Shown: positions 1-64,000 of the stretch, piece after piece | How positions within the stretch are numbered: position 1 is the first letter of the stretch | Layout: each line of letters opens with the position of its first letter | Source: Candidatus Woesearchaeota archaeon | GTDB lineage: Archaea; Nanobdellota; Nanobdellia; Woesearchaeales; GW2011-AR15 | Direction: 5' to 3' | Assembly: GCA_038874655.1 (NCBI GenBank) | Contig: JAVZBY010000002.1 | Location: forward strand, 57,335 to 121,334 | DNA: 64,000 bases | The notes under the pieces: generated by a model | The model's input: only the letters and a program-made list of their open reading frames with translations | Databases searched by the model: none | What the model was told of the DNA's origin: nothing | Translations under genes and position numbers: made by a program

Positions 1-1022
1 TTTTTTAATTGAACGGGATTACAAGAAACATAAATAATTACTTCTGGCTCTAATTCTTTTAATCTTATAATTGCCTTTTGCTCCATTCCACTTCTAGGTG
101 GATCTGTTATTACAAATAATGGTTTTTTTAAATTTGCTTTATAAATCTGTTTAGCATCTAAAACTAATGCTTTTATATTTTTCAAATTATTTAACTCAAT
201 ATTCTTGTTAGCAGCATCAATGCTAGCTTTAAAACTCTCAACAATAGTAGTTTCTTTAAATAATTCTGAATTTGTGATTCCAAAAATACCAACACCTCCA
301 TATAAATCTAATAAATAAGAATTTCTAGTCTGCTCTAAGCCGTATTCTTTTAATAAACCATTGACATATTCAACCATTTTTTCAGCCATAACAGAATTAT
401 TTTGAAAAAATCCCTGAATTGAAAACTGAAATTTTTTTCCTAAAAACTTTTCAAATAAAAATTCATTTCCCTTTACCATAAAAAAATTTTCAGAAACACT
501 AACTTCACTCCCAGCAGGAACATAAGTAATAGCAACTTTATCAGCCTGTGTTATTTCAGAAAATTTCTTAATTTTTTCAATTGCTTTATCCAACTTAGTT
601 GAATTTTCATTTAAAACAAAAGAAATGCTTGTTTCTTTTACTGATCTAATTACAACATGCTTAAAAGTTCCTGTTTTCTTTATTAAATCATAAGCATCAA
701 TATCTAAAACATCTATAAAATAATCCCTAACTTCTTTCATTAAAGAATTAATCTTTTCATTAGCAATAACACATTGTTCAACATCAACAATAGCAAACCA
801 TTTATCCTTTTCTCTTAAACCTAAACCCTTTTTATGAAATATAAAGTCCATTCTATTTCTATAATAGTAAGGTTTATCAAAAAAAATCTTTATTTTTTCT
901 ATATCAAAATTAGTTACATGTTTAACCAAATTCTTTTTATTTTCTATTTGAAGATTATAATCAATATGCTGAGCAGAACAACCACCGCATTTTCTAAAAT
1001 AAGGACATAATGGAATAGCCAT
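1..1022 (-). CDS. RNA (uracil-5)-methyltransferase, RumA/TrmA family; C-terminal end cut by window edge
   Basis: Absent from the ORF track because its stop lies outside the window. My reverse-strand translation from the ATG at 1022..1020 gives MAIPLCPYFRKCGGCSAQH (Cys cluster as in RumA-type Fe-S enzymes), then LLDLYGGVGIFG (SAM motif I), ITDPPRSGM and IIYVSCNP. The frame stays open to position 1. Confidence 0.8.
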   Translation of the reverse strand, partial: MAIPLCPYFRKCGGCSAQHIDYNLQIENKKNLVKHVTNFDIEKIKIFFDKPYYYRNRMDFIFHKKGLGLREKDKWFAIVDVEQCVIANEKINSLMKEVRDYFIDVLDIDAYDLIKKTGTFKHVVIRSVKETSISFVLNENSTKLDKAIEKIKKFSEITQADKVAITYVPAGSEVSVSENFFMVKGNEFLFEKFLGKKFQFSIQGFFQNNSVMAEKMVEYVNGLLKEYGLEQTRNSYLLDLYGGVGIFGITNSELFKETTIVESFKASIDAANKNIELNNLKNIKALVLDAKQIYKANLKKPLFVITDPPRSGMEQKAIIRLKELEPEVIIYVSCNPVQLK

Positions 1023-1139
1023 ATTGTATTGAAAAAAAAGATTTTTTATAATCTTATTGAAAAAAGATAAAAATCTCTAATTTTCATTTTATAATACAAA
1101 TAAAATACATTTATAATACAATTATACTACATCAAAACA

Positions 1140-1147
1140 TTTAAATA
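1140..1147 (+). promoter_or_regulatory. Candidate archaeal TATA box (TTTAAATA) upstream of the RHH/surface-protein operon
   Basis: Exact TTTAAATA about 135 nt upstream of the 1283 start. Three TATAATACAA copies lie nearby (about 1090, 1112 and 1167). In AT-rich DNA such matches can arise by chance. Confidence 0.25.
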
Positions 1148-1282
1148 CTACATTTGTAATCTTTTTATAATACAAGTATAATATATGCTGTAAAAACTAA
1201 CTCAGTATACAAAAAAATACAAAAGATATTACAGAAAAATCAAATCCTAATTAAAAATGAAAATAAAAAATTTAGAGCATAA

Positions 1283-1447
1283 ATGAAACAACAATCAAAA
1301 GAAATTTCAATTTTAAATGTTAGATTGCCTGATGAAATTATTTCTTGGATAGATGAACTTGTCAAGAATGAAATTTTTAATTCAAGATCTGAAGCTATTA
1401 GAGAATTTTCCCGAGAATATGTCTTAAAAATGAGAGGTTTGAAATAA
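1283..1447 (+). CDS. Ribbon-helix-helix (CopG/Arc/MetJ-like) DNA-binding protein, 54 aa
   Basis: Too short for the ORF track. My translation is MKQQSKEISILNVRLPDEIISWIDELVKNEIFNSRSEAIREFSREYVLKMRGLK. It shows a beta-strand (LNVRLP), helix A, and the typical SRSEAIR start of helix B. Confidence 0.6.
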   Translation: MKQQSKEISILNVRLPDEIISWIDELVKNEIFNSRSEAIREFSREYVLKMRGLK

Positions 1448-1468
1448 TTAAATAATAAAAAAAACAAA

Positions 1469-1732
1469 ATGCCTGACAAAATTATTTCAGTTAGAATGCC
1501 AAAGTCATTAATAAATGAATTAAAAGAATTAGCAGATAAAAATCATTATTTAGATGTTAGTGAAGAAGTCAGAGCATTACTTAGACAAAAATACTTAGAG
1601 CATCAAGATCCTTATTCAATTAAATTAATGGCTATAAAAGAAAGCATTTCAAAACATGCGGTTCCTGAAAAAATAAAATCCTTGAAAGAAGACCTAAAAA
1701 AACTATTGGAGGAATTAAATGCTTTACAATAA
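1469..1732 (+). CDS. Ribbon-helix-helix protein with C-terminal helical extension
   Basis: IISVRMPKSLINELKELADKNHYLDVSEEVRALLRQ fits the RHH strand-helix-helix pattern. The gene overlaps the next gene by 14 nt. Confidence 0.55.
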   Translation: MPDKIISVRMPKSLINELKELADKNHYLDVSEEVRALLRQKYLEHQDPYSIKLMAIKESISKHAVPEKIKSLKEDLKKLLEELNALQ

Positions 1733-4700
1733 TTTTATTCAAAATAAAGCGAGAATTAAAAAAATTAAAATACATAAATATTCATGGTTATTATTTTTTG
1801 TTATAATCCTAATTAGTAGTTTAACTACAAAATACTTTATTGATGCAAATGCACAAGAAATCAACCAAACAATAATTAATCAATCTATTAATCAAACAAT
1901 TTTAAATTCAACATTAATAGTTTGGCACACTAACAATACTTTTGTTAATGAAACTATAATCTTTTACGCGTTATACAAAAACCAAACAAACCAACACATA
2001 ACAATATTAGATAATGCAACATGTATTATAGAAATTGAAAATCAAAAAAATTTAATGCAATTTGATCAGTCTAATAAAACTTATTTCATAGAAAAAACCT
2101 TTTTTGAAAATAAAACTTATAATTATAATATTAATTGCAATTCAACAAAATATCAATCCAAAGAATTTACAGATATTATTTTAATAAGGTTAAACAATTT
2201 ATCAAATAACTATTTACCAAATAACTCGTTATTGAATTATTCAACAAATTTTTCATCTAATACTACACTATCAAACATAACAAATAATAGTTCTCAAAAT
2301 ATATCTCAAAATTTAACTAATTTAATTGATTTGGATAATGATGGCTTTAATAATTCAATAGATTGTGATGACTTAAATCCAAACATAAACCCAGGAAAAA
2401 AAGAAATTCTTTATAATAATATTGATGATGATTGTAATATTTATACAAATGATTATTTAATTTTAAATTTAAATACAGACAAATCATTATATCAGCCAAA
2501 TGAGGTTGTAAAAATAACTATAAACTCCATAAATTTCTCTGACACATATCTAACAATAAACACACCAACAAATATATCTTATGTTTATATCTTTACAAAT
2601 AAAACATACCCCTTAACTCATAATTTTTCATTAACACAATCTAGCGGAAGATATACTATAGAAGCGATAAACTATCTTGAAAATTATTCTATACAAAATT
2701 CAATTGAATTTAATGTTACCTCAAACTTTAATGTTGATATTTTTGTTAATCAGACAGAAGCATATGAAAATGAAAAAATACACTTTAAAGCAATAATCAC
2801 AGGGAACATAGGAAATGTTAATATGATATGGAAAATGGATGACAATAATGAAGTTTACCAAAGTGAATTTGATTATAATTACACATATGCTAGATTATAT
2901 AATGTTGTTTTAATAGCGACAGATCAAGGTGGAAATCAAATAGTAAAAACAAAGCAAATAGCAATAAACAAAAAATACTTTTTAAGAATAAAAGTTATTG
3001 ATAATTCTACAAATGAAATTATATCTAATGCTACAATTAGACTAGATACAATAACACAAAAAGTAAATTCAACAGGTGAATTTGAATTTTTTATAACAAA
3101 TAAAACCTATAATATAAAAGTATTAGCAGATAACTATTATAGTTATGAAGACGATTTAAAAATTAATAATTCTTTATTATTTACTGTAAAATTAGTTAAG
3201 AACTTAGATTATGTTATTCCAGAAATTTATTTATTAAGCCCACAAAATAATACAGAAATAACCTCAACTAATAATCTTGAAATAAAATTCAAATTTAATG
3301 ATAACTCAAATGCAGATTGTTCATTATTAATTTCAAATGGAGATCAATGGTGGCAAGAATATCAAACATTATATAATTTATCTTCAAATTCAGAATACTT
3401 ATTTAAACTAAATTTATCTGATCTTTCAGATATTAATGATAAATTAATCTATAAACTAAAATGTATTGATGATGATGAAAACATAGCATATACCCAAAAT
3501 TATTTTTTAAATATTTTAAACAATCAAAAGTTAAATCAAGAAAATAATGTAGAAATAACACAAACATCTTCCAATGATACAGAACAAGAAACAACTTATC
3601 AAGTCATAGAAAACATATATAGTGTGATTCCAGATTTTGACACTTATAGTCCAGATGACAAGAAAATAGTTGAATACTTAGACATGGAAACTTTAATTAA
3701 AGATGCAAAAAGAAAACTTGAAATGGCTAACAGAGATCTATTTAATTTAAGATATAAACCTGACACAGAATCAATATTACAAGCAAGAGATGAAATCTAT
3801 CAAAGAATAGAAAAAATAAAAGATGAAACTCCTTTATCTGTAAGCACGAAGAAAAAAGTAAACTTTGTTAAATACGTAGATGAAAACGAAATTGAAAATT
3901 ACTTTGAAGAATATATAAAACTAAAAAACTTAAACATAGATAAAAATCTAAAAAAGAAATTAATAGAACAAAACAAACTTCTGCAGAAAAAATCAACTAT
4001 TGAAACAACAGCATACAATGTAGAAATTAAATATATTTCTGGCAGAATACAAGATATTACTTTATTAGTAAGGAATATTGATTCAGATTTATTATCAAAT
4101 CTAAATTTAGTTGAATTTGTTCCAAAAGATATAGAAGAGACAACTGACAACATGGTTTTTATAACCCAAGCACAAATATTAAATAAAGATCCTGTAATTG
4201 AATATGATTTATCAAAATTAAATGAGATTGTTTATTATTTTAAAGAATCTATTTCATTAGATGATTTACCTAAAATAAAACCTTTATTGATAACAACAAA
4301 ATTAGATGAAACCTCAAACAAAATAACAGGATTTGCTATATTTGATAATCTTGGTTTTTCAGAAACAAACAAAAAAATATTCATAATTGAATTAATAATT
4401 ATTTTTATCTTGTTAGGAATTTATTTATACTTCTATTTCACAAATAGAGAAACAATTGTTATAACAAATAATAATGATAAAAATAGTAATAAAAATCAAA
4501 ACAATGAATTCCAAGCATATACAAAAGATATGTCAAAACATTACTTAAATGTTAGACAATATGAATTTACTAATGAGAGCATATCAAAAGAAAATTCCCA
4601 AATAAATAAATTCTCACAAGCAAAAACTTTTGTAGATAATGAAAAAGTAAATTACATTTTTTCAGTTTTATCAAAAGCAGAGCATGACATCTCTAATAAG

Positions 4701-5036
4701 CAAATAAAAAATGCAGCTTTAAAATATCATGAACTTAAATTTTTATATGAATTATTAAACAAAAAAGACCAAAAAATCATTAAACCCTATTTGATAAACT
4801 TAATTGACAAAATAACACTTTATCATATTAATGAATTGCATGACTTAGCTATTTATGAATTAACTATGGGCAATCTAGAAAATGCTCTAAATTATTATAA
4901 TGAAATAGAACAAGAATATGAAAAACTATCAGAAAAATCAAAAGATAAAATTTTTGGAAAATGCTGCCAATTAGCAATTTTAATAAAAAATAATTCACTA
5001 AATAATTCATTATTTATAAAAAACACTCAAAAATAA
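1719..5036 (+). CDS. Large surface protein: N-terminal signal/TM, sequon-rich ectodomain, TM, ~190-aa cytoplasmic helical tail
   Basis: The ORF is 1105 aa in DNA where stop codons should be frequent. Motifs seen: hydrophobic N-terminus WLLFFVIILISSL; DLDNDGFNNSIDCDDLNPNINPGKKE..DDDCN (DxDxDG/Cys metal-binding-like); a PKD-like segment (IHFKAIITGN..YNVVLIATDQGGN); a CarboxypepD_reg-like segment (LRIKVIDNSTNE..YNIKVLADNYY); an Ig-like repeat (VIPEIYLLSPQNNTE..KCIDDDEN); and a TM IFIIELIIIFILLGIYLYFYF near aa 887. Confidence 0.75.
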   Translation: MLYNNFIQNKARIKKIKIHKYSWLLFFVIILISSLTTKYFIDANAQEINQTIINQSINQTILNSTLIVWHTNNTFVNETIIFYALYKNQTNQHITILDNATCIIEIENQKNLMQFDQSNKTYFIEKTFFENKTYNYNINCNSTKYQSKEFTDIILIRLNNLSNNYLPNNSLLNYSTNFSSNTTLSNITNNSSQNISQNLTNLIDLDNDGFNNSIDCDDLNPNINPGKKEILYNNIDDDCNIYTNDYLILNLNTDKSLYQPNEVVKITINSINFSDTYLTINTPTNISYVYIFTNKTYPLTHNFSLTQSSGRYTIEAINYLENYSIQNSIEFNVTSNFNVDIFVNQTEAYENEKIHFKAIITGNIGNVNMIWKMDDNNEVYQSEFDYNYTYARLYNVVLIATDQGGNQIVKTKQIAINKKYFLRIKVIDNSTNEIISNATIRLDTITQKVNSTGEFEFFITNKTYNIKVLADNYYSYEDDLKINNSLLFTVKLVKNLDYVIPEIYLLSPQNNTEITSTNNLEIKFKFNDNSNADCSLLISNGDQWWQEYQTLYNLSSNSEYLFKLNLSDLSDINDKLIYKLKCIDDDENIAYTQNYFLNILNNQKLNQENNVEITQTSSNDTEQETTYQVIENIYSVIPDFDTYSPDDKKIVEYLDMETLIKDAKRKLEMANRDLFNLRYKPDTESILQARDEIYQRIEKIKDETPLSVSTKKKVNFVKYVDENEIENYFEEYIKLKNLNIDKNLKKKLIEQNKLLQKKSTIETTAYNVEIKYISGRIQDITLLVRNIDSDLLSNLNLVEFVPKDIEETTDNMVFITQAQILNKDPVIEYDLSKLNEIVYYFKESISLDDLPKIKPLLITTKLDETSNKITGFAIFDNLGFSETNKKIFIIELIIIFILLGIYLYFYFTNRETIVITNNNDKNSNKNQNNEFQAYTKDMSKHYLNVRQYEFTNESISKENSQINKFSQAKTFVDNEKVNYIFSVLSKAEHDISNKQIKNAALKYHELKFLYELLNKKDQKIIKPYLINLIDKITLYHINELHDLAIYELTMGNLENALNYYNEIEQEYEKLSEKSKDKIFGKCCQLAILIKNNSLNNSLFIKNTQK

Positions 5037-5037
5037 A

Positions 5038-8000
5038 ATGTTTAAAAAGATAAAAAAAGAACTAAAAAAAGAGGAAAATAATAAAAATAAGGATAAAAAT
5101 AGTGGCATATTTAGATTCATGTATAAATTTAAAAAAATAGATTTTGCTAAACTTAACTTAAATATAGAGATTATTCTTTCAAATTTATTAATTATTTTAC
5201 TAATTGTTATTGCTATAATTTCTTTACTAATTTTAAGAGATTTTATAGGATATGTTCCTGGCTATAATCAAGCTCAAGGTGGTAGAATTACAGAATTAAA
5301 CATATATCAAGTTTATCCTGCAAGTATATGGAATGGTGTATATGGAATTGCATTACAAGCGCCTGTATTTAATACATCTTGGTTTATTTATGCAAATCCA
5401 GCAGGTATGTCTGAAATAAATCCTATTTATCCTTGTTTTGAGCCAGAGATTGAACATGAATTGTATGCAACCACTTTAAGCCCTTCACAAATAGTCTGGG
5501 AAAATATTACAGCAGCAACACCACAAATGTTAGATGATTATGTGGGTATTTCTTATAATGAATCCATGTCAGCAACGAAAAATTTCATTTATACAATGAC
5601 TGTTGATATTGGAACAAGAACAATTCCAAATGTTCCTACAATGTATTTAAGGCAATATGATAATCCAGGTAGCAGAGAATTTCCAGTAGGTATTTTACAA
5701 TATAATGGAAATATTATTATGGTTTCAAAAATAAACCCAAGTTATTTAACAGGCTATAGACCAGATAAAATCTTTAATTTTGAAATGATTGTTCCAGTTC
5801 CAATTAATACAACTAATTTGAAATATAATTTATATGTTGATCCTTTTGATTACTGTCCTCAAGGAGAGGCAGGAGAGAAAAAAATTCCAAGTAATATTCA
5901 AGGTTATGTTAGAGATAATCAAACACAGCAATTATTAGAAAATGCATTGGTTGCAATAGGAACAAGAATTTATATTACTGGGCCAGATGGAATTTACAAT
6001 ATTACTAACATACAACCAGGTAATTATTATATTGTAGCCATAAAAACAGGATTTAATAATTTTGTTTCTAATGTAACTATTCCAGAAAACACAACTATAG
6101 AATATAATATTAGTATGGAACTTTATCAAGAGCCATTAACAGGAACAGGCCCAGGAATTGGAACAGGGATTGGCCCTGGACAAGATGCACCAGGAACACA
6201 AACAAAATCAGGTGAAGGTCCTGGAATTGGTCCAGGTATTGGTCCTGGAATTGGGCCTTTTATTGAAAAACCACAAGAATTTGGAATTGATCACTGGCTT
6301 TCTTTAGATAAATTAAAAAAGAAAATCAAGATTGGATATTTCTTTACAGATAATTTATTAATATTTAGTTTCAGAAAAGAAACAGCAAAAATACAAATAA
6401 AAATTACAGGAAATGCATCAAAAATTTTAGAATTAAGTGATACACAAGCAACAATAGAACAAAATAAATATGCTAATATTACAATTAGAGGGTTTGGTTT
6501 AGAAAAAGGTGTTTATACTGGATTTTTAGAATTATCTGGAGATTTTAATGATACTTTGCCAATAGAAATAACAGTTACAGATGAAGAAAAATTACCTATT
6601 GAAGCAATGTTGATGCAATTAGATGTTTTAACAAAGCATCCATTAATGGGAAATAAGTTTAAATTTAGAGTGAATCTACAGAATTTATTAATAGAAGATT
6701 CTTATAATGTAAGATTAGACTATTATATTAGAGGGGTTGAAGCAGAAACTTCTAATTATTCAATGTATGTTGGCAATGATACTTTAACATTGTTTACTTC
6801 AGAATCAATAATAAAGGAAACATTTATTCCACCAGATTGGTCAAAAGGTGAATACTATTTAATTGTTGAAGCAAATTATTTAGATTTAAATGCAAGAACT
6901 TCTACAATTTTTGAAGTTTATGAACCTATCTATAAATATAAAGTATTAGGTAAATTAGAATTGTGGAAATTATTATTAGCTTTATTGATTTTAGCTTTGT
7001 TAATAATTATTATTTTATTGATTAGGCATAGAATTAATGCAACTAAAAGGTTCCATGCAAAAGTTGAATATAACCTATTGCCAAAAAAAGGTCCAAGATC
7101 TTTGTATGTAGGAAAAATTGCAGAAACAGAAATAGATACTTATTTTGATATGGATAAATTAACTGTTCATACTATTATAGCAGGTTCTACTGGAGGTGGT
7201 AAATCTATTTCAGCACAAGTGATTGTAGAAGAATGTCTATTAAAAGGAGTTGCTGTTGTTGTTTTTGATCCTACAGCACAATGGACAGGAATGCTTAGAA
7301 AATGTACAGATGAAAAAATGCTATCCTTTTACCCAAGATTCCATATGACTAAAAAAGATGCTCGTGCATTTAATGGAAACATCAGAGCAATAAAAAATCC
7401 TAGAGAAAAAATAGATTTAATGAAATATTGGAAACCTGGCGAAATCCAAGTATTCACTACAAGTACATTAGATCCAAAAGATATGGATATTTTTGTAGCT
7501 AATACAGTTAGAGAAGTATTCCATTCAAATTTACAAGAATACAGAGGATTAAGAATGTTAATGGTTTACGATGAAGTTCATAGATTATTGCCCAAATTTG
7601 GTGGCTCAGGTGAAGGTTTTGTCCAAATTGAAAGAGCATGTAGAGAATTTAGAAAATGGGGTATTGGTGTAATGCTAGTTTCACAAGTTTTAGCAGACTT
7701 CGTTGGACAAATTAAAGCTAACATTAACACAGAAATTCAAATGAAAACCAGGGATGAAGGTGATTTGCAAAGAATTGAAACAAAATACGGCAAAAGCTAC
7801 ATTCAAGAGTTAGTTAAAGCACCAGTAGGAAGTGGTATGGTGCAAAATTCTGATTGGAACAGAGGTAAACCCTATTATGTTACATTTAGACCAATTATGC
7901 ACAGTGTAGTAAGATTAACAGATCAAGAATTAGAACAATACAATAAATATAATGAAATTGTTGATGATTTATCATATCAATTAGAACAATTAGAACAAGA

Positions 8001-8697
8001 AGGAAAAGATGTTTTTGATTTAAAATTAGAATTAAAATTAGCATTAGACAAAATAAAATCAGGAAGCTTTAACATGGTTGAAATTTATTTAGAAGGGTTA
8101 AAACCAAGAATAGAAAAAATATGGCAAGAGCTTGGAAAAACACCTAAAAAAAGAGAAATTGAATTGGTTTCAGAAGAAGAGTTAAAATCAGCAATTGAAT
8201 CAGCAAAAAAAGAAAGTGAGCAATTAAAAACAACACAAACAAATTCAGGAACCGAGGAGAAAAAAGTCCTCGGTTTAAATGACGAAGTTCCTCCAAACAA
8301 AATATTGAAATTAGTAAATGGCACATTAGTTGTTAAATTAAAAGCATTGTATGATGAAATAAACGCATTAAAAGATGAAGAATTTAAACAACATGTAAAT
8401 GAAGACAAAAATGACTTTTCAGTGTGGATAAGAGATGCATTAAGCAATGACAAATGGGCTGATATTGCAGACACAATATTAACAAAAGAAGATTATTTAG
8501 CATTTTTAGAAGCATTAGATCAAGGAAAAGAAAAAACCTTCAAAGTAAAAACACCAAGACCAAAACCCTTTTCAAGTAAAAAAGATACAGGGACAAATAC
8601 ACAACAACAAAACACAAATCAAGAAAACACAAAACAACAAACAACAGAAAATCAATCTTCACAGAATTCGCAAACAAATCAACCAAATACAAATTAA
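5038..8697 (+). CDS. Membrane-embedded HerA/FtsK-superfamily (DUF87-like) P-loop ATPase with ~570-aa ectodomain and a C-terminal HVNxxKNDFxxW module
   Basis: TM1 is ILSNLLIILLIVIAIISLLIL. The ectodomain contains a CarboxypepD_reg-like segment (IQGYVRDNQTQQ..GNYYIVAIKTGF) and GPGIG repeats. TM2 is LWKLLLALLILALLIIIILLI (nt ~6961-7023). ATPase motifs are Walker A GSTGGGKS (7183..7206), FDPTAQW, Walker B MLMVYDEVH (7561..7581) and GIGVMLVSQ. The start codon lies 1 nt after the upstream stop. Confidence 0.8.
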   Translation: MFKKIKKELKKEENNKNKDKNSGIFRFMYKFKKIDFAKLNLNIEIILSNLLIILLIVIAIISLLILRDFIGYVPGYNQAQGGRITELNIYQVYPASIWNGVYGIALQAPVFNTSWFIYANPAGMSEINPIYPCFEPEIEHELYATTLSPSQIVWENITAATPQMLDDYVGISYNESMSATKNFIYTMTVDIGTRTIPNVPTMYLRQYDNPGSREFPVGILQYNGNIIMVSKINPSYLTGYRPDKIFNFEMIVPVPINTTNLKYNLYVDPFDYCPQGEAGEKKIPSNIQGYVRDNQTQQLLENALVAIGTRIYITGPDGIYNITNIQPGNYYIVAIKTGFNNFVSNVTIPENTTIEYNISMELYQEPLTGTGPGIGTGIGPGQDAPGTQTKSGEGPGIGPGIGPGIGPFIEKPQEFGIDHWLSLDKLKKKIKIGYFFTDNLLIFSFRKETAKIQIKITGNASKILELSDTQATIEQNKYANITIRGFGLEKGVYTGFLELSGDFNDTLPIEITVTDEEKLPIEAMLMQLDVLTKHPLMGNKFKFRVNLQNLLIEDSYNVRLDYYIRGVEAETSNYSMYVGNDTLTLFTSESIIKETFIPPDWSKGEYYLIVEANYLDLNARTSTIFEVYEPIYKYKVLGKLELWKLLLALLILALLIIIILLIRHRINATKRFHAKVEYNLLPKKGPRSLYVGKIAETEIDTYFDMDKLTVHTIIAGSTGGGKSISAQVIVEECLLKGVAVVVFDPTAQWTGMLRKCTDEKMLSFYPRFHMTKKDARAFNGNIRAIKNPREKIDLMKYWKPGEIQVFTTSTLDPKDMDIFVANTVREVFHSNLQEYRGLRMLMVYDEVHRLLPKFGGSGEGFVQIERACREFRKWGIGVMLVSQVLADFVGQIKANINTEIQMKTRDEGDLQRIETKYGKSYIQELVKAPVGSGMVQNSDWNRGKPYYVTFRPIMHSVVRLTDQELEQYNKYNEIVDDLSYQLEQLEQEGKDVFDLKLELKLALDKIKSGSFNMVEIYLEGLKPRIEKIWQELGKTPKKREIELVSEEELKSAIESAKKESEQLKTTQTNSGTEEKKVLGLNDEVPPNKILKLVNGTLVVKLKALYDEINALKDEEFKQHVNEDKNDFSVWIRDALSNDKWADIADTILTKEDYLAFLEALDQGKEKTFKVKTPRPKPFSSKKDTGTNTQQQNTNQENTKQQTTENQSSQNSQTNQPNTN
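6139..6258 (+). repeat. In-frame elastin-like GPGIG/GTGIG repeat linker in the ATPase ectodomain
   Basis: GTGPGIGTGIGPGQDAPGTQTKSGEGPGIGPGIGPGIGPF. The stretch is locally GC-rich within AT-rich DNA. Confidence 0.9.
8296..8520 (+). other. HVNxxKNDFxxWIxD module, copy 1 (C-terminus of the HerA-like ATPase)
   Basis: KILKLVNGTLVVKLKALYDEINALKDEEFKQHVNEDKNDFSVWIRDALSNDKWADIADTI. Confidence 0.85.
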
Positions 8698-8753
8698 TAA
8701 ATAAATACATAAAAAATTAATAAATCAATATTTAATAATATTATTAATAAAAA

Positions 8754-9650
8754 ATGGCACAAATTGAAACTAAAAGTTCAAATTACTTTTATCTAAAAGA
8801 TGGAAGAATAATAAAAACAATAGAAGAACTTCCAGATATTTTAGAAAATACTAGTGATCAAGTTTTTTATGAACATGTTAATCTTTATAAAAATGATTTT
8901 GCTAAATGGGTTTATGAAGTTTTTAATGAAAATGAACTATCAAAATTATTGGGCAATATAAAATCAAAAGAAGAAACAATTAGAACATTGAGAGCATATC
9001 TTAAAATAAAAGAGCAGAAAAAATTAAAAGAAGAAAAACAAAACAAAAATGAAAACATAAACGAAAATCTTTCTATTCATCAAACAAATGAAACTTTCAT
9101 AAAAAACACAGAAATAAAAATAGAAGACAAAAAAAAAGAAATAAATGAAACCTCACTAAAAAAAGAAATAAATGAAGAAAAAATAAATGAAACTCAAAAC
9201 CAATTTAATAATAATATAAAAAAAGAGATACAAAATAATAATGAAAAAATTTCTGATAAATTAGAAACTACTCTAAAAAGTCAAGAAACAATTTATAATG
9301 AAAATAATACTGAAAACCCAGATGATTTCTTTAAGAAAAATCCAATCATAATTGATAACATCATAGAAGCAAAAAAAGAAAACATAGTTTTAGAACCATT
9401 AACATTTATAGATTATGATAAAAATAATCCCAAAAAAACAATAGAGATTTTCAAAGACACATATGCAAAAGCATACCAAAGAATGAGTTTTCTTAGAAAG
9501 TCAGGATTTGATACTTCTTTAGTAGAAATAATGTTATTTAGGGTTTTGCCAAAAATCAAATTATATGAATCAACAAACGAAGAAAAAGATGCCTTAACAG
9601 TAAAAAGATTAATTAATGAAGTAATAGAAGAGTTAAATAATTTAAAATAA
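8754..9650 (+). CDS. Soluble protein with N-terminal HVNxxKNDFxxW module and Lys/Glu/Asn-rich middle
   Basis: FYLKDGRIIKTIEELPDILENTSDQVFYEHVNLYKNDFAKWVYEVFNENELSKLLGNIKSKEE lies at aa 11-83 (nt ~8784-9002). No TM segment is visible. Confidence 0.7.
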   Translation: MAQIETKSSNYFYLKDGRIIKTIEELPDILENTSDQVFYEHVNLYKNDFAKWVYEVFNENELSKLLGNIKSKEETIRTLRAYLKIKEQKKLKEEKQNKNENINENLSIHQTNETFIKNTEIKIEDKKKEINETSLKKEINEEKINETQNQFNNNIKKEIQNNNEKISDKLETTLKSQETIYNENNTENPDDFFKKNPIIIDNIIEAKKENIVLEPLTFIDYDKNNPKKTIEIFKDTYAKAYQRMSFLRKSGFDTSLVEIMLFRVLPKIKLYESTNEEKDALTVKRLINEVIEELNNLK

Positions 9651-9830
9651 ACTATATTAAACATATATATGAAACAAACTAATAGTAATCATTTATGAAT
9701 AAAAAAATAAAAAAGAAAAAATTATAAAGAAAAAAAATAAAATCTTATACATTAAAATAGCATTCAAATAAAATCAAGAATAATAAAAAAATTACAACCA
9801 AAAAATCAAATTTCACAAAAGAGGAAAAAA

Positions 9831-10886
9831 ATGTTTTTATTTAAACCGAAAGTTCCAAGAATTGAAGATCAAGAAGAAAAAAAAGAGGAACCTCAACAAG
9901 AAGAAAAATCAGAACAAGTTAATAGTTCTGCTGCTGCTTTATCAGCTGAAATTATAAAATTAAAAGCACAGTTTGATCAATTCTCAGAATTAAGAAAAGT
10001 AATTAATGAGCAGATTGGAGAACTTAGAGGAATGATAATGGATACTAATAGATCAATGCAGGATGTTGAAATTAAAACAGTAAAAGCAGTTGATTTAGTT
10101 GAAGCAGTTCATCCAGATAAATTAATGGTAGAAGTTAGAAAACAAGATGCAAAAATAGAAGCACTAAAAGCAGGAATTGAGAGCAATGATTCAATAATGA
10201 AATCTCTTATGGAGCAATTAAAAGATATGAGACATGAAATTTCAACATTCAGAGGTGTTGAGCAAGTAGTAAAATTAAATGAAGAAGTAAAAAAGGAATT
10301 AATGGATATAAAAAAAATAGAAGCAACAGTTGAAAGACATTCTGATAAAATAGAAGGCATATTCATTGAAACACAAAAAAAATTCCAAGAATTTGATTCA
10401 TTAAATGATAAATTCAAAGAATTGCAAAAACAAGTTTCAAGTTTATTAGAAAATTCTGATCAAGTTAAAGTTAAATTAGCAACAACAGCATCTAAAAAAG
10501 AAGTAGAAGACTTAGTAAATAAGTTTAATGACTTTGAAAAACATGTTGGTAATATTATTGATTTATTAACCAAAAGAACAGATGATACATTAAAAGAAAT
10601 AGATGAAAGATTCAAAAAATTAGAAAATAGCATGAATGATGCATTTGAAAAAAGATTAAAAAGAGCTGAATTAATGAACTCATTAATAGAAAAAATAGAA
10701 AAAGATGCACCAAGAATAGCAAAGGAATTACAAATAAGTGAAAAACTAAAAGAAGTTGAAATAAAAAAGATTGAAAGCCAACCAAGTCAAGAAATTAAAG
10801 AAAATGTCCAAAATGTAGAATCAGAGAAAAAGGGATTTTTCGCAAAACTATTTGGTAAAAAAGAAGAAAAAAAAGATACTAAATAA
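9831..10886 (+). CDS. Coiled-coil protein, acidic N-terminus, function unknown
   Basis: The 351-aa ORF shows a heptad-like E/K/L/I pattern throughout and has AAAGAGGA upstream of the ATG. I recognise no enzymatic motif. Confidence 0.6.
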   Translation: MFLFKPKVPRIEDQEEKKEEPQQEEKSEQVNSSAAALSAEIIKLKAQFDQFSELRKVINEQIGELRGMIMDTNRSMQDVEIKTVKAVDLVEAVHPDKLMVEVRKQDAKIEALKAGIESNDSIMKSLMEQLKDMRHEISTFRGVEQVVKLNEEVKKELMDIKKIEATVERHSDKIEGIFIETQKKFQEFDSLNDKFKELQKQVSSLLENSDQVKVKLATTASKKEVEDLVNKFNDFEKHVGNIIDLLTKRTDDTLKEIDERFKKLENSMNDAFEKRLKRAELMNSLIEKIEKDAPRIAKELQISEKLKEVEIKKIESQPSQEIKENVQNVESEKKGFFAKLFGKKEEKKDTK

Positions 10887-10952
10887 CTAAAAAATTAAAA
10901 CTAAAAAACTTTAGAAAACTATTCCAAATAATAAAATAAAAGAGGTGTTCAA

Positions 10953-11492
10953 ATGGAATTTTTAATTTATATAATTTTAACTTTAAATTTTTCAATAACA
11001 CTTATGAGTTTATTTATTTGTTTTTATCTTTTATATCATTATTTTAAAGATAAGCATAAAAATTATACAATTCATTCATTAATCAAAGGGATTTATATTT
11101 TAACATTTTTTCTTTTTATAGATACGTTATATAATACTTTTTTGAGTTTATCTCAATACGGATATATTAATCAAAAAATTTATTTTTTATTATCTTCATT
11201 TAATTTGCAATTATTTCCTAAAATTGGCTTATTTTTTTCAACAACATATTTAGTATATTTTATTATGGAAAAAAGAATTGATGAAATTAAATCAAAAGAA
11301 GACACATTAAAAGAATTAAAGGAATTAAATCAGCAGTTAGAAAAAAAATTAATAGAAACAGAAAAAGCACAAGAGTTATTAGAAAAAAAGACACAGGAAT
11401 TAGAAAAATATAATGAAATAGCAAAACAAAGAGAGCAAAAAATGTTGGAATTAATGAAAAAAATTGAAAAAATAGAGAAAAAAGTAAAATAA
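10953..11492 (+). CDS. Polytopic membrane protein with a C-terminal coiled coil carrying an LEKYxxIAxxREQKMLEL motif
   Basis: About four hydrophobic segments, then ELEKYNEIAKQREQKMLELMKKIEKIEK (nt ~11396-11460). AGAGGTG lies upstream of the ATG. Confidence 0.65.
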   Translation: MEFLIYIILTLNFSITLMSLFICFYLLYHYFKDKHKNYTIHSLIKGIYILTFFLFIDTLYNTFLSLSQYGYINQKIYFLLSSFNLQLFPKIGLFFSTTYLVYFIMEKRIDEIKSKEDTLKELKELNQQLEKKLIETEKAQELLEKKTQELEKYNEIAKQREQKMLELMKKIEKIEKKVK

Positions 11493-11498
11493 TTATTT

Positions 11499-11696
11499 TT
11501 ATTCTATCTTATTATCATTATTAGAAGGTGATTCACCTTTCCCTTTTTCTCTATAAAGCAATCTTACAGCATACTTTATTACATCTGTTCTTGATGTAAA
11601 ATCTCCATTACTTTCTTTAACTAACTCGTCTATCTTTTTTGTTAGTCCTTCTGGAATTTTAATTGTATCATATTTAGTTCCTGTTTTTTTTCTCAT
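11499..11696 (-). CDS. Ribbon-helix-helix DNA-binding protein
   Basis: KYDTIKIPEGLTKKIDELVKESNGDFTSRTDVIKYAVRLL fits the RHH pattern. Confidence 0.6.
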   Translation of the reverse strand: MRKKTGTKYDTIKIPEGLTKKIDELVKESNGDFTSRTDVIKYAVRLLYREKGKGESPSNNDNKIE

Positions 11697-11895
11697 TTTC
11701 TCACCATTACTATTTTTTAATTTTTAGATTTTAAAAAATAAAATCAAAATACTTAAAGATTTATATTAGATTTATATAAATTATATTTATTAAAAAATTA
11801 ATTATCTTAATAAATTTTTCCTAAAATAATACATATTTTCAATAAAAAATTAGTATTTTTAATTTTAATTAAAAAAATTTAAAATAATAAAAATA

Positions 11896-12045
11896 TTAAA
11901 ACTTTAATGTTCTATTATAATTTATAATACAATGGGTAATATATTCACTTTCATTTTCAAATAAATCTCTATTCATTTCTACAATTCTTCTAACTTTCTC
12001 AACTGTGTTTTTAGGCAATTTAACACTAACAAATTCAAGAGACAT
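11896..12045 (-). CDS. Small ribbon-helix-helix-like protein, 49 aa
   Basis: Too short for the ORF track. My translation is MSLEFVSVKLPKNTVEKVRRIVEMNRDLFENESEYITHCIINYNRTLKF. AGAGGTG sits 5 nt upstream of the ATG on the minus strand. Confidence 0.45.
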   Translation of the reverse strand: MSLEFVSVKLPKNTVEKVRRIVEMNRDLFENESEYITHCIINYNRTLKF

Positions 12046-12226
12046 TATATCACCTCTTTTCTGCTAAACATTTAATAAAAGTTTAATTTATTATTAAAAA
12101 ATTATTAATATTTATATTTTTCTTTTTTTAATTTTCTTCCATTGAATTTTTTTATATTTATTCTTGTTAAATTTATCAATTTTATTGATAAAAATATATA
12201 AAAATTTATTTTTTTATAAAAAAATA

Positions 12227-12234
12227 TTTAAATA
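12227..12234 (+). promoter_or_regulatory. Candidate TATA box (AAAAATATTTAAATAT context)
   Basis: TTTAAATA lies ~90 nt upstream of the 12320 start. The same extended box AAAAATATTTAAATAT recurs at 29731-29746. Confidence 0.3.
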
Positions 12235-12319
12235 TCAAAAATATTGTAAAAAATTGATATTTTAATTAAATAGTTAGCTAATTGAAATTAGGAATTAGTA
12301 ATTTTATTGAGTTGATCAT

Positions 12320-12547
12320 ATGGAAAAACCAAAACCAAAAAAAGAGAGAATTTGGCTTTATATAGATAAAGAAATATTAGATTGGGTTTATCAAAAGATG
12401 AAAGAAAAAGTCTATGCAGATGAATCCCATTGCTTTGAAAAACTAGTTATGGATGAAATTAACAGAGAAAAACAATTGAAAGATCAAAAAGAACTTTTAA
12501 ATCAGAGCAATAAAAATCAAAACTCTAAGAATCTTAAAAAAGATTAA
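12320..12547 (+). CDS. Small putative ribbon-helix-helix protein
   Basis: ERIWLYIDKEILDWVYQKMKEKVYADESHCFEKLVMDEI is compatible with strand-helix-helix. It is the first gene of the KaiC-like cassette. Confidence 0.45.
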   Translation: MEKPKPKKERIWLYIDKEILDWVYQKMKEKVYADESHCFEKLVMDEINREKQLKDQKELLNQSNKNQNSKNLKKD

Positions 12548-12573
12548 ATTAAAAATAAAAAAGAGGTTTAAAA

Positions 12574-13410
12574 ATGAATCAAAATTCAAACAATATTCAA
12601 ATTAATGAATTAAAACAGGGTAATGAAAAATTAATTCCAGAAAAATCAAATGAAAAAAATAAAGAAATTTATTTTCTAACTGGAATTCAAGGTTTTGATG
12701 ATTTAGTAGGAAAAGGATTTCCAAAAGGTTCACAAATTTTAGTTTCTGGCGGCCCTGGAACAATGAAAACAACATTTTGTTTACAAATTCTTACAAACCT
12801 ATCAAAAAAAGGACACAAATGTTTATATCTAACCTTTGAAGAGCCAGAAGAAAATCTGATAAGAAATGTTTCTTCATACGGATGGAACATTCAAGATCTT
12901 ATAAAGAACAAAAAACTAATGATAAAAAGTTTAGACCCATTTAAAATGTCTAGAAATGTTGAAACATTATTAGCACAAGCTCGTGGTGAATTACTAATTG
13001 AGATAAATGAAGCAAAAAATTTATTGCCAAATGACTTTGATCCAGAATTTGTAGTTATTGATTCATTGTCAGCAATTTCAGCAGGTTTTTTCGGAAAAAA
13101 AGAAGGTTATAGGGCATATATGTCACAAATTTTTGACACTTTTAGAAAAATGAAAATTAACACTTTCTTAATCACAGAGATTGAGCATAGCACAACAAGA
13201 TATAGTCAAAGTGGTGTTGAAGAGTTCTTAGCAGATGGAGTGATTGCATTATACAATTTTAGACAAGGGAATCAAAGAATAAATGCAATTGAAATAATAA
13301 AATTAAGAGGAGTAGAGCATAAAAAAAGAATCGTTCCTTTTAAAGCAATTGCAAATCAAGGAATTATAGTTTATCCATTAGAAGAATTATTTATACAAGA
13401 TTCACAATAA
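12574..13410 (+). CDS. Single-domain KaiC/RadA-like (RecA-superfamily) ATPase with a deviant Walker A
   Basis: GIQGFDDLVGKGFPKGSQILVSGGPGTMKTTFCLQ (P-loop at 12748..12771, with M where the GK[ST] glycine is expected). Also LYLTFEEP (catalytic Glu region), Walker B FVVIDSLS and IIKLRGVEH. AGAGG lies upstream of the ATG. Confidence 0.8.
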   Translation: MNQNSNNIQINELKQGNEKLIPEKSNEKNKEIYFLTGIQGFDDLVGKGFPKGSQILVSGGPGTMKTTFCLQILTNLSKKGHKCLYLTFEEPEENLIRNVSSYGWNIQDLIKNKKLMIKSLDPFKMSRNVETLLAQARGELLIEINEAKNLLPNDFDPEFVVIDSLSAISAGFFGKKEGYRAYMSQIFDTFRKMKINTFLITEIEHSTTRYSQSGVEEFLADGVIALYNFRQGNQRINAIEIIKLRGVEHKKRIVPFKAIANQGIIVYPLEELFIQDSQ

Positions 13411-13420
13411 AAAAATAAAA

Positions 13421-16400
13421 ATGAAAAAATACTTTAATCAAAATTATAGAAGATTTATCTTTTTATTATTATTTTTTATATTGATAAATATAGTCTCTTC
13501 TTTACCAGGAAACTTATGTTTTGAAAGTCCATGTATTTGTGGTTCAGCATGTAATTATGGATATGAAATAAATAATGGTTTTAATACAATAGATTCTTGT
13601 CAAGATGGACCAGAATACACATATGAGTATGTTCATGATATTAATATATCAAATCTAAACTTTTCTTATTTTAGAGGAGGAGATATTATAAAAATAGATG
13701 CTTATGTTGATTGTGATCCAGATGGAGATGAAATAACATTTGTTTATCATAATGGAAGTTCTTGGGTTCCTTTTTATAATGCAAATTGTAATGTTAATGG
13801 TAAAACACATATCATAACAACAAAAACTCTTGATAATTTTGAAGGTACTCACACAATTAGGATAACTTTGGCATACAATGGTATTTCAAATATGATATGT
13901 GCTTATAATCATGATTCCTTATACTCAGATACAGATGATATTTCTTTTTATGTTTATGATAAAAATAAAGATTTAGAAAAACCGAAAGTAAATATAATCT
14001 CTCCTGAAAATAGTATTACCTATTTCTATGAAAATAATTTAATAATCAACATAAGTGTTAATATTTCAGATAACATTAAAGTACAAAATGCTTCAGCATT
14101 AATTACATGGGGCTCTAAAAACATGACATTAGATTTAATTAATAGTTCAGGAATATTTAAAGCAAATTTTACAAATACAAGTGATTTTGCTAAATATAAT
14201 TTAACAATAATTGCTTATGACAATTCTTCAAATGTTAATAATACAGAATCTATTATCTTTTTTATTAATAAAACAAAAGATATAAAAATTATAACTCCTA
14301 CTGAAAATAAATTATACCCTTATAAAGACTTTAACATAGAATATATTATAGATAACAATGAAACAAATATTTATTATTCTTGGGTAGAATTAAATTCTGG
14401 TTTAGCAAGCTTTGATGGGAACAATAAAAAAATTTCAGTGGAAGAGCAATCAGATGACTCTGTTAATTGTTATGAGATAAATAATATTTCACAATCTTTT
14501 CAATTAGAAAAAGATACTTATTTATCACAGCTAGAAATAATGCTTAAAAAATCTGGAAACCCTGATAATGCAAAACTAGACATAAAATCAGATCTCAATA
14601 ATGAAGTTTTAGCAACAGGGATAATTGATTTAAATTCAGTTAATCAAGAATTTAATTGGGTTGTTATAGATTTAAACGAAAAAATAAAATTAAATAAAAG
14701 TACAAAATATTGGCTTTTTTTAAATACTACAGAATCAAATATAGATAGTGAAAATTACTATGAATGGATGCTTACATCTAATATTTATCAAAATGGTTCC
14801 TATATAAATAATGTTTCAAAAGATTTACTCTTTATAATATATGATTATTATAGCTTTAACTTGACAGCATCACCATTATCATCAGTAATGGATTTAATTG
14901 TATATGCCGAAACAGACCAAGGTCAATTAAGCTCAAACCTTATAACATTTTATCTTGATGATAATTCTCCAGTAATAAATGAATATAATTTTACACCGAA
15001 TAACTATAAAGATATTGATCCAGGAACCACAATAAATTTTACTGTTAATGCAACTGATAATTTAGAAATTTCTAATGTTTATCTTATTTATAGATTGAAT
15101 GATTTTAATTGGATAGAAAAGATAATGGATTATTCTAATGGTATTTATAAAACAAATTTGACATTAAATCAAACAAATTTAACATTCTTTTTTAGAGCTT
15201 TTGATACAAGTAATAATTTAGTTGAAACTTCTGACACAAAAATAGAGTGTGATTATGAAAATAATTGGTACATTGAACCTTCTAAAATTAATACAACCTC
15301 AGGTTTAATAGGAAAAAATAAATCCTTAGGTATGATAAATATTTACTTAGATTCAGATTATGATCTTGATATTAATGTTTCTTATATTTCTAATTTATCA
15401 ATTCTTTTAAATGGAAGTGATTCTCTCTTATTAAAAATACCTTCTAATAAAAATTCTTCTTTTGAACTAGTTATCTTAAGTTCAAACAAAACATCAAGAG
15501 ATAATGTAATCTTAAATTTTAACTCTTTAAATGATTCAAATCCTAAAAACAATCAGTTAAATTTTACATATGTTTCTTTACTTTCAGGACCATATCTTTT
15601 TTTAGAGATAATAGATTATTATCCAGTAGTTTATCAAGGTGAATATCTAGCAAATCTAAAAGCAAAGTTAATAAATCTAGGAAATGAAACAGCTTACAAT
15701 ATAACTATTAATTGGCTTTTACCTGAGGGAATTATTCCAAAAAGAAATTCAACACAAAAATTTTCAGAACTACAGCCAGGCGGAATTTCTTATATCGTAT
15801 CTCAAATTTCAGCTCAAGTTTCTGAAACAGCATCATTAGGTGTTAAAGAATTGAAAGTTATTGCAAATGCTTCTGATTCATTTGGAAATTATTCAGATGA
15901 GACAATAAAATACATAGAAATAAAATCAAATCAACAACCCATCATTAGTTATTCATCAGGACAAGGTTCAAAATCCGCAGACACTTATATTCCAACAATA
16001 ATTAAAAATGAAGACAATCTAAATATAAATTTAAATAAATTAGAAATTAAAAAATTAATCCCTTATACAACAAATATAACTTTCATAAATAATATCTCAA
16101 ACAAAGACTATATTGTAGAAATTGAAATAGAGGGATTGTTTAAGGCATATTATAACCTATCGGATTATTTATTTTATATTCCAAAAAATAAAGAAAAAAA
16201 AATAAATCTAACAATTAATCTACCTTCATACTATGAATTAGGCATAAAAAAATATAAACTAATAGTTAATCTTTATGACATAAATTCTCTTTATGATATA
16301 AATTATTCATATGATTTAATTAATACTAATGAAACTGATGAAATAAAAAACAAATTAAAAACATTTGACAAAAATAAATTTAGTTTATTAAAACAGATAA

Positions 16401-17863
16401 AAAAAGAATTCGACATAATTGTTTTAGATAACGATGAAAAGATATATTGTTTAAACAATGCATCTGAAAAAATAAATCTTTTAGATATAGATAAAACAGA
16501 TATTAATCAAAAATATCATCAAGCAGAAATAAATTTTAAAAATCAAGAATATGATTTAGTCTTAGAATTTTGTGATTATCTAAACAATTTTATTGACAAA
16601 TATGAAAAAACTAGAAATTCATTAGACTATTTAAAAAATGAGATTAGTCAATTAAAAAAAGAAGGATATAAAACAGAAGAAATTGAAAATTACTATTTAT
16701 TAATAAACGAAACTATCTATAAAGGTAATCTAGAAAAAGCAAATGAACTTTTAGAAAAAACAAATCTACTTAAATCTAATTTGGAACAACCTGCACAAAT
16801 AAAAATAACCAATTTTATTATTAAAAATAAAAATTCTTTGATAATAACAGCTATCTTTTTACCTATATTTATTTTATCACTAAGCAGATTAATTTATCTA
16901 ACAAAAACAGAAACTAAACTAAAAAACTTAGAAAAAGAAAAACAAAAATTATTAGAGTTATTAAAAAAAATGCAAGATTATTATTATGATAAACATTTTT
17001 TAAGTTCAGATTTATATAAAATATCAATCCATAAAATAAGATTTAGATTAGGTCAAATAGAAATTTCTTTGCTAAAATTAAGAAATAAATTAAAAAATAC
17101 TAATTTAACTAAAAATGATATTGAAAACTTGATAAAAGAGATTCAAGAAGACTACTATATCAAAAAAATTATCTCAGAGCAAACATATGAAGATTTAATA
17201 AAATATTATTATAAACAATTAAATGATTTAGAACAAAAAAATAAGTTAGAACAAAAAAATAACTTAATAAATAAAACAATAGAAAAAATAGATAATAAAA
17301 AGATTAGACTAAAATTAACTTCTACAAATAATTCTATTTTATATTCAAAAAAATCAAATAAATATGATAATAAAGAACAAATTAAAACAATACATCCAAG
17401 TAAATATGAAAAAAAAGAAGCATCCTTAAATAATAATACAAAAAAAAATGAAATAAACGAAAAAGAAGAAAAGAATCATTTTTTAAATAATACTTTATAT
17501 AATATCAATGAAACAACAAAGCAAAACTCAAAAAATAATAAATCAGAATTAAACTTAGATAATATAAAAGATAATATAGAAGTTAACATAGACTTTTATA
17601 AAAGATGCGAAAAAAATAAAGCTTTTATTTTAAATAATGGATTAAAATTATATTCAATTTTTGATTTATATGAAAAATTAGTTTTTAATTTAATTGATAA
17701 TCAAACTTTTGAATATCATGTAAATCAGTATAAAAATGATTTTTCAACTTGGATATCAGATGTGTATAACTATAATAAACTGGCTAAAGAAGTAAAAAAA
17801 ATTAATTCAAAAGAACAATTAATAGACTTTTTTAAAAAAATAATCGAATATAATAAAAAATAA
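13421..17863 (+). CDS. 1,480-aa surface protein: signal peptide, Cys-rich head, Ig-like repeats, TM, ~340-aa cytoplasmic coiled coil ending in an HVNxxKNDFxxW module
   Basis: FIFLLLFFILINIVSS signal. Head motif CFESPCICGSACNYGYE..DCDPDGDE. Ig-like repeats (LEKPKVNIISPENS.., NSPVINEYNFTPNN..). TM LIITAIFLPIFILSLSRLIYL near aa 1139. The C-terminal module is at nt ~17621-17860. Confidence 0.75.
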   Translation: MKKYFNQNYRRFIFLLLFFILINIVSSLPGNLCFESPCICGSACNYGYEINNGFNTIDSCQDGPEYTYEYVHDINISNLNFSYFRGGDIIKIDAYVDCDPDGDEITFVYHNGSSWVPFYNANCNVNGKTHIITTKTLDNFEGTHTIRITLAYNGISNMICAYNHDSLYSDTDDISFYVYDKNKDLEKPKVNIISPENSITYFYENNLIINISVNISDNIKVQNASALITWGSKNMTLDLINSSGIFKANFTNTSDFAKYNLTIIAYDNSSNVNNTESIIFFINKTKDIKIITPTENKLYPYKDFNIEYIIDNNETNIYYSWVELNSGLASFDGNNKKISVEEQSDDSVNCYEINNISQSFQLEKDTYLSQLEIMLKKSGNPDNAKLDIKSDLNNEVLATGIIDLNSVNQEFNWVVIDLNEKIKLNKSTKYWLFLNTTESNIDSENYYEWMLTSNIYQNGSYINNVSKDLLFIIYDYYSFNLTASPLSSVMDLIVYAETDQGQLSSNLITFYLDDNSPVINEYNFTPNNYKDIDPGTTINFTVNATDNLEISNVYLIYRLNDFNWIEKIMDYSNGIYKTNLTLNQTNLTFFFRAFDTSNNLVETSDTKIECDYENNWYIEPSKINTTSGLIGKNKSLGMINIYLDSDYDLDINVSYISNLSILLNGSDSLLLKIPSNKNSSFELVILSSNKTSRDNVILNFNSLNDSNPKNNQLNFTYVSLLSGPYLFLEIIDYYPVVYQGEYLANLKAKLINLGNETAYNITINWLLPEGIIPKRNSTQKFSELQPGGISYIVSQISAQVSETASLGVKELKVIANASDSFGNYSDETIKYIEIKSNQQPIISYSSGQGSKSADTYIPTIIKNEDNLNINLNKLEIKKLIPYTTNITFINNISNKDYIVEIEIEGLFKAYYNLSDYLFYIPKNKEKKINLTINLPSYYELGIKKYKLIVNLYDINSLYDINYSYDLINTNETDEIKNKLKTFDKNKFSLLKQIKKEFDIIVLDNDEKIYCLNNASEKINLLDIDKTDINQKYHQAEINFKNQEYDLVLEFCDYLNNFIDKYEKTRNSLDYLKNEISQLKKEGYKTEEIENYYLLINETIYKGNLEKANELLEKTNLLKSNLEQPAQIKITNFIIKNKNSLIITAIFLPIFILSLSRLIYLTKTETKLKNLEKEKQKLLELLKKMQDYYYDKHFLSSDLYKISIHKIRFRLGQIEISLLKLRNKLKNTNLTKNDIENLIKEIQEDYYIKKIISEQTYEDLIKYYYKQLNDLEQKNKLEQKNNLINKTIEKIDNKKIRLKLTSTNNSILYSKKSNKYDNKEQIKTIHPSKYEKKEASLNNNTKKNEINEKEEKNHFLNNTLYNINETTKQNSKNNKSELNLDNIKDNIEVNIDFYKRCEKNKAFILNNGLKLYSIFDLYEKLVFNLIDNQTFEYHVNQYKNDFSTWISDVYNYNKLAKEVKKINSKEQLIDFFKKIIEYNKK
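17621..17860 (+). other. HVNxxKNDFxxWIxD module, copy 3
   Basis: AFILNNGLKLYSIFDLYEKLVFNLIDNQTFEYHVNQYKNDFSTWISDVYNYNKLAKEVKKINSKEQ. Confidence 0.85.
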
Positions 17864-17896
17864 AAAAATCAAATTATAAAATAGTGAAAATTAAAA

Positions 17897-19570
17897 ATGA
17901 AAAAAAGAGGTAATTTAATTAATAATTTAATTAATTTTGTTTTAAATATTATTACTTTATTAAATATAAATTTATTTTTTAATCAATCTTTTTTTTATTC
18001 ATTAATAAAAAAAATCTTTAAATTAAATAGATTATTTATTTTTTTAACATTCATAATTTTACATTCTTTTTTAATAAATGCATTTTTGAATCAAAGTACT
18101 ATTTTTAATAATCAAAGTAAAGATATAATCAAAGATTCATTGGAAAATTATATAACTAAAACTAGTTTATTAATTTCTATTAATAATACTATTCAAAAAA
18201 TTAGAAATCTTGGTTATAATGCATATATCTTTAATGATCTTTATAATGAATTATTTTTAATTGATGACTCTGATACTAGTTCTATAAATAATTTATATTT
18301 AATTTATAAAGAAACAGAAACAAATTATAATTATTCAATCAATTTATTAAACATACATAAAAATAATTTAAAATATCTTAAATCAATTCAAAATAATGAA
18401 AATAATCCGTTTTGTGATATAACCCTTTTAAAAAATATTCAAGAATATGAAAATACTATTTATATAGCAGAAAACAAAATAAAAAATTCATTATATTATG
18501 ATGCAATCAACATATTAACCACTTTAAATAATGAATTAAATCCTTTTATTGAAAATTATTTAAATAATCTAACTTCTATATTAAACAAAAACAATATTAA
18601 GGATAATTATGAGGTATTAGAGTTTATAAATGAGTATTATACTTCAGATAAAGAAAAAAATTTCGTTAAAAATTTAATTTTAAAATTAGATAATACAAAT
18701 TCAAATTTTAAAACAAAATATTTTATTTCAGATGAATCTATAGTTATTTTTAATTATATCTTCGGTGAAGAAAAAAATAAAATTCAAAGAATAAAAAATA
18801 ATGATATCTTAAAATACAACATAAAAGAGATTTCAGAAGTTTGTAATGAAATTTCTTATATAAATTATGTTTTATCGAAATATATAGAAATATCTATTTA
18901 TAACGATTATTTATTTAAAAATAATATTTCTAATAATTTATTAAATGATTTAAAAAATGAAATCATATATTATTTACAAAAAAATAGATTAGACAGAATT
19001 GAAACTCTTTTACAAGACACTAATAAAATTATAGAAAAAATAAAATCTTTTGAGATAAGATATAATAATCTTAAAATTGAAATTAATGAATTAAAATCAA
19101 AAAATATAACCGATTTTGATTCGAATAAAGAAATAATTCAACAAACACAAATTTTTTCACAAGAATTAGAAAATATTTATGAAGAATACAAAAAATTTGA
19201 ATTAGATAAAGCTAATAATAAATTAATAGAGTTAGAAAATCAACTTATCTCTTATAAATCAAGATTAATTGAAACAAAGATTAGACAAAAAAATTTTTTA
19301 AAAATAAACTTTAAAATTTTATTTTTAATATTTATCTTATCTATAACTTTGTTTATCATTTCATATCCCACTTTAAAAACTTATTACAAAAAAAAGAGAA
19401 TTACTTATCTTGAATCTAGAAAAAAAGCAATAATAGAGCAAATTAAACAACTTCAAAGAGACTATTTTATAGATAAAAAACTCTCAAGGAAAAGATACAA
19501 ACAACTTTTAAAAATAAATCAAACAAAACTTATTGAGATAATTAGAAATTTAGAGATTTTAAATAAATAA
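17897..19570 (+). CDS. Membrane protein with a long helical/coiled-coil ectodomain, C-terminal TM and a short cytoplasmic DYFxDKKLS motif
   Basis: N-terminal hydrophobic segments are followed by a long helical region. The TM ILFLIFILSITLFIISYPTL is followed by IKQLQRDYFIDKKLSRKRYKQLLK. Confidence 0.55.
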   Translation: MKKRGNLINNLINFVLNIITLLNINLFFNQSFFYSLIKKIFKLNRLFIFLTFIILHSFLINAFLNQSTIFNNQSKDIIKDSLENYITKTSLLISINNTIQKIRNLGYNAYIFNDLYNELFLIDDSDTSSINNLYLIYKETETNYNYSINLLNIHKNNLKYLKSIQNNENNPFCDITLLKNIQEYENTIYIAENKIKNSLYYDAINILTTLNNELNPFIENYLNNLTSILNKNNIKDNYEVLEFINEYYTSDKEKNFVKNLILKLDNTNSNFKTKYFISDESIVIFNYIFGEEKNKIQRIKNNDILKYNIKEISEVCNEISYINYVLSKYIEISIYNDYLFKNNISNNLLNDLKNEIIYYLQKNRLDRIETLLQDTNKIIEKIKSFEIRYNNLKIEINELKSKNITDFDSNKEIIQQTQIFSQELENIYEEYKKFELDKANNKLIELENQLISYKSRLIETKIRQKNFLKINFKILFLIFILSITLFIISYPTLKTYYKKKRITYLESRKKAIIEQIKQLQRDYFIDKKLSRKRYKQLLKINQTKLIEIIRNLEILNK

Positions 19571-19646
19571 TCCAGAACATTATTTTTTGTAAAATTCCAA
19601 AATATAATTAGTTAATATAAATAATAATATAAATTAGTATTTAAAA

Positions 19647-21464
19647 ATGAATAAAGCAAACACATTGAATAAAGAAAAAAAAATAATATTAGATACTTAT
19701 TTTTCATTGCTAGATAATTTTCCAAATCCAATTTGGCTTTCAGATAAAAATGCAAAATTTATTTTTTACAATAAATCTTGGCTTTCTTTTATAGGTGATT
19801 CAGGTAATAAAAATAAGTTCAAATCTTGGTTTAATCATATACACAATAAAGACAAAAAAAAGTTTTTAAAAATTTTCAGATCCAGTTTTAGTAAAAAAAA
19901 TTCATTTATGATAGATCTTAAATTAAGAAACAAAGATAAAACATATCACTTAGTAAGAACTTATGGTTCCCCGATTTATATTGACAATAAATTTTTAGGA
20001 TATATTGGTTATTGTTTTGACATTGATAAATTGAATAAAAACGAAAAAAGACTTATAGAGACAGAAACTAAATTTGAAACCATATTCAAAGAAATAAATG
20101 AAGCTATTTTATTATTGAATGAAAATAAAATCATTGATTGTAATGATAAAGCATTAGAATTATTTAGAGTTTCAAAAAATAGTTTCTTAAAAAAAGATAT
20201 TCTGAAATTTACACCATATAAACAACCAGACAATGCAATCTCTAAACTTAAATTTAAAAAATTGTTAAATCAAAAAATCTTTGAATGGCAATTTAAAAGA
20301 AAAGATTGGACACTATTTTTAGCTGAAGTTAAACTAACAAAAATAAAAATTATTGAAAATAATGGCTTAAAAGAATATTTTTTAATGATAATAAATGATA
20401 TCACAGAAAAAAGGAGAATTCAAGAAGAACTAATAAAAAAAGATCAATTCTTAATAAAACAAAATGAACTATTAAAACAATTAAGTCAATCCTATTCCAA
20501 AGATAGGATAATACAATTTTATAAAAAATCTTTAAAGAGAGTATTAAACTTTCTAAACATAGATAGAATTAGTTTATGGTTAATTAAAGACAAATATATA
20601 AACCTGATTTTGCAATATGATAAAATTAAAAATAAGTATTCTAGTGATAAAAAAATTGAAATAAAAAAATATCCTAAATACTTTAAATCTTTGTTTAAAT
20701 CTCAATTTATAGATGCTTCAGACGCAAGAAATGATAAAAGAACTAAAGAGTTTTTAAATTCTTATTTTAAAAAATACAAAATTTTCTCTACTTTAGATAT
20801 ACCTATAAGAATAAAAAATACAGTCATAGGTGTTTTGTGTTTAGAAAAAATAAATTACAAAAAAAATTGGACTCATTTAGAAAAAAACTTTGCAGTTATA
20901 TTAAGTGAATTTTTTTCAAATATAATAGAAGAACAAATATTGGAAAAAGAAGAAACTTTATTAAGCATACAAGAAAAAAAATATAAACTTATAGTAGAAA
21001 ATTTATTTGATGCTTTATTTATTCATGATAATAAGGGAAATATTTTAGATGTCAATAAAATGGCTTCTAATATTTCTGGCTACACCTATAAAGAATTATT
21101 AAGAAAAAACCTATTTGATCTTATTGTTGATAATAATAAGTTAAAAAAAAATTATCTCTATCTAGGGAATAATAAAAAAATTTCATATGAAACAAGATTA
21201 ATAAAAAAAAATAAAGAATCTATTTATGTAAATATTAGTTCAGTAATTATATCCAGAGATAAAAAAATTTCAATTCAGACTATTATAAGGGATATAAATG
21301 ATAATAAACTAAAAGAATTAAAATTAGAAGAAATTAATGCAAAATTAAAAGAAAAAATTGAGGAATTAGAAAAATTTGAAAAAATTGCCATAAATAGAGA
21401 ATTAAAAATGATAGAATTAAAGAATAAATTAGCAGAGTATGAACAAAATAATCAAAATAATTAA
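19647..21464 (+). CDS. PAS-PAS-GAF-PAS sensor protein with no transmitter domain; ends in the LEKFxKIAINRELKMIELK coiled coil
   Basis: PAS-like: NFPNPIWLSDKNAKFIFYNKSW and FKEINEAILLLNENKIIDCNDKA. GAF-like: LNIDRISLWLIK..STLDIPIRIKNTVIGVLCLE. PAS-like: ENLFDALFIHDNKGNILDVNKMA. No H-box or ATPase motifs are present. Confidence 0.75.
   Translation: MNKANTLNKEKKIILDTYFSLLDNFPNPIWLSDKNAKFIFYNKSWLSFIGDSGNKNKFKSWFNHIHNKDKKKFLKIFRSSFSKKNSFMIDLKLRNKDKTYHLVRTYGSPIYIDNKFLGYIGYCFDIDKLNKNEKRLIETETKFETIFKEINEAILLLNENKIIDCNDKALELFRVSKNSFLKKDILKFTPYKQPDNAISKLKFKKLLNQKIFEWQFKRKDWTLFLAEVKLTKIKIIENNGLKEYFLMIINDITEKRRIQEELIKKDQFLIKQNELLKQLSQSYSKDRIIQFYKKSLKRVLNFLNIDRISLWLIKDKYINLILQYDKIKNKYSSDKKIEIKKYPKYFKSLFKSQFIDASDARNDKRTKEFLNSYFKKYKIFSTLDIPIRIKNTVIGVLCLEKINYKKNWTHLEKNFAVILSEFFSNIIEEQILEKEETLLSIQEKKYKLIVENLFDALFIHDNKGNILDVNKMASNISGYTYKELLRKNLFDLIVDNNKLKKNYLYLGNNKKISYETRLIKKNKESIYVNISSVIISRDKKISIQTIIRDINDNKLKELKLEEINAKLKEKIEELEKFEKIAINRELKMIELKNKLAEYEQNNQNN
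21364..21423 (+). repeat. 60-nt near-identical dispersed repeat, copy A (encodes ELEKFEKIAINRELKMIELK)
   Basis: By my manual alignment about 54 of 60 nt are identical to 23086..23145. Confidence 0.8.
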
Positions 21465-21492
21465 AATAAAATAGATACATCAGATATTTAAA

Positions 21493-22347
21493 ATGAAAAA
21501 AATAAAAAATCTAAATAAATATAGAATTAGATTTAATCATTTTATTAAATCTAGTCAAGTTATTAAATCATATAAAATAAGAGATATAATTAAAATAATA
21601 AATATACTAATAGTTTTATTTCTTATTATATCCTGTACACAATTTTATTCAGAAAAATCAAAAATAAATGAAATAAAAAAAAGAGGAAAATTAATTATAG
21701 GAACAAGTCCACCTTATGGAATAATGGAATTTTATAAAAATAATGAGATAGTTGGTTTAGATATTGATATAGCAAAAGAAATAGCAAAATCCTTAAATGT
21801 GGAATTAGAAATAAAAATAATAGATTTTGATAAATTCTCTGAAGCTTTAAATAATGATGAAATTGATTTAATGATAGCTTCAATAACAATCACTTCAGAT
21901 AGACTCGATGAGATGGAACTTTCAATTCCTTACTTTAATACAGGTCAAGTTATTGTTTCAAAATATAATATAAATAGATATGAAGAATTAGAAAACAAAA
22001 CTATCTTAATAGAAGAAGATGGTTCAGATACGAAAAATCAGATTTTTAAGATTATAAAAAATTTTACACCAATTTACTATTCAGAAAGCCAAGGATTACC
22101 CTATGTTGAAAAAGCAATATTTGAATTAAATCAAAATAAGGTAGATGCATTTGTTATAGATTACATAGCAGCAATAGATATAGTAAAATATCATAAAGAC
22201 TTTCATATACTTGGTCCATTTACTAATGAATTTTATGGAATTGCATCAAAAAAAGGAAACAAAGATTTAATAAATCATGTTAATCAAATCATAAGAAATT
22301 TAAAATACACTGGTGAATTAGATAAGATTAAAGAAAAATGGATTTAG
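21493..22347 (+). CDS. Family-3 solute-binding protein (amino-acid-type SBP), membrane-tethered or secreted
   Basis: RGKLIIGTSPPYGIMEFYKNNEIVGLDIDIAKEIAKSLNVELEIKIIDFDKFSEALNNDEIDLMIASITITSDR..IPYFNTGQVIV. An N-terminal hydrophobic segment is present. Confidence 0.8.
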   Translation: MKKIKNLNKYRIRFNHFIKSSQVIKSYKIRDIIKIINILIVLFLIISCTQFYSEKSKINEIKKRGKLIIGTSPPYGIMEFYKNNEIVGLDIDIAKEIAKSLNVELEIKIIDFDKFSEALNNDEIDLMIASITITSDRLDEMELSIPYFNTGQVIVSKYNINRYEELENKTILIEEDGSDTKNQIFKIIKNFTPIYYSESQGLPYVEKAIFELNQNKVDAFVIDYIAAIDIVKYHKDFHILGPFTNEFYGIASKKGNKDLINHVNQIIRNLKYTGELDKIKEKWI

Positions 22348-22351
22348 AAAA

Positions 22352-23191
22352 ATGCTATCAATAAAAACAAAAATTTTTGCTGCAATTTTTGTAATTATTA
22401 TATTATTTAGTTCTATACTTTTTTATTTAGATTTTTATATTGATAAAAAAAATATGCAAGATTTTTTTTTAGAAAAAGTTAAATCAATTTCAAATAGTTT
22501 TAATGCTAATTTAGATAATAATATCTTATCAAATGAAGATGAATTATTAAATTTAAAAAATAGTTTTATTTATCATCATCCAGAAATAGTAGATTTAAAT
22601 TTAATTATGGATATACAAAATTTACCTTCCACCTTAAATAAAGGTTATACTTATAACATACTTGAAATCAACAAAAAGAAATATCTCAACTATACTTCCT
22701 TAATAATCATTTCAGGTCAAGAGAAGGCAGCTTTAAATATATTATTTGATTTAGATGATATTAGTTCTAGAATATTTAATGAATTAAAGATAGTTATATC
22801 TCTATATATCACTTTTTTGATATTAACTTTTTTTATTCTAAATTATATATATGATCTTATTTTACTTCAACCAATAAATAAATTATTAATTAATATTAAT
22901 GAATTTAGTCAAGGAAAAAGCATTAATCAATATGAATCTACGAATGATGAACTTGGTATTTTAACAAAAAAATTTTTTGAACTATATAAAATAATAATTG
23001 AGTCAAGAAAAAAAATTGAGCAACATGAAAAAGAACTTGAAAAAAAAGTTGAAGAAAAAACTAAAGAACTTCAAACAAAAATAAAAGAATTAGAAAAATT
23101 TCAAAAAATAATCATAAATAGAGAATTAAAAATGATAGAATTGAAAAAACAAATAGAAGAGTTAAAAAAAAATGAAAAAGAACAAAAATAA
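22352..23191 (+). CDS. Two-TM sensor-like protein with a HAMP domain and an LEKFxKIIINRELKMIELK coiled coil, no transmitter
   Basis: TM1 is IFAAIFVIIILFSSILFYL and TM2 is VISLYITFLILTFFILNYIY. HAMP-like: LLQPINKLLININEFSQGKS..NDELGILTKKFFELY. The protein ends shortly after the coiled coil. Confidence 0.7.
   Translation: MLSIKTKIFAAIFVIIILFSSILFYLDFYIDKKNMQDFFLEKVKSISNSFNANLDNNILSNEDELLNLKNSFIYHHPEIVDLNLIMDIQNLPSTLNKGYTYNILEINKKKYLNYTSLIIISGQEKAALNILFDLDDISSRIFNELKIVISLYITFLILTFFILNYIYDLILLQPINKLLININEFSQGKSINQYESTNDELGILTKKFFELYKIIIESRKKIEQHEKELEKKVEEKTKELQTKIKELEKFQKIIINRELKMIELKKQIEELKKNEKEQK
23086..23145 (+). repeat. 60-nt near-identical dispersed repeat, copy B (encodes ELEKFQKIIINRELKMIELK)
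   Basis: See 21364..21423. Confidence 0.8.
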
Positions 23192-26100
23192 AATATTTTT
23201 TAAAATCTATTCGATAAAGAAAAAATCTATTATTAAAAAAAGATTAATCTTTTTGATATTAATATTTATAACTTTTTTTTTATTATCAGTGAGCATAAAA
23301 TCACAGAATACTATAAATGAGAGAATAAATAAACTTAGTGTTGAATACTTAGCAAAAAAAGTAGCATTAGAAATAGAAAATTATCATATTGAAGAAAAGA
23401 CAATATTTGAATTACAGAATAATAGCTTATTTAGGAATATTGCTATTCAAACAGATAATCAAGGAATGTATACCGCAGTAATGGATGCAGAAACAGGATA
23501 TTTTTATTTTCATCCTCAAAAAAAATTAGAAAACACAGATAGCCATTTATTAAAAGAAAAATTACCTGAATGGTGGAAAATTTTTGAAAATATTATTGGT
23601 TCTTGTAATGATTCAGAGGGTTATTATACATGGTTGGAAGAAGATGGTGCTATAACAAAAAAATATATGTATCTTACATGTGTTAAATCAAAGACAAAAG
23701 ATAATAAAAAATTGTTTGTTGCTGCTACAGCATATGAAAATGAGACAATAGCTTCAGATTATCTATTTAAATATTTTCATAGAAAATTAAACTTAGTTGC
23801 GCCAGAGTATCCCCCCTACACAAGTCAGTACTTAAAGAACAATGGTTTTTTTACTGAATTAACTGTTGAGGCATTTAAAACACAGGGTTATGATGTTGAT
23901 GTTAAAATATTATCATGGACTGATGCCTATAATGGAGCAAAAGAAGGAAAATATGATGGTATTATTCATGTTTGGTATACAAAAGAAAGAGAACAATTTT
24001 TTGCTTATTCTGATGAAATGCCACCTACAGAATTTGTATTTTGTACATTACCTAATAAAAATATTAAAGAATTCAAAGATTTTGATAGTTTAAAAAATTA
24101 TAAAATAGGCACTGTCAAAGATTATGGGTATCCTGATGAATTTAGAAACTCTAATTTAACAAAAATTGAATCTACTTATGATTATGAAAATATAAATAAA
24201 TTAATTAATAATGAAGTTGATTTAATAATAATTGATAGAGCACAATTTGAATACTACAAAAATAATTTTTATTCTAATACAACAATATTTTGTTTATCGC
24301 CATTTAAATCAATACCTGCACATATTATTATATCAAAAAAAGTTCCTAATTATGTAAAAATAATCTATGATTTTAATGAAGGTCTAAAAAAAATAAAATA
24401 TGATGGTACTTTTGATAATATATTAAAAAAGCACAACTTGAGCTTTTACATAAAATTAGAAAAAAAAATAAAATCCGCTTCAGAAAAAAATTATCCACCT
24501 TTAGCTATTTTTTATAATCAAAGTAATCAATTAATTGCTGATGGTTTTTCTGTTGAATTATTAAAAGAAGTTTTGAATTCACAAGGTTATGAAGTTGATT
24601 TTTATGTTGATGATTGGTATAAAATAAAAAATGATCTAATAGATCATAGAATTGATGTCCTTTCTTTAGTTGCTATAACACCAGAAAAAGAACCTTATTT
24701 TGATTTTTCAGTGCCATATTTAACATTAAAAGGTGCTGTTTTCACAAAAGATTTTAGTAATATAAATTCATTTGAAAAATTAAAAAATAAAAAAATAATT
24801 GTAATGAAAGGGGATATTGCAGAGGAATACATTCTTAGAAATAAAATAACTGATAAATTAATTACAACAAATACTTATGAAGAAGCATTTTTACTATTAA
24901 GTAAAGGAAATTATGATGCTGTTATTCTTCAAGAAATTATAGGCAATTCTATATTAAATAAATTAAATTTAAATAATATAAAAAAGGCATTTGTTTTAGA
25001 TGATTTTAAACAGGATTTTGCATTTGCAGTTAAAAAAGGAAATAAAGAATTATTATCAGTTTTAAATGAAGGTTTATCAAAAAAAATTGCAGATGGAACT
25101 TATGAAAAATTATATGATAAATGGCTAAAAAAAGATCTTTTCTATAATAAAATAAATTTATCTTTTTACATAAAAATTTTGTTAATTGTTGTTGTTTTAG
25201 TTATAATAATATATCTTTTTAAACCTAATTTTTTCTTTTATCTAACACTTATTTTTGCTTTAATTGTAATTGTTGCCCTTATCTATAACACATATGAACA
25301 AACTAAAAAAATAGAAGAAAATGCTCTTAAATTTTCTTATAATGAACTTAAAACTATTTCAGAAATAGAGAAAACTTATATAGAAAATATAGTAAAAGAT
25401 TATCATATTTTACTTAAATCCTTATCAACACAAGATTCTTTAACTGATGAAGAATTAGAATTGATAAAAAATACAGATAATAATATTAATTCAATTTTTA
25501 TAACTAATATTTCTAATTATAATAAAACAATAGAAATAGATAAAAATAGTTATATAGTAATAACAGAGAAGTATAAAAATAATACATTAGTTCTTTTTTT
25601 AAATCCAAAAAAATTTAACCAAATAATTGAATTAACTAATAAAGTGTCTTTTTATATTAAAAGAAACATTATTTTTTATAATAATGGCAAAATTTTTACA
25701 ACAAATTACATTTCAGATTTAAATATCATAAATGATTTATTGTACGAAAGTAATAATAACTTTGATACTTTTGATATAATTTCTAATGAAGATGAAAATA
25801 ATCTACTAATATTAACTTTTGTTAAAGAATTAGATTTAATTTTATATCACAAAATAGAAAAAAAAGAAATAATTAACAATATAAGACCCATTATAACTAA
25901 ACTTTGGATAAATACATTTCTTATAATCTTCTTTATAATTCTAATGTTATTAATTATGAATGTTTTAAATACGAAAAAATTAAGATATATAATACAAGAA
26001 AAAACTAAAGAACTAATATTGTTGAATCAAGAGTTAGAAAAAAAAGTTAAAGTAAGAACAAAAGAATTACATAAATTAAACCAAAACCTAGAAGATGAGG

Positions 26101-26987
26101 TAAAAAAAAGAACTAGAGAATTAGAAGAAAAAGTTAATGAATTGGAAAATACAAAAAAAGCAATATTAAATATCTTAGAAGATATTGATGAAAACAATAA
26201 GCAGTTAGAAGAAGCAAAACAAAAATTAAATGAAACAATAGAAAAATTAAAAGAAATAGATAAGAAAAAAGATGAATTTTTATCAATAACAGCACATGAA
26301 TTAAAAACACCTTTAACAAGCATAAAAGGATTTGTTGAATTACTGAAAAATCCAAAAGTTCAAGAAAACAAACAATTAAGAGAACAATATTTTAACATTA
26401 TAATCCAAGATACAGAAAGATTAGGAAAATTAATTACTGATATCTTGGATTTATCTAGATTAGATCAAGGAACAATGAAATTTTATTATGAAAAAACAAC
26501 AGCAGAAGAAATTTTAAATCAAATAAAAAATCTTTGTGATTTACAAATTAAATCAAAAGGTTTAAAATCTTACTATATAATTAAAAATAAAATTCCAGAG
26601 TTCTATACAGATAAATCAAGATTAATTCAAGTAATCTCTAATTTAGTTAATAATTCAATAAAATATACTGAAAAAGGTTTCATAAAAGTAGAAGCATATA
26701 TAGATAATAAAAATGAATTTATACATTTTAAAGTTATTGATACTGGTGTTGGAATTCCAAAAAATGAGCATAAAAACTTATTTCAAAGATTTTATCAAGT
26801 TGATTCTTCTTATACTAGGAAAGTCGGAGGTAGTGGTCTAGGGTTATCTATATGTAAGGGAATAGTTGAAGCATTACATGGGGAAATTTGGTTTTCAAGT
26901 CAAGTTGGTAAAGGTTCGACATTTGAATTTAAGATCAAATTTTTAAATAAACAACCAGAAAATTTAGAACAAAACAAAAAAATATAA
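23172..26987 (+). CDS. Sensor histidine kinase with Cache-like + two family-3 SBP ectodomains, a second ectodomain, and HisKA + HATPase_c
   Basis: Cache-like: YTAVMDAETGYFYFHPQ. SBP copies: LVAPEYPPYTSQ..WTDAYNGAKEGKYDG and NYPPLAIFYNQSN..DWYKIKNDLIDHRIDV. Four TM segments. H-box SITAHELKTPLTSIKGF, N-box NLVNNSIKYT, G1 DTGVGIP, G2 GGSGLGLSICKGIV. It overlaps the upstream gene by 20 nt. Confidence 0.9.
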   Translation: MKKNKNKIFFKIYSIKKKSIIKKRLIFLILIFITFFLLSVSIKSQNTINERINKLSVEYLAKKVALEIENYHIEEKTIFELQNNSLFRNIAIQTDNQGMYTAVMDAETGYFYFHPQKKLENTDSHLLKEKLPEWWKIFENIIGSCNDSEGYYTWLEEDGAITKKYMYLTCVKSKTKDNKKLFVAATAYENETIASDYLFKYFHRKLNLVAPEYPPYTSQYLKNNGFFTELTVEAFKTQGYDVDVKILSWTDAYNGAKEGKYDGIIHVWYTKEREQFFAYSDEMPPTEFVFCTLPNKNIKEFKDFDSLKNYKIGTVKDYGYPDEFRNSNLTKIESTYDYENINKLINNEVDLIIIDRAQFEYYKNNFYSNTTIFCLSPFKSIPAHIIISKKVPNYVKIIYDFNEGLKKIKYDGTFDNILKKHNLSFYIKLEKKIKSASEKNYPPLAIFYNQSNQLIADGFSVELLKEVLNSQGYEVDFYVDDWYKIKNDLIDHRIDVLSLVAITPEKEPYFDFSVPYLTLKGAVFTKDFSNINSFEKLKNKKIIVMKGDIAEEYILRNKITDKLITTNTYEEAFLLLSKGNYDAVILQEIIGNSILNKLNLNNIKKAFVLDDFKQDFAFAVKKGNKELLSVLNEGLSKKIADGTYEKLYDKWLKKDLFYNKINLSFYIKILLIVVVLVIIIYLFKPNFFFYLTLIFALIVIVALIYNTYEQTKKIEENALKFSYNELKTISEIEKTYIENIVKDYHILLKSLSTQDSLTDEELELIKNTDNNINSIFITNISNYNKTIEIDKNSYIVITEKYKNNTLVLFLNPKKFNQIIELTNKVSFYIKRNIIFYNNGKIFTTNYISDLNIINDLLYESNNNFDTFDIISNEDENNLLILTFVKELDLILYHKIEKKEIINNIRPIITKLWINTFLIIFFIILMLLIMNVLNTKKLRYIIQEKTKELILLNQELEKKVKVRTKELHKLNQNLEDEVKKRTRELEEKVNELENTKKAILNILEDIDENNKQLEEAKQKLNETIEKLKEIDKKKDEFLSITAHELKTPLTSIKGFVELLKNPKVQENKQLREQYFNIIIQDTERLGKLITDILDLSRLDQGTMKFYYEKTTAEEILNQIKNLCDLQIKSKGLKSYYIIKNKIPEFYTDKSRLIQVISNLVNNSIKYTEKGFIKVEAYIDNKNEFIHFKVIDTGVGIPKNEHKNLFQRFYQVDSSYTRKVGGSGLGLSICKGIVEALHGEIWFSSQVGKGSTFEFKIKFLNKQPENLEQNKKI

Positions 26988-27122
26988 AAAAAGAAAAAAC
27001 TTTGGAATGTATTTAGGTATATATCAGAGATATAACAAAATTTTATAGATATGCTTAAAATAATTATTATAATCTTATATTATTAGTTTTTTAATACTAT
27101 AGAATTTTAAGATGTGGTAAAA

Positions 27123-27524
27123 ATGATAAAAAAAGACTCTAAAAAATCAGAAAAAAAAATAATCCTCGTAGTTGATGATGAGCCTAATATTTTAGAATTA
27201 GAAAAAGCAATATTAGAGGTAGAAAATTATAATGTAATTACAGCACAATCAGGGCAAGAAGCATTAGATCTATTAAAAAAAATAAAACCAGATTTAATTT
27301 TATTAGATATGATGATGCCAAACATGTCTGGTAGAGAAGTTTGTGAAAGAATAAGAAAAGATCCAAAAACAAAAAAACTAAAAGTAATTTTTGTAACAGT
27401 AGCAAGGTTTTCAGAATTAGGTAAAGATCAATTAAAGGGGATGAATGTTTCTGATTATATAACAAAACCCTTTGAAAACTCTGATTTTATTAATAGAATA
27501 AAAAAAGTACTAGATGAAAAATAG
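27123..27524 (+). CDS. Stand-alone CheY-like response-regulator receiver
   Basis: ILVVDDEPNILE, LILLDMMMPNMSG (acceptor Asp), VIFVTV and YITKPF. The track starts at GTG 27114; I prefer the in-frame ATG at 27123. Confidence 0.9.
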   Translation: MIKKDSKKSEKKIILVVDDEPNILELEKAILEVENYNVITAQSGQEALDLLKKIKPDLILLDMMMPNMSGREVCERIRKDPKTKKLKVIFVTVARFSELGKDQLKGMNVSDYITKPFENSDFINRIKKVLDEK

Positions 27525-27659
27525 ATATAATATAAAAAATTATATGCATAAGGATATACATAATATACATATAGATAATATAAATCAGATGGAAATAAAA
27601 ATCAAATTATCTAATAAATAACCTAAAACTTTTAAATTTGTGAGAAAAAGGAAGATAAA

Positions 27660-28190
27660 ATGGTTGTAAATCTTAAAGAAGAGATAAAAAATTCAGATAT
27701 TAATCTTATTATAGGTTCAAAATCTAATTATATAGAAAATATTAATTTTATATTAAAAGAAATTAATTTTATTTCAAATAAGATAGGTTATATAACTTTA
27801 AACAAACCATATACAAAAATACTTTCAGATATACAAAAACTAAACTTAGATAAGAATAAATTTTTCTTTGTGGATGCAATCACAGCAACAGTTTCCTCAC
27901 CCCCTATTGTAGATAATTGTGTTTTTGTTAGCTCACCTAGTGCATTAACAGAAATAAGCGTTAGTTTTTCAACATTAGTTCAAGAGAAAAATGCTGATTT
28001 GATTTTTTTTGATACAATATCTACTTTAATTATTTATCAAGATATAGGGCAAGTTATAAAATTTGCACATAATATAATTACAAAAGCAAGAGTTTTAGGA
28101 AAAAAAGCAATATTCCTAACATTAAAAGAAGATTCAGAAACCTTAATTAAAGATTTAAATATGTTTGTAGATAAAATTATTGAACTTTAA
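27660..28190 (+). CDS. Putative RecA/KaiC-fold protein lacking a P-loop
   Basis: ADLIFFDTISTLIIY resembles a KaiC Walker-B strand and GKKAIFLTLKED resembles the following strand. No GxxxxGK[ST] occurs anywhere in the protein. This assignment is weak. Confidence 0.35.
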   Translation: MVVNLKEEIKNSDINLIIGSKSNYIENINFILKEINFISNKIGYITLNKPYTKILSDIQKLNLDKNKFFFVDAITATVSSPPIVDNCVFVSSPSALTEISVSFSTLVQEKNADLIFFDTISTLIIYQDIGQVIKFAHNIITKARVLGKKAIFLTLKEDSETLIKDLNMFVDKIIEL

Positions 28191-28245
28191 ATTATTTTTA
28201 AATTTATAAAAAAATAAAAACCTTGAAAAAAATTTTAAAAAACTT

Positions 28246-29031
28246 TTACTTTTTTACATCAGATTTTTTCAAATTCTTTTTTAAAAATTCTATAGATTCT
28301 TTTGCAGTTTTTCTTAAACAATATAAACCCAAAGCAAAAAATAAATAAGCATAATACCATGTTAAATCAACTATAGATCCTTTAGTATAGGTATTATAAT
28401 TTATAGCATATAAACTATCACCAATAATAAACAAACATACACCAATTAAAATAAATATCCAGCTTTGTTTATATTTTCCACTCCAAACACTTAATATTAG
28501 AGCAATACAAGGTATTAATATAAATAAATCTGCAAAAACATAGCCAATAGTAACTAAATTTTCTAAAAGTGAAAATCCTTTACTCCAATTTACAGGGATA
28601 ATACTAAAATATAAATAACTTATTAAACCTATACTTAATAATAAAATAACTAGATTCTTTTTACTTTTAAAAAAATCAGAATTAACTAAATTTAATCCTA
28701 AAAATAAGGCAATTGTCATAAAAAAATAACCACTCATATAAAAAAAATCTGCAATTGAAACAACAGCATTTTCATTTATTTGCCAAATTATTTCACCAAT
28801 AAACCATGTAATTATGCTCGCAGTTATAAAAAAACTAACCTTTCCTTGATGAGTATTAATTTTAAAATAATTAAAAGCCCTTATTCCAAAAAATATTGCA
28901 ATAATATGTGTTGAAAAATTTATTATGTTTAAAATTATAGGAAAAAAACTTCCACCTATCTTTAAATCGACAACTAGAAATAAGAATATTGCAAAAATAA
29001 AAAACAACATAAATACATATTTTTTTTCCAT
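28246..29031 (-). CDS. Integral membrane protein, about seven TM segments
   Basis: The 261-aa ORF has repeated hydrophobic segments and no soluble domain. Confidence 0.6.
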   Translation of the reverse strand: MEKKYVFMLFFIFAIFLFLVVDLKIGGSFFPIILNIINFSTHIIAIFFGIRAFNYFKINTHQGKVSFFITASIITWFIGEIIWQINENAVVSIADFFYMSGYFFMTIALFLGLNLVNSDFFKSKKNLVILLLSIGLISYLYFSIIPVNWSKGFSLLENLVTIGYVFADLFILIPCIALILSVWSGKYKQSWIFILIGVCLFIIGDSLYAINYNTYTKGSIVDLTWYYAYLFFALGLYCLRKTAKESIEFLKKNLKKSDVKK

Positions 29032-29109
29032 TTCAATAACCTTTTTTTATTTATGAAACTTTACATATACTAAAATCAGTATTAATATATTTTTAATTAA
29101 TTTAAATTT

Positions 29110-29340
29110 TTAGTTTAACTTTTTTAAGTCCTTTTCACTAATAATATTTTCTTTCAACAATAAGTTAATAGCATTTTCTTTACCCATATAGCCTACTAGC
29201 ATATGATAAGCTAATTCAATTAACTCTTTTTCATCATTATAATTTTCATCTACAATTTTTTTTACACTATCACCAAATATAGATTGTAAAATTTTCACAA
29301 TTTTATCTTTAAGTGTTATAGAAACATATTTAACAATCAT
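29110..29340 (-). CDS. Small hypothetical protein
   Basis: The 76-aa ORF has no recognisable motif. On the minus strand a TTTAAATA box at 29423..29430 lies ~85 nt upstream. Confidence 0.4.
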   Translation of the reverse strand: MIVKYVSITLKDKIVKILQSIFGDSVKKIVDENYNDEKELIELAYHMLVGYMGKENAINLLLKENIISEKDLKKLN

Positions 29341-29735
29341 TTATATATAGAATATTTATTTATTTTTATACTTTTTTTGTAACTTTTTAGTTATTAAATA
29401 TTTTTTATACAAATTCAAAAAATATTTAAACAAATAAAATCTCACAAATTTGGGGGTGTTAGTTTGTATTTTACTAGTGTTTATTTTAAATTAATTTTTA
29501 TAATTTTTTATAACCTTAGTAAAATTAATATAAACAATTATAGTTATTTTGTTAAAAGATTATTTCACATTTTTTCTTCATATTCTTTTTTTTCTTTATT
29601 TATTGCTTTTATTTATATTATAAATTATATATAATAAAATTTAAATTATACTATTTTTAATATAATTTTATATTTTTTTAAATATATAATAATACTTTTT
29701 TAAGTTTAATAAAATTTTTTTTATAGAGAAAAATA

Positions 29736-29743
29736 TTTAAATA
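29736..29743 (+). promoter_or_regulatory. Candidate TATA box upstream of the wHTH/giant-gene operon
   Basis: GAAAAATATTTAAATATA lies ~105 nt upstream of the TTG start at 29846, inside a 505-bp non-coding AT-rich spacer. Confidence 0.3.
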
Positions 29744-29845
29744 TATTATATTTTATATAGTATAAAATTTGAGTTTAATTATTTTAATACACTAACTACT
29801 CTTAAACACTCTCAATATTCGTTATCAATATAATAAGGCAAAAAA

Positions 29846-30430
29846 TTGGTAGGAAGTAAATTAGAGAAAGAAATAATATCTATTTTTAATAGAGATATCT
29901 CTACACTTCTTAGCATAAATCAGATTTCAAAAAAACTTAAAAAATCCTATCCAAATATTAACAATAAAGTCAATTCTTTAATCAAGGAGGGAATTCTGAC
30001 AAAATTAGAAACAGGAAGAAGTTATTTATGCACTATAAATCTAGAAAATGAAAAAGCAATAGCACTTCTTACAATAAATGAAGCAGATAAGAAAAAACAA
30101 TATGAAAAAAAAATTAATTTAATAAAAGAAGAAATAAATGATATAAAAAATAAATTCAAAGTTTATACTATTTTGCTTCATAATACAACATTAATTTTTG
30201 TTTTAGATTACTTGAATGATAAAGAAGCAATAAAAAATCTTTATGAAAATATAAAAAAATTTGATTTAATCTTTTTTGATAAAACTTCTTTTCAACAATA
30301 TCTAATTAAAAATCCAAACCTCTTAAATGAATTTATAATTATTTATTCGTATGAGAAGTATTATGAACTAGTTAATGAAATAAAAAACAATCTTATCTTG
30401 AATAATAAAAAAGTAAAAAACAAGGATTAA
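29846..30430 (+). CDS. Putative winged-helix DNA-binding protein preceding the giant gene
   Basis: LSINQISKKLKKSYPNINNKVNSLIKEGILTKLETGRSYLCTINL looks like an HTH plus wing. The start codon is TTG according to the track. Confidence 0.5.
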   Translation: MVGSKLEKEIISIFNRDISTLLSINQISKKLKKSYPNINNKVNSLIKEGILTKLETGRSYLCTINLENEKAIALLTINEADKKKQYEKKINLIKEEINDIKNKFKVYTILLHNTTLIFVLDYLNDKEAIKNLYENIKKFDLIFFDKTSFQQYLIKNPNLLNEFIIIYSYEKYYELVNEIKNNLILNNKKVKNKD

Positions 30431-30469
30431 AAAATAAAACAAATAACTAAAAAAATAAAAAACTAAAAA

Positions 30470-33400
30470 ATGAATTCAGAAAAAAATTATCCGAAATTTG
30501 TATCATTGTTTTTAATTATATTAATTATAGTAATAAGTATAGTAATAATCAATGCACAAAATCTTTTAGAAAACAATTATATAAAAATTAATAAAAAAGA
30601 ATTCTTCTTAGGTGAAACAGTTGAAATAGAGCTTTTAATAAATGACCTAAATAATATTAACATTGATTTATATACACCAAACGCAATATATAAATATCCT
30701 TTTCCTTCAAAAATTATAAAATATAAACCAATATTAGAGGGTAATTATAGATTAGTGGTTTTAAAAAATAAAGAAATATTAACAACAACAACTTTTTTTG
30801 TTAAAAAAAATGAATATAATTTGATTGAAGAAATATTAAATCAGTCAACTATTAAAAATAACGAAGAAACTGAAAACCTCTTAGATATTAATAAACCTAA
30901 TTTAATTACAGATAAAGAAACATATCTTCTCAATCAAGAGGTTATAATTAGCATTAATAACCTATCCATAGATGATTTATCTAACTATAATTTAATTATA
31001 AATAGTTCTAATACTATTATTAATTATATAGATTTAAAATCAAACACAATAAAATTTTTTCCAAAAAAACAAGGTATTTATACATTAATATTAATAAGCA
31101 AAAAATCAAATGAAGAGATAGCAAAAAAAGAAATTTCAGTTAATTCATTTAATCAACAGTTTAATAATGAAATCTCTTTAAACTATGATAATAAAACTAA
31201 TTCTATTAATAATAACATAGACAATCAAAAAGAAATTATGATAAATCAATCAATAGAATATTCAGATAATTTATTTAATAATTCAAAAAATATTGAACAG
31301 CTTAACAGACAATATAATAATTTACCTTTTAAAATTAAGAATAGTAAAAATTATTTCTTAATAGCAAACATCACAATATCAAATAAAAGATTAAAAAACC
31401 TCTCATTAGACACATTTTCATTTATTAACTTATCAGATGACCTTTATGATATAGAAATTCAACCAAATATTAGACAAATAAGAAAAATAAAATTACATAA
31501 TGTATCATTTAAAGGCAATTTTGATTTAGGTCTGGAAGAAATTGATTCTCAAGCAACAAAATTTAAAGATATTAAAAAAGCAATTGCTATTGATCCAAGC
31601 AAAATTAATTTCACAAATGGTTTTATTGAAATAAATGCTACTTCAGATGTATTGTTAAAATGTAAAGATTGGAACTTTACAGAGCAGAAATGCTTTGGAA
31701 AATTTGAATTAATAAAAACATTAAATAAGGGACAAACCTATTTTATTGATATAAATAGCACAGATCCTGCATACTATGAGTTGGGGTTAGCATCTATAAA
31801 TACAAATAAATCCTTATACAAAGAAAATGAAACAGCACAAATATGGATTGTTGCACTAGATTATACAGGACATTTAATATCTAATGCAAATATAACTTTA
31901 CAAATAATTTCACCCAATAATGAGATTTTTATATTTTCTACAGATTCAAATATTTCCCAAATAGAATTAGGAATTTATGAATTAAATTTCACAACAAAAG
32001 AACAAGGTAATTACACTATATTTGCAAATGTTTATAGTAATTTAATTAATACAACTTTATTTAGTTTTTTCTCTGTAGTTGATTATTATGAATTTGAAAT
32101 AATAAGAAAAAGTCCATTAACCACAGATCCTTGGCGTGATACTTTTACAACAAAATTAAAAATAATTTCAAACAACCATAATGGCTTATTTAATTTAACA
32201 GAAAAAATACCAATCGGCTTTGAGATTATTGAAACAGATGCTATTATAACAAATGATTCAAATTATTATTATCTAACTTGGAATAATTTACAAAACAATT
32301 CAGAAGTTAATTACACAGCATTAGCTCCTTTTATTACTCCTGCAGTATACGAATTTAAATCCTTTGTTTCTTATGAAATGAATAATCAATCTTTAATATT
32401 TAACGAAGCAAAACCATGGTTCTTAGCAGTAGATCCTATTATGTACACACAAGTTTGTCAAGCACAAATTAACTCAGTAGGTCAAAATACATTTGGAAGT
32501 GCATGTGATGGTGTTTATCCAAGCTCATGTAGCGCTACTGGAGATTTATTAACTTGTAATGATAATTTTTTTGAAACCCATACAGGCACCAACACAAACA
32601 GATGGGCAGGTGTTAGAATTTCAGCATATGATTCAACAATAAGAGATTGTGTTTCAATAACTAGAGTTGAATTATGTTATGAATGGTGGCGTGATATAGG
32701 ATTTAGCAATGCAAGAATTGCAGTTGATAGAAATAATTGGGCTTCACCAACAACAGTAACAACAACATTACCTGGAACAACTGCAAACCCAGGAGTTACT
32801 TGTGCAGATGTTACTTCTTTAGAAGCATGGACATGTGATAATTTTGACGGAACAGGACAAGCAGCACAGGCAGTAGCACAAGCACAAAGAGATAATTCTG
32901 GCTCAACAAGAACTCTTTACATTGATGTTTTGTTTTTTAATGTGACTTATTTAAGAGATTACCCTCCAAACATAACACAAAATAGACCACCTTCATATTA
33001 TTATAACGATACTTTCAGCCCAATAAATATTACATTTAATTGCTCTGCTGTTGATGATATCAGAGTTAGTAATATCTCATTATATATAACAAATCTAAAT
33101 AATAATTCATTTGCATTAAATCAAAGCTGTAATATCTTAGCAACATCTGGAAGTTGTCAATGGACTTTATTATTGCCAAGTGGAAATTACACATGGAATT
33201 GTTTAGCTTATGACAATAGAACACAAGGAACATGGGGCACAAATAGAACAATAATTATTAATTACACTATGCCACCAACACCAAAGATTAATTCTTATAG
33301 TTGTGAAATAAATACACTAAATAATTGGCAGCCATGTAATACAATAGCATATGGCAATACTATATTAAGGGTTAGAGCAAATTGTACAACAGACTCAGGA

Positions 33401-36400
33401 TTAATAACAAACACAACCTTCTTGTTATATAATCTTCCTGATAACATTTATTTATTAAATGGCACATCTACAACACAAACATCAGGATATTATATTTATG
33501 ATAATCCTGATTTACAAATAACTGACTCAGGATACTTTAATTTAAGTGTCCAATGTTTCAATTCATTTAATAAAAACCAAACAAATACTACAGCATGGAA
33601 TTTAGCTTGGGGTACTTTAAGTTCTCAATTAATTTATCCATTTGAGCCTATATCTGTTCCTCAAAATTCAACTTTTAATTTTACTTCAAGATTAACTTGT
33701 TTAGGTGGTGAATGTGGTGATGTAAATGCAACATTGGATCCGATTTATATTGTTTTATTTAATCATACCTTTGAAACAGGATTAGAAGATTTTATTTGGT
33801 TAGATGACATTTATGGCACAAATCAACCAACACAATCAGAGGGTTATGTTACAAACAGAATTTTTTGTCCTAATGGTTTTTGTTTATTTGGTGATTTGCA
33901 TACTGTAAATAATAGCAATACAGGTCCTTGGAGTGGTGGCTTTAACAAAACATTTAATTTAACATCTTATACCTATGGATTAAAAGCAAACATTACAGTT
34001 AATATAACTTTTGATTATAACTTAATAATAGATCAGACAACAGAAGCAGGAGAATATGTTTATCTTTATTATAGAAATATCACCTCAAAAACATCTGTAC
34101 AAGGTCCTAACATACAAGGTTCAGGAGCAGGCGGAACTGATGAGGTATTTGAAAATGTCTCAGGTAGAATTTCTTTAATATTTTATAATGTCTCTGATGT
34201 TTTTTCATTTGATGTTGGTTGTTATATGACTGACACAAATGCCAATGACGAAGACGGTGGTTGTTTTATTGATAATATTTTAATTCAAGCAACTGTTGAA
34301 TTAAATAAAGGAAAAATTTCTAATATCCCCGGAACAAAACCCTTCTGGACATTGTCACCTAATCCTTATACAGAAGCGAATTTAGCATGTTTAAGAAATA
34401 TGATAGCTGGCCAAAGTTGTAACACTACTTGGGTTGTTAATGCAACAGGTCCTTTATACACGACATGGGACTTTTTTGTTTTATATGAGCCTACAGAATA
34501 TTCAAGTTATCTTTCATTTAATAAATCTAAATCAGTTAATATAACAATAACCGATATGGTTAGACCTGTTATTACTTTTGTACAATGTCAAAGAAATTCA
34601 ACTTCTTGGGTTTCATGTGATTCTATAAAATACAATGAATACATCTCAGGTGTTAGAGGCACTTGCACATATACAGAAGGCATTATAACAAGTATGAGTT
34701 TTAATTTAAAAAACCAATTTTACAATAGGACTTATTTTGATGTTTCAACCACAGACAATTCAACTAACTATTGGACATCAACCTTTAGTCCAATTAGAGT
34801 TAATAACTCAGGTAATTTTGCTTTGTATTCAAGGTGTTATGCAAACTCTCTATTTGGTGATTATTCATTAAATTGGTCTTTACCTTATGGAACAATCTAT
34901 ATTTCATGGATAAATTTATCTAGTGAAGTAAATGTAACGCAAAATAAATTTTCTAATTTTTCTGTTTTATTAACATGTCAAGGAGGAGAATGTATAAACA
35001 TAAGTGCATTTATTGATCCAGAAATAGGCCAACAATTTGCATTAATGACCTTTGATGGTTCAACTAATTTTCCATTAAGGGATGGTCTATGTAACACAGC
35101 AACAGATACATGCGCATTAAGTAATCCTTGGGATGATTTTGACAATTGTATTGCAGGAAATGGTCAATATGGAATATGTGCATCAAGATATGCTGGCTCT
35201 GGTGGAACAGAAAGAGGTTTATTATGCCAAGGATGTGATAGAAATAATGCAGGAAACACAGGCGGCTTATATATTTCATTAAACTCAACACCATGTGGTG
35301 GCTATCCTTGTCAATATATTTTTATTTCATATTATCAAGCAGTACAAAGCATGGATGCAGCAAATGAAGGCAGTGTTGTTTTAGTTAGGGATAATGATGG
35401 TATTTGGCGAGAAGTTTCAAGATGTATTGATAATGACTTATGCGATTGTGATAGAATAGCAGGATGTACTTTAGCCACAATCGGACAATATGCACAATAT
35501 GTAAATGTAAATTTATGTGATATCCCAGGAATTGATTGTACTCAACCATTAGATATATTTTTCACTTCTTACGCAACTAATGTAAATCAAGGAACTGGAG
35601 ATTACTTTATGTGGGATCAAATTAATATAACAGGCTATTTACCAAAAGGGATTATATCTTATGGAAGTGGCTCTCCTTTTTATACTACCTATGCTAATCC
35701 TGTTTATAGACAAAATAATTCATGTTTAGCTTATTTAGATGTAGGCCAATCTTGTATAATTACCTGGCCAGTAAATGCAACAGGAAACTTAAATTCTCTA
35801 CACGAATTTTATGTAAATGCCACAACCTTTAATAATCAAACAACTCAAAGTTCAATAATTGATGTAAGAATAACAGATAATAAACTGCCTTATGTTTCTT
35901 TTATAACTTTGAATCCAATTAATCCAACTTCTTATGATAATTTAAATTGCTCATTTATAATAAATGATGCTAATTATTTTGATAAATTATATGCAAACAT
36001 AACATGGTATAGAAATGATATTGTTTATTCAAATCAAATGATATCCATTAATAATAATCAATTAACTTCAGTAATTTTATCAAGCTCCAATACAAATAAC
36101 GGAGAAGTTTGGCATTGTGGTATAACACCTTATGACGAAACTGTTTATGGAAATCAATTAAATTCAACAAAAGTCAATATCCTAATTAGTCAGCCACCAA
36201 TAATCTCTAATGTACAATGCCAAAGAAACTCAACTTCCTGGGTATCATGTTCAGATATTAAGTTTAATGATATTTTAACAATGGTTAGAGCACAATGCAT
36301 AGATTTAGATGGTTATGTAATGAATGTTACTTTTAATTTAACAAATTTTGAAGACAAATATTTATTTTTTAAAAATACAACCTATATGCCAGAATCAGGA

Positions 36401-39400
36401 TATTACTACTTTAATAATACAGATATCCTAATAAGAGATTCTGGTAATTTTAATTTATCTGTTTCTTGTATTGATGATACTAATGTAGAAACAGTTTATT
36501 ATTTAACTTGGCTTGTTCCATTTGGAAAATTAAAAGGGCAATGGTTAAATCCCCCAAATATTAATGTAAATGTTACTAGGTATAAATTATCTAACTTCTC
36601 AGTTAGAATTATATGCGAGGGTGGTGAATGCGGAAATATTACTGCGGTTTTAGATCCCTTAATATTATATCCACAAGCGAACATGGATTTTGAATCTCCA
36701 ACTAATTTTCCATTAGCCACTGGACAATGTGGCACTGGCGCAGGTTGGCAATGTGCAGATTCTTCTCCTTGGGATGATTTTGACAATTGTATAGGCGGAA
36801 ATGGTGTTTATGGTATTTGTGCATCAACAGAAGCAAACTCAGGAGAAACAGGCATTAGAGGTTTAGAATGTAGGGGTTGTGATAGAGCAGATGCATTAAA
36901 CCAAGGTGGATTATACATAAACATTCCAGCAAGATCTTGCAATGACTATGTTTGTGAGCAAATCAATATTTCTTTTTACCAAATTGTTCAAAGTATGGAT
37001 AATGCAAATGAAGGAAGCGCTGTCTTAGTAAGAGATGAAGATGGAATTTGGCGTAATTTAACAACTTGTATGGATAATCAACCAAGATGTGATTGTGATG
37101 TCATTCCTGGCTGTACTAGAGCAGAAATGGGTGCTTATGCTCAATTTTTCAAAAAAGATTTATGTCAAGTTCCAGGAATAAATTGCAGTCAAAATATAAG
37201 TATTTTATTTACTTCTTATAATCTAATAAATCATGGAACAGACGATTATTTCGCATGGGATAAAATTTTAGTTGAGAAATATGGACAAAAAGGCATTATT
37301 CCAGTTGGTAGTGGTTTTCCATTTTATGTAATTGAAAACAATCCTAGAACATGGAATGATTTTTCATGTTTATATAATATGACCTCTGGAGACTCATGTG
37401 AAATTACATGGCAAGTAAATGCAACTGGAAACTATAATAAAACACATGAGTTTTTTGCTTATTTTAATTCAACATATTCAGCTATCGAATTAAATGAAAC
37501 AAAACATATTTATGTAACAATTACAGATAACTTTCCACCGAGAGTTACTTATGTCGAAATTGGTCCAGAAGTTGCGCTTAATGATACAGATATCTATTGT
37601 AGCTTTATTATAACAGATCCAAATTACTTTGATAGTTTATGGGCTAATATAACATGGTATAGAAATAAAACTTTCTACTTTAATCAACAAGTTCCTATAT
37701 CCATAAATACACTAACACAAGTTTATTTATTGGCAAATAATACAGAGCCAGGTGAATATTGGCACTGTGGTGTAACACCTTTTGATGGTTCTATTTATGG
37801 AAATCAAGTTAATTCAACAAATTTAACAATTTATTTATATCCACCCCCAAGCATAAATTCAATACAATGTAATGTGAATGGATTATGGAAAGATTGTAAA
37901 AATATTTTGTATTTTACTAATTTTTCAGCAATAAGAACTAATTGTTCCTCAAATGAAGGAATGGTTAATGCAACATTTAACTTCACAAATATTCCTGATA
38001 ATAAAGTATTCTTTAACAATTTAACAACAACCTACTCAAATGGCTATTTTATTTTTGATTTTGAAGACATAAACATTACAGATTCAGGTGAAATGGAAAT
38101 TTATGCAAAATGTATAGATAATGTTAATCAAGTTGTTTATGGAAAAGTAAATTGGACAATTCTTTGGGGAACACTAACAGCATCCTTAGTTTATCCAGAC
38201 TCAGATACAAGTGTTCAAAGAAATAACTTCTTTACTTTCCAAGCAAGAGTAACTTGCTCGGGGGGTGAATGTGGAAACATAAATGCAACATTAGATCCTT
38301 ATACAAATTCAACTATTTATGATTTTAAGCAAGGATATAATATTGATAAATTCGCTTGGGTCATAGATAGTAATAATAATCCACCAGAGTCATTGCCAAA
38401 TTCAAGAACAGCATTAACTTTAGCACAAGTTGCACTGATAAATGTTTCAGATAATAATAGATATACAATGCCAGATCCAGGAGCGGGTGATTGGATTTCA
38501 TTGGATATGATAATGAATATAAAAGAAAAAAGAGAAGACATAACAAAAATGCAATTTTATTTTGAGGGTTATCCTAATATAGCATCAACATTACAAATAT
38601 ATGCATGGAATTTTAATACAAATACATGGAACTCATTAGGAACACAGTCTTTTTCAACAGGTTCTGACCAAATAATGACAGTAAATATAACATCAAATAT
38701 ATTAAATTACATAAATGCTTCAAACAATAATATAAGATGGCTTTTATTAAATACATTAACTAGTGAATACATATTAGTTGATTATGTTTATGTAAATATA
38801 ACTTATAATGCGTATAAAGGAATTATCCCAAGACAAGAAGGTGCAATTCCTTTTTATACAAGAGACTATAACCCAAAAGATTATACAAATCAATCCTGTT
38901 TGGGCAATATGATATCCGGCCAATCATGTATTGCATCATGGTTAGTTAATGCCACAGGACCTTTAGGTTCAACACATGAATTTTTTGTTTATTTCAATGC
39001 AACAAATTATTCACAATATATTATGCCTAAAGAAACAACCCATATCTTTATTACAATAACAGATTCAACATTAGTACCGCCAATTGTTATTTTAAATGAT
39101 CCTCAAGATAATTTATACACAAATAATCAAAATATTATATTTAATTGTTCAGTTACAGATAATTTTAATTTAAAAAATATTAGTTTAGTAGCTGATTTCA
39201 ACGGAATTTTTGATATAAATGAAACTTATCAAATAACTGGAACATCAAACACATCTTTATTTTACAAATATTTAGATGATGGAAAATACATATGGAATTG
39301 TTTGGCTTATGATTCAGATAATAATTTAGATTGGGGAAATTCAAATAGAACTTTAACAATTGATACAAAAGAGCCAACAATAATCTTAAATAATCCTTTA

Positions 39401-42400
39401 AATGAGTCCTCTTTTACTACAACAAACCTTGCTTTAAACTTTACAGTAATTGATGCATTAGATAAAATACTAAATTGTGATTTATACTTAAATGGATTTT
39501 TATATCAGCAAAATATTAATGCAAACAATAATTCTAATACAATAATTAATTTAATAAATTTAACACCTAATACTTACAAATGGTTTATTACTTGTATAGA
39601 TGATGCAACAAATATGAATGTTAGTGAAGAATATATATTTTATATATCAGATTTACCTCCAAGTGTCAGCTTATTAACACCTAACAATATTTATTTTAGA
39701 ACACCAAACATTTCATTATTTTATTTTGCTACAGATAATTTAAATATTAATCTATCAACTTTGATATTAAATGGTTATCCTTTTGCATATCAATATAATT
39801 TAGGAACATCAGTAATATCAAGTTTTAATTTAACTTATATGCCAGAGGGATTATATAATTGGACTGTTAATGTTTCTGATTCTAGTAATTTAACAGATCA
39901 AGCCCCATATAGATATTTCACGATAGATTATACAGAACCAATAATTTACATTTATGCTCCAGATAATAATTTGACAATTAATGAAACACAAACAAGAATC
40001 AACTTTACAGTTGTAGATAATTTAGATTTCATGATAATGTGTAATCTCACTATAAATAATCAAATTGCTCAAACAAACATACCAGCAATTAATAATTCTT
40101 TTGTTTCATATTTAATTACAAATTTCTATGATGGTTTAAATTATTGGAATTTAACATGTTTTGATGATGCAGGTAATTATATCACTTCTGAAACGAGGAT
40201 ACTAAATGTTAGTGCTCCTCCAAATGTTGTTTTAAATTATCCCTTTAATAATCATTTCCAAAACCAACAAAATATAACTTTATATTATACACCACAAGAT
40301 AATGTTAATTTATCTGTCTGTGAATTATTTATTAATGGTCAATATAATCAATCAAACATTGAAATAACAAATGGAGTACAAAATACATTTGAATTAACAT
40401 CCTTAAGTGAAAACATATACTCTTGGTCTGTAAGATGTAATGATACTTCTAATCTTTCAACAATGTCAGAAACAAGAATATTTACAATAGATTTGACAAA
40501 GCCAACAATTTATTTATTATATCCAAATAATGGTGATACTATTTATGGAAAATGGACCAATTTTAATTTTAGTGTTATTGATAACTTTGATATAAACTTA
40601 TCTTGTAATATTACAGTTGACGGATTAATAAGAAAATCTAATTTACCTGTTTTGAATAACACACCAACTAATTTTACAATAAATGTAAGTGATGAAGGTC
40701 CTCACACATGGTATATAACCTGTATAGATGATGCAACTAATTTTAATGTCAGTGAAACAAGAAATTATTTCACAACAAATCCGCCAGAAGTGCAATTAGT
40801 TTTCCCTAATAATGGAGCAATTATTAATTATAACTTAATTAATTTCACTTATATACCGATTGATGATAATTTAGCAAGTGCAACCTTAATTTTAAATGGA
40901 CTAAGAAATGAAACAAATACTACTTTATACAATGAACTAGAGAATTATTTCAGAATTTATTTAACAGATGGAATTTATAATTGGACTGTCAATGTAACAG
41001 ACGCAACAAATCTTTATACAATGCCTGATGTATTAACTTTTACAATAGATTCAACACCTCCATTAATAACAATACATCATCCTGCTGGTTTTGAAATATT
41101 AGATTGGAATAATATCACCTTCAACTTTACTGTGAGTGATAATTTATTTCAACCAATTTATTGTAATATAAGTATTAATTCAGTTCCACAATTTACTAAT
41201 ATTCCAGTAAATAATAATTCCAATGTAATTAGATATTATTCTCTAAATGATGGTACTCATTCATGGCAAGTTAGATGTATTGATTTAACAAATAATACTG
41301 CAATACAAACACAGAATTTCATAGTAGAAGCACCACCAAGAGTAAATCTAATAAATCCAGTAAATCAAACAAGAACAACACAACAATCTTTTAATTTCCA
41401 ATATTTACCCTATGATGTCTTTGGTCTTTATAATTGTACTTTAATATTAGATAATAAATTAAATGAATCTAGTTCCTCTATATTGAATAACCAAATTAAC
41501 ACTTTATTTGTTTCATATATACCAGAAGGTTTACATAATTGGACAGTAAGATGTATTGATAATCCTCCAGATTATAATTCATATCAGCCAGAACCTTGGC
41601 AATTTAGAATTGACTTAACAGGACCAACAATAATTCTAAAATATCCTATGCAAGACCAAACATTTAATTTAAACAATATTACTTTTAATTACACGGCAAT
41701 TGATTCTGATAATATTATAATTGATTGTAATATATCTGTGTCAGACCCATATGGAAATAGATTAAATGCAACTTCAATGCCTGCAGGATATGATCATATA
41801 ATAACTATAACAAATCTTGCAGATGGAGATCATTATTGGAATGTTACTTGTGTAGATGATCTAGGAAATGTTAATACAAGTGAAACAAGAAGATTTATTA
41901 TTAATCAACCAGATTTATTTACAAATAATAATCTTGTTTTCCTAAACAACATAAATCCAGATTTATATGAAAACATTACAATTTCCATAAATGTATCAAA
42001 TATAGGTGGACAACCAGCAAACAATGTTTTAGTAAACTTCTATGATGGAAATCCGAATTTAGGTGGCTTATTTATAGGTAATGATACTAACTCAGTTGCA
42101 ATAAACCAAACTATTGCATTTACAACATCATGGCTAATAACACCAGGTTATCATACAATTTACATTAGTGTAGATCCATATAATCAGATTTCTGAATTAG
42201 ATGAAACTAATAATAATGCAACAATTAATATAAGTGTATTATGGGCTAACATTACAAATCCAAAAAATCAATCCTGGTTTAATACATTAATAGTTCCAAT
42301 AAACTTTACTGCATATGATTACACAGGAAATTCAATTACTTATATTGTTTTAATTGATAATACTCCTAATGGTCAAAATGGTTATGTAATTGATAGCATA

Positions 42401-44860
42401 AATAATGAATTAAATGTTTCATTTACACAAGGCATACATACAATAAAAATTAGAGTTAATGACACTTATTATTACTTAGGAAACACATTACAAAGAATAA
42501 AAGATTCATTGCCCATAATTTTATACATTGATACAACTCCACCAACAATTACATTTAATACATTTAATTTAACATGGTTTAATTCAGAGCCAATAATAAA
42601 CTTCACTATAACAGATAATTTAGATAATTTAATTAATTATATAATTTATATAAATAATAATCCAGTTACATCTGGATCAGCAAATTCAAGCCCACAAAAC
42701 ATAACAATATATAATTTACAAAATGGAACTTATGAAATCTATATAGAAGCATTTGACGAAGCACTTAATTATAGAAATTCCTCTGTATTAACAATTTATC
42801 TAGATACTGTAAAGCCAACAATCTACTTATTGGCACCTCAAAATGGAATCTCTTTATTAGCTAATTATACAACCTTTAATTTTTCAGTAATTGATAATTT
42901 AGACACATTATTACAATGTAATTTAACAATTGATGCTAAAGTGAATGTTTCAAACATATATGCTTATAATAATTCTATAAATAGCACAGCTGTTTATAAT
43001 TTAAGAGAAGGCACTCATTATTGGAATGTTAGTTGTTGGGATGGCAACTTAATAACACCTGTAAGTTTAATAAACACTTCAGAAACATATTACTTCAATG
43101 TATATAATCCACCTATAATAAAGCTAATACAACCAGAAAACAACAATTGGACAAATAACCCAGAAGTTATTTTCTTCTTTAATGTTAGTGAGGAAACAGG
43201 ATTGCAAAACTGCTCTATTTTATTAAATGGAATTATTCAAAATACAAAACAAGGTAATTTACTTAATAAAAATGGTTTAAATAATATAACTTTAACAAAC
43301 TTAAATGGCACATATTCTTGGCAAATTGAGTGTTATGATAATACAACAATTTATAATTATGCAATCTCAGAATCAAGAACTTTAAATGTTGATTTAGATG
43401 CACCGATTCCTTATATAGAAACATTAAATAATACTTGGTTTAATTATAATAATCCCTTAATCTATTTTAATATATCTGATAACATGGCTTCAATAATTAA
43501 TTATACTTTTTATGTGAATTCAACACAAAACAGACAAGGCAGTGTAAATAATGCAACATCCACATCTATTAATTTAAATCCAATTCAAGATGGTTATTAT
43601 TTATTAACATTAGAGGCATTTGACTATGCTTACAATAGAAGAAATAGTTCCTCTATAACAATTTTTGTTGATACAACTAAACCAACAATAAGTTTATTAT
43701 CTCCAATTAATGGATTCAGCACATCAGATACAAATATATTGTTTAACTTTACATCATTAGATAATTTAGCAAAAACAATGATATGTAATTTAACAGTTGA
43801 CAATCAAATTATTAAATCATTCAACACGACATCAGGGTTATCTAATTACACTTATTTAAATATGGCAGCAGGTATTCATTATTGGAATGTATCCTGTTCA
43901 GATTTAGTTGGTAATTTCAATACAAGTGAAACATATTACTTTATAATCCCATTGCCTGATTTATATGTATCAGCAGATTATATCCTCTTTAATACAACAG
44001 CACCAGAAGAAAATACAAATATAACTATAAATGCAACAATCTTTAATATAGGAAACACAACTGCATACAATGTTACAATACAATTCTGGGATGGTCACTA
44101 TTTAAATGGAACACAAATTAATGGAAATTTTACATATAATATTTCAGCAGGCCAAAACATAACTATTAATTTATCATGGAAAGTAAGTTCTGTAGGAGAC
44201 CACTTTATCTATGTTATAGCTGATCCACCCTTACAAACAAATGGAACGATTAAAGAATCTAATGAAACAAATAATTATGCATATAAACTTATAATTGTTG
44301 GTAGTTATACATATATTTATGGTAATTTCTCAGGATTCCTAAATTTAAAGGACTTAAACAATATAACTGTCTATCAATGGGATATTAATGATTTAAACGG
44401 TTCAAAAATATTTGCTGTTGATTATGATAGTATTATAGATTGGCAGAAATTACAAGCAATCTCTAGAGATATTTATAATAACTATGTGTCTAATGACTTT
44501 TATGAAATAGATTTAGCATTAAGAATGGAAAATAACTCTGATTCTATAAATAAAACATGGATCTATAATAATAATCCTTATTACACAAAAAATTATAATG
44601 TTTTCCTCAATAATATACAAAATATTCCTTTTATTAACTCAACAAATACTACAAATTTCCAAACAGGTATTTTATGGGATTACTCTGATGGAAACACGCA
44701 ATATAATGGGACACAGGATTTAGTATTTTTTACAATTGTTAATATAAATCAAACAGGAATACATGGAAAATATGACTACGAATTAAGAGTTCCAGCAAAC
44801 TTAAGATATTATAAACAACCAAATATAGCTACAATTGCATTATATACAGAATTAAAATAA
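30470..44860 (+). CDS. Giant (4,796 aa) secreted, sequon-rich, multi-repeat adhesin-like surface protein
   Basis: A single uninterrupted 14.4-kb ORF. N-terminal signal FVSLFLIILIIVISIVIINAQN. Four macro-repeats ending in C.GGECG(D/N).NA.LDP. About 15 Ig-like ~95-aa repeats. Two CARDB-like domains (ITISINVSNIGGQPANNVLVNFYDG..ETNNNATINISV and ITINATIFNIGNTTAYNVTIQFWDG..ETNNYAYKLIIV). I see no C-terminal TM. Confidence 0.9.
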   Translation: MNSEKNYPKFVSLFLIILIIVISIVIINAQNLLENNYIKINKKEFFLGETVEIELLINDLNNINIDLYTPNAIYKYPFPSKIIKYKPILEGNYRLVVLKNKEILTTTTFFVKKNEYNLIEEILNQSTIKNNEETENLLDINKPNLITDKETYLLNQEVIISINNLSIDDLSNYNLIINSSNTIINYIDLKSNTIKFFPKKQGIYTLILISKKSNEEIAKKEISVNSFNQQFNNEISLNYDNKTNSINNNIDNQKEIMINQSIEYSDNLFNNSKNIEQLNRQYNNLPFKIKNSKNYFLIANITISNKRLKNLSLDTFSFINLSDDLYDIEIQPNIRQIRKIKLHNVSFKGNFDLGLEEIDSQATKFKDIKKAIAIDPSKINFTNGFIEINATSDVLLKCKDWNFTEQKCFGKFELIKTLNKGQTYFIDINSTDPAYYELGLASINTNKSLYKENETAQIWIVALDYTGHLISNANITLQIISPNNEIFIFSTDSNISQIELGIYELNFTTKEQGNYTIFANVYSNLINTTLFSFFSVVDYYEFEIIRKSPLTTDPWRDTFTTKLKIISNNHNGLFNLTEKIPIGFEIIETDAIITNDSNYYYLTWNNLQNNSEVNYTALAPFITPAVYEFKSFVSYEMNNQSLIFNEAKPWFLAVDPIMYTQVCQAQINSVGQNTFGSACDGVYPSSCSATGDLLTCNDNFFETHTGTNTNRWAGVRISAYDSTIRDCVSITRVELCYEWWRDIGFSNARIAVDRNNWASPTTVTTTLPGTTANPGVTCADVTSLEAWTCDNFDGTGQAAQAVAQAQRDNSGSTRTLYIDVLFFNVTYLRDYPPNITQNRPPSYYYNDTFSPINITFNCSAVDDIRVSNISLYITNLNNNSFALNQSCNILATSGSCQWTLLLPSGNYTWNCLAYDNRTQGTWGTNRTIIINYTMPPTPKINSYSCEINTLNNWQPCNTIAYGNTILRVRANCTTDSGLITNTTFLLYNLPDNIYLLNGTSTTQTSGYYIYDNPDLQITDSGYFNLSVQCFNSFNKNQTNTTAWNLAWGTLSSQLIYPFEPISVPQNSTFNFTSRLTCLGGECGDVNATLDPIYIVLFNHTFETGLEDFIWLDDIYGTNQPTQSEGYVTNRIFCPNGFCLFGDLHTVNNSNTGPWSGGFNKTFNLTSYTYGLKANITVNITFDYNLIIDQTTEAGEYVYLYYRNITSKTSVQGPNIQGSGAGGTDEVFENVSGRISLIFYNVSDVFSFDVGCYMTDTNANDEDGGCFIDNILIQATVELNKGKISNIPGTKPFWTLSPNPYTEANLACLRNMIAGQSCNTTWVVNATGPLYTTWDFFVLYEPTEYSSYLSFNKSKSVNITITDMVRPVITFVQCQRNSTSWVSCDSIKYNEYISGVRGTCTYTEGIITSMSFNLKNQFYNRTYFDVSTTDNSTNYWTSTFSPIRVNNSGNFALYSRCYANSLFGDYSLNWSLPYGTIYISWINLSSEVNVTQNKFSNFSVLLTCQGGECINISAFIDPEIGQQFALMTFDGSTNFPLRDGLCNTATDTCALSNPWDDFDNCIAGNGQYGICASRYAGSGGTERGLLCQGCDRNNAGNTGGLYISLNSTPCGGYPCQYIFISYYQAVQSMDAANEGSVVLVRDNDGIWREVSRCIDNDLCDCDRIAGCTLATIGQYAQYVNVNLCDIPGIDCTQPLDIFFTSYATNVNQGTGDYFMWDQINITGYLPKGIISYGSGSPFYTTYANPVYRQNNSCLAYLDVGQSCIITWPVNATGNLNSLHEFYVNATTFNNQTTQSSIIDVRITDNKLPYVSFITLNPINPTSYDNLNCSFIINDANYFDKLYANITWYRNDIVYSNQMISINNNQLTSVILSSSNTNNGEVWHCGITPYDETVYGNQLNSTKVNILISQPPIISNVQCQRNSTSWVSCSDIKFNDILTMVRAQCIDLDGYVMNVTFNLTNFEDKYLFFKNTTYMPESGYYYFNNTDILIRDSGNFNLSVSCIDDTNVETVYYLTWLVPFGKLKGQWLNPPNINVNVTRYKLSNFSVRIICEGGECGNITAVLDPLILYPQANMDFESPTNFPLATGQCGTGAGWQCADSSPWDDFDNCIGGNGVYGICASTEANSGETGIRGLECRGCDRADALNQGGLYINIPARSCNDYVCEQINISFYQIVQSMDNANEGSAVLVRDEDGIWRNLTTCMDNQPRCDCDVIPGCTRAEMGAYAQFFKKDLCQVPGINCSQNISILFTSYNLINHGTDDYFAWDKILVEKYGQKGIIPVGSGFPFYVIENNPRTWNDFSCLYNMTSGDSCEITWQVNATGNYNKTHEFFAYFNSTYSAIELNETKHIYVTITDNFPPRVTYVEIGPEVALNDTDIYCSFIITDPNYFDSLWANITWYRNKTFYFNQQVPISINTLTQVYLLANNTEPGEYWHCGVTPFDGSIYGNQVNSTNLTIYLYPPPSINSIQCNVNGLWKDCKNILYFTNFSAIRTNCSSNEGMVNATFNFTNIPDNKVFFNNLTTTYSNGYFIFDFEDINITDSGEMEIYAKCIDNVNQVVYGKVNWTILWGTLTASLVYPDSDTSVQRNNFFTFQARVTCSGGECGNINATLDPYTNSTIYDFKQGYNIDKFAWVIDSNNNPPESLPNSRTALTLAQVALINVSDNNRYTMPDPGAGDWISLDMIMNIKEKREDITKMQFYFEGYPNIASTLQIYAWNFNTNTWNSLGTQSFSTGSDQIMTVNITSNILNYINASNNNIRWLLLNTLTSEYILVDYVYVNITYNAYKGIIPRQEGAIPFYTRDYNPKDYTNQSCLGNMISGQSCIASWLVNATGPLGSTHEFFVYFNATNYSQYIMPKETTHIFITITDSTLVPPIVILNDPQDNLYTNNQNIIFNCSVTDNFNLKNISLVADFNGIFDINETYQITGTSNTSLFYKYLDDGKYIWNCLAYDSDNNLDWGNSNRTLTIDTKEPTIILNNPLNESSFTTTNLALNFTVIDALDKILNCDLYLNGFLYQQNINANNNSNTIINLINLTPNTYKWFITCIDDATNMNVSEEYIFYISDLPPSVSLLTPNNIYFRTPNISLFYFATDNLNINLSTLILNGYPFAYQYNLGTSVISSFNLTYMPEGLYNWTVNVSDSSNLTDQAPYRYFTIDYTEPIIYIYAPDNNLTINETQTRINFTVVDNLDFMIMCNLTINNQIAQTNIPAINNSFVSYLITNFYDGLNYWNLTCFDDAGNYITSETRILNVSAPPNVVLNYPFNNHFQNQQNITLYYTPQDNVNLSVCELFINGQYNQSNIEITNGVQNTFELTSLSENIYSWSVRCNDTSNLSTMSETRIFTIDLTKPTIYLLYPNNGDTIYGKWTNFNFSVIDNFDINLSCNITVDGLIRKSNLPVLNNTPTNFTINVSDEGPHTWYITCIDDATNFNVSETRNYFTTNPPEVQLVFPNNGAIINYNLINFTYIPIDDNLASATLILNGLRNETNTTLYNELENYFRIYLTDGIYNWTVNVTDATNLYTMPDVLTFTIDSTPPLITIHHPAGFEILDWNNITFNFTVSDNLFQPIYCNISINSVPQFTNIPVNNNSNVIRYYSLNDGTHSWQVRCIDLTNNTAIQTQNFIVEAPPRVNLINPVNQTRTTQQSFNFQYLPYDVFGLYNCTLILDNKLNESSSSILNNQINTLFVSYIPEGLHNWTVRCIDNPPDYNSYQPEPWQFRIDLTGPTIILKYPMQDQTFNLNNITFNYTAIDSDNIIIDCNISVSDPYGNRLNATSMPAGYDHIITITNLADGDHYWNVTCVDDLGNVNTSETRRFIINQPDLFTNNNLVFLNNINPDLYENITISINVSNIGGQPANNVLVNFYDGNPNLGGLFIGNDTNSVAINQTIAFTTSWLITPGYHTIYISVDPYNQISELDETNNNATINISVLWANITNPKNQSWFNTLIVPINFTAYDYTGNSITYIVLIDNTPNGQNGYVIDSINNELNVSFTQGIHTIKIRVNDTYYYLGNTLQRIKDSLPIILYIDTTPPTITFNTFNLTWFNSEPIINFTITDNLDNLINYIIYINNNPVTSGSANSSPQNITIYNLQNGTYEIYIEAFDEALNYRNSSVLTIYLDTVKPTIYLLAPQNGISLLANYTTFNFSVIDNLDTLLQCNLTIDAKVNVSNIYAYNNSINSTAVYNLREGTHYWNVSCWDGNLITPVSLINTSETYYFNVYNPPIIKLIQPENNNWTNNPEVIFFFNVSEETGLQNCSILLNGIIQNTKQGNLLNKNGLNNITLTNLNGTYSWQIECYDNTTIYNYAISESRTLNVDLDAPIPYIETLNNTWFNYNNPLIYFNISDNMASIINYTFYVNSTQNRQGSVNNATSTSINLNPIQDGYYLLTLEAFDYAYNRRNSSSITIFVDTTKPTISLLSPINGFSTSDTNILFNFTSLDNLAKTMICNLTVDNQIIKSFNTTSGLSNYTYLNMAAGIHYWNVSCSDLVGNFNTSETYYFIIPLPDLYVSADYILFNTTAPEENTNITINATIFNIGNTTAYNVTIQFWDGHYLNGTQINGNFTYNISAGQNITINLSWKVSSVGDHFIYVIADPPLQTNGTIKESNETNNYAYKLIIVGSYTYIYGNFSGFLNLKDLNNITVYQWDINDLNGSKIFAVDYDSIIDWQKLQAISRDIYNNYVSNDFYEIDLALRMENNSDSINKTWIYNNNPYYTKNYNVFLNNIQNIPFINSTNTTNFQTGILWDYSDGNTQYNGTQDLVFFTIVNINQTGIHGKYDYELRVPANLRYYKQPNIATIALYTELK
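33704..38272 (+). repeat. In-frame macro-repeat region of the giant gene, delimited by four GGEC anchors
   Basis: GG(T/A/G)GG(T/A)GAATG(T/C) occurs at 33704, 34982, 36619 and 38261, giving spacings of 1278, 1637 and 1642 nt. Units 2 and 3 are collinear paralogues and share a 27-nt perfect match (35125..35151 = 36766..36792). Confidence 0.9.
39070..43950 (+). repeat. Array of about 15 Ig-like coding repeats (~280-290 nt each), largely alternating between two types
   Basis: Type A: PP.V.L..P.N...(F/Y)..(D)N..L..C.L.(L/I)NG...Y.W.V.C.D.SN. Type B: (K/E)PTI.L..P.NG......NF.V.DNLD....CN(L/I)T(V/I)(D/N)...H.W.(V/I)(T/S)C.D.A.N. Approximate starts are 39070, 39369, 39655, 39936, 40213, 40497, 40780, 41052, 41330, 41620, 42241, 42534, 42808, 43105, 43390 and 43675. 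Confidence 0.85.
44300..44857 (+). other. C-terminal tail module of the giant protein, homologous to the small secreted proteins at 52654 and 53556
   Basis: YIYGNFSGFLNLKD..VYQWD..IIDWQKLQAI..DSINKTW..FQTGILWD..LVFFT..KYDYELRVPANL..IALYTELK. Confidence 0.8.
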
Positions 44861-44881
44861 AAATTTAAAATAAAAACTAAA

Positions 44882-46744
44882 ATGAAAAATAAAAACATAA
44901 TAAGAATTACTTTATTTTTATTTGTTTTAATATTATTTAGTTTTATTATTGTTATTTATATTGCAAAAGCACAATGTCAATTAAAAGAAATTCCGTTTTT
45001 TGAATTAAATGAAGGGGACATTTTTAATTATACTTTAAATTTTGTAAATCAAAACATTTCTGAAAAAGGATTATCAGAAATTAAAATTTCACTTATAAAG
45101 ATAAATTCTTCAATAAATCCTGTGATTAAAAATAATCTAATTAATTTTAAAGCAGATCAAAACTCAGGAAACAAAAATTCGTTTTTAATTGTTTCAACAA
45201 TGGAAAATGGGTGCTATGATGTTAAGAAATTTGATTTTTTTGTTTATTTAAAACCTAAAATTATGGAAAAAAACCCAATAGAGGATTATTTAGAAATTTA
45301 TGAGACACAATCAATAAAATTTTATGCTTCAGCATATTCTTTTTATGATACTGATGTAAAAACAGAGTGGTATTTAAATGGAATTAAACAAAAAGAGAGT
45401 TCTAATTCTTATATCTTTTTCACAAATTATAGTTCAAAAGGATTATTCACATTAGAATATGTTGCAAAAGATAAAAGGCAAAACACAACAATAAAATGGT
45501 TAATAAATGTAAAAGATAAAAATAGAAAACCTATTTTAAGATTTAATATTCCTGACTTTGTTTTAACAAATTATACAAGAGGAAGATTATTGAATTTAAA
45601 TGATTACTTTCAAGATCCAGATTTAGACAAATTAAAATTTGAATTAGTTTATTTTGATAAAATTAATAATTCTATTAAAGAAAAGTCCTATGAAATTTTT
45701 AATTTTAGTATTAAAGATAATGGTGATTTTGAAGTTTATCCAATTAAAAACATTTATTTAACAGAATATCTTAAAGTAATTGCTTATGATTTTCAAGGAG
45801 AAAAAGCAGAAAGCAATATTTTCTTTATGAAATTAGTTAATTCAGATAATATAAGTTATATCTTTCTAAATACTTCAAAAAAAGAACAATGTAAACCAAA
45901 TATACAATGTACAGAATGGAGTCCATGTTTGATTACAAACATTAGAACAAGAGAATGTTTTGATGTAAATAATTGTAATTCAGAGAACACTACAATTACA
46001 GAAACAATGCATTGTGATTATAATGCTACTTGTAATGATGGAATTTTGAATCAAGGTGAAGAAAAAGTTGATTGTGGTGGCCCATGTGAACCCTGTCCAA
46101 CTTGTGATGATGGTATTTTAAATCAAGGTGAAGAAAAGGTTGATTGCGGCGGTCCTTGTCAAGCTTGCGAAAATTGTTATGATGGTATAAAAAATCAAAA
46201 TGAAATATTTACCGATTGCGGTGGTCTATGTAAAAGTTGTTTATTATTAGATATTATTAACTTCATAAAAAGTTATTATTATTTAGCATTTATATTTATA
46301 TTTTTATTAATTATAAAAATCTATTCAAAAAACATTAGTAGTTCTGATAAAATAAAAAATTATATCTTTTATTCAAAACTATTTAATTTTTTACCTAAAA
46401 AAATTCCAGAAAATTATAAAGAGATTTTTACTCAAACAATTTCAGATTTAACAAGCATAAAAAATGATATTTTAAATCTTGAAGATAAAGAAAAAATAAA
46501 AGAGAAATTTTATAATATTATAGATAACTTTTACAAAAATTTTTTAGAATTAGATCTTGTAAATAATATTACTGTAAAAAATTCTTCAAAAAAAATAATA
46601 AATCCCTTTTTAAGAGAATTAATCTTGTTATTGTATTATGATACAAGAGATATTTCAGTTGAATCACCTTTTTATAGAATTGAGTTAAATGAAAAAATAG
46701 ATCAAACAATTGCAATATTAAATAAGATTAGGGATTTATTATGA
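44882..46744 (+). CDS. Surface protein: signal, Ig/cadherin-like region, TSR-like Cys motif, 3x CxDGxxNQxExxxDCGGxC mini-domains, TM, cytoplasmic tail
   Basis: LNLNDYFQDPDLDKLKFEL (cadherin-like). QCTEWSPCLITNIRTRECFDVNNC. CNDGILNQGEEKVDCGGPCEPC, CDDGILNQGEEKVDCGGPCQAC and CYDGIKNQNEIFTDCGGLCKSC. TM YYLAFIFIFLLIIKIY. Confidence 0.75.
   Translation: MKNKNIIRITLFLFVLILFSFIIVIYIAKAQCQLKEIPFFELNEGDIFNYTLNFVNQNISEKGLSEIKISLIKINSSINPVIKNNLINFKADQNSGNKNSFLIVSTMENGCYDVKKFDFFVYLKPKIMEKNPIEDYLEIYETQSIKFYASAYSFYDTDVKTEWYLNGIKQKESSNSYIFFTNYSSKGLFTLEYVAKDKRQNTTIKWLINVKDKNRKPILRFNIPDFVLTNYTRGRLLNLNDYFQDPDLDKLKFELVYFDKINNSIKEKSYEIFNFSIKDNGDFEVYPIKNIYLTEYLKVIAYDFQGEKAESNIFFMKLVNSDNISYIFLNTSKKEQCKPNIQCTEWSPCLITNIRTRECFDVNNCNSENTTITETMHCDYNATCNDGILNQGEEKVDCGGPCEPCPTCDDGILNQGEEKVDCGGPCQACENCYDGIKNQNEIFTDCGGLCKSCLLLDIINFIKSYYYLAFIFIFLLIIKIYSKNISSSDKIKNYIFYSKLFNFLPKKIPENYKEIFTQTISDLTSIKNDILNLEDKEKIKEKFYNIIDNFYKNFLELDLVNNITVKNSSKKIINPFLRELILLLYYDTRDISVESPFYRIELNEKIDQTIAILNKIRDLL
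46031..46240 (+). repeat. Three tandem in-frame copies (72, 72 and 66 nt) of the CxDGxxNQxExxxDCGGxCxxC mini-domain
   Basis: Copies start at the TGT codons at 46031, 46103 and 46175. Copies 1 and 2 are nearly identical at the protein level. Confidence 0.9.
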
Positions 46745-49494
46745 AAAAATATAATGACATTACTAATAAAATTAAAATAAAAATATTAAAAAAAATATTG
46801 CAATTAATTTTTAGGTTATACTTTAGATTATACTTATTTATTTCATGTTTTATATTATTTATATTATTTTTTAATCCTGTCTTTTCACAAGAATTAAATT
46901 TTTCACTAGAATTAAATAAAGTCAATTTTTTTCTTAATGAACCTGTAATTATAAATTTAGAAGAGGATTATTATAAATTAAATAACACAAATTCATTTGA
47001 TAATTTAACATTAAAAATAATATCCCCAAACCATTATTATAATTATTTAGGAGGTCTAGATAAAAGATTAATTTTTCAACCAAATGAAATTGGTAAGCAT
47101 TATATAGAATTATATTTTAATAATGAGCTGGTAAAAAAATTAGAATTTATTGTTTTTGAAACCAATTCTCAAGTTTCTGAGAATTCTTCTGTTTTAAATA
47201 ACTTAAATATATCGCGAAACAATATATATAATAATGTTTCTGAAAATCAAACAGAAATTATGATTATTCAAAATTCAAATTTTTCAACAAAACAATCGAA
47301 TATAAAATTATTAGATATCATAAAAATTAATGTAAAACAAAATTATTCTTTAGATGAAAATGTTTTTATCACACTAACAAAAAATGAACAAACTCTTTAT
47401 GCAATAAATCCAAGAGAAGACATCAATTTTTCAAAATTAATAATACATTCAAATAAAGATTATGTTTATGAAAATCCAAAAAATAAAATAATTTTTAAAC
47501 CTTCTGAACTTGGTAAACATGAAATTATTTTATATGATACTTTTGATAATGAAGTAGCAAGAGCATCATTTAATGTTATAGAAAATAAAAAATTTATTAT
47601 TAAAGATAGTAAGGGGAAAAAAATAGATGCAACATTTCAATACAAAGATAAAATAAAAAAAAATATTTCTGAATTAATTTCTGAAATTAAAAATGAAAAA
47701 AATCAAAAAATAGAATTAACAGTTTTACCTAATCTAAAAAATATAAAAAAAATTACTTTTAAAGATATAAACCTAGAAAATAGTTTTGATTTTTATCTAG
47801 AAGATCTTGATACATTTAATTTAGAAAGAAGTTTCATAAAAGCATATGCAATTAATCCTGAAAATTTAGATTTCTCAGAAGCAATTTTAACAAGCATAAG
47901 TCAAGGAAAAACACTTTATAAGTGTGCAGAATGGAATTTTCAAGAACAAAAATGTTATGGTATTTGGAAAAAAATAATGTCTTTAGTTCCTGGACAAGAA
48001 TATAATGTTATTATAACAAAAAATGACCCTGCATATGCAGAAAGTAATGAACTTATTGAACCTAAACCTGTAAGTGGTTTTGTTTTTATGTCAGATAATA
48101 CAAGAGCAAATAATGGTATTCCAGTAAGAATTTTTAATAAAGCAAATGGTGAAAGTGTTTTAACACAGGTTTATGCACCACCAATTCCAATATATAAAGG
48201 AGCTTATTCTGCTAATATTTATGGAATAACTGGAGATTCTATTGTTGTAAGAGCATGGAATTCTACACATTATGGCGAAACAAATGCAACTTTATTAGCA
48301 ACAACAACTTATGTTAATATAACAATTCAATATTTTAAAGGAAGTGAACCCAATGTTTCAATAATTTATCCATTAAATAATTCAATTTTTTATTTAGGTC
48401 AAAATTTTAATATAACTGCAAAAGTTCAAATATTAAATAACAATGCAGAAAAGTGTTATGCTTCTTTTATTAGCACATTAGCTGAACCAATAACAGGGCA
48501 AAGTAATACAATTTTTTTAGGAGACATAATGCAAAATAATGAAATTACTTTTATGTTTAATTTAACTGCAATAAAAGGCGGCTATGAAAAATTAATTGTT
48601 AATGTTTCTTGTTCAACAGATACAATTCTAGATGGCTTAAATATAGCAAGAGTAAATTTAACTTTTATTGATAATGTTAAACCAGAGATAACAATATTTA
48701 AACCTCTAAATAATGAAGAATCATTAAATCCTATTAAGTTTATATTTAATGTTTCAGATCATACGGGCATAAAAAACTGCTCATTAATTTTTAATGGTAA
48801 TTTAAATCAGACAATTTTTAATCCACAAATGTATATTTTACATTCTTTTAATTTAACCTTGCAAGCAGGAACATATAATTATAACATTGATTGTTATGAT
48901 AATTCAACTTTATTTAATTATAATATTACTGAAACCATAAACTTTTTTCTACCCTCATGGCATTTTTATTATGGTAATATAAGCTCAAAAATATTTTTAG
49001 GCTCTGGGGAAATTGAAAAATATTCTTGGGAAACCTATTCAGAGGCATATCTTTATGTGATTGAAACAAATACAGTTGTAGATTGGAATAATTTACAAGC
49101 ATTAGGTAGAGATAAATTTAATAATTCAGAATTTAATGATTTTAACGAAGCAGATATCAATTTATCGATGCAAAATTTTGTTGATTCAATTAATAATACT
49201 TTTACTCAAAATTATCAACCAAAAAAATTAGTTAATTTAACCATTTTCGGAAAAAGAATAAATAACATTCCAGTAATAAACTCAACAAATAACTCTAATT
49301 TTATTACAGGCATTCTCTGGGAAATGACTGGCAATAATTATAATGGTAGCCAAAATTTAATATTCTTTACAAATAAAAGTATTGCAAAACAAGGCAAATT
49401 TGGTTTATATGAATATGAAATAAGAATCCCTGCTAATTTGAAAAATTATAAATTAAATTCTGGGACTATCACTTTTTATACTGAGATAATATAA
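46741..49494 (+). CDS. 917-aa secreted surface protein, head-and-tail paralogue of the giant protein
   Basis: ATGA start/stop overlap with the upstream gene. The N-terminal ~450 aa are collinear with the giant (for example KCAEWNFQEQKCYGIWKKI..NDPAYAE versus KCKDWNFTEQKCFGKFELI..TDPAYYE). Ig-like repeats are present (VKPEITIFKPLNNEE..). The C-terminal tail module is at nt ~48952-49491. Confidence 0.85.
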   Translation: MKKYNDITNKIKIKILKKILQLIFRLYFRLYLFISCFILFILFFNPVFSQELNFSLELNKVNFFLNEPVIINLEEDYYKLNNTNSFDNLTLKIISPNHYYNYLGGLDKRLIFQPNEIGKHYIELYFNNELVKKLEFIVFETNSQVSENSSVLNNLNISRNNIYNNVSENQTEIMIIQNSNFSTKQSNIKLLDIIKINVKQNYSLDENVFITLTKNEQTLYAINPREDINFSKLIIHSNKDYVYENPKNKIIFKPSELGKHEIILYDTFDNEVARASFNVIENKKFIIKDSKGKKIDATFQYKDKIKKNISELISEIKNEKNQKIELTVLPNLKNIKKITFKDINLENSFDFYLEDLDTFNLERSFIKAYAINPENLDFSEAILTSISQGKTLYKCAEWNFQEQKCYGIWKKIMSLVPGQEYNVIITKNDPAYAESNELIEPKPVSGFVFMSDNTRANNGIPVRIFNKANGESVLTQVYAPPIPIYKGAYSANIYGITGDSIVVRAWNSTHYGETNATLLATTTYVNITIQYFKGSEPNVSIIYPLNNSIFYLGQNFNITAKVQILNNNAEKCYASFISTLAEPITGQSNTIFLGDIMQNNEITFMFNLTAIKGGYEKLIVNVSCSTDTILDGLNIARVNLTFIDNVKPEITIFKPLNNEESLNPIKFIFNVSDHTGIKNCSLIFNGNLNQTIFNPQMYILHSFNLTLQAGTYNYNIDCYDNSTLFNYNITETINFFLPSWHFYYGNISSKIFLGSGEIEKYSWETYSEAYLYVIETNTVVDWNNLQALGRDKFNNSEFNDFNEADINLSMQNFVDSINNTFTQNYQPKKLVNLTIFGKRINNIPVINSTNNSNFITGILWEMTGNNYNGSQNLIFFTNKSIAKQGKFGLYEYEIRIPANLKNYKLNSGTITFYTEII
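48952..49491 (+). other. C-terminal tail module of the 917-aa protein
   Basis: FYYGNISSKIFLGS..KYSWE..VVDWNNLQAL..DSINNTF..FITGILWE..LIFFT..LYEYEIRIPANL..ITFYTEII. Confidence 0.8.
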
Positions 49495-49526
49495 TATTTA
49501 TAAGGTTTTATTTTTTTATTATTTAT

Positions 49527-50036
49527 ATGAAAAGCCAAACCCATATATTACTAAATCTAATAATTTTACTTCCTTTATTATATTTAATTTATGGTCTGTC
49601 ATTTTTTCAATTAAATTTTTTACATCTATTTATAGCGATATATATTTTTAGTAATTTGCCTGATATTGATAATTCAAAATCAAAAATCAGCAAAACCTTT
49701 TTTGTTTTTTATTTAATCCTTGGTTTTATAGGAATAAATAATCTTTTAAAATACACATTAGAATCAATCTTAATTGGATTAGTTCAAATAACAATTGCAA
49801 TTATCCTAGCATCCTATCATTTTATAATAGCAGATAACTCAAAAAAACATAGAAAATTTCCTCACTCGTTTACCTTTGGAATAATCTCCTCAATTATTTT
49901 TGGTATTTTCACTTCAATTGAAATGGCTTTAATTGCTTTTTTTTGTTTTTTCTTGCATTTACTTTTTGATAATTACCTAATTCAAGCATTACAAAATGAT
50001 TTAAGATTTTGGAGAAAGATTTTTTTCTTTTTTTAG
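49527..50036 (+). CDS. YdjM/DUF457-like membrane-bound metal-dependent hydrolase (putative)
   Basis: MKSQTHILLN, FSNLPDIDNSKS and KKHRKFPHSFTFG occur in the order typical of that family, with four to five TM segments. Confidence 0.5.
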   Translation: MKSQTHILLNLIILLPLLYLIYGLSFFQLNFLHLFIAIYIFSNLPDIDNSKSKISKTFFVFYLILGFIGINNLLKYTLESILIGLVQITIAIILASYHFIIADNSKKHRKFPHSFTFGIISSIIFGIFTSIEMALIAFFCFFLHLLFDNYLIQALQNDLRFWRKIFFFF

Positions 50037-50933
50037 ATTAATATTTTTTTCATTATTTTTCTGTTCATTAATTCTTTTTTTTAAATAATTTAGATTTAAT
50101 CTATCTCTTATTTTTATAAATAAAAAAATAATTATAAAAAACAAAAGAAATATAACAACCAAATCCCACAAATTTTTCAAACTAAAATTTTTTAAATAAT
50201 CTAAAATAATTTCATAAATCTTTTTTTTTATTATTCTTTCTTCTTTTCTTGTTTCCATAAATGTCTTATTTTCTTTTACAAAAATATATTCAGTTTTTTT
50301 TCTGCATTCTTCTATTTTTGGTTCAATTATTGTTCCAATTGCCCAATAATTTGTATTTTTATCAATCTTTTGTGTTGGTTTATCAACTAAAATAGTTTCC
50401 ATAGGACCAATAACAATATCATAATTCTCACTATAAAAATCAGCATCATTGACAGAGATCTTTTTTTCTTCAAAAGCTTTTTTTAAATTTTCTCCACCAT
50501 AAACACCATAGGGAAATTTGCTTTCATTAATATATGAAAAATTAACTTTAAATAAACCCCATTGATTTTCTAAATTAGTAATCTGTAAATTAGGATAAAC
50601 ATTATTCCCTATTGTTATAACATTCCCACCAAAAGTAGAAAACCTAAAACTTCTGTTTTCACAAATTGTTTTCTCATAAGGAATGCTTTTATTTACTTCT
50701 CTAATAACATAATAAGGAATATTTATGTAATCAATTCCATAATTAACCTCCAAATTTAAAAAAATAAAAAATAAAATTGAAATAATAATAAAAAAAACTA
50801 AAAAAAAAGGAAATTTTCTTTTAATTAGTATTTCTGATTTACAATTTTCACAAAGAATCTTCTTTTTAAATAAGAAACTTAATCTACTATAATTATTATG
50901 ACAATTACAATTTGGACATTTTATCTTTGCCAC
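50001..50933 (-). CDS. Membrane protein with an N-terminal cytoplasmic zinc ribbon, ectodomain and second TM
   Basis: KCPNCNCHNN..CENCKSE, then TM FPFFLVFFIIISILFFIFL, a ~200-aa ectodomain and TM LWDLVVIFLLFFIIIFLFI. Its 3' end overlaps the convergent gene by 36 nt. Confidence 0.6.
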   Translation of the reverse strand: MAKIKCPNCNCHNNYSRLSFLFKKKILCENCKSEILIKRKFPFFLVFFIIISILFFIFLNLEVNYGIDYINIPYYVIREVNKSIPYEKTICENRSFRFSTFGGNVITIGNNVYPNLQITNLENQWGLFKVNFSYINESKFPYGVYGGENLKKAFEEKKISVNDADFYSENYDIVIGPMETILVDKPTQKIDKNTNYWAIGTIIEPKIEECRKKTEYIFVKENKTFMETRKEERIIKKKIYEIILDYLKNFSLKNLWDLVVIFLLFFIIIFLFIKIRDRLNLNYLKKRINEQKNNEKNINLKKEKNLSPKS

Positions 50934-51060
50934 AAAATATCACAATAATTTTATTATAATTCTTTTTTAAAAAATTTTTCTTAAATTTTTCAATTAAAAA
51001 AATCTTATAGAAAACTATATAAACTTAAAATATTCTATATAAATAGAGGGAAAGGGGAAA

Positions 51061-52134
51061 ATGGCTCTTTTTAAAAACTTATATTTGGATTTAAGTTATT
51101 TAAACCCTTTTTCATATTTTAAAAAAAACAATAAAAGTGATAAAATCCAATATAATGATGTATCCAAAAATCAGGTTTATTCTTCAGAAGCATATTCAAA
51201 TAATTTTAACAATCTAAAATTAGATGATAATATGTTAATTGATTCTCAAATCAATACAATCTCTAATGAAGAAAATGAAAAAACAGAAAACCTGGAATTG
51301 CCTGATGTTTCCAAAAAACTTCTTTCTGAAAAAAATGAAACAGAAAAAAAGCTTCCAAAAATAAATATTGTTATGCCTCCTCCTTTGATTAATAATTCTG
51401 ACTCACAAACACCAATTAAAAATTCGGATGAAAAAAATATTTTATTGCACAATAAATTCAGTATAGAATCATCACAGCAATTACAAAATTCAAGTTATTT
51501 AAATCAAATAGATAAAAAGAATGAAGAATCATTTATAGAAAATACATCTTTTTCACACTCTTATTTTAACGATATCTATCATCAATTAAATACAAATCAG
51601 ATAAACAAATCTTTGTCAAATAAAATTTATAATCCTAATTTATTAGAAGAAATGCAAACTTTTTGGAAACTTAAAAAAGAAGAGATAAATCAAATCAAAT
51701 TTAATTCAACAGTCAAAACAGAATTATTAAAAAAATTAACAGAATTACAAAAATTAGAAACAGAGTGGCAGAATCTTCAATTACAAAGCGAAAAAATCAA
51801 TGATTTACTCTTTTCAAAGGAGATTCTTATAGAAAATCAAGTAAAACAAATAAAAAAATTGTTTAAAAAACTACATTTAACTGTAAATGCACCATTAAAT
51901 CAAGAATTTATATTATCAAATGGTAATAGAATTTATAATCTTAATGAATTAATTAATATTCTAAAGAATATAGAGGATAATATCTTTTTTTATCATGTTA
52001 ATGACAATAAAAATGATTTTTATAACTGGATAAGAGACGTTTTTGGCTTTAATGAGTTAGCAGATCAAATAAAAAATATAAAAGATAAAAATCAAATGGC
52101 AGATATAATAGAAAAATGGGCTAATCATATTTAA
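51061..52134 (+). CDS. Soluble Asn/Ser/Lys-rich protein with a C-terminal HVNxxKNDFxxW module
   Basis: GGGAAAGGGGA lies upstream of the ATG. The C-terminus reads EFILSNGNRIYNLNELINILKNIEDNIFFYHVNDNKNDFYNWIRDVFGFNELADQIKNIKDKNQ (nt ~51904-52131). Confidence 0.7.
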   Translation: MALFKNLYLDLSYLNPFSYFKKNNKSDKIQYNDVSKNQVYSSEAYSNNFNNLKLDDNMLIDSQINTISNEENEKTENLELPDVSKKLLSEKNETEKKLPKINIVMPPPLINNSDSQTPIKNSDEKNILLHNKFSIESSQQLQNSSYLNQIDKKNEESFIENTSFSHSYFNDIYHQLNTNQINKSLSNKIYNPNLLEEMQTFWKLKKEEINQIKFNSTVKTELLKKLTELQKLETEWQNLQLQSEKINDLLFSKEILIENQVKQIKKLFKKLHLTVNAPLNQEFILSNGNRIYNLNELINILKNIEDNIFFYHVNDNKNDFYNWIRDVFGFNELADQIKNIKDKNQMADIIEKWANHI

Positions 52135-52258
52135 GTTAATTCTATTTTTTGATTTATACTTAATTTTTTTATATTTATGACAAATAGGTTCTCTAATTTT
52201 TTCCTTTTTTATACTTTTTTAATTCTTTTTTATAGATTTCTTAATCAAAATCGAAAGA

Positions 52259-52266
52259 TTTAAATA
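52259..52266 (+). promoter_or_regulatory. Candidate BRE/TATA (CGAAAGATTTAAATATA) for the secreted-protein operon
   Basis: TTTAAATA is preceded by a purine-rich GAAAGA and lies ~200 nt upstream of the 52464 ATG. Confidence 0.3.
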
Positions 52267-52309
52267 TATGTTAGTATACTAATTTGTATATTAATACATA
52301 AAAATAGTA

Positions 52310-52333
52310 TTTTTGTATGCTAAAATACAAAAA
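52310..52333. promoter_or_regulatory. Perfect 9-bp inverted repeat TTTTTGTAT-N6-ATACAAAAA in the leader region
   Basis: Read directly from the sequence: 52310..52318 and 52325..52333. It is a possible operator, but chance occurrence is plausible at this AT content. Confidence 0.25.
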
Positions 52334-52463
52334 TAAATAAAAAGTATATCAAAATATATTTTACAATATTAAAATACTATTTTATTGTAAATTTGTTGCA
52401 AAAAAACAAAACAAGCAAGCATATCCTTAGCTTTTTAAAAAAAAGCTAGCAAGCAGGTGTAAA

Positions 52464-52673
52464 ATGAAACCAACTGAATGGGTTAAATTAGTTTATAGTG
52501 AAACCCCTGATAAAGCAAATGTAAAACAGGGTTTTCTTTATGATGAGGGAGATTTCTATAGAATTGTTGGTTCTAATTCTGAAACACTTGTAAGAAAAGT
52601 CAATGTCATCTCTATTACTAAAAAAATTAATTTTGAAAAAAAGGTGAGAAACTATGAAAGAATTAGGCTATAA
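52464..52673 (+). CDS. Small hypothetical protein, 69 aa, first gene of the secreted-protein operon
   Basis: AGCAGGTG lies upstream of the ATG. It overlaps the next gene by 20 nt. No motif is recognised. Confidence 0.45.
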   Translation: MKPTEWVKLVYSETPDKANVKQGFLYDEGDFYRIVGSNSETLVRKVNVISITKKINFEKKVRNYERIRL

Positions 52674-53451
52674 ATTATTAACTTATTTATCAGTTGTTTT
52701 TGTTTTTTTAATTGCATTTTTTTATGCAAATGCAATTGAAGTCCCAATGGGAGCACAAACAGTAACAGAAGGATATGAATCCACAATTAACAATAGTAAT
52801 TATCCTCCAGCATCAATTCAAGCATATGCTGGTAATATCTCACAATTGACAATCTTTGGTAGATCACAAACAAAACACTGGCAAGGTTATTATGGTGAAG
52901 TTTCAGGTGTAATTGTTTTGGATGATGCACAAAACTGGACAATGTATGACTGGCCAAACCCAGAACCAAAAGGTGAAATATATGCAACAGTTAGTGCAAC
53001 AACACCTATCTGGAATACAATAAGATGCTTTAATTACTCTGGAACAGAGGCAGGCAGCACAAATAACACCTTTTACTGGGAATCATTTTACAACATGACC
53101 TTTAATGATGTTGACGGAATTGATGAAACTTTCAATATTACACAGCATCCAACTTTTGATGTAGGTGAATTTACAATCACAGAAAACACATGTCCAAGTA
53201 CATTCACACATGTTAATGACCAATGGCAAGAACAAAGATTTGTAGAAATTTTATTACAAGATGCAAACGGTCTTTTAATCTTTACAACAATAATAGAAAA
53301 TAAAGATGAAGGTATTAATGATGATGTTGTTGGTTATAATGGAGTTACTCATGACTTTCAATTATTAGTTGCAGAAGATGGTACAAGTAGATCAGGTGGA
53401 GCTAGAAACCAAGACACAACAACATATTACTTTTACTTAGATTTAGAATAA
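52654..53451 (+). CDS. Small secreted protein consisting almost entirely of the tail module (candidate fibre/surface subunit)
   Basis: AGGTGAG RBS. Signal LLTYLSVVFVFLIAFFYANA. Module blocks: HWQGYYGEVSGVIVLDD..MYDWP..DGIDETF..FVEILLQD..LIFTT..THDFQLLVAEDG..YYFYLDLE. Its composition is less Asn/Lys/Ile-biased than its neighbours. Confidence 0.75.
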   Translation: MKELGYKLLTYLSVVFVFLIAFFYANAIEVPMGAQTVTEGYESTINNSNYPPASIQAYAGNISQLTIFGRSQTKHWQGYYGEVSGVIVLDDAQNWTMYDWPNPEPKGEIYATVSATTPIWNTIRCFNYSGTEAGSTNNTFYWESFYNMTFNDVDGIDETFNITQHPTFDVGEFTITENTCPSTFTHVNDQWQEQRFVEILLQDANGLLIFTTIIENKDEGINDDVVGYNGVTHDFQLLVAEDGTSRSGGARNQDTTTYYFYLDLE

Positions 53452-53457
53452 AAGTAC

Positions 53458-53469
53458 TTTTATTTTTTT
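53458..53469 (+). terminator. Oligo-T tract after the first secreted-protein gene
   Basis: TTTTATTTTTTT begins 7 nt after the stop codon. Archaeal terminators are typically oligo-T. Confidence 0.3.
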
Positions 53470-53555
53470 AATAAAATTATAATAAAAAATTATGATAAAA
53501 AGCAAAGTAGGTTTAAGATAAGGAAAAAAGGTAAGAAGGCTAGGAGGCAAAAATC

Positions 53556-54329
53556 ATGAAAAATTTCCAAGAAAGCAAAGGAAAAGAAATGACAAAAGTA
53601 GTCATTTCTATCATGATTTTTGCCTCTCTATTATTTTCCTTAATAATAGCACAATTGATAATAGTTAAAGCAGACCCTGATGGTGCGGATGTTGTTTATA
53701 TAACTAATTCAAGTAAAGTTGCAAAAACCCCTGATAATAGAACAGATGCAAAAGGAACTATAACAACTATTTTTTTAAATACAGTTCAGCAAAACATAAG
53801 ATGGAAAGCATATGTAGGAAATGTATCAGGTAAATTAGTTTTAAGGGATGCAGAACAATACAGCATTTATGAATGGCCAGCAATGGCAAACCCAGATGGT
53901 GTTATTTTTATAACAATGAATCAAAGTATAGATTGGACTACTATTCAATGTGCAAACACAAGTGATATACAAAACTTTCAATTATCATTAGGTCATAGTA
54001 ATTCAGCTCTTGATAATGTTAATAATACCTTTAATACAAAAATTCATCAAAGTTTTGATGTAGGTGTAAAGCCATTTTCAAGTAATCAATGTTGGTCAGC
54101 ATTTCCTTGGGTAAATAACTCAGCACAAACACCTAGTACAAATGCTTTATTTCAAGAAGTTTTACTTATGGATGCAAACAGAAGAATTATTTTTGCTTCA
54201 TTAATTGATCAAGATACTCAAAGTTATAGAAATGATGGTACAACAAAATATGATTTTCAAGCTTTAGTTCCTGATTACACTAGTGCAGAAAATGCACTTT
54301 ATTATTTTTATGTTGAAATATCTGGATAA
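53556..54329 (+). CDS. Small secreted protein, paralogue of 52654..53451 (tail-module family)
   Basis: AGGAGG RBS. Hydrophobic VVISIMIFASLLFSLIIAQLII. Module blocks: RWKAYVGNVSGKLVLRD..IYEWP..SIDWTTIQCA..DNVNNTF..FQEVLLMD..IIFAS..KYDFQALVPDYT..YYFYVEISG. Confidence 0.75.
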   Translation: MKNFQESKGKEMTKVVISIMIFASLLFSLIIAQLIIVKADPDGADVVYITNSSKVAKTPDNRTDAKGTITTIFLNTVQQNIRWKAYVGNVSGKLVLRDAEQYSIYEWPAMANPDGVIFITMNQSIDWTTIQCANTSDIQNFQLSLGHSNSALDNVNNTFNTKIHQSFDVGVKPFSSNQCWSAFPWVNNSAQTPSTNALFQEVLLMDANRRIIFASLIDQDTQSYRNDGTTKYDFQALVPDYTSAENALYYFYVEISG

Positions 54330-54373
54330 AAATAAATTAAATTATTGACTATAATAAAAAGGAAAAGATAAAA

Positions 54374-55297
54374 ATGGAAAATGTAATGCCAAGCAAAACA
54401 GAGCAAAACCTTATTTTAATAGGTTTATCTCTATTATTTGTAGCTTGGCTTCTATTATTGATTGAACCCTTGATAAATAGTCAACCTTATAATTCAACAG
54501 CATTAGTTAACACAACAGTTAATATAACAAATTCAGCTCCAATGGTTTATAATGTTTTTTTAGATACACCAATTAATTTAATAGCTTATGGTAATAAAAC
54601 AGTATATTGTAATGCTACAATTTTTGATTTTGATAATCAAACTATTGCAGTTAATGCTACTCTATACATTGTTGGTATAACAGATGAAAATTCACCAGAT
54701 GATGGCAATGATCATTATACAAATACAAGTTGTACAAGAGTAAGTCCACAAGATAGAGAAATGCAATACAGATGTGCATTTTCAGTAAGATATTATGCTA
54801 ATAATAATACTAATTGGCGTTGTAATGTTACAGCTATAGATACAGGTAATGCAATTAACTCAAATATTTCAAATTTAGCAACAATAAATCCTTTAGTTGC
54901 TATAAAATTACCCCCTTTAATTGATTATGGTGATTTAGCAGTTTGGGATATTTCACAAGATATAGATGCTAATGTAACAAACGCAGGAAACAGAGACGCA
55001 AATATCTCTGTAGAAGGATGGGGCTCAACCCCTGGAGATGGCTTAGCATTTGTTTGTGATTTTGGGTCAATAGCAATATCTTATGAAAGATATGACATTA
55101 CAACAGGAACAAACTATAATTTAATGTCTCAATTAAGTACTACAACAACAATGATTCAAAACTTTTATGTTCCTCAAAGAACAAGCGAAATATATGATTC
55201 AATTAACTCAACATGGTGGAAAGTACAAATTCCAATAGGCGCAGGTGGTGTTTGTAATGGAACAATCTTATTTACAGCAACAGATAGAGGGAATTAA
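54374..55297 (+). CDS. Secreted beta-rich protein, third gene of the operon, function unknown
   Basis: Hydrophobic LILIGLSLLFVAWLLLLI. DANVTNAGNRDANISVEGWG. The C-terminus WWKVQIPIGAGGVCNGTILFTATD only loosely resembles the tail-module end. Confidence 0.6.
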   Translation: MENVMPSKTEQNLILIGLSLLFVAWLLLLIEPLINSQPYNSTALVNTTVNITNSAPMVYNVFLDTPINLIAYGNKTVYCNATIFDFDNQTIAVNATLYIVGITDENSPDDGNDHYTNTSCTRVSPQDREMQYRCAFSVRYYANNNTNWRCNVTAIDTGNAINSNISNLATINPLVAIKLPPLIDYGDLAVWDISQDIDANVTNAGNRDANISVEGWGSTPGDGLAFVCDFGSIAISYERYDITTGTNYNLMSQLSTTTTMIQNFYVPQRTSEIYDSINSTWWKVQIPIGAGGVCNGTILFTATDRGN

Positions 55298-55304
55298 TTT
55301 TTTT
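55298..55304 (+). terminator. T7 tract in the 11-nt gap between convergent genes
   Basis: TTTTTTT immediately follows the TAA at 55295..55297. Confidence 0.3.
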
Positions 55305-55308
55305 CTTC

Positions 55309-57216
55309 TTATTCTTTGTTAATATTTTCTTTATCTTGCTTTTCATCTTGTGTATTTTTTTTAGTATCTATTTGACTATTTTCTTTGTTATCTTTAAACT
55401 CATTATTAAGCTCTTCTTCCACTTCTTTTTCTTCTCTCAATTTTTTATATTGCAGTAATATATCTTTATGAGTTTTTTGTATTAATAATAAACTTCTTTT
55501 TAAATTATTCAATTTCTTATTTTCATCAGAATCATCATTAAATTGGTAATTATTTATTTCTTCTATAGTGTTAATTAAATAATCTTGGCTTTCAATAGGA
55601 TATTTGCTTTTATTATTATGAAGTTCCATTATTGAAAATCGTATATCTTTTAAACAAACAGCTAAATTTTTATCAATATTTTTATAATTAATATAATTCA
55701 ATATATTTAATGCTTTAATCTCTTCTTTTCTTATTTCTTCAAATTCAATTTTTATTAATTTTTCTAAATAATCTTCATGTTCCAATATTGTTTTCCTTAA
55801 TTTATTTTTTTTCCTTTTTTCATCATAAACATAATTTTTTATAATTACATAAATAATTAAAGGAATTATAATTAAAATCATCAAAAATATCCAAACCTCA
55901 ATTTCACAAAAATAATATAAATACATAGAAACAGCAATTTCTAATAATATAATAATCAAAATAAAAACTTTTAGATTTCTGTTTAAATCATATATTTTTA
56001 TTAATTGTTCTATTTTTCTTAATTTTTTAAACTCCTTGCTGTTTTTAATTTTTAATGTATATGCTTTTCCTATTAAATATATTAATAAACTAAAAACAGA
56101 TGCTAATAAAACAAATAGCCATGGGAAATCACCACAACCCTTTGCTAAAAAAATAGCAATAGTACTAGGTTTTTCTAAGCTAGGTTTTTCACATGGCTGA
56201 CAAGGGCCTCCGCAATCTATTTGCTCTTCTCCTTGATTTTTAAAACCATCATTACAAGTAGGCTCTTCACAAATATTTTTAGTTGGATTACAAAAACCAG
56301 ATTTACAATCATAATCAAATAAGCATTTTTTACCTAAATCACATGGCTTGCATTTTAGACCTCCACAATCAACATCAGTTTCATCTTGGTTTCTTAAAAG
56401 ATCAAAACAGGTTCCTAAATAAATACAGGTTCTATTTAATTCAGGTTTTAAAAATTCTGTTGTACAATTATTTCTATCAAAACATTCTCTATTTTGAATT
56501 TCAGTTATAGGACATTCTTCAGGAAACCATTCACTACAAAGCCAATCTTCTTGACAATATGCAGATGTTAAATTTTGATTTCCTAAACCTTCTGCACTTC
56601 CAGTAGCATAACCCCCTGTGCCACCACCAGTACCACCTCCAGCACTAGCTCCACCACCTCCTGCAGAAGCACTTCCTTCTGTACTTCCAGTAGCATTGCC
56701 ACTTCCAGACCCTGTTCCAGATTGATTACTAGGACATTTACCACAATCTTCTTGACAAACAATACAATTTTCTGTAATTTCACAATGTCCATTTCCACAT
56801 CTAGGGTTAGGTGTTATATTAACCATTTGATAATTCAATCCATAAAAATCACTATACCAAACCGTATCTCCTATAGTTAATGCAGTTTCATTATTTATCT
56901 TAAAAATAATATTTTGTCCAAACACAGCACCTTCTATTTTGTTAGTATAATTGTCATCACCTAAACATGTTAAAACACCATAATAACCAGGATTTATAAT
57001 AGAAAAAGAACCACAACTTATATTTCCTGCATAAACATCAATCTTTGTTCCAACACTTAAAGGACTATTATTTAGATCAAGCCATGTTGCAGTTCCATAA
57101 AACTCAGTAGGAATAGGAGGAATAGCCGTAGAAATATATAATAAACAAATAAACAATACACTTAAAAAAATTTTAATAAACTCTTTCTTACTTATTTTTT
57201 TAATAATTCTTTTCAT
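55309..57216 (-). CDS. Surface protein: signal, beta-sandwich head, Cys motifs, Gly/Ser/Ala/Thr linker, TSR-like motif, CxDGxxNQ mini-domains, TMs, cytoplasmic coiled coil
   Basis: PIPTEFYGTATWLDLNNSPLSVGTKIDVYAG..GAVFGQNIIFKINNE. CGNGHCEITENCIVCQEDCGKCP. GTGSGSGNATGSTEGSASAGGGGASAGGGTGGGTGG. LCSEWFPEECPITEIQNRECFDRNNC. CFDLLRNQDETDVDCGGLKCKPC. CNDGFKNQGEEQIDCGGPCQPC. Confidence 0.75.
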   Translation of the reverse strand: MKRIIKKISKKEFIKIFLSVLFICLLYISTAIPPIPTEFYGTATWLDLNNSPLSVGTKIDVYAGNISCGSFSIINPGYYGVLTCLGDDNYTNKIEGAVFGQNIIFKINNETALTIGDTVWYSDFYGLNYQMVNITPNPRCGNGHCEITENCIVCQEDCGKCPSNQSGTGSGSGNATGSTEGSASAGGGGASAGGGTGGGTGGYATGSAEGLGNQNLTSAYCQEDWLCSEWFPEECPITEIQNRECFDRNNCTTEFLKPELNRTCIYLGTCFDLLRNQDETDVDCGGLKCKPCDLGKKCLFDYDCKSGFCNPTKNICEEPTCNDGFKNQGEEQIDCGGPCQPCEKPSLEKPSTIAIFLAKGCGDFPWLFVLLASVFSLLIYLIGKAYTLKIKNSKEFKKLRKIEQLIKIYDLNRNLKVFILIIILLEIAVSMYLYYFCEIEVWIFLMILIIIPLIIYVIIKNYVYDEKRKKNKLRKTILEHEDYLEKLIKIEFEEIRKEEIKALNILNYINYKNIDKNLAVCLKDIRFSIMELHNNKSKYPIESQDYLINTIEEINNYQFNDDSDENKKLNNLKRSLLLIQKTHKDILLQYKKLREEKEVEEELNNEFKDNKENSQIDTKKNTQDEKQDKENINKE

Positions 57217-57242
57217 CTTTTTTTATTATTTTGTTTTTTTTA

Positions 57243-58019
57243 TTAATTTATGATAAATTCTTGAGAGTTTATCATAAAAATCCAATAACCATAATTTACA
57301 TAAGTGTAATTAAAATTATTTTTACTAGGTAAACTTGTATTCCAAGTATATTCTTTCCACTTTTCTAAACCCTCTGATGCATTATACATATAAACATAAT
57401 CAAAATTTGGAATTAATCTTTCAAAAGTTTCATTAAAAGCTTTATTATTTAAACTAGGAAAACCAATTAAATTCCAACCAGGCACTAATCTAATTAAAGT
57501 TGGTGTAGCTAAACTTCCATTTATTTCTAGTTGTGTTTTATTTTCAACATAAAGCCAATATCCTTCTCTTCTTGAAATAAAACGCAAATCTTGAACTGTC
57601 CAATTTGGTAAATTAGGGTTATAACTTTTCCAAGGGTCGTTTAAATCATTAGGATCATAAGCAATTAAAGTTTCAAAACTTTTATTTTCTCCAAAAAATA
57701 AATTTAAACTCATATCATCACCCAAACAATTGAAAGAAATTAAATTCCAGCCTTTTTCTAAAGTTAAATTACAAAAATTTCCAACTTTTGTTAGAATTAT
57801 TAATCTAGTACCCAAAATTTGAAAACCTGTTATTCCTTTATACCCATAATTAAAATAAAATATAATATAACTTAAACTACCCAGCAAAAATACTAAAAAA
57901 AAGATAAAACTAAAGAATCTTTTATTTTCTTTTAAATTTATTATATTTCTTTTTATATTTTTAAATCTATTTTCAATCAATAATTTTCTATATTTTTCTT
58001 TTAATTTATTTTGCTTCAT
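57243..58019 (-). CDS. Membrane-anchored ectodomain protein with an internally duplicated GWNLI...GYW motif
   Basis: TM FFSFIFFLVFLLGSLSYIIFYF. LEKGWNLISFN..EGYWLYVEN and LVPGWNLIGFPS..YGYWIFMIN. Confidence 0.6.
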   Translation of the reverse strand: MKQNKLKEKYRKLLIENRFKNIKRNIINLKENKRFFSFIFFLVFLLGSLSYIIFYFNYGYKGITGFQILGTRLIILTKVGNFCNLTLEKGWNLISFNCLGDDMSLNLFFGENKSFETLIAYDPNDLNDPWKSYNPNLPNWTVQDLRFISRREGYWLYVENKTQLEINGSLATPTLIRLVPGWNLIGFPSLNNKAFNETFERLIPNFDYVYMYNASEGLEKWKEYTWNTSLPSKNNFNYTYVNYGYWIFMINSQEFIIN

Positions 58020-58028
58020 TTTTAATAT

Positions 58029-58292
58029 TTACTTTTTGTCAAATAATAATTTCAATTTTTTTGTTTTTTCATTCTCTTTTAACTTATAAATCTTAAATTT
58101 TGATATATATTTAATTTCTAAAAAATCATTTTTTACTAACTTATTAATAATTCTAAATGTAGTACTCAAAGGTACTTTTGATTCAATAGAAACTTTGTTA
58201 ATATGATAAAATTCATTAGGGTTTTTTAAAAAAATATTGATTATTTTTTCTGTTTTTTTATCAATTAAACCAGATAAAAAATTCATAACCAA
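58029..58292 (-). CDS. Small winged-helix DNA-binding protein
   Basis: FYHINKVSIESKVPLSTTFRIINKLVKNDFLEIKYISKFKIYKL looks like an HTH plus wing. Confidence 0.5.
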   Translation of the reverse strand: MVMNFLSGLIDKKTEKIINIFLKNPNEFYHINKVSIESKVPLSTTFRIINKLVKNDFLEIKYISKFKIYKLKENEKTKKLKLLFDKK

Positions 58293-58451
58293 ATAATTGT
58301 TTTTTTAATATATAAATATTTTCTTTTTTAAAATAAATTTTTTATTTTTAAAAAAATATTTTCATTTTTGAAAAATAATTTTTTAATAGATTAATTTTTA
58401 ATCTTATTAATACTAATTCACAAAATTAGAAAAAGTTTTATTATATATTCT

Positions 58452-60251
58452 TTAAATCTCACTACCACATTTTTTGCAATGCTTTGCTCTTAATTTATTA
58501 ATTTCTCCACATTTAGGACATTTCTTTTTCATTCCAAGTATCAATAGTATTAATATTATAATTATAATTAATGGGAAATAAACAATTATTTCTTTTAATA
58601 GTTCACCTGTCATAAATCCTATTCCTGTAAAGTTATAAGAAAATTCACCTTCTAAAATATTTACTAATGCCCTTTCTCTTTCTCCGTAATAAGCCCTTAC
58701 ATTAATAGTAGGATTATTTGCTAAATCTTGCTCACTCATCTCAACTTTTATTTCAATAAATACAGATTGCCCCTTTTTTATAAAAACAACCTTTTCACTG
58801 CCAACAGTTATTAATTCGTCATTTACATTTAAATCAAAAATTTCTAAACTTACAAAAACATCTGTATTTCCGGTATTTTTAATCTCTATTAAAAATTTGC
58901 CACTTCTTTTATCATACATTACTTTTCCAAATTCAATTTTACTAGAATCAGAAACTTCACTTGTTTCAACTGTAATTGTTTTTCTTAATGTGTATTCTAA
59001 TGATTTTTTTGATTCACCATAAATAGTGAAAACATCAGCAGTTATAGTTCCTTGCATTCTATCCAGAGGAGAACCGTCAGATTTTTTTGTGTAAATAATT
59101 GTTTTATATTGACCTTTATCAATAAATAATGCCTCCTCATCACCTAATATTTGAGTGTTTTCTCCATTATTACCATATTTTAATGTTATAGTTCCTTTGA
59201 AATATGCTGATAAATCAACTTTATTTTGATAAGTTAATTCGATTCTATTTTGTATTCTATTATAAACAATTTTAAAAATATCCAAATCTAGCATATATCT
59301 TGGCAAATAAAATCTGTCTAAATCTTCTACAGGTGAAATTGTAGAAGTTGGTTGTCTTGCTGATTGTGCAAATTTAACAAAAACACTAATGCCTAATTCT
59401 CTTCTAATAAATGTAGCACTTCCAATTAATTCATTTCCAATTAAAATTCCTATGCTGATATCACTTTTTTTTATATAATCTTTAACTTGGTCAGGCACAT
59501 TACCTCTTCCAATAAAAACAACTGGCTCTACACCAGACATAATCTCTTGTTCTATAAACTCACCATTAGTTAAAATTGCTTGTTTTTTAGGTTCACCAAA
59601 TAATTTTTTATGTACTTCTTGATATTTATCAACTATTTTTTGATTATTCAGAAATCTGTCTTGCTCATTTATAATTTCTGGTTTAAACTCATTTAGCTTT
59701 TCTTTAACTTCTCTATCAACTTGTCCATAAATTATCAATGAATTTACTGTTCTTGATTTTAAAAAATCATAAACACTATTAATATTTCTTTTGTTTGCAA
59801 ACAAAACATAAGATTTTGTTAAAGCTGCATATGGAGCTACAGAAATTGCATTATATCCATAAGAATCATCTACAACAATATAATCAATAACATTGTTAGG
59901 CAATCTTCTTCCTAACTCTAAATTAACATTATTTAATTTTAATTCTTCGACATAATTAAATCCCTTTGATTCTAAAACTGGTTTATAACCCACTACAAAA
60001 GGTTTTTGATTTGAACTAACTATTACGATATTATTATTTTTATTTAATTGGTTTATTAATAGTGTTGAATGTCTTGTAGATACTAAAAAAAAGGAATTTC
60101 CTCCATTTAAATTTGCGAACTGCATTGTTGAATATACATCTTGCCAATTAGCAGAATTACTAACAAAAGTTGTGGCTCTTTGTGAATAAACATCTGGCAT
60201 TATGAAACCTAAAATAAATAAAAACAATATTAAAAAAAATTTTTTTTTCAT
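58452..60251 (-). CDS. Surface protein with cell-wall-binding-repeat-2-like N-terminal region, Ig-like C-terminal region, TM and cytoplasmic zinc ribbon
   Basis: The preferred start is the ATG at 60251, with AGGTGG 5 nt upstream; the track lists a GTG start at 60284. SNSANWQDVYSTMQFANLNGGNSFFLV and DDSYGYNAISVAPYAALTKSYVLFA resemble CWB2 repeats. TM IIVYFPLIIIIILILLILG. CPKCGEINKLRAKHCKKCGSEI. Confidence 0.55.
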   Translation of the reverse strand: MKKKFFLILFLFILGFIMPDVYSQRATTFVSNSANWQDVYSTMQFANLNGGNSFFLVSTRHSTLLINQLNKNNNIVIVSSNQKPFVVGYKPVLESKGFNYVEELKLNNVNLELGRRLPNNVIDYIVVDDSYGYNAISVAPYAALTKSYVLFANKRNINSVYDFLKSRTVNSLIIYGQVDREVKEKLNEFKPEIINEQDRFLNNQKIVDKYQEVHKKLFGEPKKQAILTNGEFIEQEIMSGVEPVVFIGRGNVPDQVKDYIKKSDISIGILIGNELIGSATFIRRELGISVFVKFAQSARQPTSTISPVEDLDRFYLPRYMLDLDIFKIVYNRIQNRIELTYQNKVDLSAYFKGTITLKYGNNGENTQILGDEEALFIDKGQYKTIIYTKKSDGSPLDRMQGTITADVFTIYGESKKSLEYTLRKTITVETSEVSDSSKIEFGKVMYDKRSGKFLIEIKNTGNTDVFVSLEIFDLNVNDELITVGSEKVVFIKKGQSVFIEIKVEMSEQDLANNPTINVRAYYGERERALVNILEGEFSYNFTGIGFMTGELLKEIIVYFPLIIIIILILLILGMKKKCPKCGEINKLRAKHCKKCGSEI

Positions 60252-60337
60252 AAAGCCACCTTTTTTCATAAATACTAAAAACACGAACCAATTTTAAATT
60301 TTTCTATGCACATTGACTATCTAAAATTATTTTTTAT

Positions 60338-60739
60338 TTAATAACACTTGCATCTGCATGAATTACACTTATTAAGCTCTTCTTTAAATTCGTAGTTTAA
60401 AAGATTTTTTTCTTTAGACTGACAATAACTATAACATGCATTATTACACATATCTTCAGACGCTATTGTGTGTGTTAATCCATTTCCACCTGGCATTATT
60501 CCACATTCATCTATATAATCAAAGCTAATAATTCTAGGTTTTAAAAAAACAAAAAACACATATGTAATAAAAATCAATACACAAAGTATAATTAAAGCAA
60601 TTTGAATTCTCTTTTTATTTTTTATACTATTTTCATAATCCCCACTTATTTTTGAAAAACTTTCATGATTTTTATATATTTTTTTCTCCTTTAGCATATG
60701 ATCTTTTAGTAAATTATTTTCTTTATTTTTTTTTGCCAT
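60338..60739 (-). CDS. Small single-TM protein with a Cys-rich ectodomain
   Basis: TM IALIILCVLIFITYVFFVFL. The C-terminal 60 aa contain 10 Cys (..CNNACYSYCQ..CNSCRCKCY). Confidence 0.5.
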   Translation of the reverse strand: MAKKNKENNLLKDHMLKEKKIYKNHESFSKISGDYENSIKNKKRIQIALIILCVLIFITYVFFVFLKPRIISFDYIDECGIMPGGNGLTHTIASEDMCNNACYSYCQSKEKNLLNYEFKEELNKCNSCRCKCY

Positions 60740-60774
60740 TTTTTGTACTTAATAAATTATTTTTTATTAATTTA

Positions 60775-61068
60775 TTATTTTTTATCCTTTTTTAAACTTT
60801 CTATTATATTATTTATTATATTACTAAAAGGATTAAAAATTTTATTTTTAATTTTAGATAAGTTATAATTAAAAAAGAACCATTTTAAATTTTTTTTTAT
60901 GTTTTTATTCATAATATATTCATATTTTTTATGTAATTCATCTAATTCTTTTTTAAATTCTTTTTCTGTTTTTTCTTTGTTTTTTGATTTTTCAATTAAA
61001 ATTTTATATTTTTCAGTTAATTTTTCTTTTTCTTCATCATACCAATTTTCTATTTCATCATCTTCCAT
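60775..61068 (-). CDS. Small Lys/Glu-rich helical protein
   Basis: The 97-aa minus-strand reading is charged and helical. The plus-strand alternative (60899..61090) is a low-complexity Phe/Ser string. Confidence 0.4.
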   Translation of the reverse strand: MEDDEIENWYDEEKEKLTEKYKILIEKSKNKEKTEKEFKKELDELHKKYEYIMNKNIKKNLKWFFFNYNLSKIKNKIFNPFSNIINNIIESLKKDKK

Positions 61069-61113
61069 TTTATCTAAAATTTTTGATTAAGTTTTCAAAA
61101 TTTTTCTATATCT

Positions 61114-61962
61114 TTACATTGGGTCAATATGAATAAAAGCTCTATCTACATAAGGTAATCTTTCTAATTTATATTGAACTTCTTTTCCAATTCTATGAGA
61201 TTCTCTTGTAGAAAGATTCTCATTAACAACAATATGTATTTCTAAATGTAAAAAATTTCCAACATAATGAGCTCTTAAATCATGTATACTAATAACACCT
61301 TTTACTTTTTTTGCAATTCTTTCTATTTCTTTTATATTTTCAATGGGAGCACTTTTCCCCATTAAATAGTCAATATTCTCTTTTGCGATTTTATATCCAG
61401 AATAAAAGATATATAAACTTATTATTAAAGCAGAAATACTATCTAAAACATTTATTTTTATTATAGTTCCCAATACACCGATTAATGCAATAAAGCTAAC
61501 TAAAACATCATTTCTAGAATCTACTGAACCAGCTCTCAATGCAGGGCTATTTTCTTTTTCACCAACTTTTTTATAATAATATGACATAAAACCTTTAACT
61601 ATTATAGTAAAAACCAAAACTAGAATAGCATAAATCTCATAGGAATAAGTTTTTTTAATAAAAAATGAAATTATTGCATTTCTAAAAATTTCAAAGGCTA
61701 ATAAGAATGTAAATATAGATACAACAAAACCTGCAATTGGCTCTGCTCTTGAATGTCCAAAAGGATGATCTTCATCAGCTTTTTTATGCCCTATTTTAAC
61801 AGCAATAAAGATCCCTGTATAAGATATAATATCTCCTAATGAATTAAAAGCATCAGAAAGAACTGCTAGGCTATTAGACAATAAACCAACAATTATTTTA
61901 GCTATAAATAAGATTATATTTAAAAATACACCAATGATTGTTGTTTTTTCAGATGTTTTCAC
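61114..61962 (-). CDS. Cation diffusion facilitator (CDF) family divalent-metal efflux transporter, FieF/MntE-like
   Basis: LAVLSDAFNSLGD (TM2), ADEDHPFGHSRAEPIAG loop, GSVDSRNDVLVS (TM5) and a C-terminal cytoplasmic domain with IHDLRAH..LHLEIHIVV. Confidence 0.85.
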   Translation of the reverse strand: MKTSEKTTIIGVFLNIILFIAKIIVGLLSNSLAVLSDAFNSLGDIISYTGIFIAVKIGHKKADEDHPFGHSRAEPIAGFVVSIFTFLLAFEIFRNAIISFFIKKTYSYEIYAILVLVFTIIVKGFMSYYYKKVGEKENSPALRAGSVDSRNDVLVSFIALIGVLGTIIKINVLDSISALIISLYIFYSGYKIAKENIDYLMGKSAPIENIKEIERIAKKVKGVISIHDLRAHYVGNFLHLEIHIVVNENLSTRESHRIGKEVQYKLERLPYVDRAFIHIDPM

Positions 61963-62010
61963 AATTATTTGGAAAATTAATAACTATATATTATTTTTGC
62001 ATACTCAAAA

Positions 62011-62511
62011 TTAAGTATACAAAACCCCAACAACAAAATGGGTTATTTTACTCTTTTCAATAATTTCTCCTTCTTTTAATGAATCTCCTTGGACATAAAC
62101 TTTATCACCATAATCAGCTCTAACTCTATGGATTACTGCTTGTCCATTATCTCTCACAAATCTTACGATTTGTCCTGGTTTTATTTTTTCACCATTATAT
62201 TTTTTTTCAATTAGAGTATTTCCGTCAAAAATAGTTGGTTGCATACTTGGGCCATTAAAAATGCCATAATCATTAGCTAAAACATAAAACCCTTGTGGAT
62301 TCAAATAATACTCCAAATCATAATGACTTCCTTCGATAAAATTAAAATTTTGATTATCTTCAATTTTTTTTAATGTCTCATTAATATATCTAAATTTTTC
62401 TTTCATTTCATTAAAATTTTTTGCATAATTTATATTCAAAAATATTAAAGAGAGTAATATTAATAAAAATAAAACATTAAAAGTAAATTGATTTTTATCA
62501 TATATTACCAT
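62011..62511 (-). CDS. S26-family signal peptidase I-like protein, Ser/His (Sec11/SipW) type
   Basis: TM FNVLFLLILLSLIFLNI, GPSMQPTIFDGNTLI (catalytic Ser box), GQIVRF, AVIHRV (His box) and VYVQGDS. Confidence 0.6.
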   Translation of the reverse strand: MVIYDKNQFTFNVLFLLILLSLIFLNINYAKNFNEMKEKFRYINETLKKIEDNQNFNFIEGSHYDLEYYLNPQGFYVLANDYGIFNGPSMQPTIFDGNTLIEKKYNGEKIKPGQIVRFVRDNGQAVIHRVRADYGDKVYVQGDSLKEGEIIEKSKITHFVVGVLYT

Positions 62512-62536
62512 TTTGTTTCACTCTTTTAACTTATCT

Positions 62537-64000
62537 TTATTTTTTATTTTTTTCTTTACTAACTTTTTCTTTTATTGCATCATTGTATTCTTTTAGTATT
62601 TTATCATTTCTAAGCATAAATATTAAAACTATAATTAAAATAAAAATAACTATAATAGTGATTAATATACCTTTTTTATTTGCATTTATGTTTATCCCAT
62701 TTGAATTTATATCTTCTTTTATAACATCTTTATCATTACTTAAGTTATTTTTTAAACTAGAATTGCTTAATGTAATATTATTTTCAATAACACCAATATT
62801 AATGTTGTTTTCATTAAAAATAGTATCATTAATTTCTGCAATTACAAAATAACTAAATCCAGCTGTTTCTGATTCATAGTAAGTGTAATTATTATCTTTA
62901 TTAATTAAGGATGTTTTTAATTTCTCCCATTCATTATTTTTATATCTCATTAAATAAATATTTTTTTCATTTATCTTATTATCAATTAACCATTTTTTTT
63001 CTATCTTAAATTTAAGATTAACTTTTTCAATTTTCTCATCAGCTAAATTTTCTTTTTCTATTTTAATATATTTGTAAATTTTACCCTTGATTTCTTTAAA
63101 TTCTTTTGTTTGATTATCAACTTTCTCAACTATTATTCTTACATTATTAGCAGGATTCTTTACATTTATAGAAATTTCTGTTAAAGCAATTTCATTACTA
63201 TTTAATTTCATTATTGAAGGTTTTAATGGCATCATGACTTGCCATGTTTGAGATATCTTTGATTTTTCTTCATTTGAAATAAAATTTCCAGGGCTTCCAG
63301 AGCTTCCTCCGCTTGAATGAGAACCACCAGAGCTTCCAGAACTTGAGCTACAGCTTAATGTCTCTTCTAATAAAATCCCATAACAATATTTTTTTCTTAC
63401 TTTTTGATTATTAATACATTCACTATACTCAGACCAATCACTAAAACAATTTTCTAATTTTTCACTTAATCCATTAGTTCCACCATAATCATAAACAGAT
63501 AGATTATAACTATCAATAACTAAATCATTTATTAATGTTGCATTACAAATTAAAGTTTGTTTATTATCTAGTCCATAAACACAAGTTAAATTATCAAAAT
63601 TATAATCAAAATAACTAGAATTTGAATATAACCTTAAATTGATTCTGTTTAAATCTATCTCAGTTCCAGTTCCATTAAATGAAACATTCATTTCAAAAAT
63701 ATTGCTTTTTTGGTTATTTATGCTATAAGAAATAATCTTCGGTTTTTCATTATCTACAATATTATATCCAGAAAAACCACTAACTATAAAAGTTAGATTT
63801 CCTGTTCCATCTTCATTTGAATTAAACTTTGCATATAAAACACTATCTTCTTCATCATCAGGGAAAATATCATTAACCTCTATAAAAGAAAATGGAAGAT
63901 TATATAATGTAATTTCTGTTTGTGTATTAAACGCAGAAAATATATTTGTATTAATAAAAATTCTAGAACCCCCATAATAGCCTTGTTTTGCATTTTTTAT
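62537..64000 (-). CDS. Surface protein with a PGF-pre-PGF-like domain and C-terminal TM; N-terminus lies beyond the window edge
   Basis: The track starts at an internal Met (63691), but my translation shows the frame stays open to 64000. Motifs: CFSDWSEYSECINNQKVRKKYC; SSSSGSSGGSHSSGGSSGSPG linker; ISINVKNPANNVRIIVEKV..IYKYIKIE..VNLKFKIEKKWL..IYLMRYKNNEWEKLKT..YYESETAGFSYFVIAE; TM GILITIIVIFILIIVLIFML. Confidence 0.7.
   Translation of the reverse strand: MKNAKQGYYGGSRIFINTNIFSAFNTQTEITLYNLPFSFIEVNDIFPDDEEDSVLYAKFNSNEDGTGNLTFIVSGFSGYNIVDNEKPKIISYSINNQKSNIFEMNVSFNGTGTEIDLNRINLRLYSNSSYFDYNFDNLTCVYGLDNKQTLICNATLINDLVIDSYNLSVYDYGGTNGLSEKLENCFSDWSEYSECINNQKVRKKYCYGILLEETLSCSSSSGSSGGSHSSGGSSGSPGNFISNEEKSKISQTWQVMMPLKPSIMKLNSNEIALTEISINVKNPANNVRIIVEKVDNQTKEFKEIKGKIYKYIKIEKENLADEKIEKVNLKFKIEKKWLIDNKINEKNIYLMRYKNNEWEKLKTSLINKDNNYTYYESETAGFSYFVIAEINDTIFNENNINIGVIENNITLSNSSLKNNLSNDKDVIKEDINSNGININANKKGILITIIVIFILIIVLIFMLRNDKILKEYNDAIKEKVSKEKNKK

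Follow-up and report, generated by a model that had tools for sequence, protein, structure and literature searches.

Beyond a few nanoarchaea and nanohaloarchaea in culture, little is known of the way in which DPANN archaea hold on to other cells. The locus described here raises that question through one gene of a Candidatus Woesearchaeota archaeon, found within a stretch of 64,000 nucleotides that is called the window below: what would such a cell do with a single protein of 4,796 amino acids (aa)? A sequence-only reading of the window had described a secreted giant whose repeats are arranged hierarchically, and got its module order essentially right. A DPANN source is supported by the names of the closest relatives, which are Candidatus Woesearchaeota, Nanoarchaeota or Pacearchaeota MAGs.

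The gene occupies 30470..44860 on the forward strand, to which all module coordinates below refer, and encodes a protein of about 540 kDa with an acidic pI of 4.4. It is a single ATG-initiated open reading frame without internal stop, open from end to end as had been claimed. The five alternative frames of the same interval contain 279-644 stops, with a longest open run of 102 codons; in DNA of this composition 8.6% of codons should be stops, and an open frame of this length would occur by chance with a probability of about 10^-187. The giant could nonetheless be a product of misassembly or a pseudogene in decay, with wrong repeat numbers, a reading to which we give next to no credence. What speaks for it is that the relatives' short-read assemblies break within the gene, and that aa 1977-2121, in macro-repeat 3, are uncovered by the closest independent fragments; the chance of the open frame speaks against it, and so do the internal DNA repeats and the independent copies. 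The longest of those repeats measure 33-86 nt and share 60-91% identity; they are old and diverged. Collinear matches in other assemblies cover aa 414-1976 at 89.8% identity (P0006), aa 2122-3670 at 98% without gaps (P0156) and aa 2556-4795 at 79% (L004), the first gene of L002 matches aa 3124-4796 at 79.9% (1,672 versus 1,673 aa), and L007/P0008 matches aa 1271-4796 at 49%. Even at 49% identity, P0008 has its modules in the giant's order all the way from the first cassette to the tail, with four cassettes and 10 Ig domains among them. Because the internal repeats are diverged and collinear copies occur in several independent assemblies, the gene is not taken for an artefact: the worry about a chimera or collapsed repeats is largely answered, and the artefact or pseudogene reading is already largely refuted. 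The gene is also native, since GC3 is evenly low (0.12-0.17) in all its segments and in the neighbouring genes. The cassette region's GC excess lies at codon positions 1 and 2, and a foreign origin of this GC-richer region was rejected on the uniform GC3.

The N-terminal part begins with what is probably a Sec-type signal peptide (30470..30556, aa 1-29), in which aa 10-28 form the sole hydrophobic segment, followed by 'NAQ'. The signal peptide of the earlier description is thus matched by one N-terminal hydrophobic segment in the giant and by classical Sec signal peptides at the start of complete relatives; presumably it is cleaved in the giant. No TM helix was found in the giant beyond this segment, and a search for an archaeosortase signal found neither a PGF motif nor a hydrophobic segment at the C-terminus, where the sequence closes with ...IALYTELK. 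The two head repeats that had been claimed were located by profile search at 30581..31183 (aa 38-125 and 145-238; second copy E 5e-19) and are also N-terminal in relatives. They are followed by a head module (31319..31804, aa 284-445), which is 32% identical to aa 282-434 of a neighbouring mini-paralogue and occurs as 64 copies in 49 relatives, and by a beta region at 31787..32419 (aa 440-650), whose weak Pfam matches to MG2 (E 6e-4) and Big_1 fall below the curated cut-offs and which has 19 copies in 17 relatives. The Cys-containing module, also named earlier, lies at 32417..32965 (aa 650-832) and recurs in relatives: of the 150 best, 43 have it, in 51 copies altogether. Neither it nor the head module has a Pfam match. 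A single Big_13-type Ig domain (32963..33289, aa 832-940) leads on to the central region.

Four macro-repeats had been described there, and four were found, starting at aa 940, 1368, 1912 and 2462. Each appears, from sequence comparison, to be a cassette made of an Ig domain and a beta-sandwich of about 110 aa in which one loop has been opened by an inserted 'payload' domain. Macro-repeat 1 (33287..34504) consists of an Ig domain (Ig-A), the N-half of the scaffold (aa 1046-1095), an insert of type 1 (aa 1096-1262) and the C-half (aa 1263-1345). Macro-repeat 2 (34571..36184) has Ig-A, the split scaffold around a Cys-rich insert (aa 1518-1717), and an extra Ig (aa 1795-1905), and macro-repeat 3 (36203..37834) follows the same plan, with its insert at aa 2065-2265 and its extra Ig at aa 2345-2455. 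Macro-repeat 4 (37853..39013) has Ig-A and a split scaffold around an insert of type 3 (aa 2612-2767). Macro-repeats 2 and 3, each with the additional Ig, are 50-58% identical; 1 and 4 are shorter. One half of the macro-repeat had been labelled 'CARDB-like', a label that did not hold: it has no Pfam match and is half of the split scaffold domain. Of 136 pairs of N- and C-halves, 113 are parted by 100-399 aa and 16 by at least 400 aa, the four gaps in the giant being 156-201 aa. In the other seven the halves practically adjoin (gap -1 to 24 aa) and make one domain of 105-135 aa, and because of these contiguous scaffolds in relatives, the two halves are taken to form one domain. An AF2 model of macro-repeat 2, made from a 4-sequence alignment, reached a pLDDT of 55 and stayed below 50 across the insert, which is unmodelled; Foldseek on this model returned generic beta-sandwich arrays, complement C3 MG domains and titin at a TM of about 0.15. 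The fold of the split scaffold is deduced from sequence.

What the scaffold carries varies widely across the family. A set of 114 inserts fell into 41 BLAST clusters, and cluster representatives match Laminin_G_3 with DUF2341, Peptidase_C1, CBM96, GH114_assoc and an InhA-like MAM domain at or above Pfam cut-offs, together with a NIDO match below cut-off only. Relatives' inserts thus include a concanavalin-type lectin (LamG with DUF2341), CBM96, a MAM-like domain and a papain-like protease. The giant itself has four payloads of three orphan types, none with a Pfam family, including that of macro-repeat 1; two of the payloads are copies of one domain with 14 Cys, as counted in the macro-repeat 2 insert. 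Across nine copies of that domain, 10 Cys columns are invariant and 12 are conserved at 80% or more, and it is probably held by disulfides. When the giant's inserts were compared with the 38 other insert clusters by hhalign, the sole link was a weak kinship (73%) of the macro-repeat 4 insert to a cluster whose representative matches Pfam GH114_assoc. DUF2341/LamG is absent from the giant and its inserts even at E <= 10, and occurs in relatives' inserts only. Since the giant's own insert types match no family and their model is unreliable, ligand binding by its payloads is extrapolated from the inserts of relatives.

RTX nonapeptide repeats define RTX adhesins, and a C-terminal type-1 secretion signal goes with them. 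The giant has 0 GGxGxD motifs, no RTX Pfam match and a Sec signal peptide instead; it also comes from an archaeon without an outer membrane, and its repeats are diverged and not near-identical. The general plan is still shared with the RTX and BIg adhesins (MpIBP, LapA-type, SiiE and the Aeromonas RTX adhesin), which are described as having a long extender of tandem beta-sandwich domains (PMC12077191, PMC5550230). In bacterial RTX adhesins, ligand-binding domains emerge from split extender domains (PMC12077191, PMC5550230), and the domains inserted in the giant's split scaffold parallel this arrangement.

After the cassettes comes a stalk of 10 Ig-like repeats (39077..41920, aa 2870-3817), which alternates two subtypes with a super-period of 188 aa or 564 nt. 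Pfam Big_13 (PF19077) matches the giant in three stretches, at 54.7 bits against a gathering cut-off of 27, a score reached in the stalk. CARDB domain 1 (41903..42220, aa 3812-3917; PDB 2kut, E 1e-6), a second Ig array (42221..43963, aa 3918-4498) made of an unassigned stretch of about 106 aa and five Ig repeats, and CARDB domain 2 (43952..44281, aa 4495-4604) complete the region, with Pfam CARDB (PF07705) matching in two stretches at 80.4 bits against a gathering cut-off of 22.7. The sequence-only reading had counted about 15 Ig repeats interrupted by two CARDB-like domains. There are 15-16 Ig repeats (10, then about six), and the first CARDB does interrupt them; the second caps the Ig array. 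The giant therefore shares both domains with Big_13 and CARDB proteins of Pfam above cut-off, over part of its length only: the head, Cys module, scaffold, inserts and tail have nothing above cut-off in Pfam or PHROG, and NCBIfam has no match across the whole giant. A phage origin was rejected, there being no PHROG match for the nine modules and neighbours scanned. A diversity-generating retroelement was also rejected: a search of the window for a template/variable pair found no near-identical repeat pairs, and there is no reverse transcriptase among the Pfam matches of the 30 window ORFs scanned, a set that leaves out 62011..62511.

Is this architecture peculiar to one genome? A word-index search with macro-repeat 2 found nothing, and exhaustive HMMER later recovered no fewer than 787 cluster representatives at E <= 1e-3, of which 163 reach E <= 1e-30, so the first result reflects limited sensitivity and not absence. 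Many family members exceed 3,500 aa and many have 5,000-7,200 aa; they are named as Woesearchaeota 'hypothetical' or 'DUF2341 domain-containing' proteins, and the homologues MBN2422330.1 (5,808 aa) and MFH1174614.1 (7,039 aa), annotated hypothetical/DUF2341, are examples. The GTDB species genomes contain 154 stretches that encode the tail, and the 75 loci kept are labelled almost only as DPANN or unclassified archaeon. Giants from Woesearchaeota, Pacearchaeota and Nanoarchaeota share the head, Cys module, cassettes, 10-Ig stalk, CARDB and tail, with about 40% identity over shared modules; they differ in cassette number and inserts, and many have LamG/DUF2341, CBM96 or papain-like protease. When repeat number was compared in 16 large relatives, as had been suggested earlier, 15 of them showed the same module order with exactly 10 Ig in a row, and cassette number varied. 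Judged by sequence, the family is built on a shared chassis: in its N-part a signal peptide, two head repeats, a head module, an MG2-like region and sometimes a Cys module, and in its C-part the variable cassettes, exactly 10 Ig, CARDB, 1-8 Ig, CARDB and a tail of about 190 aa. Head and tail are both conserved across the family. A literature search found no paper describing this Woesearchaeal giant family, and no Woesearchaeote host system in the papers searchable.

The tail module, another part of the earlier description, was mapped with the stop codon to 44282..44860 (aa 4605-4796), and its profile matches aa 4598-4796 of the giant at E 2.5e-79. In all 75 related loci it closes the protein, mostly 0-2 residues and never more than 18 from the stop. 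Foldseek on AlphaFold segments had been proposed for the giant; run for the tail, it started from a confident AF2 model (pLDDT 89.3, pTM 0.83) and gave no match in PDB (best E 0.28) or BFVD (best E 0.07), and the tail profile had no match among PDB sequences.

The 'module-only' proteins that had been said to accompany the giant turn out to be two small tail-only proteins, both with a signal peptide and a tail-like domain and both on the forward strand. Protein A (265 aa, 52654..53451) is matched at E 9e-10 by a tail HMM that was built without the small proteins; of 46 loci that extend 8 kb or more downstream, 19 have it near a tail-bearing gene. Protein B (257 aa, 53556..54329) is matched by the tail HMM at E 1.5e-8 over the full tail, a relation that hhalign gives at 98.7% (E 4.5e-16), and has 91 relatives of about 250 aa, every one annotated 'hypothetical'. 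By sequence, then, the giant's tail appears homologous to two small secreted proteins that consist of little else. In about nine loci, tail-only genes start 166-1,500 nt past the giant's stop on the same strand, and they lie within 10 kb in only 41% of loci with enough flank. A protein of 307 aa, secreted or membrane-anchored (54374..55297, forward strand), travels with the pair: 17 of the 46 loci with a long downstream flank have it, mostly directly after the tail-only genes. Protein B and the 307-aa protein had nothing meaningful among PDB sequences.

Other neighbours, all on the forward strand, also recur in related loci. Upstream, a winged-helix-like protein of 194 aa (29846..30430; weak Pfam HTH_24 and HVO_A0114) stops 40 nt before the giant's start codon, and in L016, L018, L028 and L032 a homologue closely precedes a complete giant gene. 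Downstream by 22 nt is a single-pass membrane protein of 620 aa (44882..46744) with a signal peptide, a beta region, three Cys repeats (CxDGxxNQxEExxDCGGxC), a TM segment at aa 462-480 and a cytoplasmic tail; homologues with at least 50% coverage are found in seven of the 75 related loci, five of them starting less than 200 nt from the giant's stop, and L002 also has a homologue. The mini-paralogue noticed earlier (917 aa, 46741..49494) overlaps that preceding gene by 4 nt; it has head repeats, the head module, one Ig and a tail 43% identical to the giant's. The neighbouring small proteins have nothing above cut-off in Pfam or PHROGs. Elsewhere, a membrane HerA/DUF87-type ATPase lies at 5038..8697, 22 kb upstream of the giant, sensor kinases with solute-binding domains are encoded on the same contig stretch, and a tRNA scan of the window found none.

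The dense N-x-S/T motifs that the sequence-only reading had pointed out were borne out by counting: the giant has 238 sites, where 1,000 shuffles give 106 +/- 8.7 (z = 15), a 2.25-fold enrichment driven mainly by N-x-T (153 vs 61), and the reversed motif is not enriched. In the window, an excess of 2-2.5 times expectation is found only in predicted extracellular proteins, the 307-aa protein reaching 2.5 times, and KaiC, PAS, histidine kinase and transporter proteins stand at about 1 or below. Sixteen relatives have 2.3-3.0 times expectation. These counts suggest that the mature giant is probably heavily N-glycosylated; no oligosaccharyltransferase (AglB) gene lies within the window. So dense a set of sequons, in an acidic protein without an enzyme domain, would also suit a structural envelope part, that is, a glycoprotein coat or an S-layer-associated protective fibre with no specific ligand, in which the tail-only proteins could be lattice subunits. 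We find this improbable. Typical S-layer subunits are far smaller than 4,796 aa, and relatives differ widely in how many cassettes they have and of which type, the 41 insert clusters including lectins and a protease; such variability fits diversifying recognition and not a uniform coat.

Taken together, the evidence makes it reasonably likely that the giant is a glycosylated, multivalent, multi-specificity adhesin fibre on or near the cell surface, held there by its tail, with attachment and glycosylation both inferred. The Sec signal peptide would export the protein, which would then stand on or near the surface as a string of roughly 35 beta-sandwich domains; at some 4 nm per domain, its estimated length when fully extended is about 140 nm. 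Its payloads would recognise ligands, of which glycans or proteins of another cell are the most plausible, and the conserved 10-Ig stalk would act as a spacer of fixed length. Since there is no membrane anchor after signal cleavage, the tail probably retains the giant at the cell surface, through assembly with its small secreted homologues, the tail-only proteins of nearby genes.

The same binding mechanism could be aimed at a different target, which is all that separates this adhesin from a substrate-capture or extracellular enzyme scaffold. Such a scaffold would bind environmental polysaccharides, proteins or particles, which relatives would degrade, and would feed a biosynthesis-poor cell. 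The CBM96, LamG lectin, GH114-associated and papain-like protease inserts of relatives agree with it, as do the sensor kinases on the same contig stretch, and the lectin, CBM and protease inserts fit binding of polymers or particles as well as hosts. We nevertheless think it unlikely, because the giant has no recognisable enzyme or CBM, and a fixed 10-Ig stalk with a docking-type tail better suits a cell-bound spacer than a free scaffold.

A further comparison is with SPEARE of the Nanohaloarchaeota, proteins of 5,998-9,409 aa described under the heading 'Giant membrane-anchored extracellular proteins' and carrying a VirB4/TraG-like ATPase domain (PMC10266531). Like the giant, SPEARE are very large surface proteins of DPANN archaea and rich in Ig domains; they too are the largest proteins of their cell, with an N-terminal signal peptide, long Ig-like runs and a proposed role in host contact (PMC10266531). 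The likeness, and the HerA/DUF87-type ATPase upstream, might suggest a secretion or injection conduit for effectors into a host. Compared by description, however, SPEARE is membrane-anchored with its ATPase domain (PMC10266531), and the giant has neither an ATPase family (Pfam, NCBIfam) nor a TM segment past the signal peptide. The conduit reading is already disfavoured, and we rate it very improbable.

To return to the adhesin fibre, its tail invites an analogy. A FimH-type tip adhesin of chaperone-usher pili has its binding part fused to a terminal domain homologous to small subunits of the same cluster, much as the giant's tail relates to the tail-only proteins. This is a likeness of arrangement only: there is no sequence or structural similarity, the Foldseek search of the tail against PDB being empty, and no chaperone or usher is present. 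On this pattern we tentatively suggest, as a possibility short of even, an undescribed archaeal display system with a plug-in scaffold for at least 41 unrelated payload types, a 10-Ig 'ruler', and a tail that docks the fibre to a tail-only assembly. The 307-aa protein may take part, and the docking would be like that of a pilus tip adhesin joining its shaft.

Fibres of this kind are the likeliest tools of these cells for holding hosts or surfaces, and the anatomy of the locus can be tested, with conserved anchor-like ends, a stalk of fixed length, and variable payloads that are candidates for host or ligand specificity. If the display-system reading is true, the mini-paralogue and the tail-only proteins would be a minimal system for the anchoring and aiming of DPANN fibres. 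The tail, scaffold, Cys module and three insert types, without Pfam or PDB relative, are targets for structure determination, and the split scaffold, which takes many different inserts, is attractive for engineering as a display scaffold found in nature. From genomes alone, cassette content could also help predict which partners or niches uncultured Woesearchaeota have.

The giant secreted protein is encoded by one open reading frame, 30470..44860 (+), which starts with ATG and runs for 4,796 codons with zero stops. At the 27% G+C of this region, 8.6% of codons are expected to be stops, and the chance of such an open frame is about 10^-187. Each of the remaining five frames has between 279 and 644 stops, and none stays open for more than 102 codons, so the single uninterrupted frame claimed in the sequence-only reading is borne out. 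The longest DNA repeats within it are 33-86 nt at 60-91% identity, and the internal repeats are old and diverged, unlike the kind that collapses or expands during assembly. The orthologue in the related Woesearchaeota MAG QW757 (GCA_038889695.1) is present as three contig-end fragments collinear with the giant: one (P0006) covers aa 414-1976 at 89.8% identity, another (P0156) aa 2122-3670 at 98% without gaps, and the third (locus L002) aa 3124-4796 at 79.9% (1,672 vs 1,673 aa). Two of these fragments overlap at merely 75.5% identity, so the bin contains two alleles, strains or paralogues of the gene. In another MAG (L004) the frame is open and collinear across aa 2556-4795 (79%), and a 4,336-aa relative at 49% identity (P0008, locus L007) keeps the giant's module order all the way from its first cassette through to the tail, with four cassettes and ten Ig repeats of its own. 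Only aa 1977-2121 of the giant lack cover by the closest fragments, and it is extremely improbable that the protein is an artefact.

G+C rises to 30% at window positions 32000-38000, against 17-24% in the flanks and about 17-31% in the window overall. The rise is restricted to codon positions 1 and 2; GC3 is 0.14-0.17 there and 0.12-0.17 throughout the giant gene and its neighbours. This uniformity attributes the composition of the cassette region to its amino acids (Gly/Ala/Cys-rich) and rules out a foreign origin.

The module plan was drawn from self-comparison of 200-aa chunks, an alignment of the macro-repeats and family-informed profile searches. The only hydrophobic segment (aa 10-28) is followed by two head repeats (aa 38-125 and 145-238), a head module (aa 284-445), an MG2/Big_1-like region with weak Pfam matches (aa 440-650), a Cys module (aa 650-832) and a single Ig domain (aa 832-940). 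Four macro-repeats, or cassettes, start at aa 940, 1368, 1912 and 2462, and then come ten Ig repeats (aa 2870-3817), a CARDB domain (aa 3812-3917), about six further Ig repeats up to aa 4498, a second CARDB domain (aa 4495-4604) and the tail (aa 4605-4796). Two Ig subtypes alternate in the array, giving a super-period of 188 aa (564 nt). Above Pfam cut-offs, the sole matches are to CARDB (80 bits, two copies) and to Big_13 (55 bits), and the NCBIfam scan of the giant matched no family. The module order and parts proposed from the sequence alone were right, except that the second CARDB domain caps the Ig array instead of interrupting it. The 'CARDB-like' piece inside the macro-repeats is something else: half of a split scaffold domain which, searched as a contiguous domain or after artificial splicing, matched no Pfam family.

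Each macro-repeat begins with an Ig domain (Ig-A), followed by a conserved scaffold N-half of about 50 aa that terminates in ...C.GGECG.I.A.LDP, a variable stretch, and a conserved C-half of about 85 aa (KGII..G..PFY...NP...CL..M..G.SC..W.VNATG...). Among 136 N-half/C-half pairs from the 150 best relatives, the gap between halves is 100-399 aa in 113 and at least 400 aa in 16. Seven pairs have almost no gap (-1 to 24 aa), so that N-half and C-half make up one domain of 105-135 aa, which indicates that the two pieces are halves of one predicted beta-sandwich with a loop bearing the insert. BLAST grouped the 114 inserts into 41 clusters, the largest of which (27 members) matches Pfam DUF2341 and Laminin_G_3, a concanavalin-type lectin fold. 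Other cluster representatives match Peptidase_C1, CBM96, GH114_assoc and an InhA-like MAM domain; one match to NIDO is below cut-off. Lectin, CBM and protease payloads thus sit within the split scaffold in relatives, and a purely structural coat is an unlikely role for the giant.

The giant's own inserts, none with a Pfam match, are of three types: type 1 (aa 1096-1262), type 2 in two copies (aa 1518-1717 and 2065-2265), and type 3 (aa 2612-2767), which has a weak profile link (73%) to a GH114_assoc-like cluster. Type 2 has 14 Cys; across nine copies that are 43-96% identical, 10 Cys columns are invariant and 12 are conserved to at least 80%, a pattern suggesting six or seven disulfides. Macro-repeat 2 was modelled with AF2 from a four-sequence alignment; the insert had a pLDDT below 50, and Foldseek with this poor model returned only generic beta-sandwich arrays. 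The cassettes are laid out like bacterial RTX adhesins, for which PMC12077191 describes binding domains that protrude from split extender domains; the likeness is an analogy of design, not homology. No diversity-generating retroelement is present, with no reverse transcriptase among the window ORFs scanned.

In episymbiotic archaea and bacteria, giant surface proteins rich in Ig domains are already a known kind (PMC10266531); giants of Patescibacteria are treated in PMC9793634, and giant genes were surveyed in 10.1101/2023.11.21.568195. No open-access paper or bioRxiv preprint was found that describes this Woesearchaeal family, and none on its plug-in scaffold, its fixed chassis or the way tails are paired with tail-only proteins. 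With aa 640-1839 as query, an exhaustive HMMER search gave 787 cluster representatives at E <= 1e-3, including 163 at E <= 1e-30, many of them giants of 5,000-7,200 aa. The named relatives, from Woesearchaeota or unclassified archaeal MAGs, are called 'hypothetical' or 'DUF2341 domain-containing protein'; the giant's homologues sit unannotated in public databases. A tail scan of one genome per GTDB species found 154 tail-encoding stretches, and 75 tail-bearing loci were retained, nearly all labelled Woesearchaeota, Nanoarchaeota, Nanoarchaeia or Pacearchaeota (L055 is labelled Euryarchaeota). The tail ends at the stop codon in all 75, mostly 0-2 residues away and at most 18 where the match is shorter. 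The frame is open to the edge of the fetched DNA in 54 loci, more than 30 of which exceed 3,500 aa. Full-length members are also carried by third-party (TPA) bins named 'uncultured Methanosarcinales archaeon' (L005-L007, L012, L018 and others), P0008 for example lying on a 263-kb contig of such a bin. Either this label is wrong or the family is present outside DPANN, and we suspect a labelling problem.

Relatives annotated with per-module profiles share a common chassis. Its N-terminal part reads HH-M-G-(C)-i-{Ig-A + scaffold[insert] (+ extra Ig)}n, with H a head repeat, M the head module, G the MG2-like region, C the Cys module and i the single Ig; the C-terminal part is exactly ten Ig, CARDB, one to eight Ig, CARDB and tail. 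The comparison of repeat number among relatives proposed in the sequence-only reading therefore has a clear outcome: the stalk is fixed at ten Ig in 15 of 16 large relatives, even among proteins of about 40% mutual identity, and the cassettes vary in number and content. The mini-paralogue (46741..49494, 917 aa), whose closest relatives are 'Candidatus Woesearchaeota archaeon' MAG proteins at 67-68% identity, is a minimal chassis of head, one Ig domain and tail. A 508-aa head-module protein 34% identical to it is encoded in L003 (ERZ27245861 k141_96, 6030-9844), in a cluster that also encodes several small proteins and a Peptidase_A24 prepilin peptidase, which hints that the head module is tied to type IV pilus-like machinery.

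The AF2 model of the tail (27-sequence alignment; pLDDT 89.3, pTM 0.83) is compact and mainly beta with short helices. Foldseek found nothing significant for it in PDB (best E 0.28, TM at most 0.2) or BFVD (best E 0.07), and the tail profile matched no PDB sequence. A tail HMM built with the small proteins left out matches tail-only A (52654..53451, E 9e-10) and, spanning the whole tail, tail-only B (53556..54329, E 1.5e-8). When a profile of 25 tails was aligned with one of 84 small proteins, the probability was 98.7% (E 4.5e-16, 159 columns). In tail-only proteins, a signal peptide and about 50 residues precede a tail-like domain, which ends with the tail's ...FY.E(I/L) motif; the 91 family members, about 250 aa long and all 'hypothetical', come from the same archaeal groups as the giants. 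In 46 loci the downstream sequence extends for at least 8 kb; 19 of these have both tail-only genes no more than 10 kb from a tail-bearing gene, and 17 have the gene for a 307-aa secreted protein (54374..55297 in the window) at such a distance. The order giant, tail-only A, tail-only B, 307-aa protein occurs on a single strand in about nine loci, the tail-only set beginning 166-1,500 nt past the giant's stop. The 'module-only proteins' are thus real, and their link to giants is conserved.

Complete relatives begin with textbook signal peptides, e.g. MMKKIVAIILFLLIFGVVSA|E, in agreement with the signal peptide called at the giant's N-terminus. The giant (about 540 kDa, pI 4.4) lacks a C-terminal TM helix, and neither PGF or LPXTG motifs nor RTX repeats occur in it. 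Once cleaved it would be without a membrane anchor, and so either held at the cell non-covalently or released. The tail, which is conserved and terminal and has stand-alone homologues as partners, is the leading candidate for what docks the giant at the cell. A second anchor candidate, encoded 22 nt downstream (44882..46744), spans the membrane once and carries three Cys repeats in addition to its ectodomain and cytoplasmic tail; it has homologues in 7 of the 75 loci, plus L002, and in five of the seven the homologue starts less than 200 nt past the giant's stop. The 24-aa Cys repeat of this 620-aa protein, CxDGxxNQxEExxDCGGxC (three tandem copies, window 45925-46243), recurs at 56191-56515 in an opposite-strand paralogue (55309..57216) and matched no Pfam family. 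The giant has neither an ATPase nor TM segments, and a conduit like the SPEARE surface proteins of Nanohaloarchaeota is very unlikely.

Nanohaloarchaeal giants are accompanied by VirB4-like ATPases (PMC10266531). In the window, 5038-8697 encodes a 1,219-aa membrane protein that combines a HerA/DUF87/AAA_10-type ATPase with a CarboxypepD_reg domain and has two hydrophobic segments, and a 47%-identical copy lies downstream of the giant in L043. Its C-terminus bears a domain of about 70 aa with weak DUF5752 similarity, also present at the N-terminus of a 298-aa protein (8754-9650), past the TM helix of a 1,480-aa secreted protein (13421-17863), where it is probably cytoplasmic, and near the C-terminus of a 357-aa protein (51061-52134). 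This domain may connect surface proteins with cytoplasmic partners. Homologues of the 1,480-aa and 357-aa proteins adjoin tail-bearing giants in 21 and 25 loci. Homologues of a KaiC-family ATPase (12574-13410) lie no more than 10 kb from tail-bearing giants in 5 other genomes, and those of a short KaiC/DUF835-like protein (27660-28190) do so in 7. A dense sensory block (19647-27524) encodes a PAS/GAF protein, a 1,271-aa histidine kinase whose ectodomain is SBP_bac_3, a solute-binding protein and a response regulator, and a coiled-coil peptide of about 28 aa is common to the C-termini of 10953..11492, 19647..21464 and 22352..23191. The amount of signalling is notable for a DPANN genome.

The very dense N-x-S/T sequons seen at first reading held up on counting, with 238 in the giant against 106 +/- 8.7 expected (N-x-T z = 13; reversed motif z = 1.9). 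In the window, the excess (2-2.5x) is limited to proteins with signal peptides or ectodomains; sequons are at 0.7-1.1x expectation in KaiC, the PAS protein, the histidine kinase and the cation transporter. Sixteen relatives have 2.3-3.0x expectation regardless of Asn content. This is the pattern expected under selection for N-glycosylation sites, here predicted ones. A 610-aa protein (58452-60284) has a signal-like segment at its N-terminus, a TM helix close to its C-terminus and a terminal zinc ribbon; it is strongly sequon-poor (1 vs 5 expected), and has homologues near giants in 4 loci.

The giant is an intact, native, exported protein built on a family-wide chassis. Its payloads would bind ligands carried by another cell or surface, with the ten-Ig stalk setting the reach and the tail docking the fibre; the whole is probably heavily glycosylated. 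Polymer or particle capture is a lesser possibility as a separate function. On balance, we favour a glycosylated multivalent adhesin fibre, and such a fibre would more likely serve host attachment than the capture of polymers or particles.

Follow-up and report, generated by a model that had tools for sequence, protein, structure and literature searches.

The Woesearchaeota and their DPANN relatives are abundant, uncultured archaea that are presumed to be host-attached, and to our knowledge almost nothing is known about their mode of attachment. The locus described here raises this question in a specific form: how are giant adhesin-like proteins mounted on the cell surface without C-terminal anchors? 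In the window, i.e. the whole 64,000-nucleotide stretch of Woesearchaeota DNA that was analysed, a giant secreted protein and a shorter relative are encoded together with two small secreted proteins, P1 and P2 (Table 1). A previous sequence-only reading had described the small proteins as free-standing copies of the tail of the giants and had proposed a fibre with tip adhesins.

Table 1. Features of the locus, with positions counted from the first nucleotide of the window.
Feature	Position	Strand	Remarks
Giant secreted protein, 4796 aa	30470..44860	+	ORF; Pfam CARDB (1.2e-22) and Big_13; BLASTP
CARDB (Ig-like) domain, PF07705	43955..44281	+	Giant aa 4496-4604, immediately upstream of the tail module
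Giant tail module, 187 aa	44297..44857	+	Runs to the stop codon; BLASTP, hhalign, hmmsearch
620-aa type-I membrane protein	44882..46744	+	Syntenic homologue of 752 aa in L001 (E 7e-81); 23/81 loci
917-aa "mini-giant"	46741..49494	+	Signal, giant-like N-terminal region, Big_7 Ig domain, tail module
Tail module of 917-aa protein	48940..49491	+	BLASTP, tail-profile hmmsearch
DUF5752-like coiled-coil protein, 357 aa	51061..52134	+	PF19027 3.8e-6 (above cutoff); L001 homologue E 5e-35
69-aa ORF	52464..52673	+	Overlaps P1 start; own SD (AGGTG); conserved; no signal peptide
P1, 265 aa	52654..53451	+	Signal peptide aa 1-27 (ANA/IE), extension aa 28-75, module aa 76-265
P1 extension motif AYAGNISQLTIFG	52822..52860	+	P1-type consensus A.AGNVTELNI
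P2, 257 aa	53556..54329	+	Signal peptide aa 1-39 (VKA/DPDGA), extension aa 40-82, module aa 83-257
P2 extension motif AKGTITTIFL	53748..53777	+	G67 invariant in alignment A2; pLDDT below 50 (monomer model)
P3, 307 aa	54374..55297	+	Signal/TM helix, then two beta-sandwich (Ig-like) domains
635-aa Cys-rich membrane protein	55309..57216	-	BLASTP E 3e-25 to the 620-aa protein

The module and its carriers

First, one homologous sequence is shared by P1, P2 and the two large proteins (4796 aa and 917 aa), in which it makes up the last ~185 residues. The four open reading frames and every block string quoted in the sequence-only reading were located at the positions given there, and its claim that the four proteins share one module was confirmed by a profile comparison: using hhalign, a 40-sequence alignment of the P1/P2 family (A2) and a 23-sequence alignment of CARDB plus tail (A3) matched significantly, with a probability of 98.6% and an E value of 1e-15 over 179 aligned columns spanning all five blocks. 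With the unrelated secreted proteins of the P3 family as negative control, the matches were far weaker (66% over 35 columns and 1.3% over 27 columns). In BLASTP, P1 and P2 were 28% identical over their full length (E 2e-27) and the tails of the giant and the 917-aa protein 36% identical (E 7e-39); the match between the giant tail and P2 (E 2e-4 over 54 aa) covered only blocks 1 and 2, and therefore profiles were needed to link the P family with the tails. Free-standing P genes of other genomes were also matched by the tail profile in plain hmmsearch (E 4e-10 to 3e-5). The positions conserved in both families (G, S, L, Y, W, W, D, T, N, F and Y) are occupied mainly by glycine and by aromatic and hydrophobic residues, and two residues that never vary within the P family, His164 and Glu201, are not retained in the tails. 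As judged from the alignments, the residues conserved across the P family and the tails do not form a catalytic set.

Second, the ~185-aa module is a previously undescribed domain. No match was obtained for P1, P2 or the tails in Pfam, in NCBIfam or, with single sequences and with profiles, in PDB sequences, nor for the fold in PDB or BFVD using Foldseek, and none of these four resources returned a known carbohydrate-binding or enzyme family; the earlier statement that the module belongs to no named family thus holds. The C-terminal module and its free-standing paralogues are nowhere described in the literature searched, and neither culture nor imaging of a Woesearchaeota carrier was found there. 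An identity as a CARDB or bacterial Ig-like domain was rejected, as PF07705 matches the domain ahead of the giant's module and not the module itself, and a viral origin was rejected with no relative on IMG/VR contigs. In an exhaustive HMMER search, the module was observed in at least 1,373 protein clusters (defined at 50% identity), and all sources bearing a name are Woesearchaeota/Nanoarchaeota MAGs; on this sequence distribution, the module would be specific to DPANN archaea of the Woesearchaeota/Nanoarchaeota type. Among the best 150 of the at least 1,373 clusters, the module always occurs as a single copy, 0-4 residues from the C-terminus, with 52 free-standing proteins (230-290 aa) and 30 proteins longer than 2000 aa, the largest reaching 6018 aa.

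Third, the module is the best-conserved part of the giants, with 43-50% identity in BLASTP compared with 25-31% or nothing elsewhere, as expected of an anchoring or assembly end and not of a fast-evolving receptor-binding tip. The giant comprises an N-terminal signal-like segment (MNSEKNYPKFVSLFLIILIIVISIVIINA/QN, with the signal-peptidase-like c-region INA/Q), a conserved region at ~aa 11-440, a long shaft of Ig-like repeats (Big_13 and two CARDB in Pfam) and the C-terminal module. A CARDB domain directly precedes the tail in those members of A3 that reach far enough upstream, and a precomputed PF07705 assignment was present in 11 of 21 matches. The 917-aa protein has the c-region VFS/Q, and both proteins, as previously noted, start with signal-like segments, end in the module and have no C-terminal hydrophobic anchor. 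"Tip adhesin" would describe one of two possible polarities for the giants.

The small proteins and their extension

The description of P1 and P2 as the module alone behind a signal peptide was incorrect, since the predicted signal-peptidase I site is separated from the module by a conserved N-terminal extension of ~45 aa. The extension bears a near-invariant strand-like motif, among the most conserved positions of the proteins (the Gly of the P1-type motif is kept in ~99% of 80 sequences), and, lying only ~9-17 residues ahead of the first strand of the module, might just pack against its own domain in cis in the native protein. It is present on the free-standing copies only and absent from the giants. 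Descent from the CARDB domain preceding the module in the giants was rejected (hhalign probability 0.2%). In the AF2 monomer model of P2, the beta-rich module domain was predicted with high confidence (pLDDT 85-98) and the extension was unfolded (pLDDT below 50); the high confidence of a domain modelled without a complementing strand gives no sign of an incomplete fold. The best Foldseek match of the P2 model in the PDB had an E value of 0.58, with no pilin, TasA, thread or cannula subunit among the matches, so donor-strand exchange would be without structural precedent for this fold. As modelled, the module fold is not pilin-like.

P1-type and P2-type sequences form distinct subfamilies. A cleavage-like site, (V/I/A)xA followed by (D/E)PxG, was read by eye after the h-region and is conserved in 40 family members, and sequons are abundant in the P proteins. 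Type IV pilins were considered and rejected, given this conserved cleavage-like motif after the hydrophobic segment and a window without type IV pilus genes. The ribosome-binding sites of P1 and P2 had been called the strongest in the window; in predicted anti-SD pairing across 33 genes they are indeed among the strongest, P2 ranking first and P1 fourth, and not uniquely so, and the giant gene has no detectable SD site. The strong sites fit abundant subunits.

The conserved locus

The P genes sit beside tail-bearing giants and P3 in a conserved order (giant-tail, Cys-rich membrane protein, second tail protein, DUF5752-like protein, 69-aa ORF, P1-type, P2-type and P3) that recurs in dozens of related genomes, many of them at species level. 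Every locus has at least two P genes (mean 3.1-3.6; 2 to 6 paralogues) of the P1-type and P2-type subfamilies, and P2-type sequences are about twice as numerous as P1-type sequences. The co-occurrence of module-only genes with giants ending in the module, for which a survey had been suggested, was observed across related genomes; a tail-bearing ORF lies within 10 kb in only 15 of the 24 loci with full flanks, indicating that the linkage is frequent and not obligatory.

The region assigned to P1 and P2 in the sequence-only reading also includes a third conserved gene, P3. P3 is not a copy of the module, with no cross-matches and only the weak control signals given above. Its family comprised 96 matches, its AF2 model reached a pLDDT of 93, and Foldseek returned only generic tandem-Ig matches, including FimH/transglutaminase-type folds (TM 0.2-0.35); a P gene directly precedes 55 of 69 P3 genes. 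The 620-aa protein, the sole conserved integral-membrane component adjoining the giants, consists of a signal, an Ig-like region, three CxDGxxNQxExxxDCGGxC repeats, a TM helix and a cytoplasmic tail of ~140 aa. Its repeat region is shared with the 635-aa protein, and a similar gene to the latter closes the locus in other genomes; the multi-pass membrane protein that follows P3 in L001 was rejected as a conserved partner because it is not homologous to the 635-aa protein. The DUF5752-like protein lacks a signal peptide and is syntenic upstream of P1 in 40 of 81 loci. The 69-aa ORF has a 66-aa homologue at the same place in L001, occurs in 13 of 81 loci and has no Pfam match.

Proposed assembly and comparison with known systems

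Herein, we tentatively hypothesize that the module serves its carriers as a common extracellular domain for assembly or docking, with the small proteins as structural subunits and the giants plugging in via the same module. Judged by their sequence motifs, P1, P2 and the further paralogues found elsewhere would be exported by Sec, cut by signal peptidase I at the conserved site and, given their sequons, probably N-glycosylated. The small proteins might then make up the repeating framework of a structure on the cell surface, be it a short fibre or a patch of lattice, in which the extension of each subunit (GT(I/F)TT..L or AGNVTELNI) would bind the neighbouring module. The giant and the 917-aa protein each end in one module and have no extension; such proteins could accept and not donate, and may therefore join as terminal or decorating elements, so that the conserved heads at their N-termini would be held out on long Ig-repeat shafts to contact a host or substrate. 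P3, with its tandem Ig-like domains, and the Cys-rich type-I membrane proteins would be the likely base or membrane link. Of the earlier proposal of a fibre with tip adhesins, the homology, the unnamed module and the co-occurrence of genes stand, but a pilin-like fold was not found, nor were chaperone, usher or type IV pilus genes in the window.

A bolder form of this hypothesis, which we consider doubtful, is a hitherto unseen, DPANN-specific surface organelle. In it, P1/P2-type subunits of a new fold would polymerise or build a lattice without a chaperone, the conserved N-terminal strand of each being inserted into the next module; the giants would cap or decorate one end, and P3 and the Cys-rich proteins would tie the other to the membrane. 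If this is true, the "pilin domain + adhesin" principle would have been invented independently in a third domain of life, and the organelle would be the main means by which Woesearchaeales attach to hosts.

Three other explanations were weighed. First, the module might be a lectin-like, ligand-binding head at the distal C-terminal tip of giants held N-terminally in the membrane, with P1 and P2 as short secreted or surface-tethered binders, e.g. for host-surface glycans. Its location strictly at the end of very long proteins of Ig repeats, the 2-6 paralogues per locus, as with variable binders, and a beta-rich fold whose lack of matches leaves room for a novel lectin are consistent with this idea, and a Ca2+ or sugar site might be formed by acidic and polar positions that the two families have in common (the D of DSINxT, D after LLxD/ILWD, YD(F/Y)(Q/E) and the terminal E). 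We nevertheless regard it as unlikely, because the tail is the most conserved and not the most variable part of the giants, N-terminal anchoring is doubtful given the signal-peptidase-like c-regions of both proteins, no similarity to carbohydrate-binding families was observed in Pfam or the PDB, and both the conserved, model-unfolded extension unique to the small proteins and the fixed P1-P2-P3 gene order are left unexplained. Second, P1, P2 and the tail of a giant, one copy of each, might form a fixed, pseudo-symmetric hetero-oligomeric cap, similar to the knob of a phage fibre or to gC1q with its three paralogous chains, instead of an open-ended polymer or lattice. P1-type and P2-type proteins are anciently diverged, almost always occur together in the same order and are about as distant from each other as from the tails, and each giant has exactly one module. 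However, the variable number of paralogues and the excess of P2-type sequences fit interchangeable subunits better than a fixed stoichiometry, the strong SD sites on P1 and P2 and the absence of a detectable one on the giant argue for an excess of small subunits, and there is no fold similarity to C1q/TNF or fibre knobs; such a cap is rather improbable. Third, a C-terminal sorting or secretion signal, recognised by dedicated machinery and possibly removed, as in the T9SS C-terminal domain or archaeosortase-type signals, with P1 and P2 as small cargoes or decoys, is very hard to credit: the invariably C-terminal position (at most 4 residues past the last strand), as is usual for sorting domains, the conserved membrane and cytoplasmic proteins of the locus (DUF5752-like, 69-aa ORF) and the HerA- and KaiC-like ATPases elsewhere in the window are compatible with it, but all carriers have Sec-type N-terminal signals in a cell whose single membrane makes a second export step unneeded, known sorting domains are far smaller than this module of 185 aa with its conserved core, free-standing proteins hardly larger than the "signal" make no sense as cargo, and the window has no archaeosortase, rhombosortase or T9SS-like matches.

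To return to the shared assembly domain, the outcome is a large unannotated family and a conserved multi-gene locus tying the giant surface proteins of a lineage to a few small secreted proteins with strong predicted SD sites. The locus points to a cell-surface assembly, probably one that holds or builds an attachment apparatus. The 25-kDa proteins are tractable targets for revealing how giants without C-terminal anchors are mounted; if they polymerise via the N-terminal strand, a new fold class of donor-strand filament would be added, and if not, the module keeps its value as a metagenomic marker of the attachment locus.

Among known systems, giant surface proteins of DPANN/CPR symbionts have been named "SPEARE". 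These are likewise multi-thousand-residue secreted Ig-repeat proteins of ultra-small episymbiotic archaea with presumed host contact. Giant proteins have been discussed for nanohaloarchaea (PMC10266531), and a parasitic lifestyle has been described for Nanohaloarchaeum antarcticus (PMC11291902). The domain content differs, the giant described here having CARDB and Big_13 only. In S-layer families, the SLH domains and the CWB2 modules of the SlpA/Cwp paralogues of Clostridioides difficile are shared surface-anchoring modules that bind bacterial secondary cell-wall polymers, usually as tandem repeats. As in the present locus, one module is common to an abundant small or structural protein and many large functional surface proteins; here, in contrast, the module is single, strictly C-terminal and found in an archaeon without a wall polymer, and no SLH or CWB2 signal was detected by Pfam.

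A second comparison concerns filaments built by donor strands. AbpA of Pyrobaculum forms a bundling pilus. We know of no report on threads, cannulae, bundling pili or TasA in which the subunit domain also ends multi-thousand-residue proteins. These systems resemble the P proteins in their beta-rich subunits of ~20-25 kDa, Sec export, predicted signal-peptidase I site, N-terminal tail ahead of a globular domain, abundant sequons and paralogous subunits in one locus without an adjacent dedicated assembly ATPase, but they have no sequence or structural similarity to the module. They include the Sulfolobus threads (Saci_0406/0405; PMC9715654), the Pyrodictium cannulae (CanA; 10.1101/2024.12.30.630787), bundling pili such as the haloarchaeal Tat-dependent pilus (PMC12337348) and TasA, a chaperone-free donor-strand filament of Gram-positives (PMC9674648). 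At LVA/DV, the archaeal thread subunit has a site similar to the signal-peptidase I-type sites of P1 and P2 (PMC9715654).

The third comparison is with chaperone-usher pili, from which the present locus differs in its archaeal, single-membrane setting, in a window without PapD-like chaperone, usher or type IV pilus machinery (Pfam scans of ORFs of at least 100 aa), in a module fold without a Foldseek pilin match and in a P3 that matches just generic tandem Ig folds. As in FimA/FimG/FimF and FimH, however, the domain of a small subunit is reused as the C-terminal domain of a larger adhesin-like protein, and the genes are clustered, the two-Ig-domain P3 being encoded beside the subunits. An N-terminal extension with a conserved strand-like motif is likewise found on the small subunits only. 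By analogy, the distribution of this extension between P1/P2 and the giants mirrors that of the pilin Nte between subunits and tip adhesin, a point that the sequence-only reading had not foreseen.

A C-terminal module in small and giant secreted proteins

The reading of P1, P2, the giant and the 917-aa protein as carriers of one module is borne out by the present analysis, and every block string quoted in the sequence-only reading was found in the ORFs. By BLASTP, P1 matched P2 (E 2e-27) and the giant tail matched the 917-aa tail (E 7e-39), and across the two pairs only the first 54 residues matched (E 2e-4); therefore, families were collected and profiles were compared. The P2 family contained 91 relatives of 213-273 aa, except for two shorter, probably partial ones (170 and 207 aa), none with a Pfam domain, and the tail family contained 21 relatives, often with the Ig-like domain CARDB followed by the tail. 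Alignment of the two families using hhalign gave a probability of 98.6% and E 1e-15 over 179 columns, including all five blocks, compared with 66% over 35 columns and 1.3% over 27 columns in controls against the family of P3, an equally Asn/Thr-rich secreted neighbour with two Ig-like domains. In addition, the tail profile matched free-standing genes of other genomes in hmmsearch at 4e-10 to 3e-5. The modules are homologous, and the free-standing copies fall into P1-type and P2-type subfamilies.

When a profile built from the modules of the four window proteins was searched against 1.84 billion representative proteins, at least 1,373 clusters matched at E <= 1e-3 and 1,070 at <= 1e-10. Among the 150 best hits, the module ended 0-4 residues from the C-terminus without exception, and a single module stretch was matched in 148; 52 were free-standing (230-290 aa, module start at residue 45-100), while the others ranged up to 6018 aa, with 30 of the 150 exceeding 2000 aa. 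No relative was observed in IMG/VR viral contigs, and the named relatives of window proteins were all from Candidatus Woesearchaeota or Nanoarchaeota MAGs. Consistent with the earlier failure to recognise a named family, sequence and profile searches of Pfam, NCBIfam and PDB returned no match. AlphaFold2 with a 40-sequence alignment modelled P2 residues 83-257 confidently (block pLDDT 72-98) as approximately ten strands and two short helices, and Foldseek with this model gave best matches of E 0.58 in PDB and 0.028 in BFVD. Since the PDB library holds pilins, TasA, thread and cannula subunits, the module is not detectably one of those, and literature searches found no paper on the module or locus. 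The module defines an extensive domain family that is specific to DPANN, lacks annotation and belongs to a conserved locus of surface proteins.

Gene order and surroundings of the locus

Features of the window discussed in the text
Feature	Position	Strand	Type
1219-aa protein	5038-8697	+	
KaiC/RecA-like ATPase, full length	12574-13410	+	
Signalling block	19647-27524	+	
Shorter KaiC-like fragment protein	27660-28190	+	
Giant, 4796-aa protein	30470-44860	+	ORF
620-aa membrane protein	44882-46744	+	ORF
917-aa protein	46741-49494	+	ORF
DUF5752-like protein	51061-52134	+	ORF
69-aa ORF	52464-52673	+	ORF
P1	52654-53451	+	ORF
P2	53556-54329	+	ORF
P3	54374-55297	+	ORF
Second Cys-rich membrane protein	55309-57216	-	
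Signal peptidase I	62011-62511	-	

Gene context was obtained from a look-up of three P2 relatives and a scan of GTDB species genomes (155 relatives, 76 loci), covering +/-10 kb around the genes of free-standing module proteins (P genes). The recurrent order begins with a giant ending in CARDB and tail, a 620-like Cys-rich membrane protein, a second tail protein and a DUF5752-like gene, followed by the 69-aa ORF, P1-type, P2-type, P3 and an extra P2-type gene. At least two P genes were present in 79 of 81 loci, the window counted, and one in two short loci (mean 3.1-3.6 per locus, maximum 6). A P gene directly preceded P3 in 55 of 69 cases. As had been anticipated, module-only genes accompany tail-bearing giants in other genomes: among the 24 loci with full 10-kb flanks, a tail-bearing large ORF was found in 15, P3 in 20 and a DUF5752-like gene in 17. 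In L001, a related locus of another genome, homologues of the membrane protein (E 7e-81) and the DUF5752-like protein (E 5e-35) were observed.

The P genes have multiplied to 5-6 copies in six loci (L002, L003, L020, L024, L030, L052), where long intergenic spacers and small HTH (HTH_5/HTH_20-like) genes separate them; this suggests individually regulated subunit variants. The 69-aa ORF, without a signal peptide and without a Pfam match, has its own SD (AGGTG), overlaps the P1 start by 20 nt and recurs in 13 of 81 loci; L001 has a 66-aa homologue at the corresponding position (EWVKLV..ETP.K..VKQG.LYD.G.FY...G..SETLVRK..VISITKK). The locus and gene order of Woesearchaeota MAGs also occur in many TPA assemblies under the title 'uncultured Methanosarcinales archaeon' (L006, L007, L010, L014-L018 etc.), apparently a placeholder or a taxonomic error. 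One relative of P3, P0165, carries the label Anaplasmataceae bacterium, and its contig is probably mis-binned.

The G+C content of the window is ~23%; within the giant gene it reaches ~30% in the middle (32000-38000), compared with ~19-20% in the first 1.5 kb and upstream (30000-32000), and the P1/P2 region (52-54 kb) is also relatively rich (28%). A block of signalling genes that is unusual in a reduced DPANN genome immediately precedes the giant-protein locus; it encodes a PAS/GAF protein, a response regulator, a solute-binding protein and a histidine kinase of 1271 aa that carries a fused extracellular SBP_bac_3 domain. The two KaiC-like genes (the full-length one matching PF06745 at 1.1e-49) adjoin unannotated 1480-aa and 557-aa ORFs. 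In the 1219-aa protein, an N-terminal CarboxypepD_reg-like beta-sandwich is joined to a HerA/DUF87 (VirB4-like) ATPase. On either side of its gene (1719-5036 and 8754-9650) lie the genes for a secreted-looking protein of 1105 aa (PKD, MopE motif) and for a further DUF5752-like protein; thus, the window has DUF5752-like proteins alongside two distinct groups of large-surface-protein genes.

N-terminal extension, P3 and membrane proteins

P1 and P2 had been described as essentially the module alone behind a signal peptide, which does not hold, since a conserved extension of ~45 aa intervenes. In this family, a hydrophobic segment is followed by a conserved putative cleavage site, (V/I/A)-x-A | (D/E)-P-x-G, resembling the signal-peptidase I site of an archaeal thread subunit, LVA/DV (PMC9715654). 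The (V/I/A)xA sites of P1 and P2 may be processed by the product of a signal peptidase I (Peptidase_S26/S24) gene that lies ~7 kb downstream of P3. Directly after the putative site, the extension is rich in N-x-S/T sequons and carries a motif among the most conserved of the whole protein, GGT(I/F)TT..L in the P2-type and A.AGNVTELN(I/F) in the P1-type, the Gly of the latter being kept in ~99% of 80 sequences; the conserved Trp that opens the module lies ~17 residues downstream of the motif start. The extension is predicted to be disordered, P2 residues 66-79 being unstructured in the AF2 model (pLDDT < 50). The giants lack it, and their module follows directly on the final strand of an Ig-like domain, CARDB or Big_7. 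An origin of the extension as a CARDB remnant was rejected by direct comparison.

The P3 model (pLDDT 93) shows a signal/TM helix and two beta-sandwich domains with only generic tandem-Ig neighbours. Its N-terminus also looks cleavable (…I-x-S/G | Q-P-Y-N-x-T), with a predicted pyro-Glu start, which would leave the Cys-rich type-I proteins as the sole conserved integral-membrane components. In both membrane proteins, a C..W..C...R.C.D.N.C motif stands before tandem Cys-rich repeats of the pattern C-x-DG-x-x-NQ-x-E-x-x-(V/I)DCGG-x-C-x-x-C; the repeats had no Pfam hit and are conserved in more copies in the L001 homologue. A second P3 paralogue outside the window, P0153 (QXE31_02200, Candidatus Woesearchaeota archaeon, 302 aa, 55% identity), is probably on the same 274,043-bp contig, and the genome may therefore hold a second P-type locus.

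Proposed assembly and known filament systems

Herein, we propose that modules associate with one another, such that the small P proteins would be repetitive subunits and the giants would join the assembly by their single module. Both the shape of this assembly (fibre or lattice) and the insertion of strands between subunits are hypothetical, and the earlier idea of a fibre with tip adhesins is plausible but unproven. The expression signals of P1 and P2 are compatible with abundant subunits: an oligo-T tract is found after P1, with a TTTAAATA box upstream, and of the claim that both have the strongest ribosome-binding sites, the part concerning P2 stands (first of 33 genes in predicted SD pairing), whereas P1 ranks fourth; the giant shows no such pairing.

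The module might instead form a distal, lectin-like head. In BLASTP comparisons of giants from separate genomes, conservation was highest in the tail (43-50% identity); the middle consists of repeats, and a ~440-aa N-terminal region is shared at 25-31% identity, including by the 917-aa protein and its counterpart in L001. In this respect, the tail is thus like a constant end used for assembly or anchoring, not a rapidly varying binding tip, and a lectin-like head seems unlikely. A fixed knob of P1, P2 and tail is slightly less probable again, and a sorting domain is very improbable.

Pfam scans detected no chaperone or usher in the window, and neither a class III signal nor type IV machinery was found. 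Although the module fold is not detectably related to chaperone-usher pilins or archaeal donor-strand filament subunits (Foldseek), the logic of the proposed assembly would be closest to that of chaperone-usher pili and of the chaperone-free archaeal donor-strand filaments, i.e. threads, cannulae and bundling pili.
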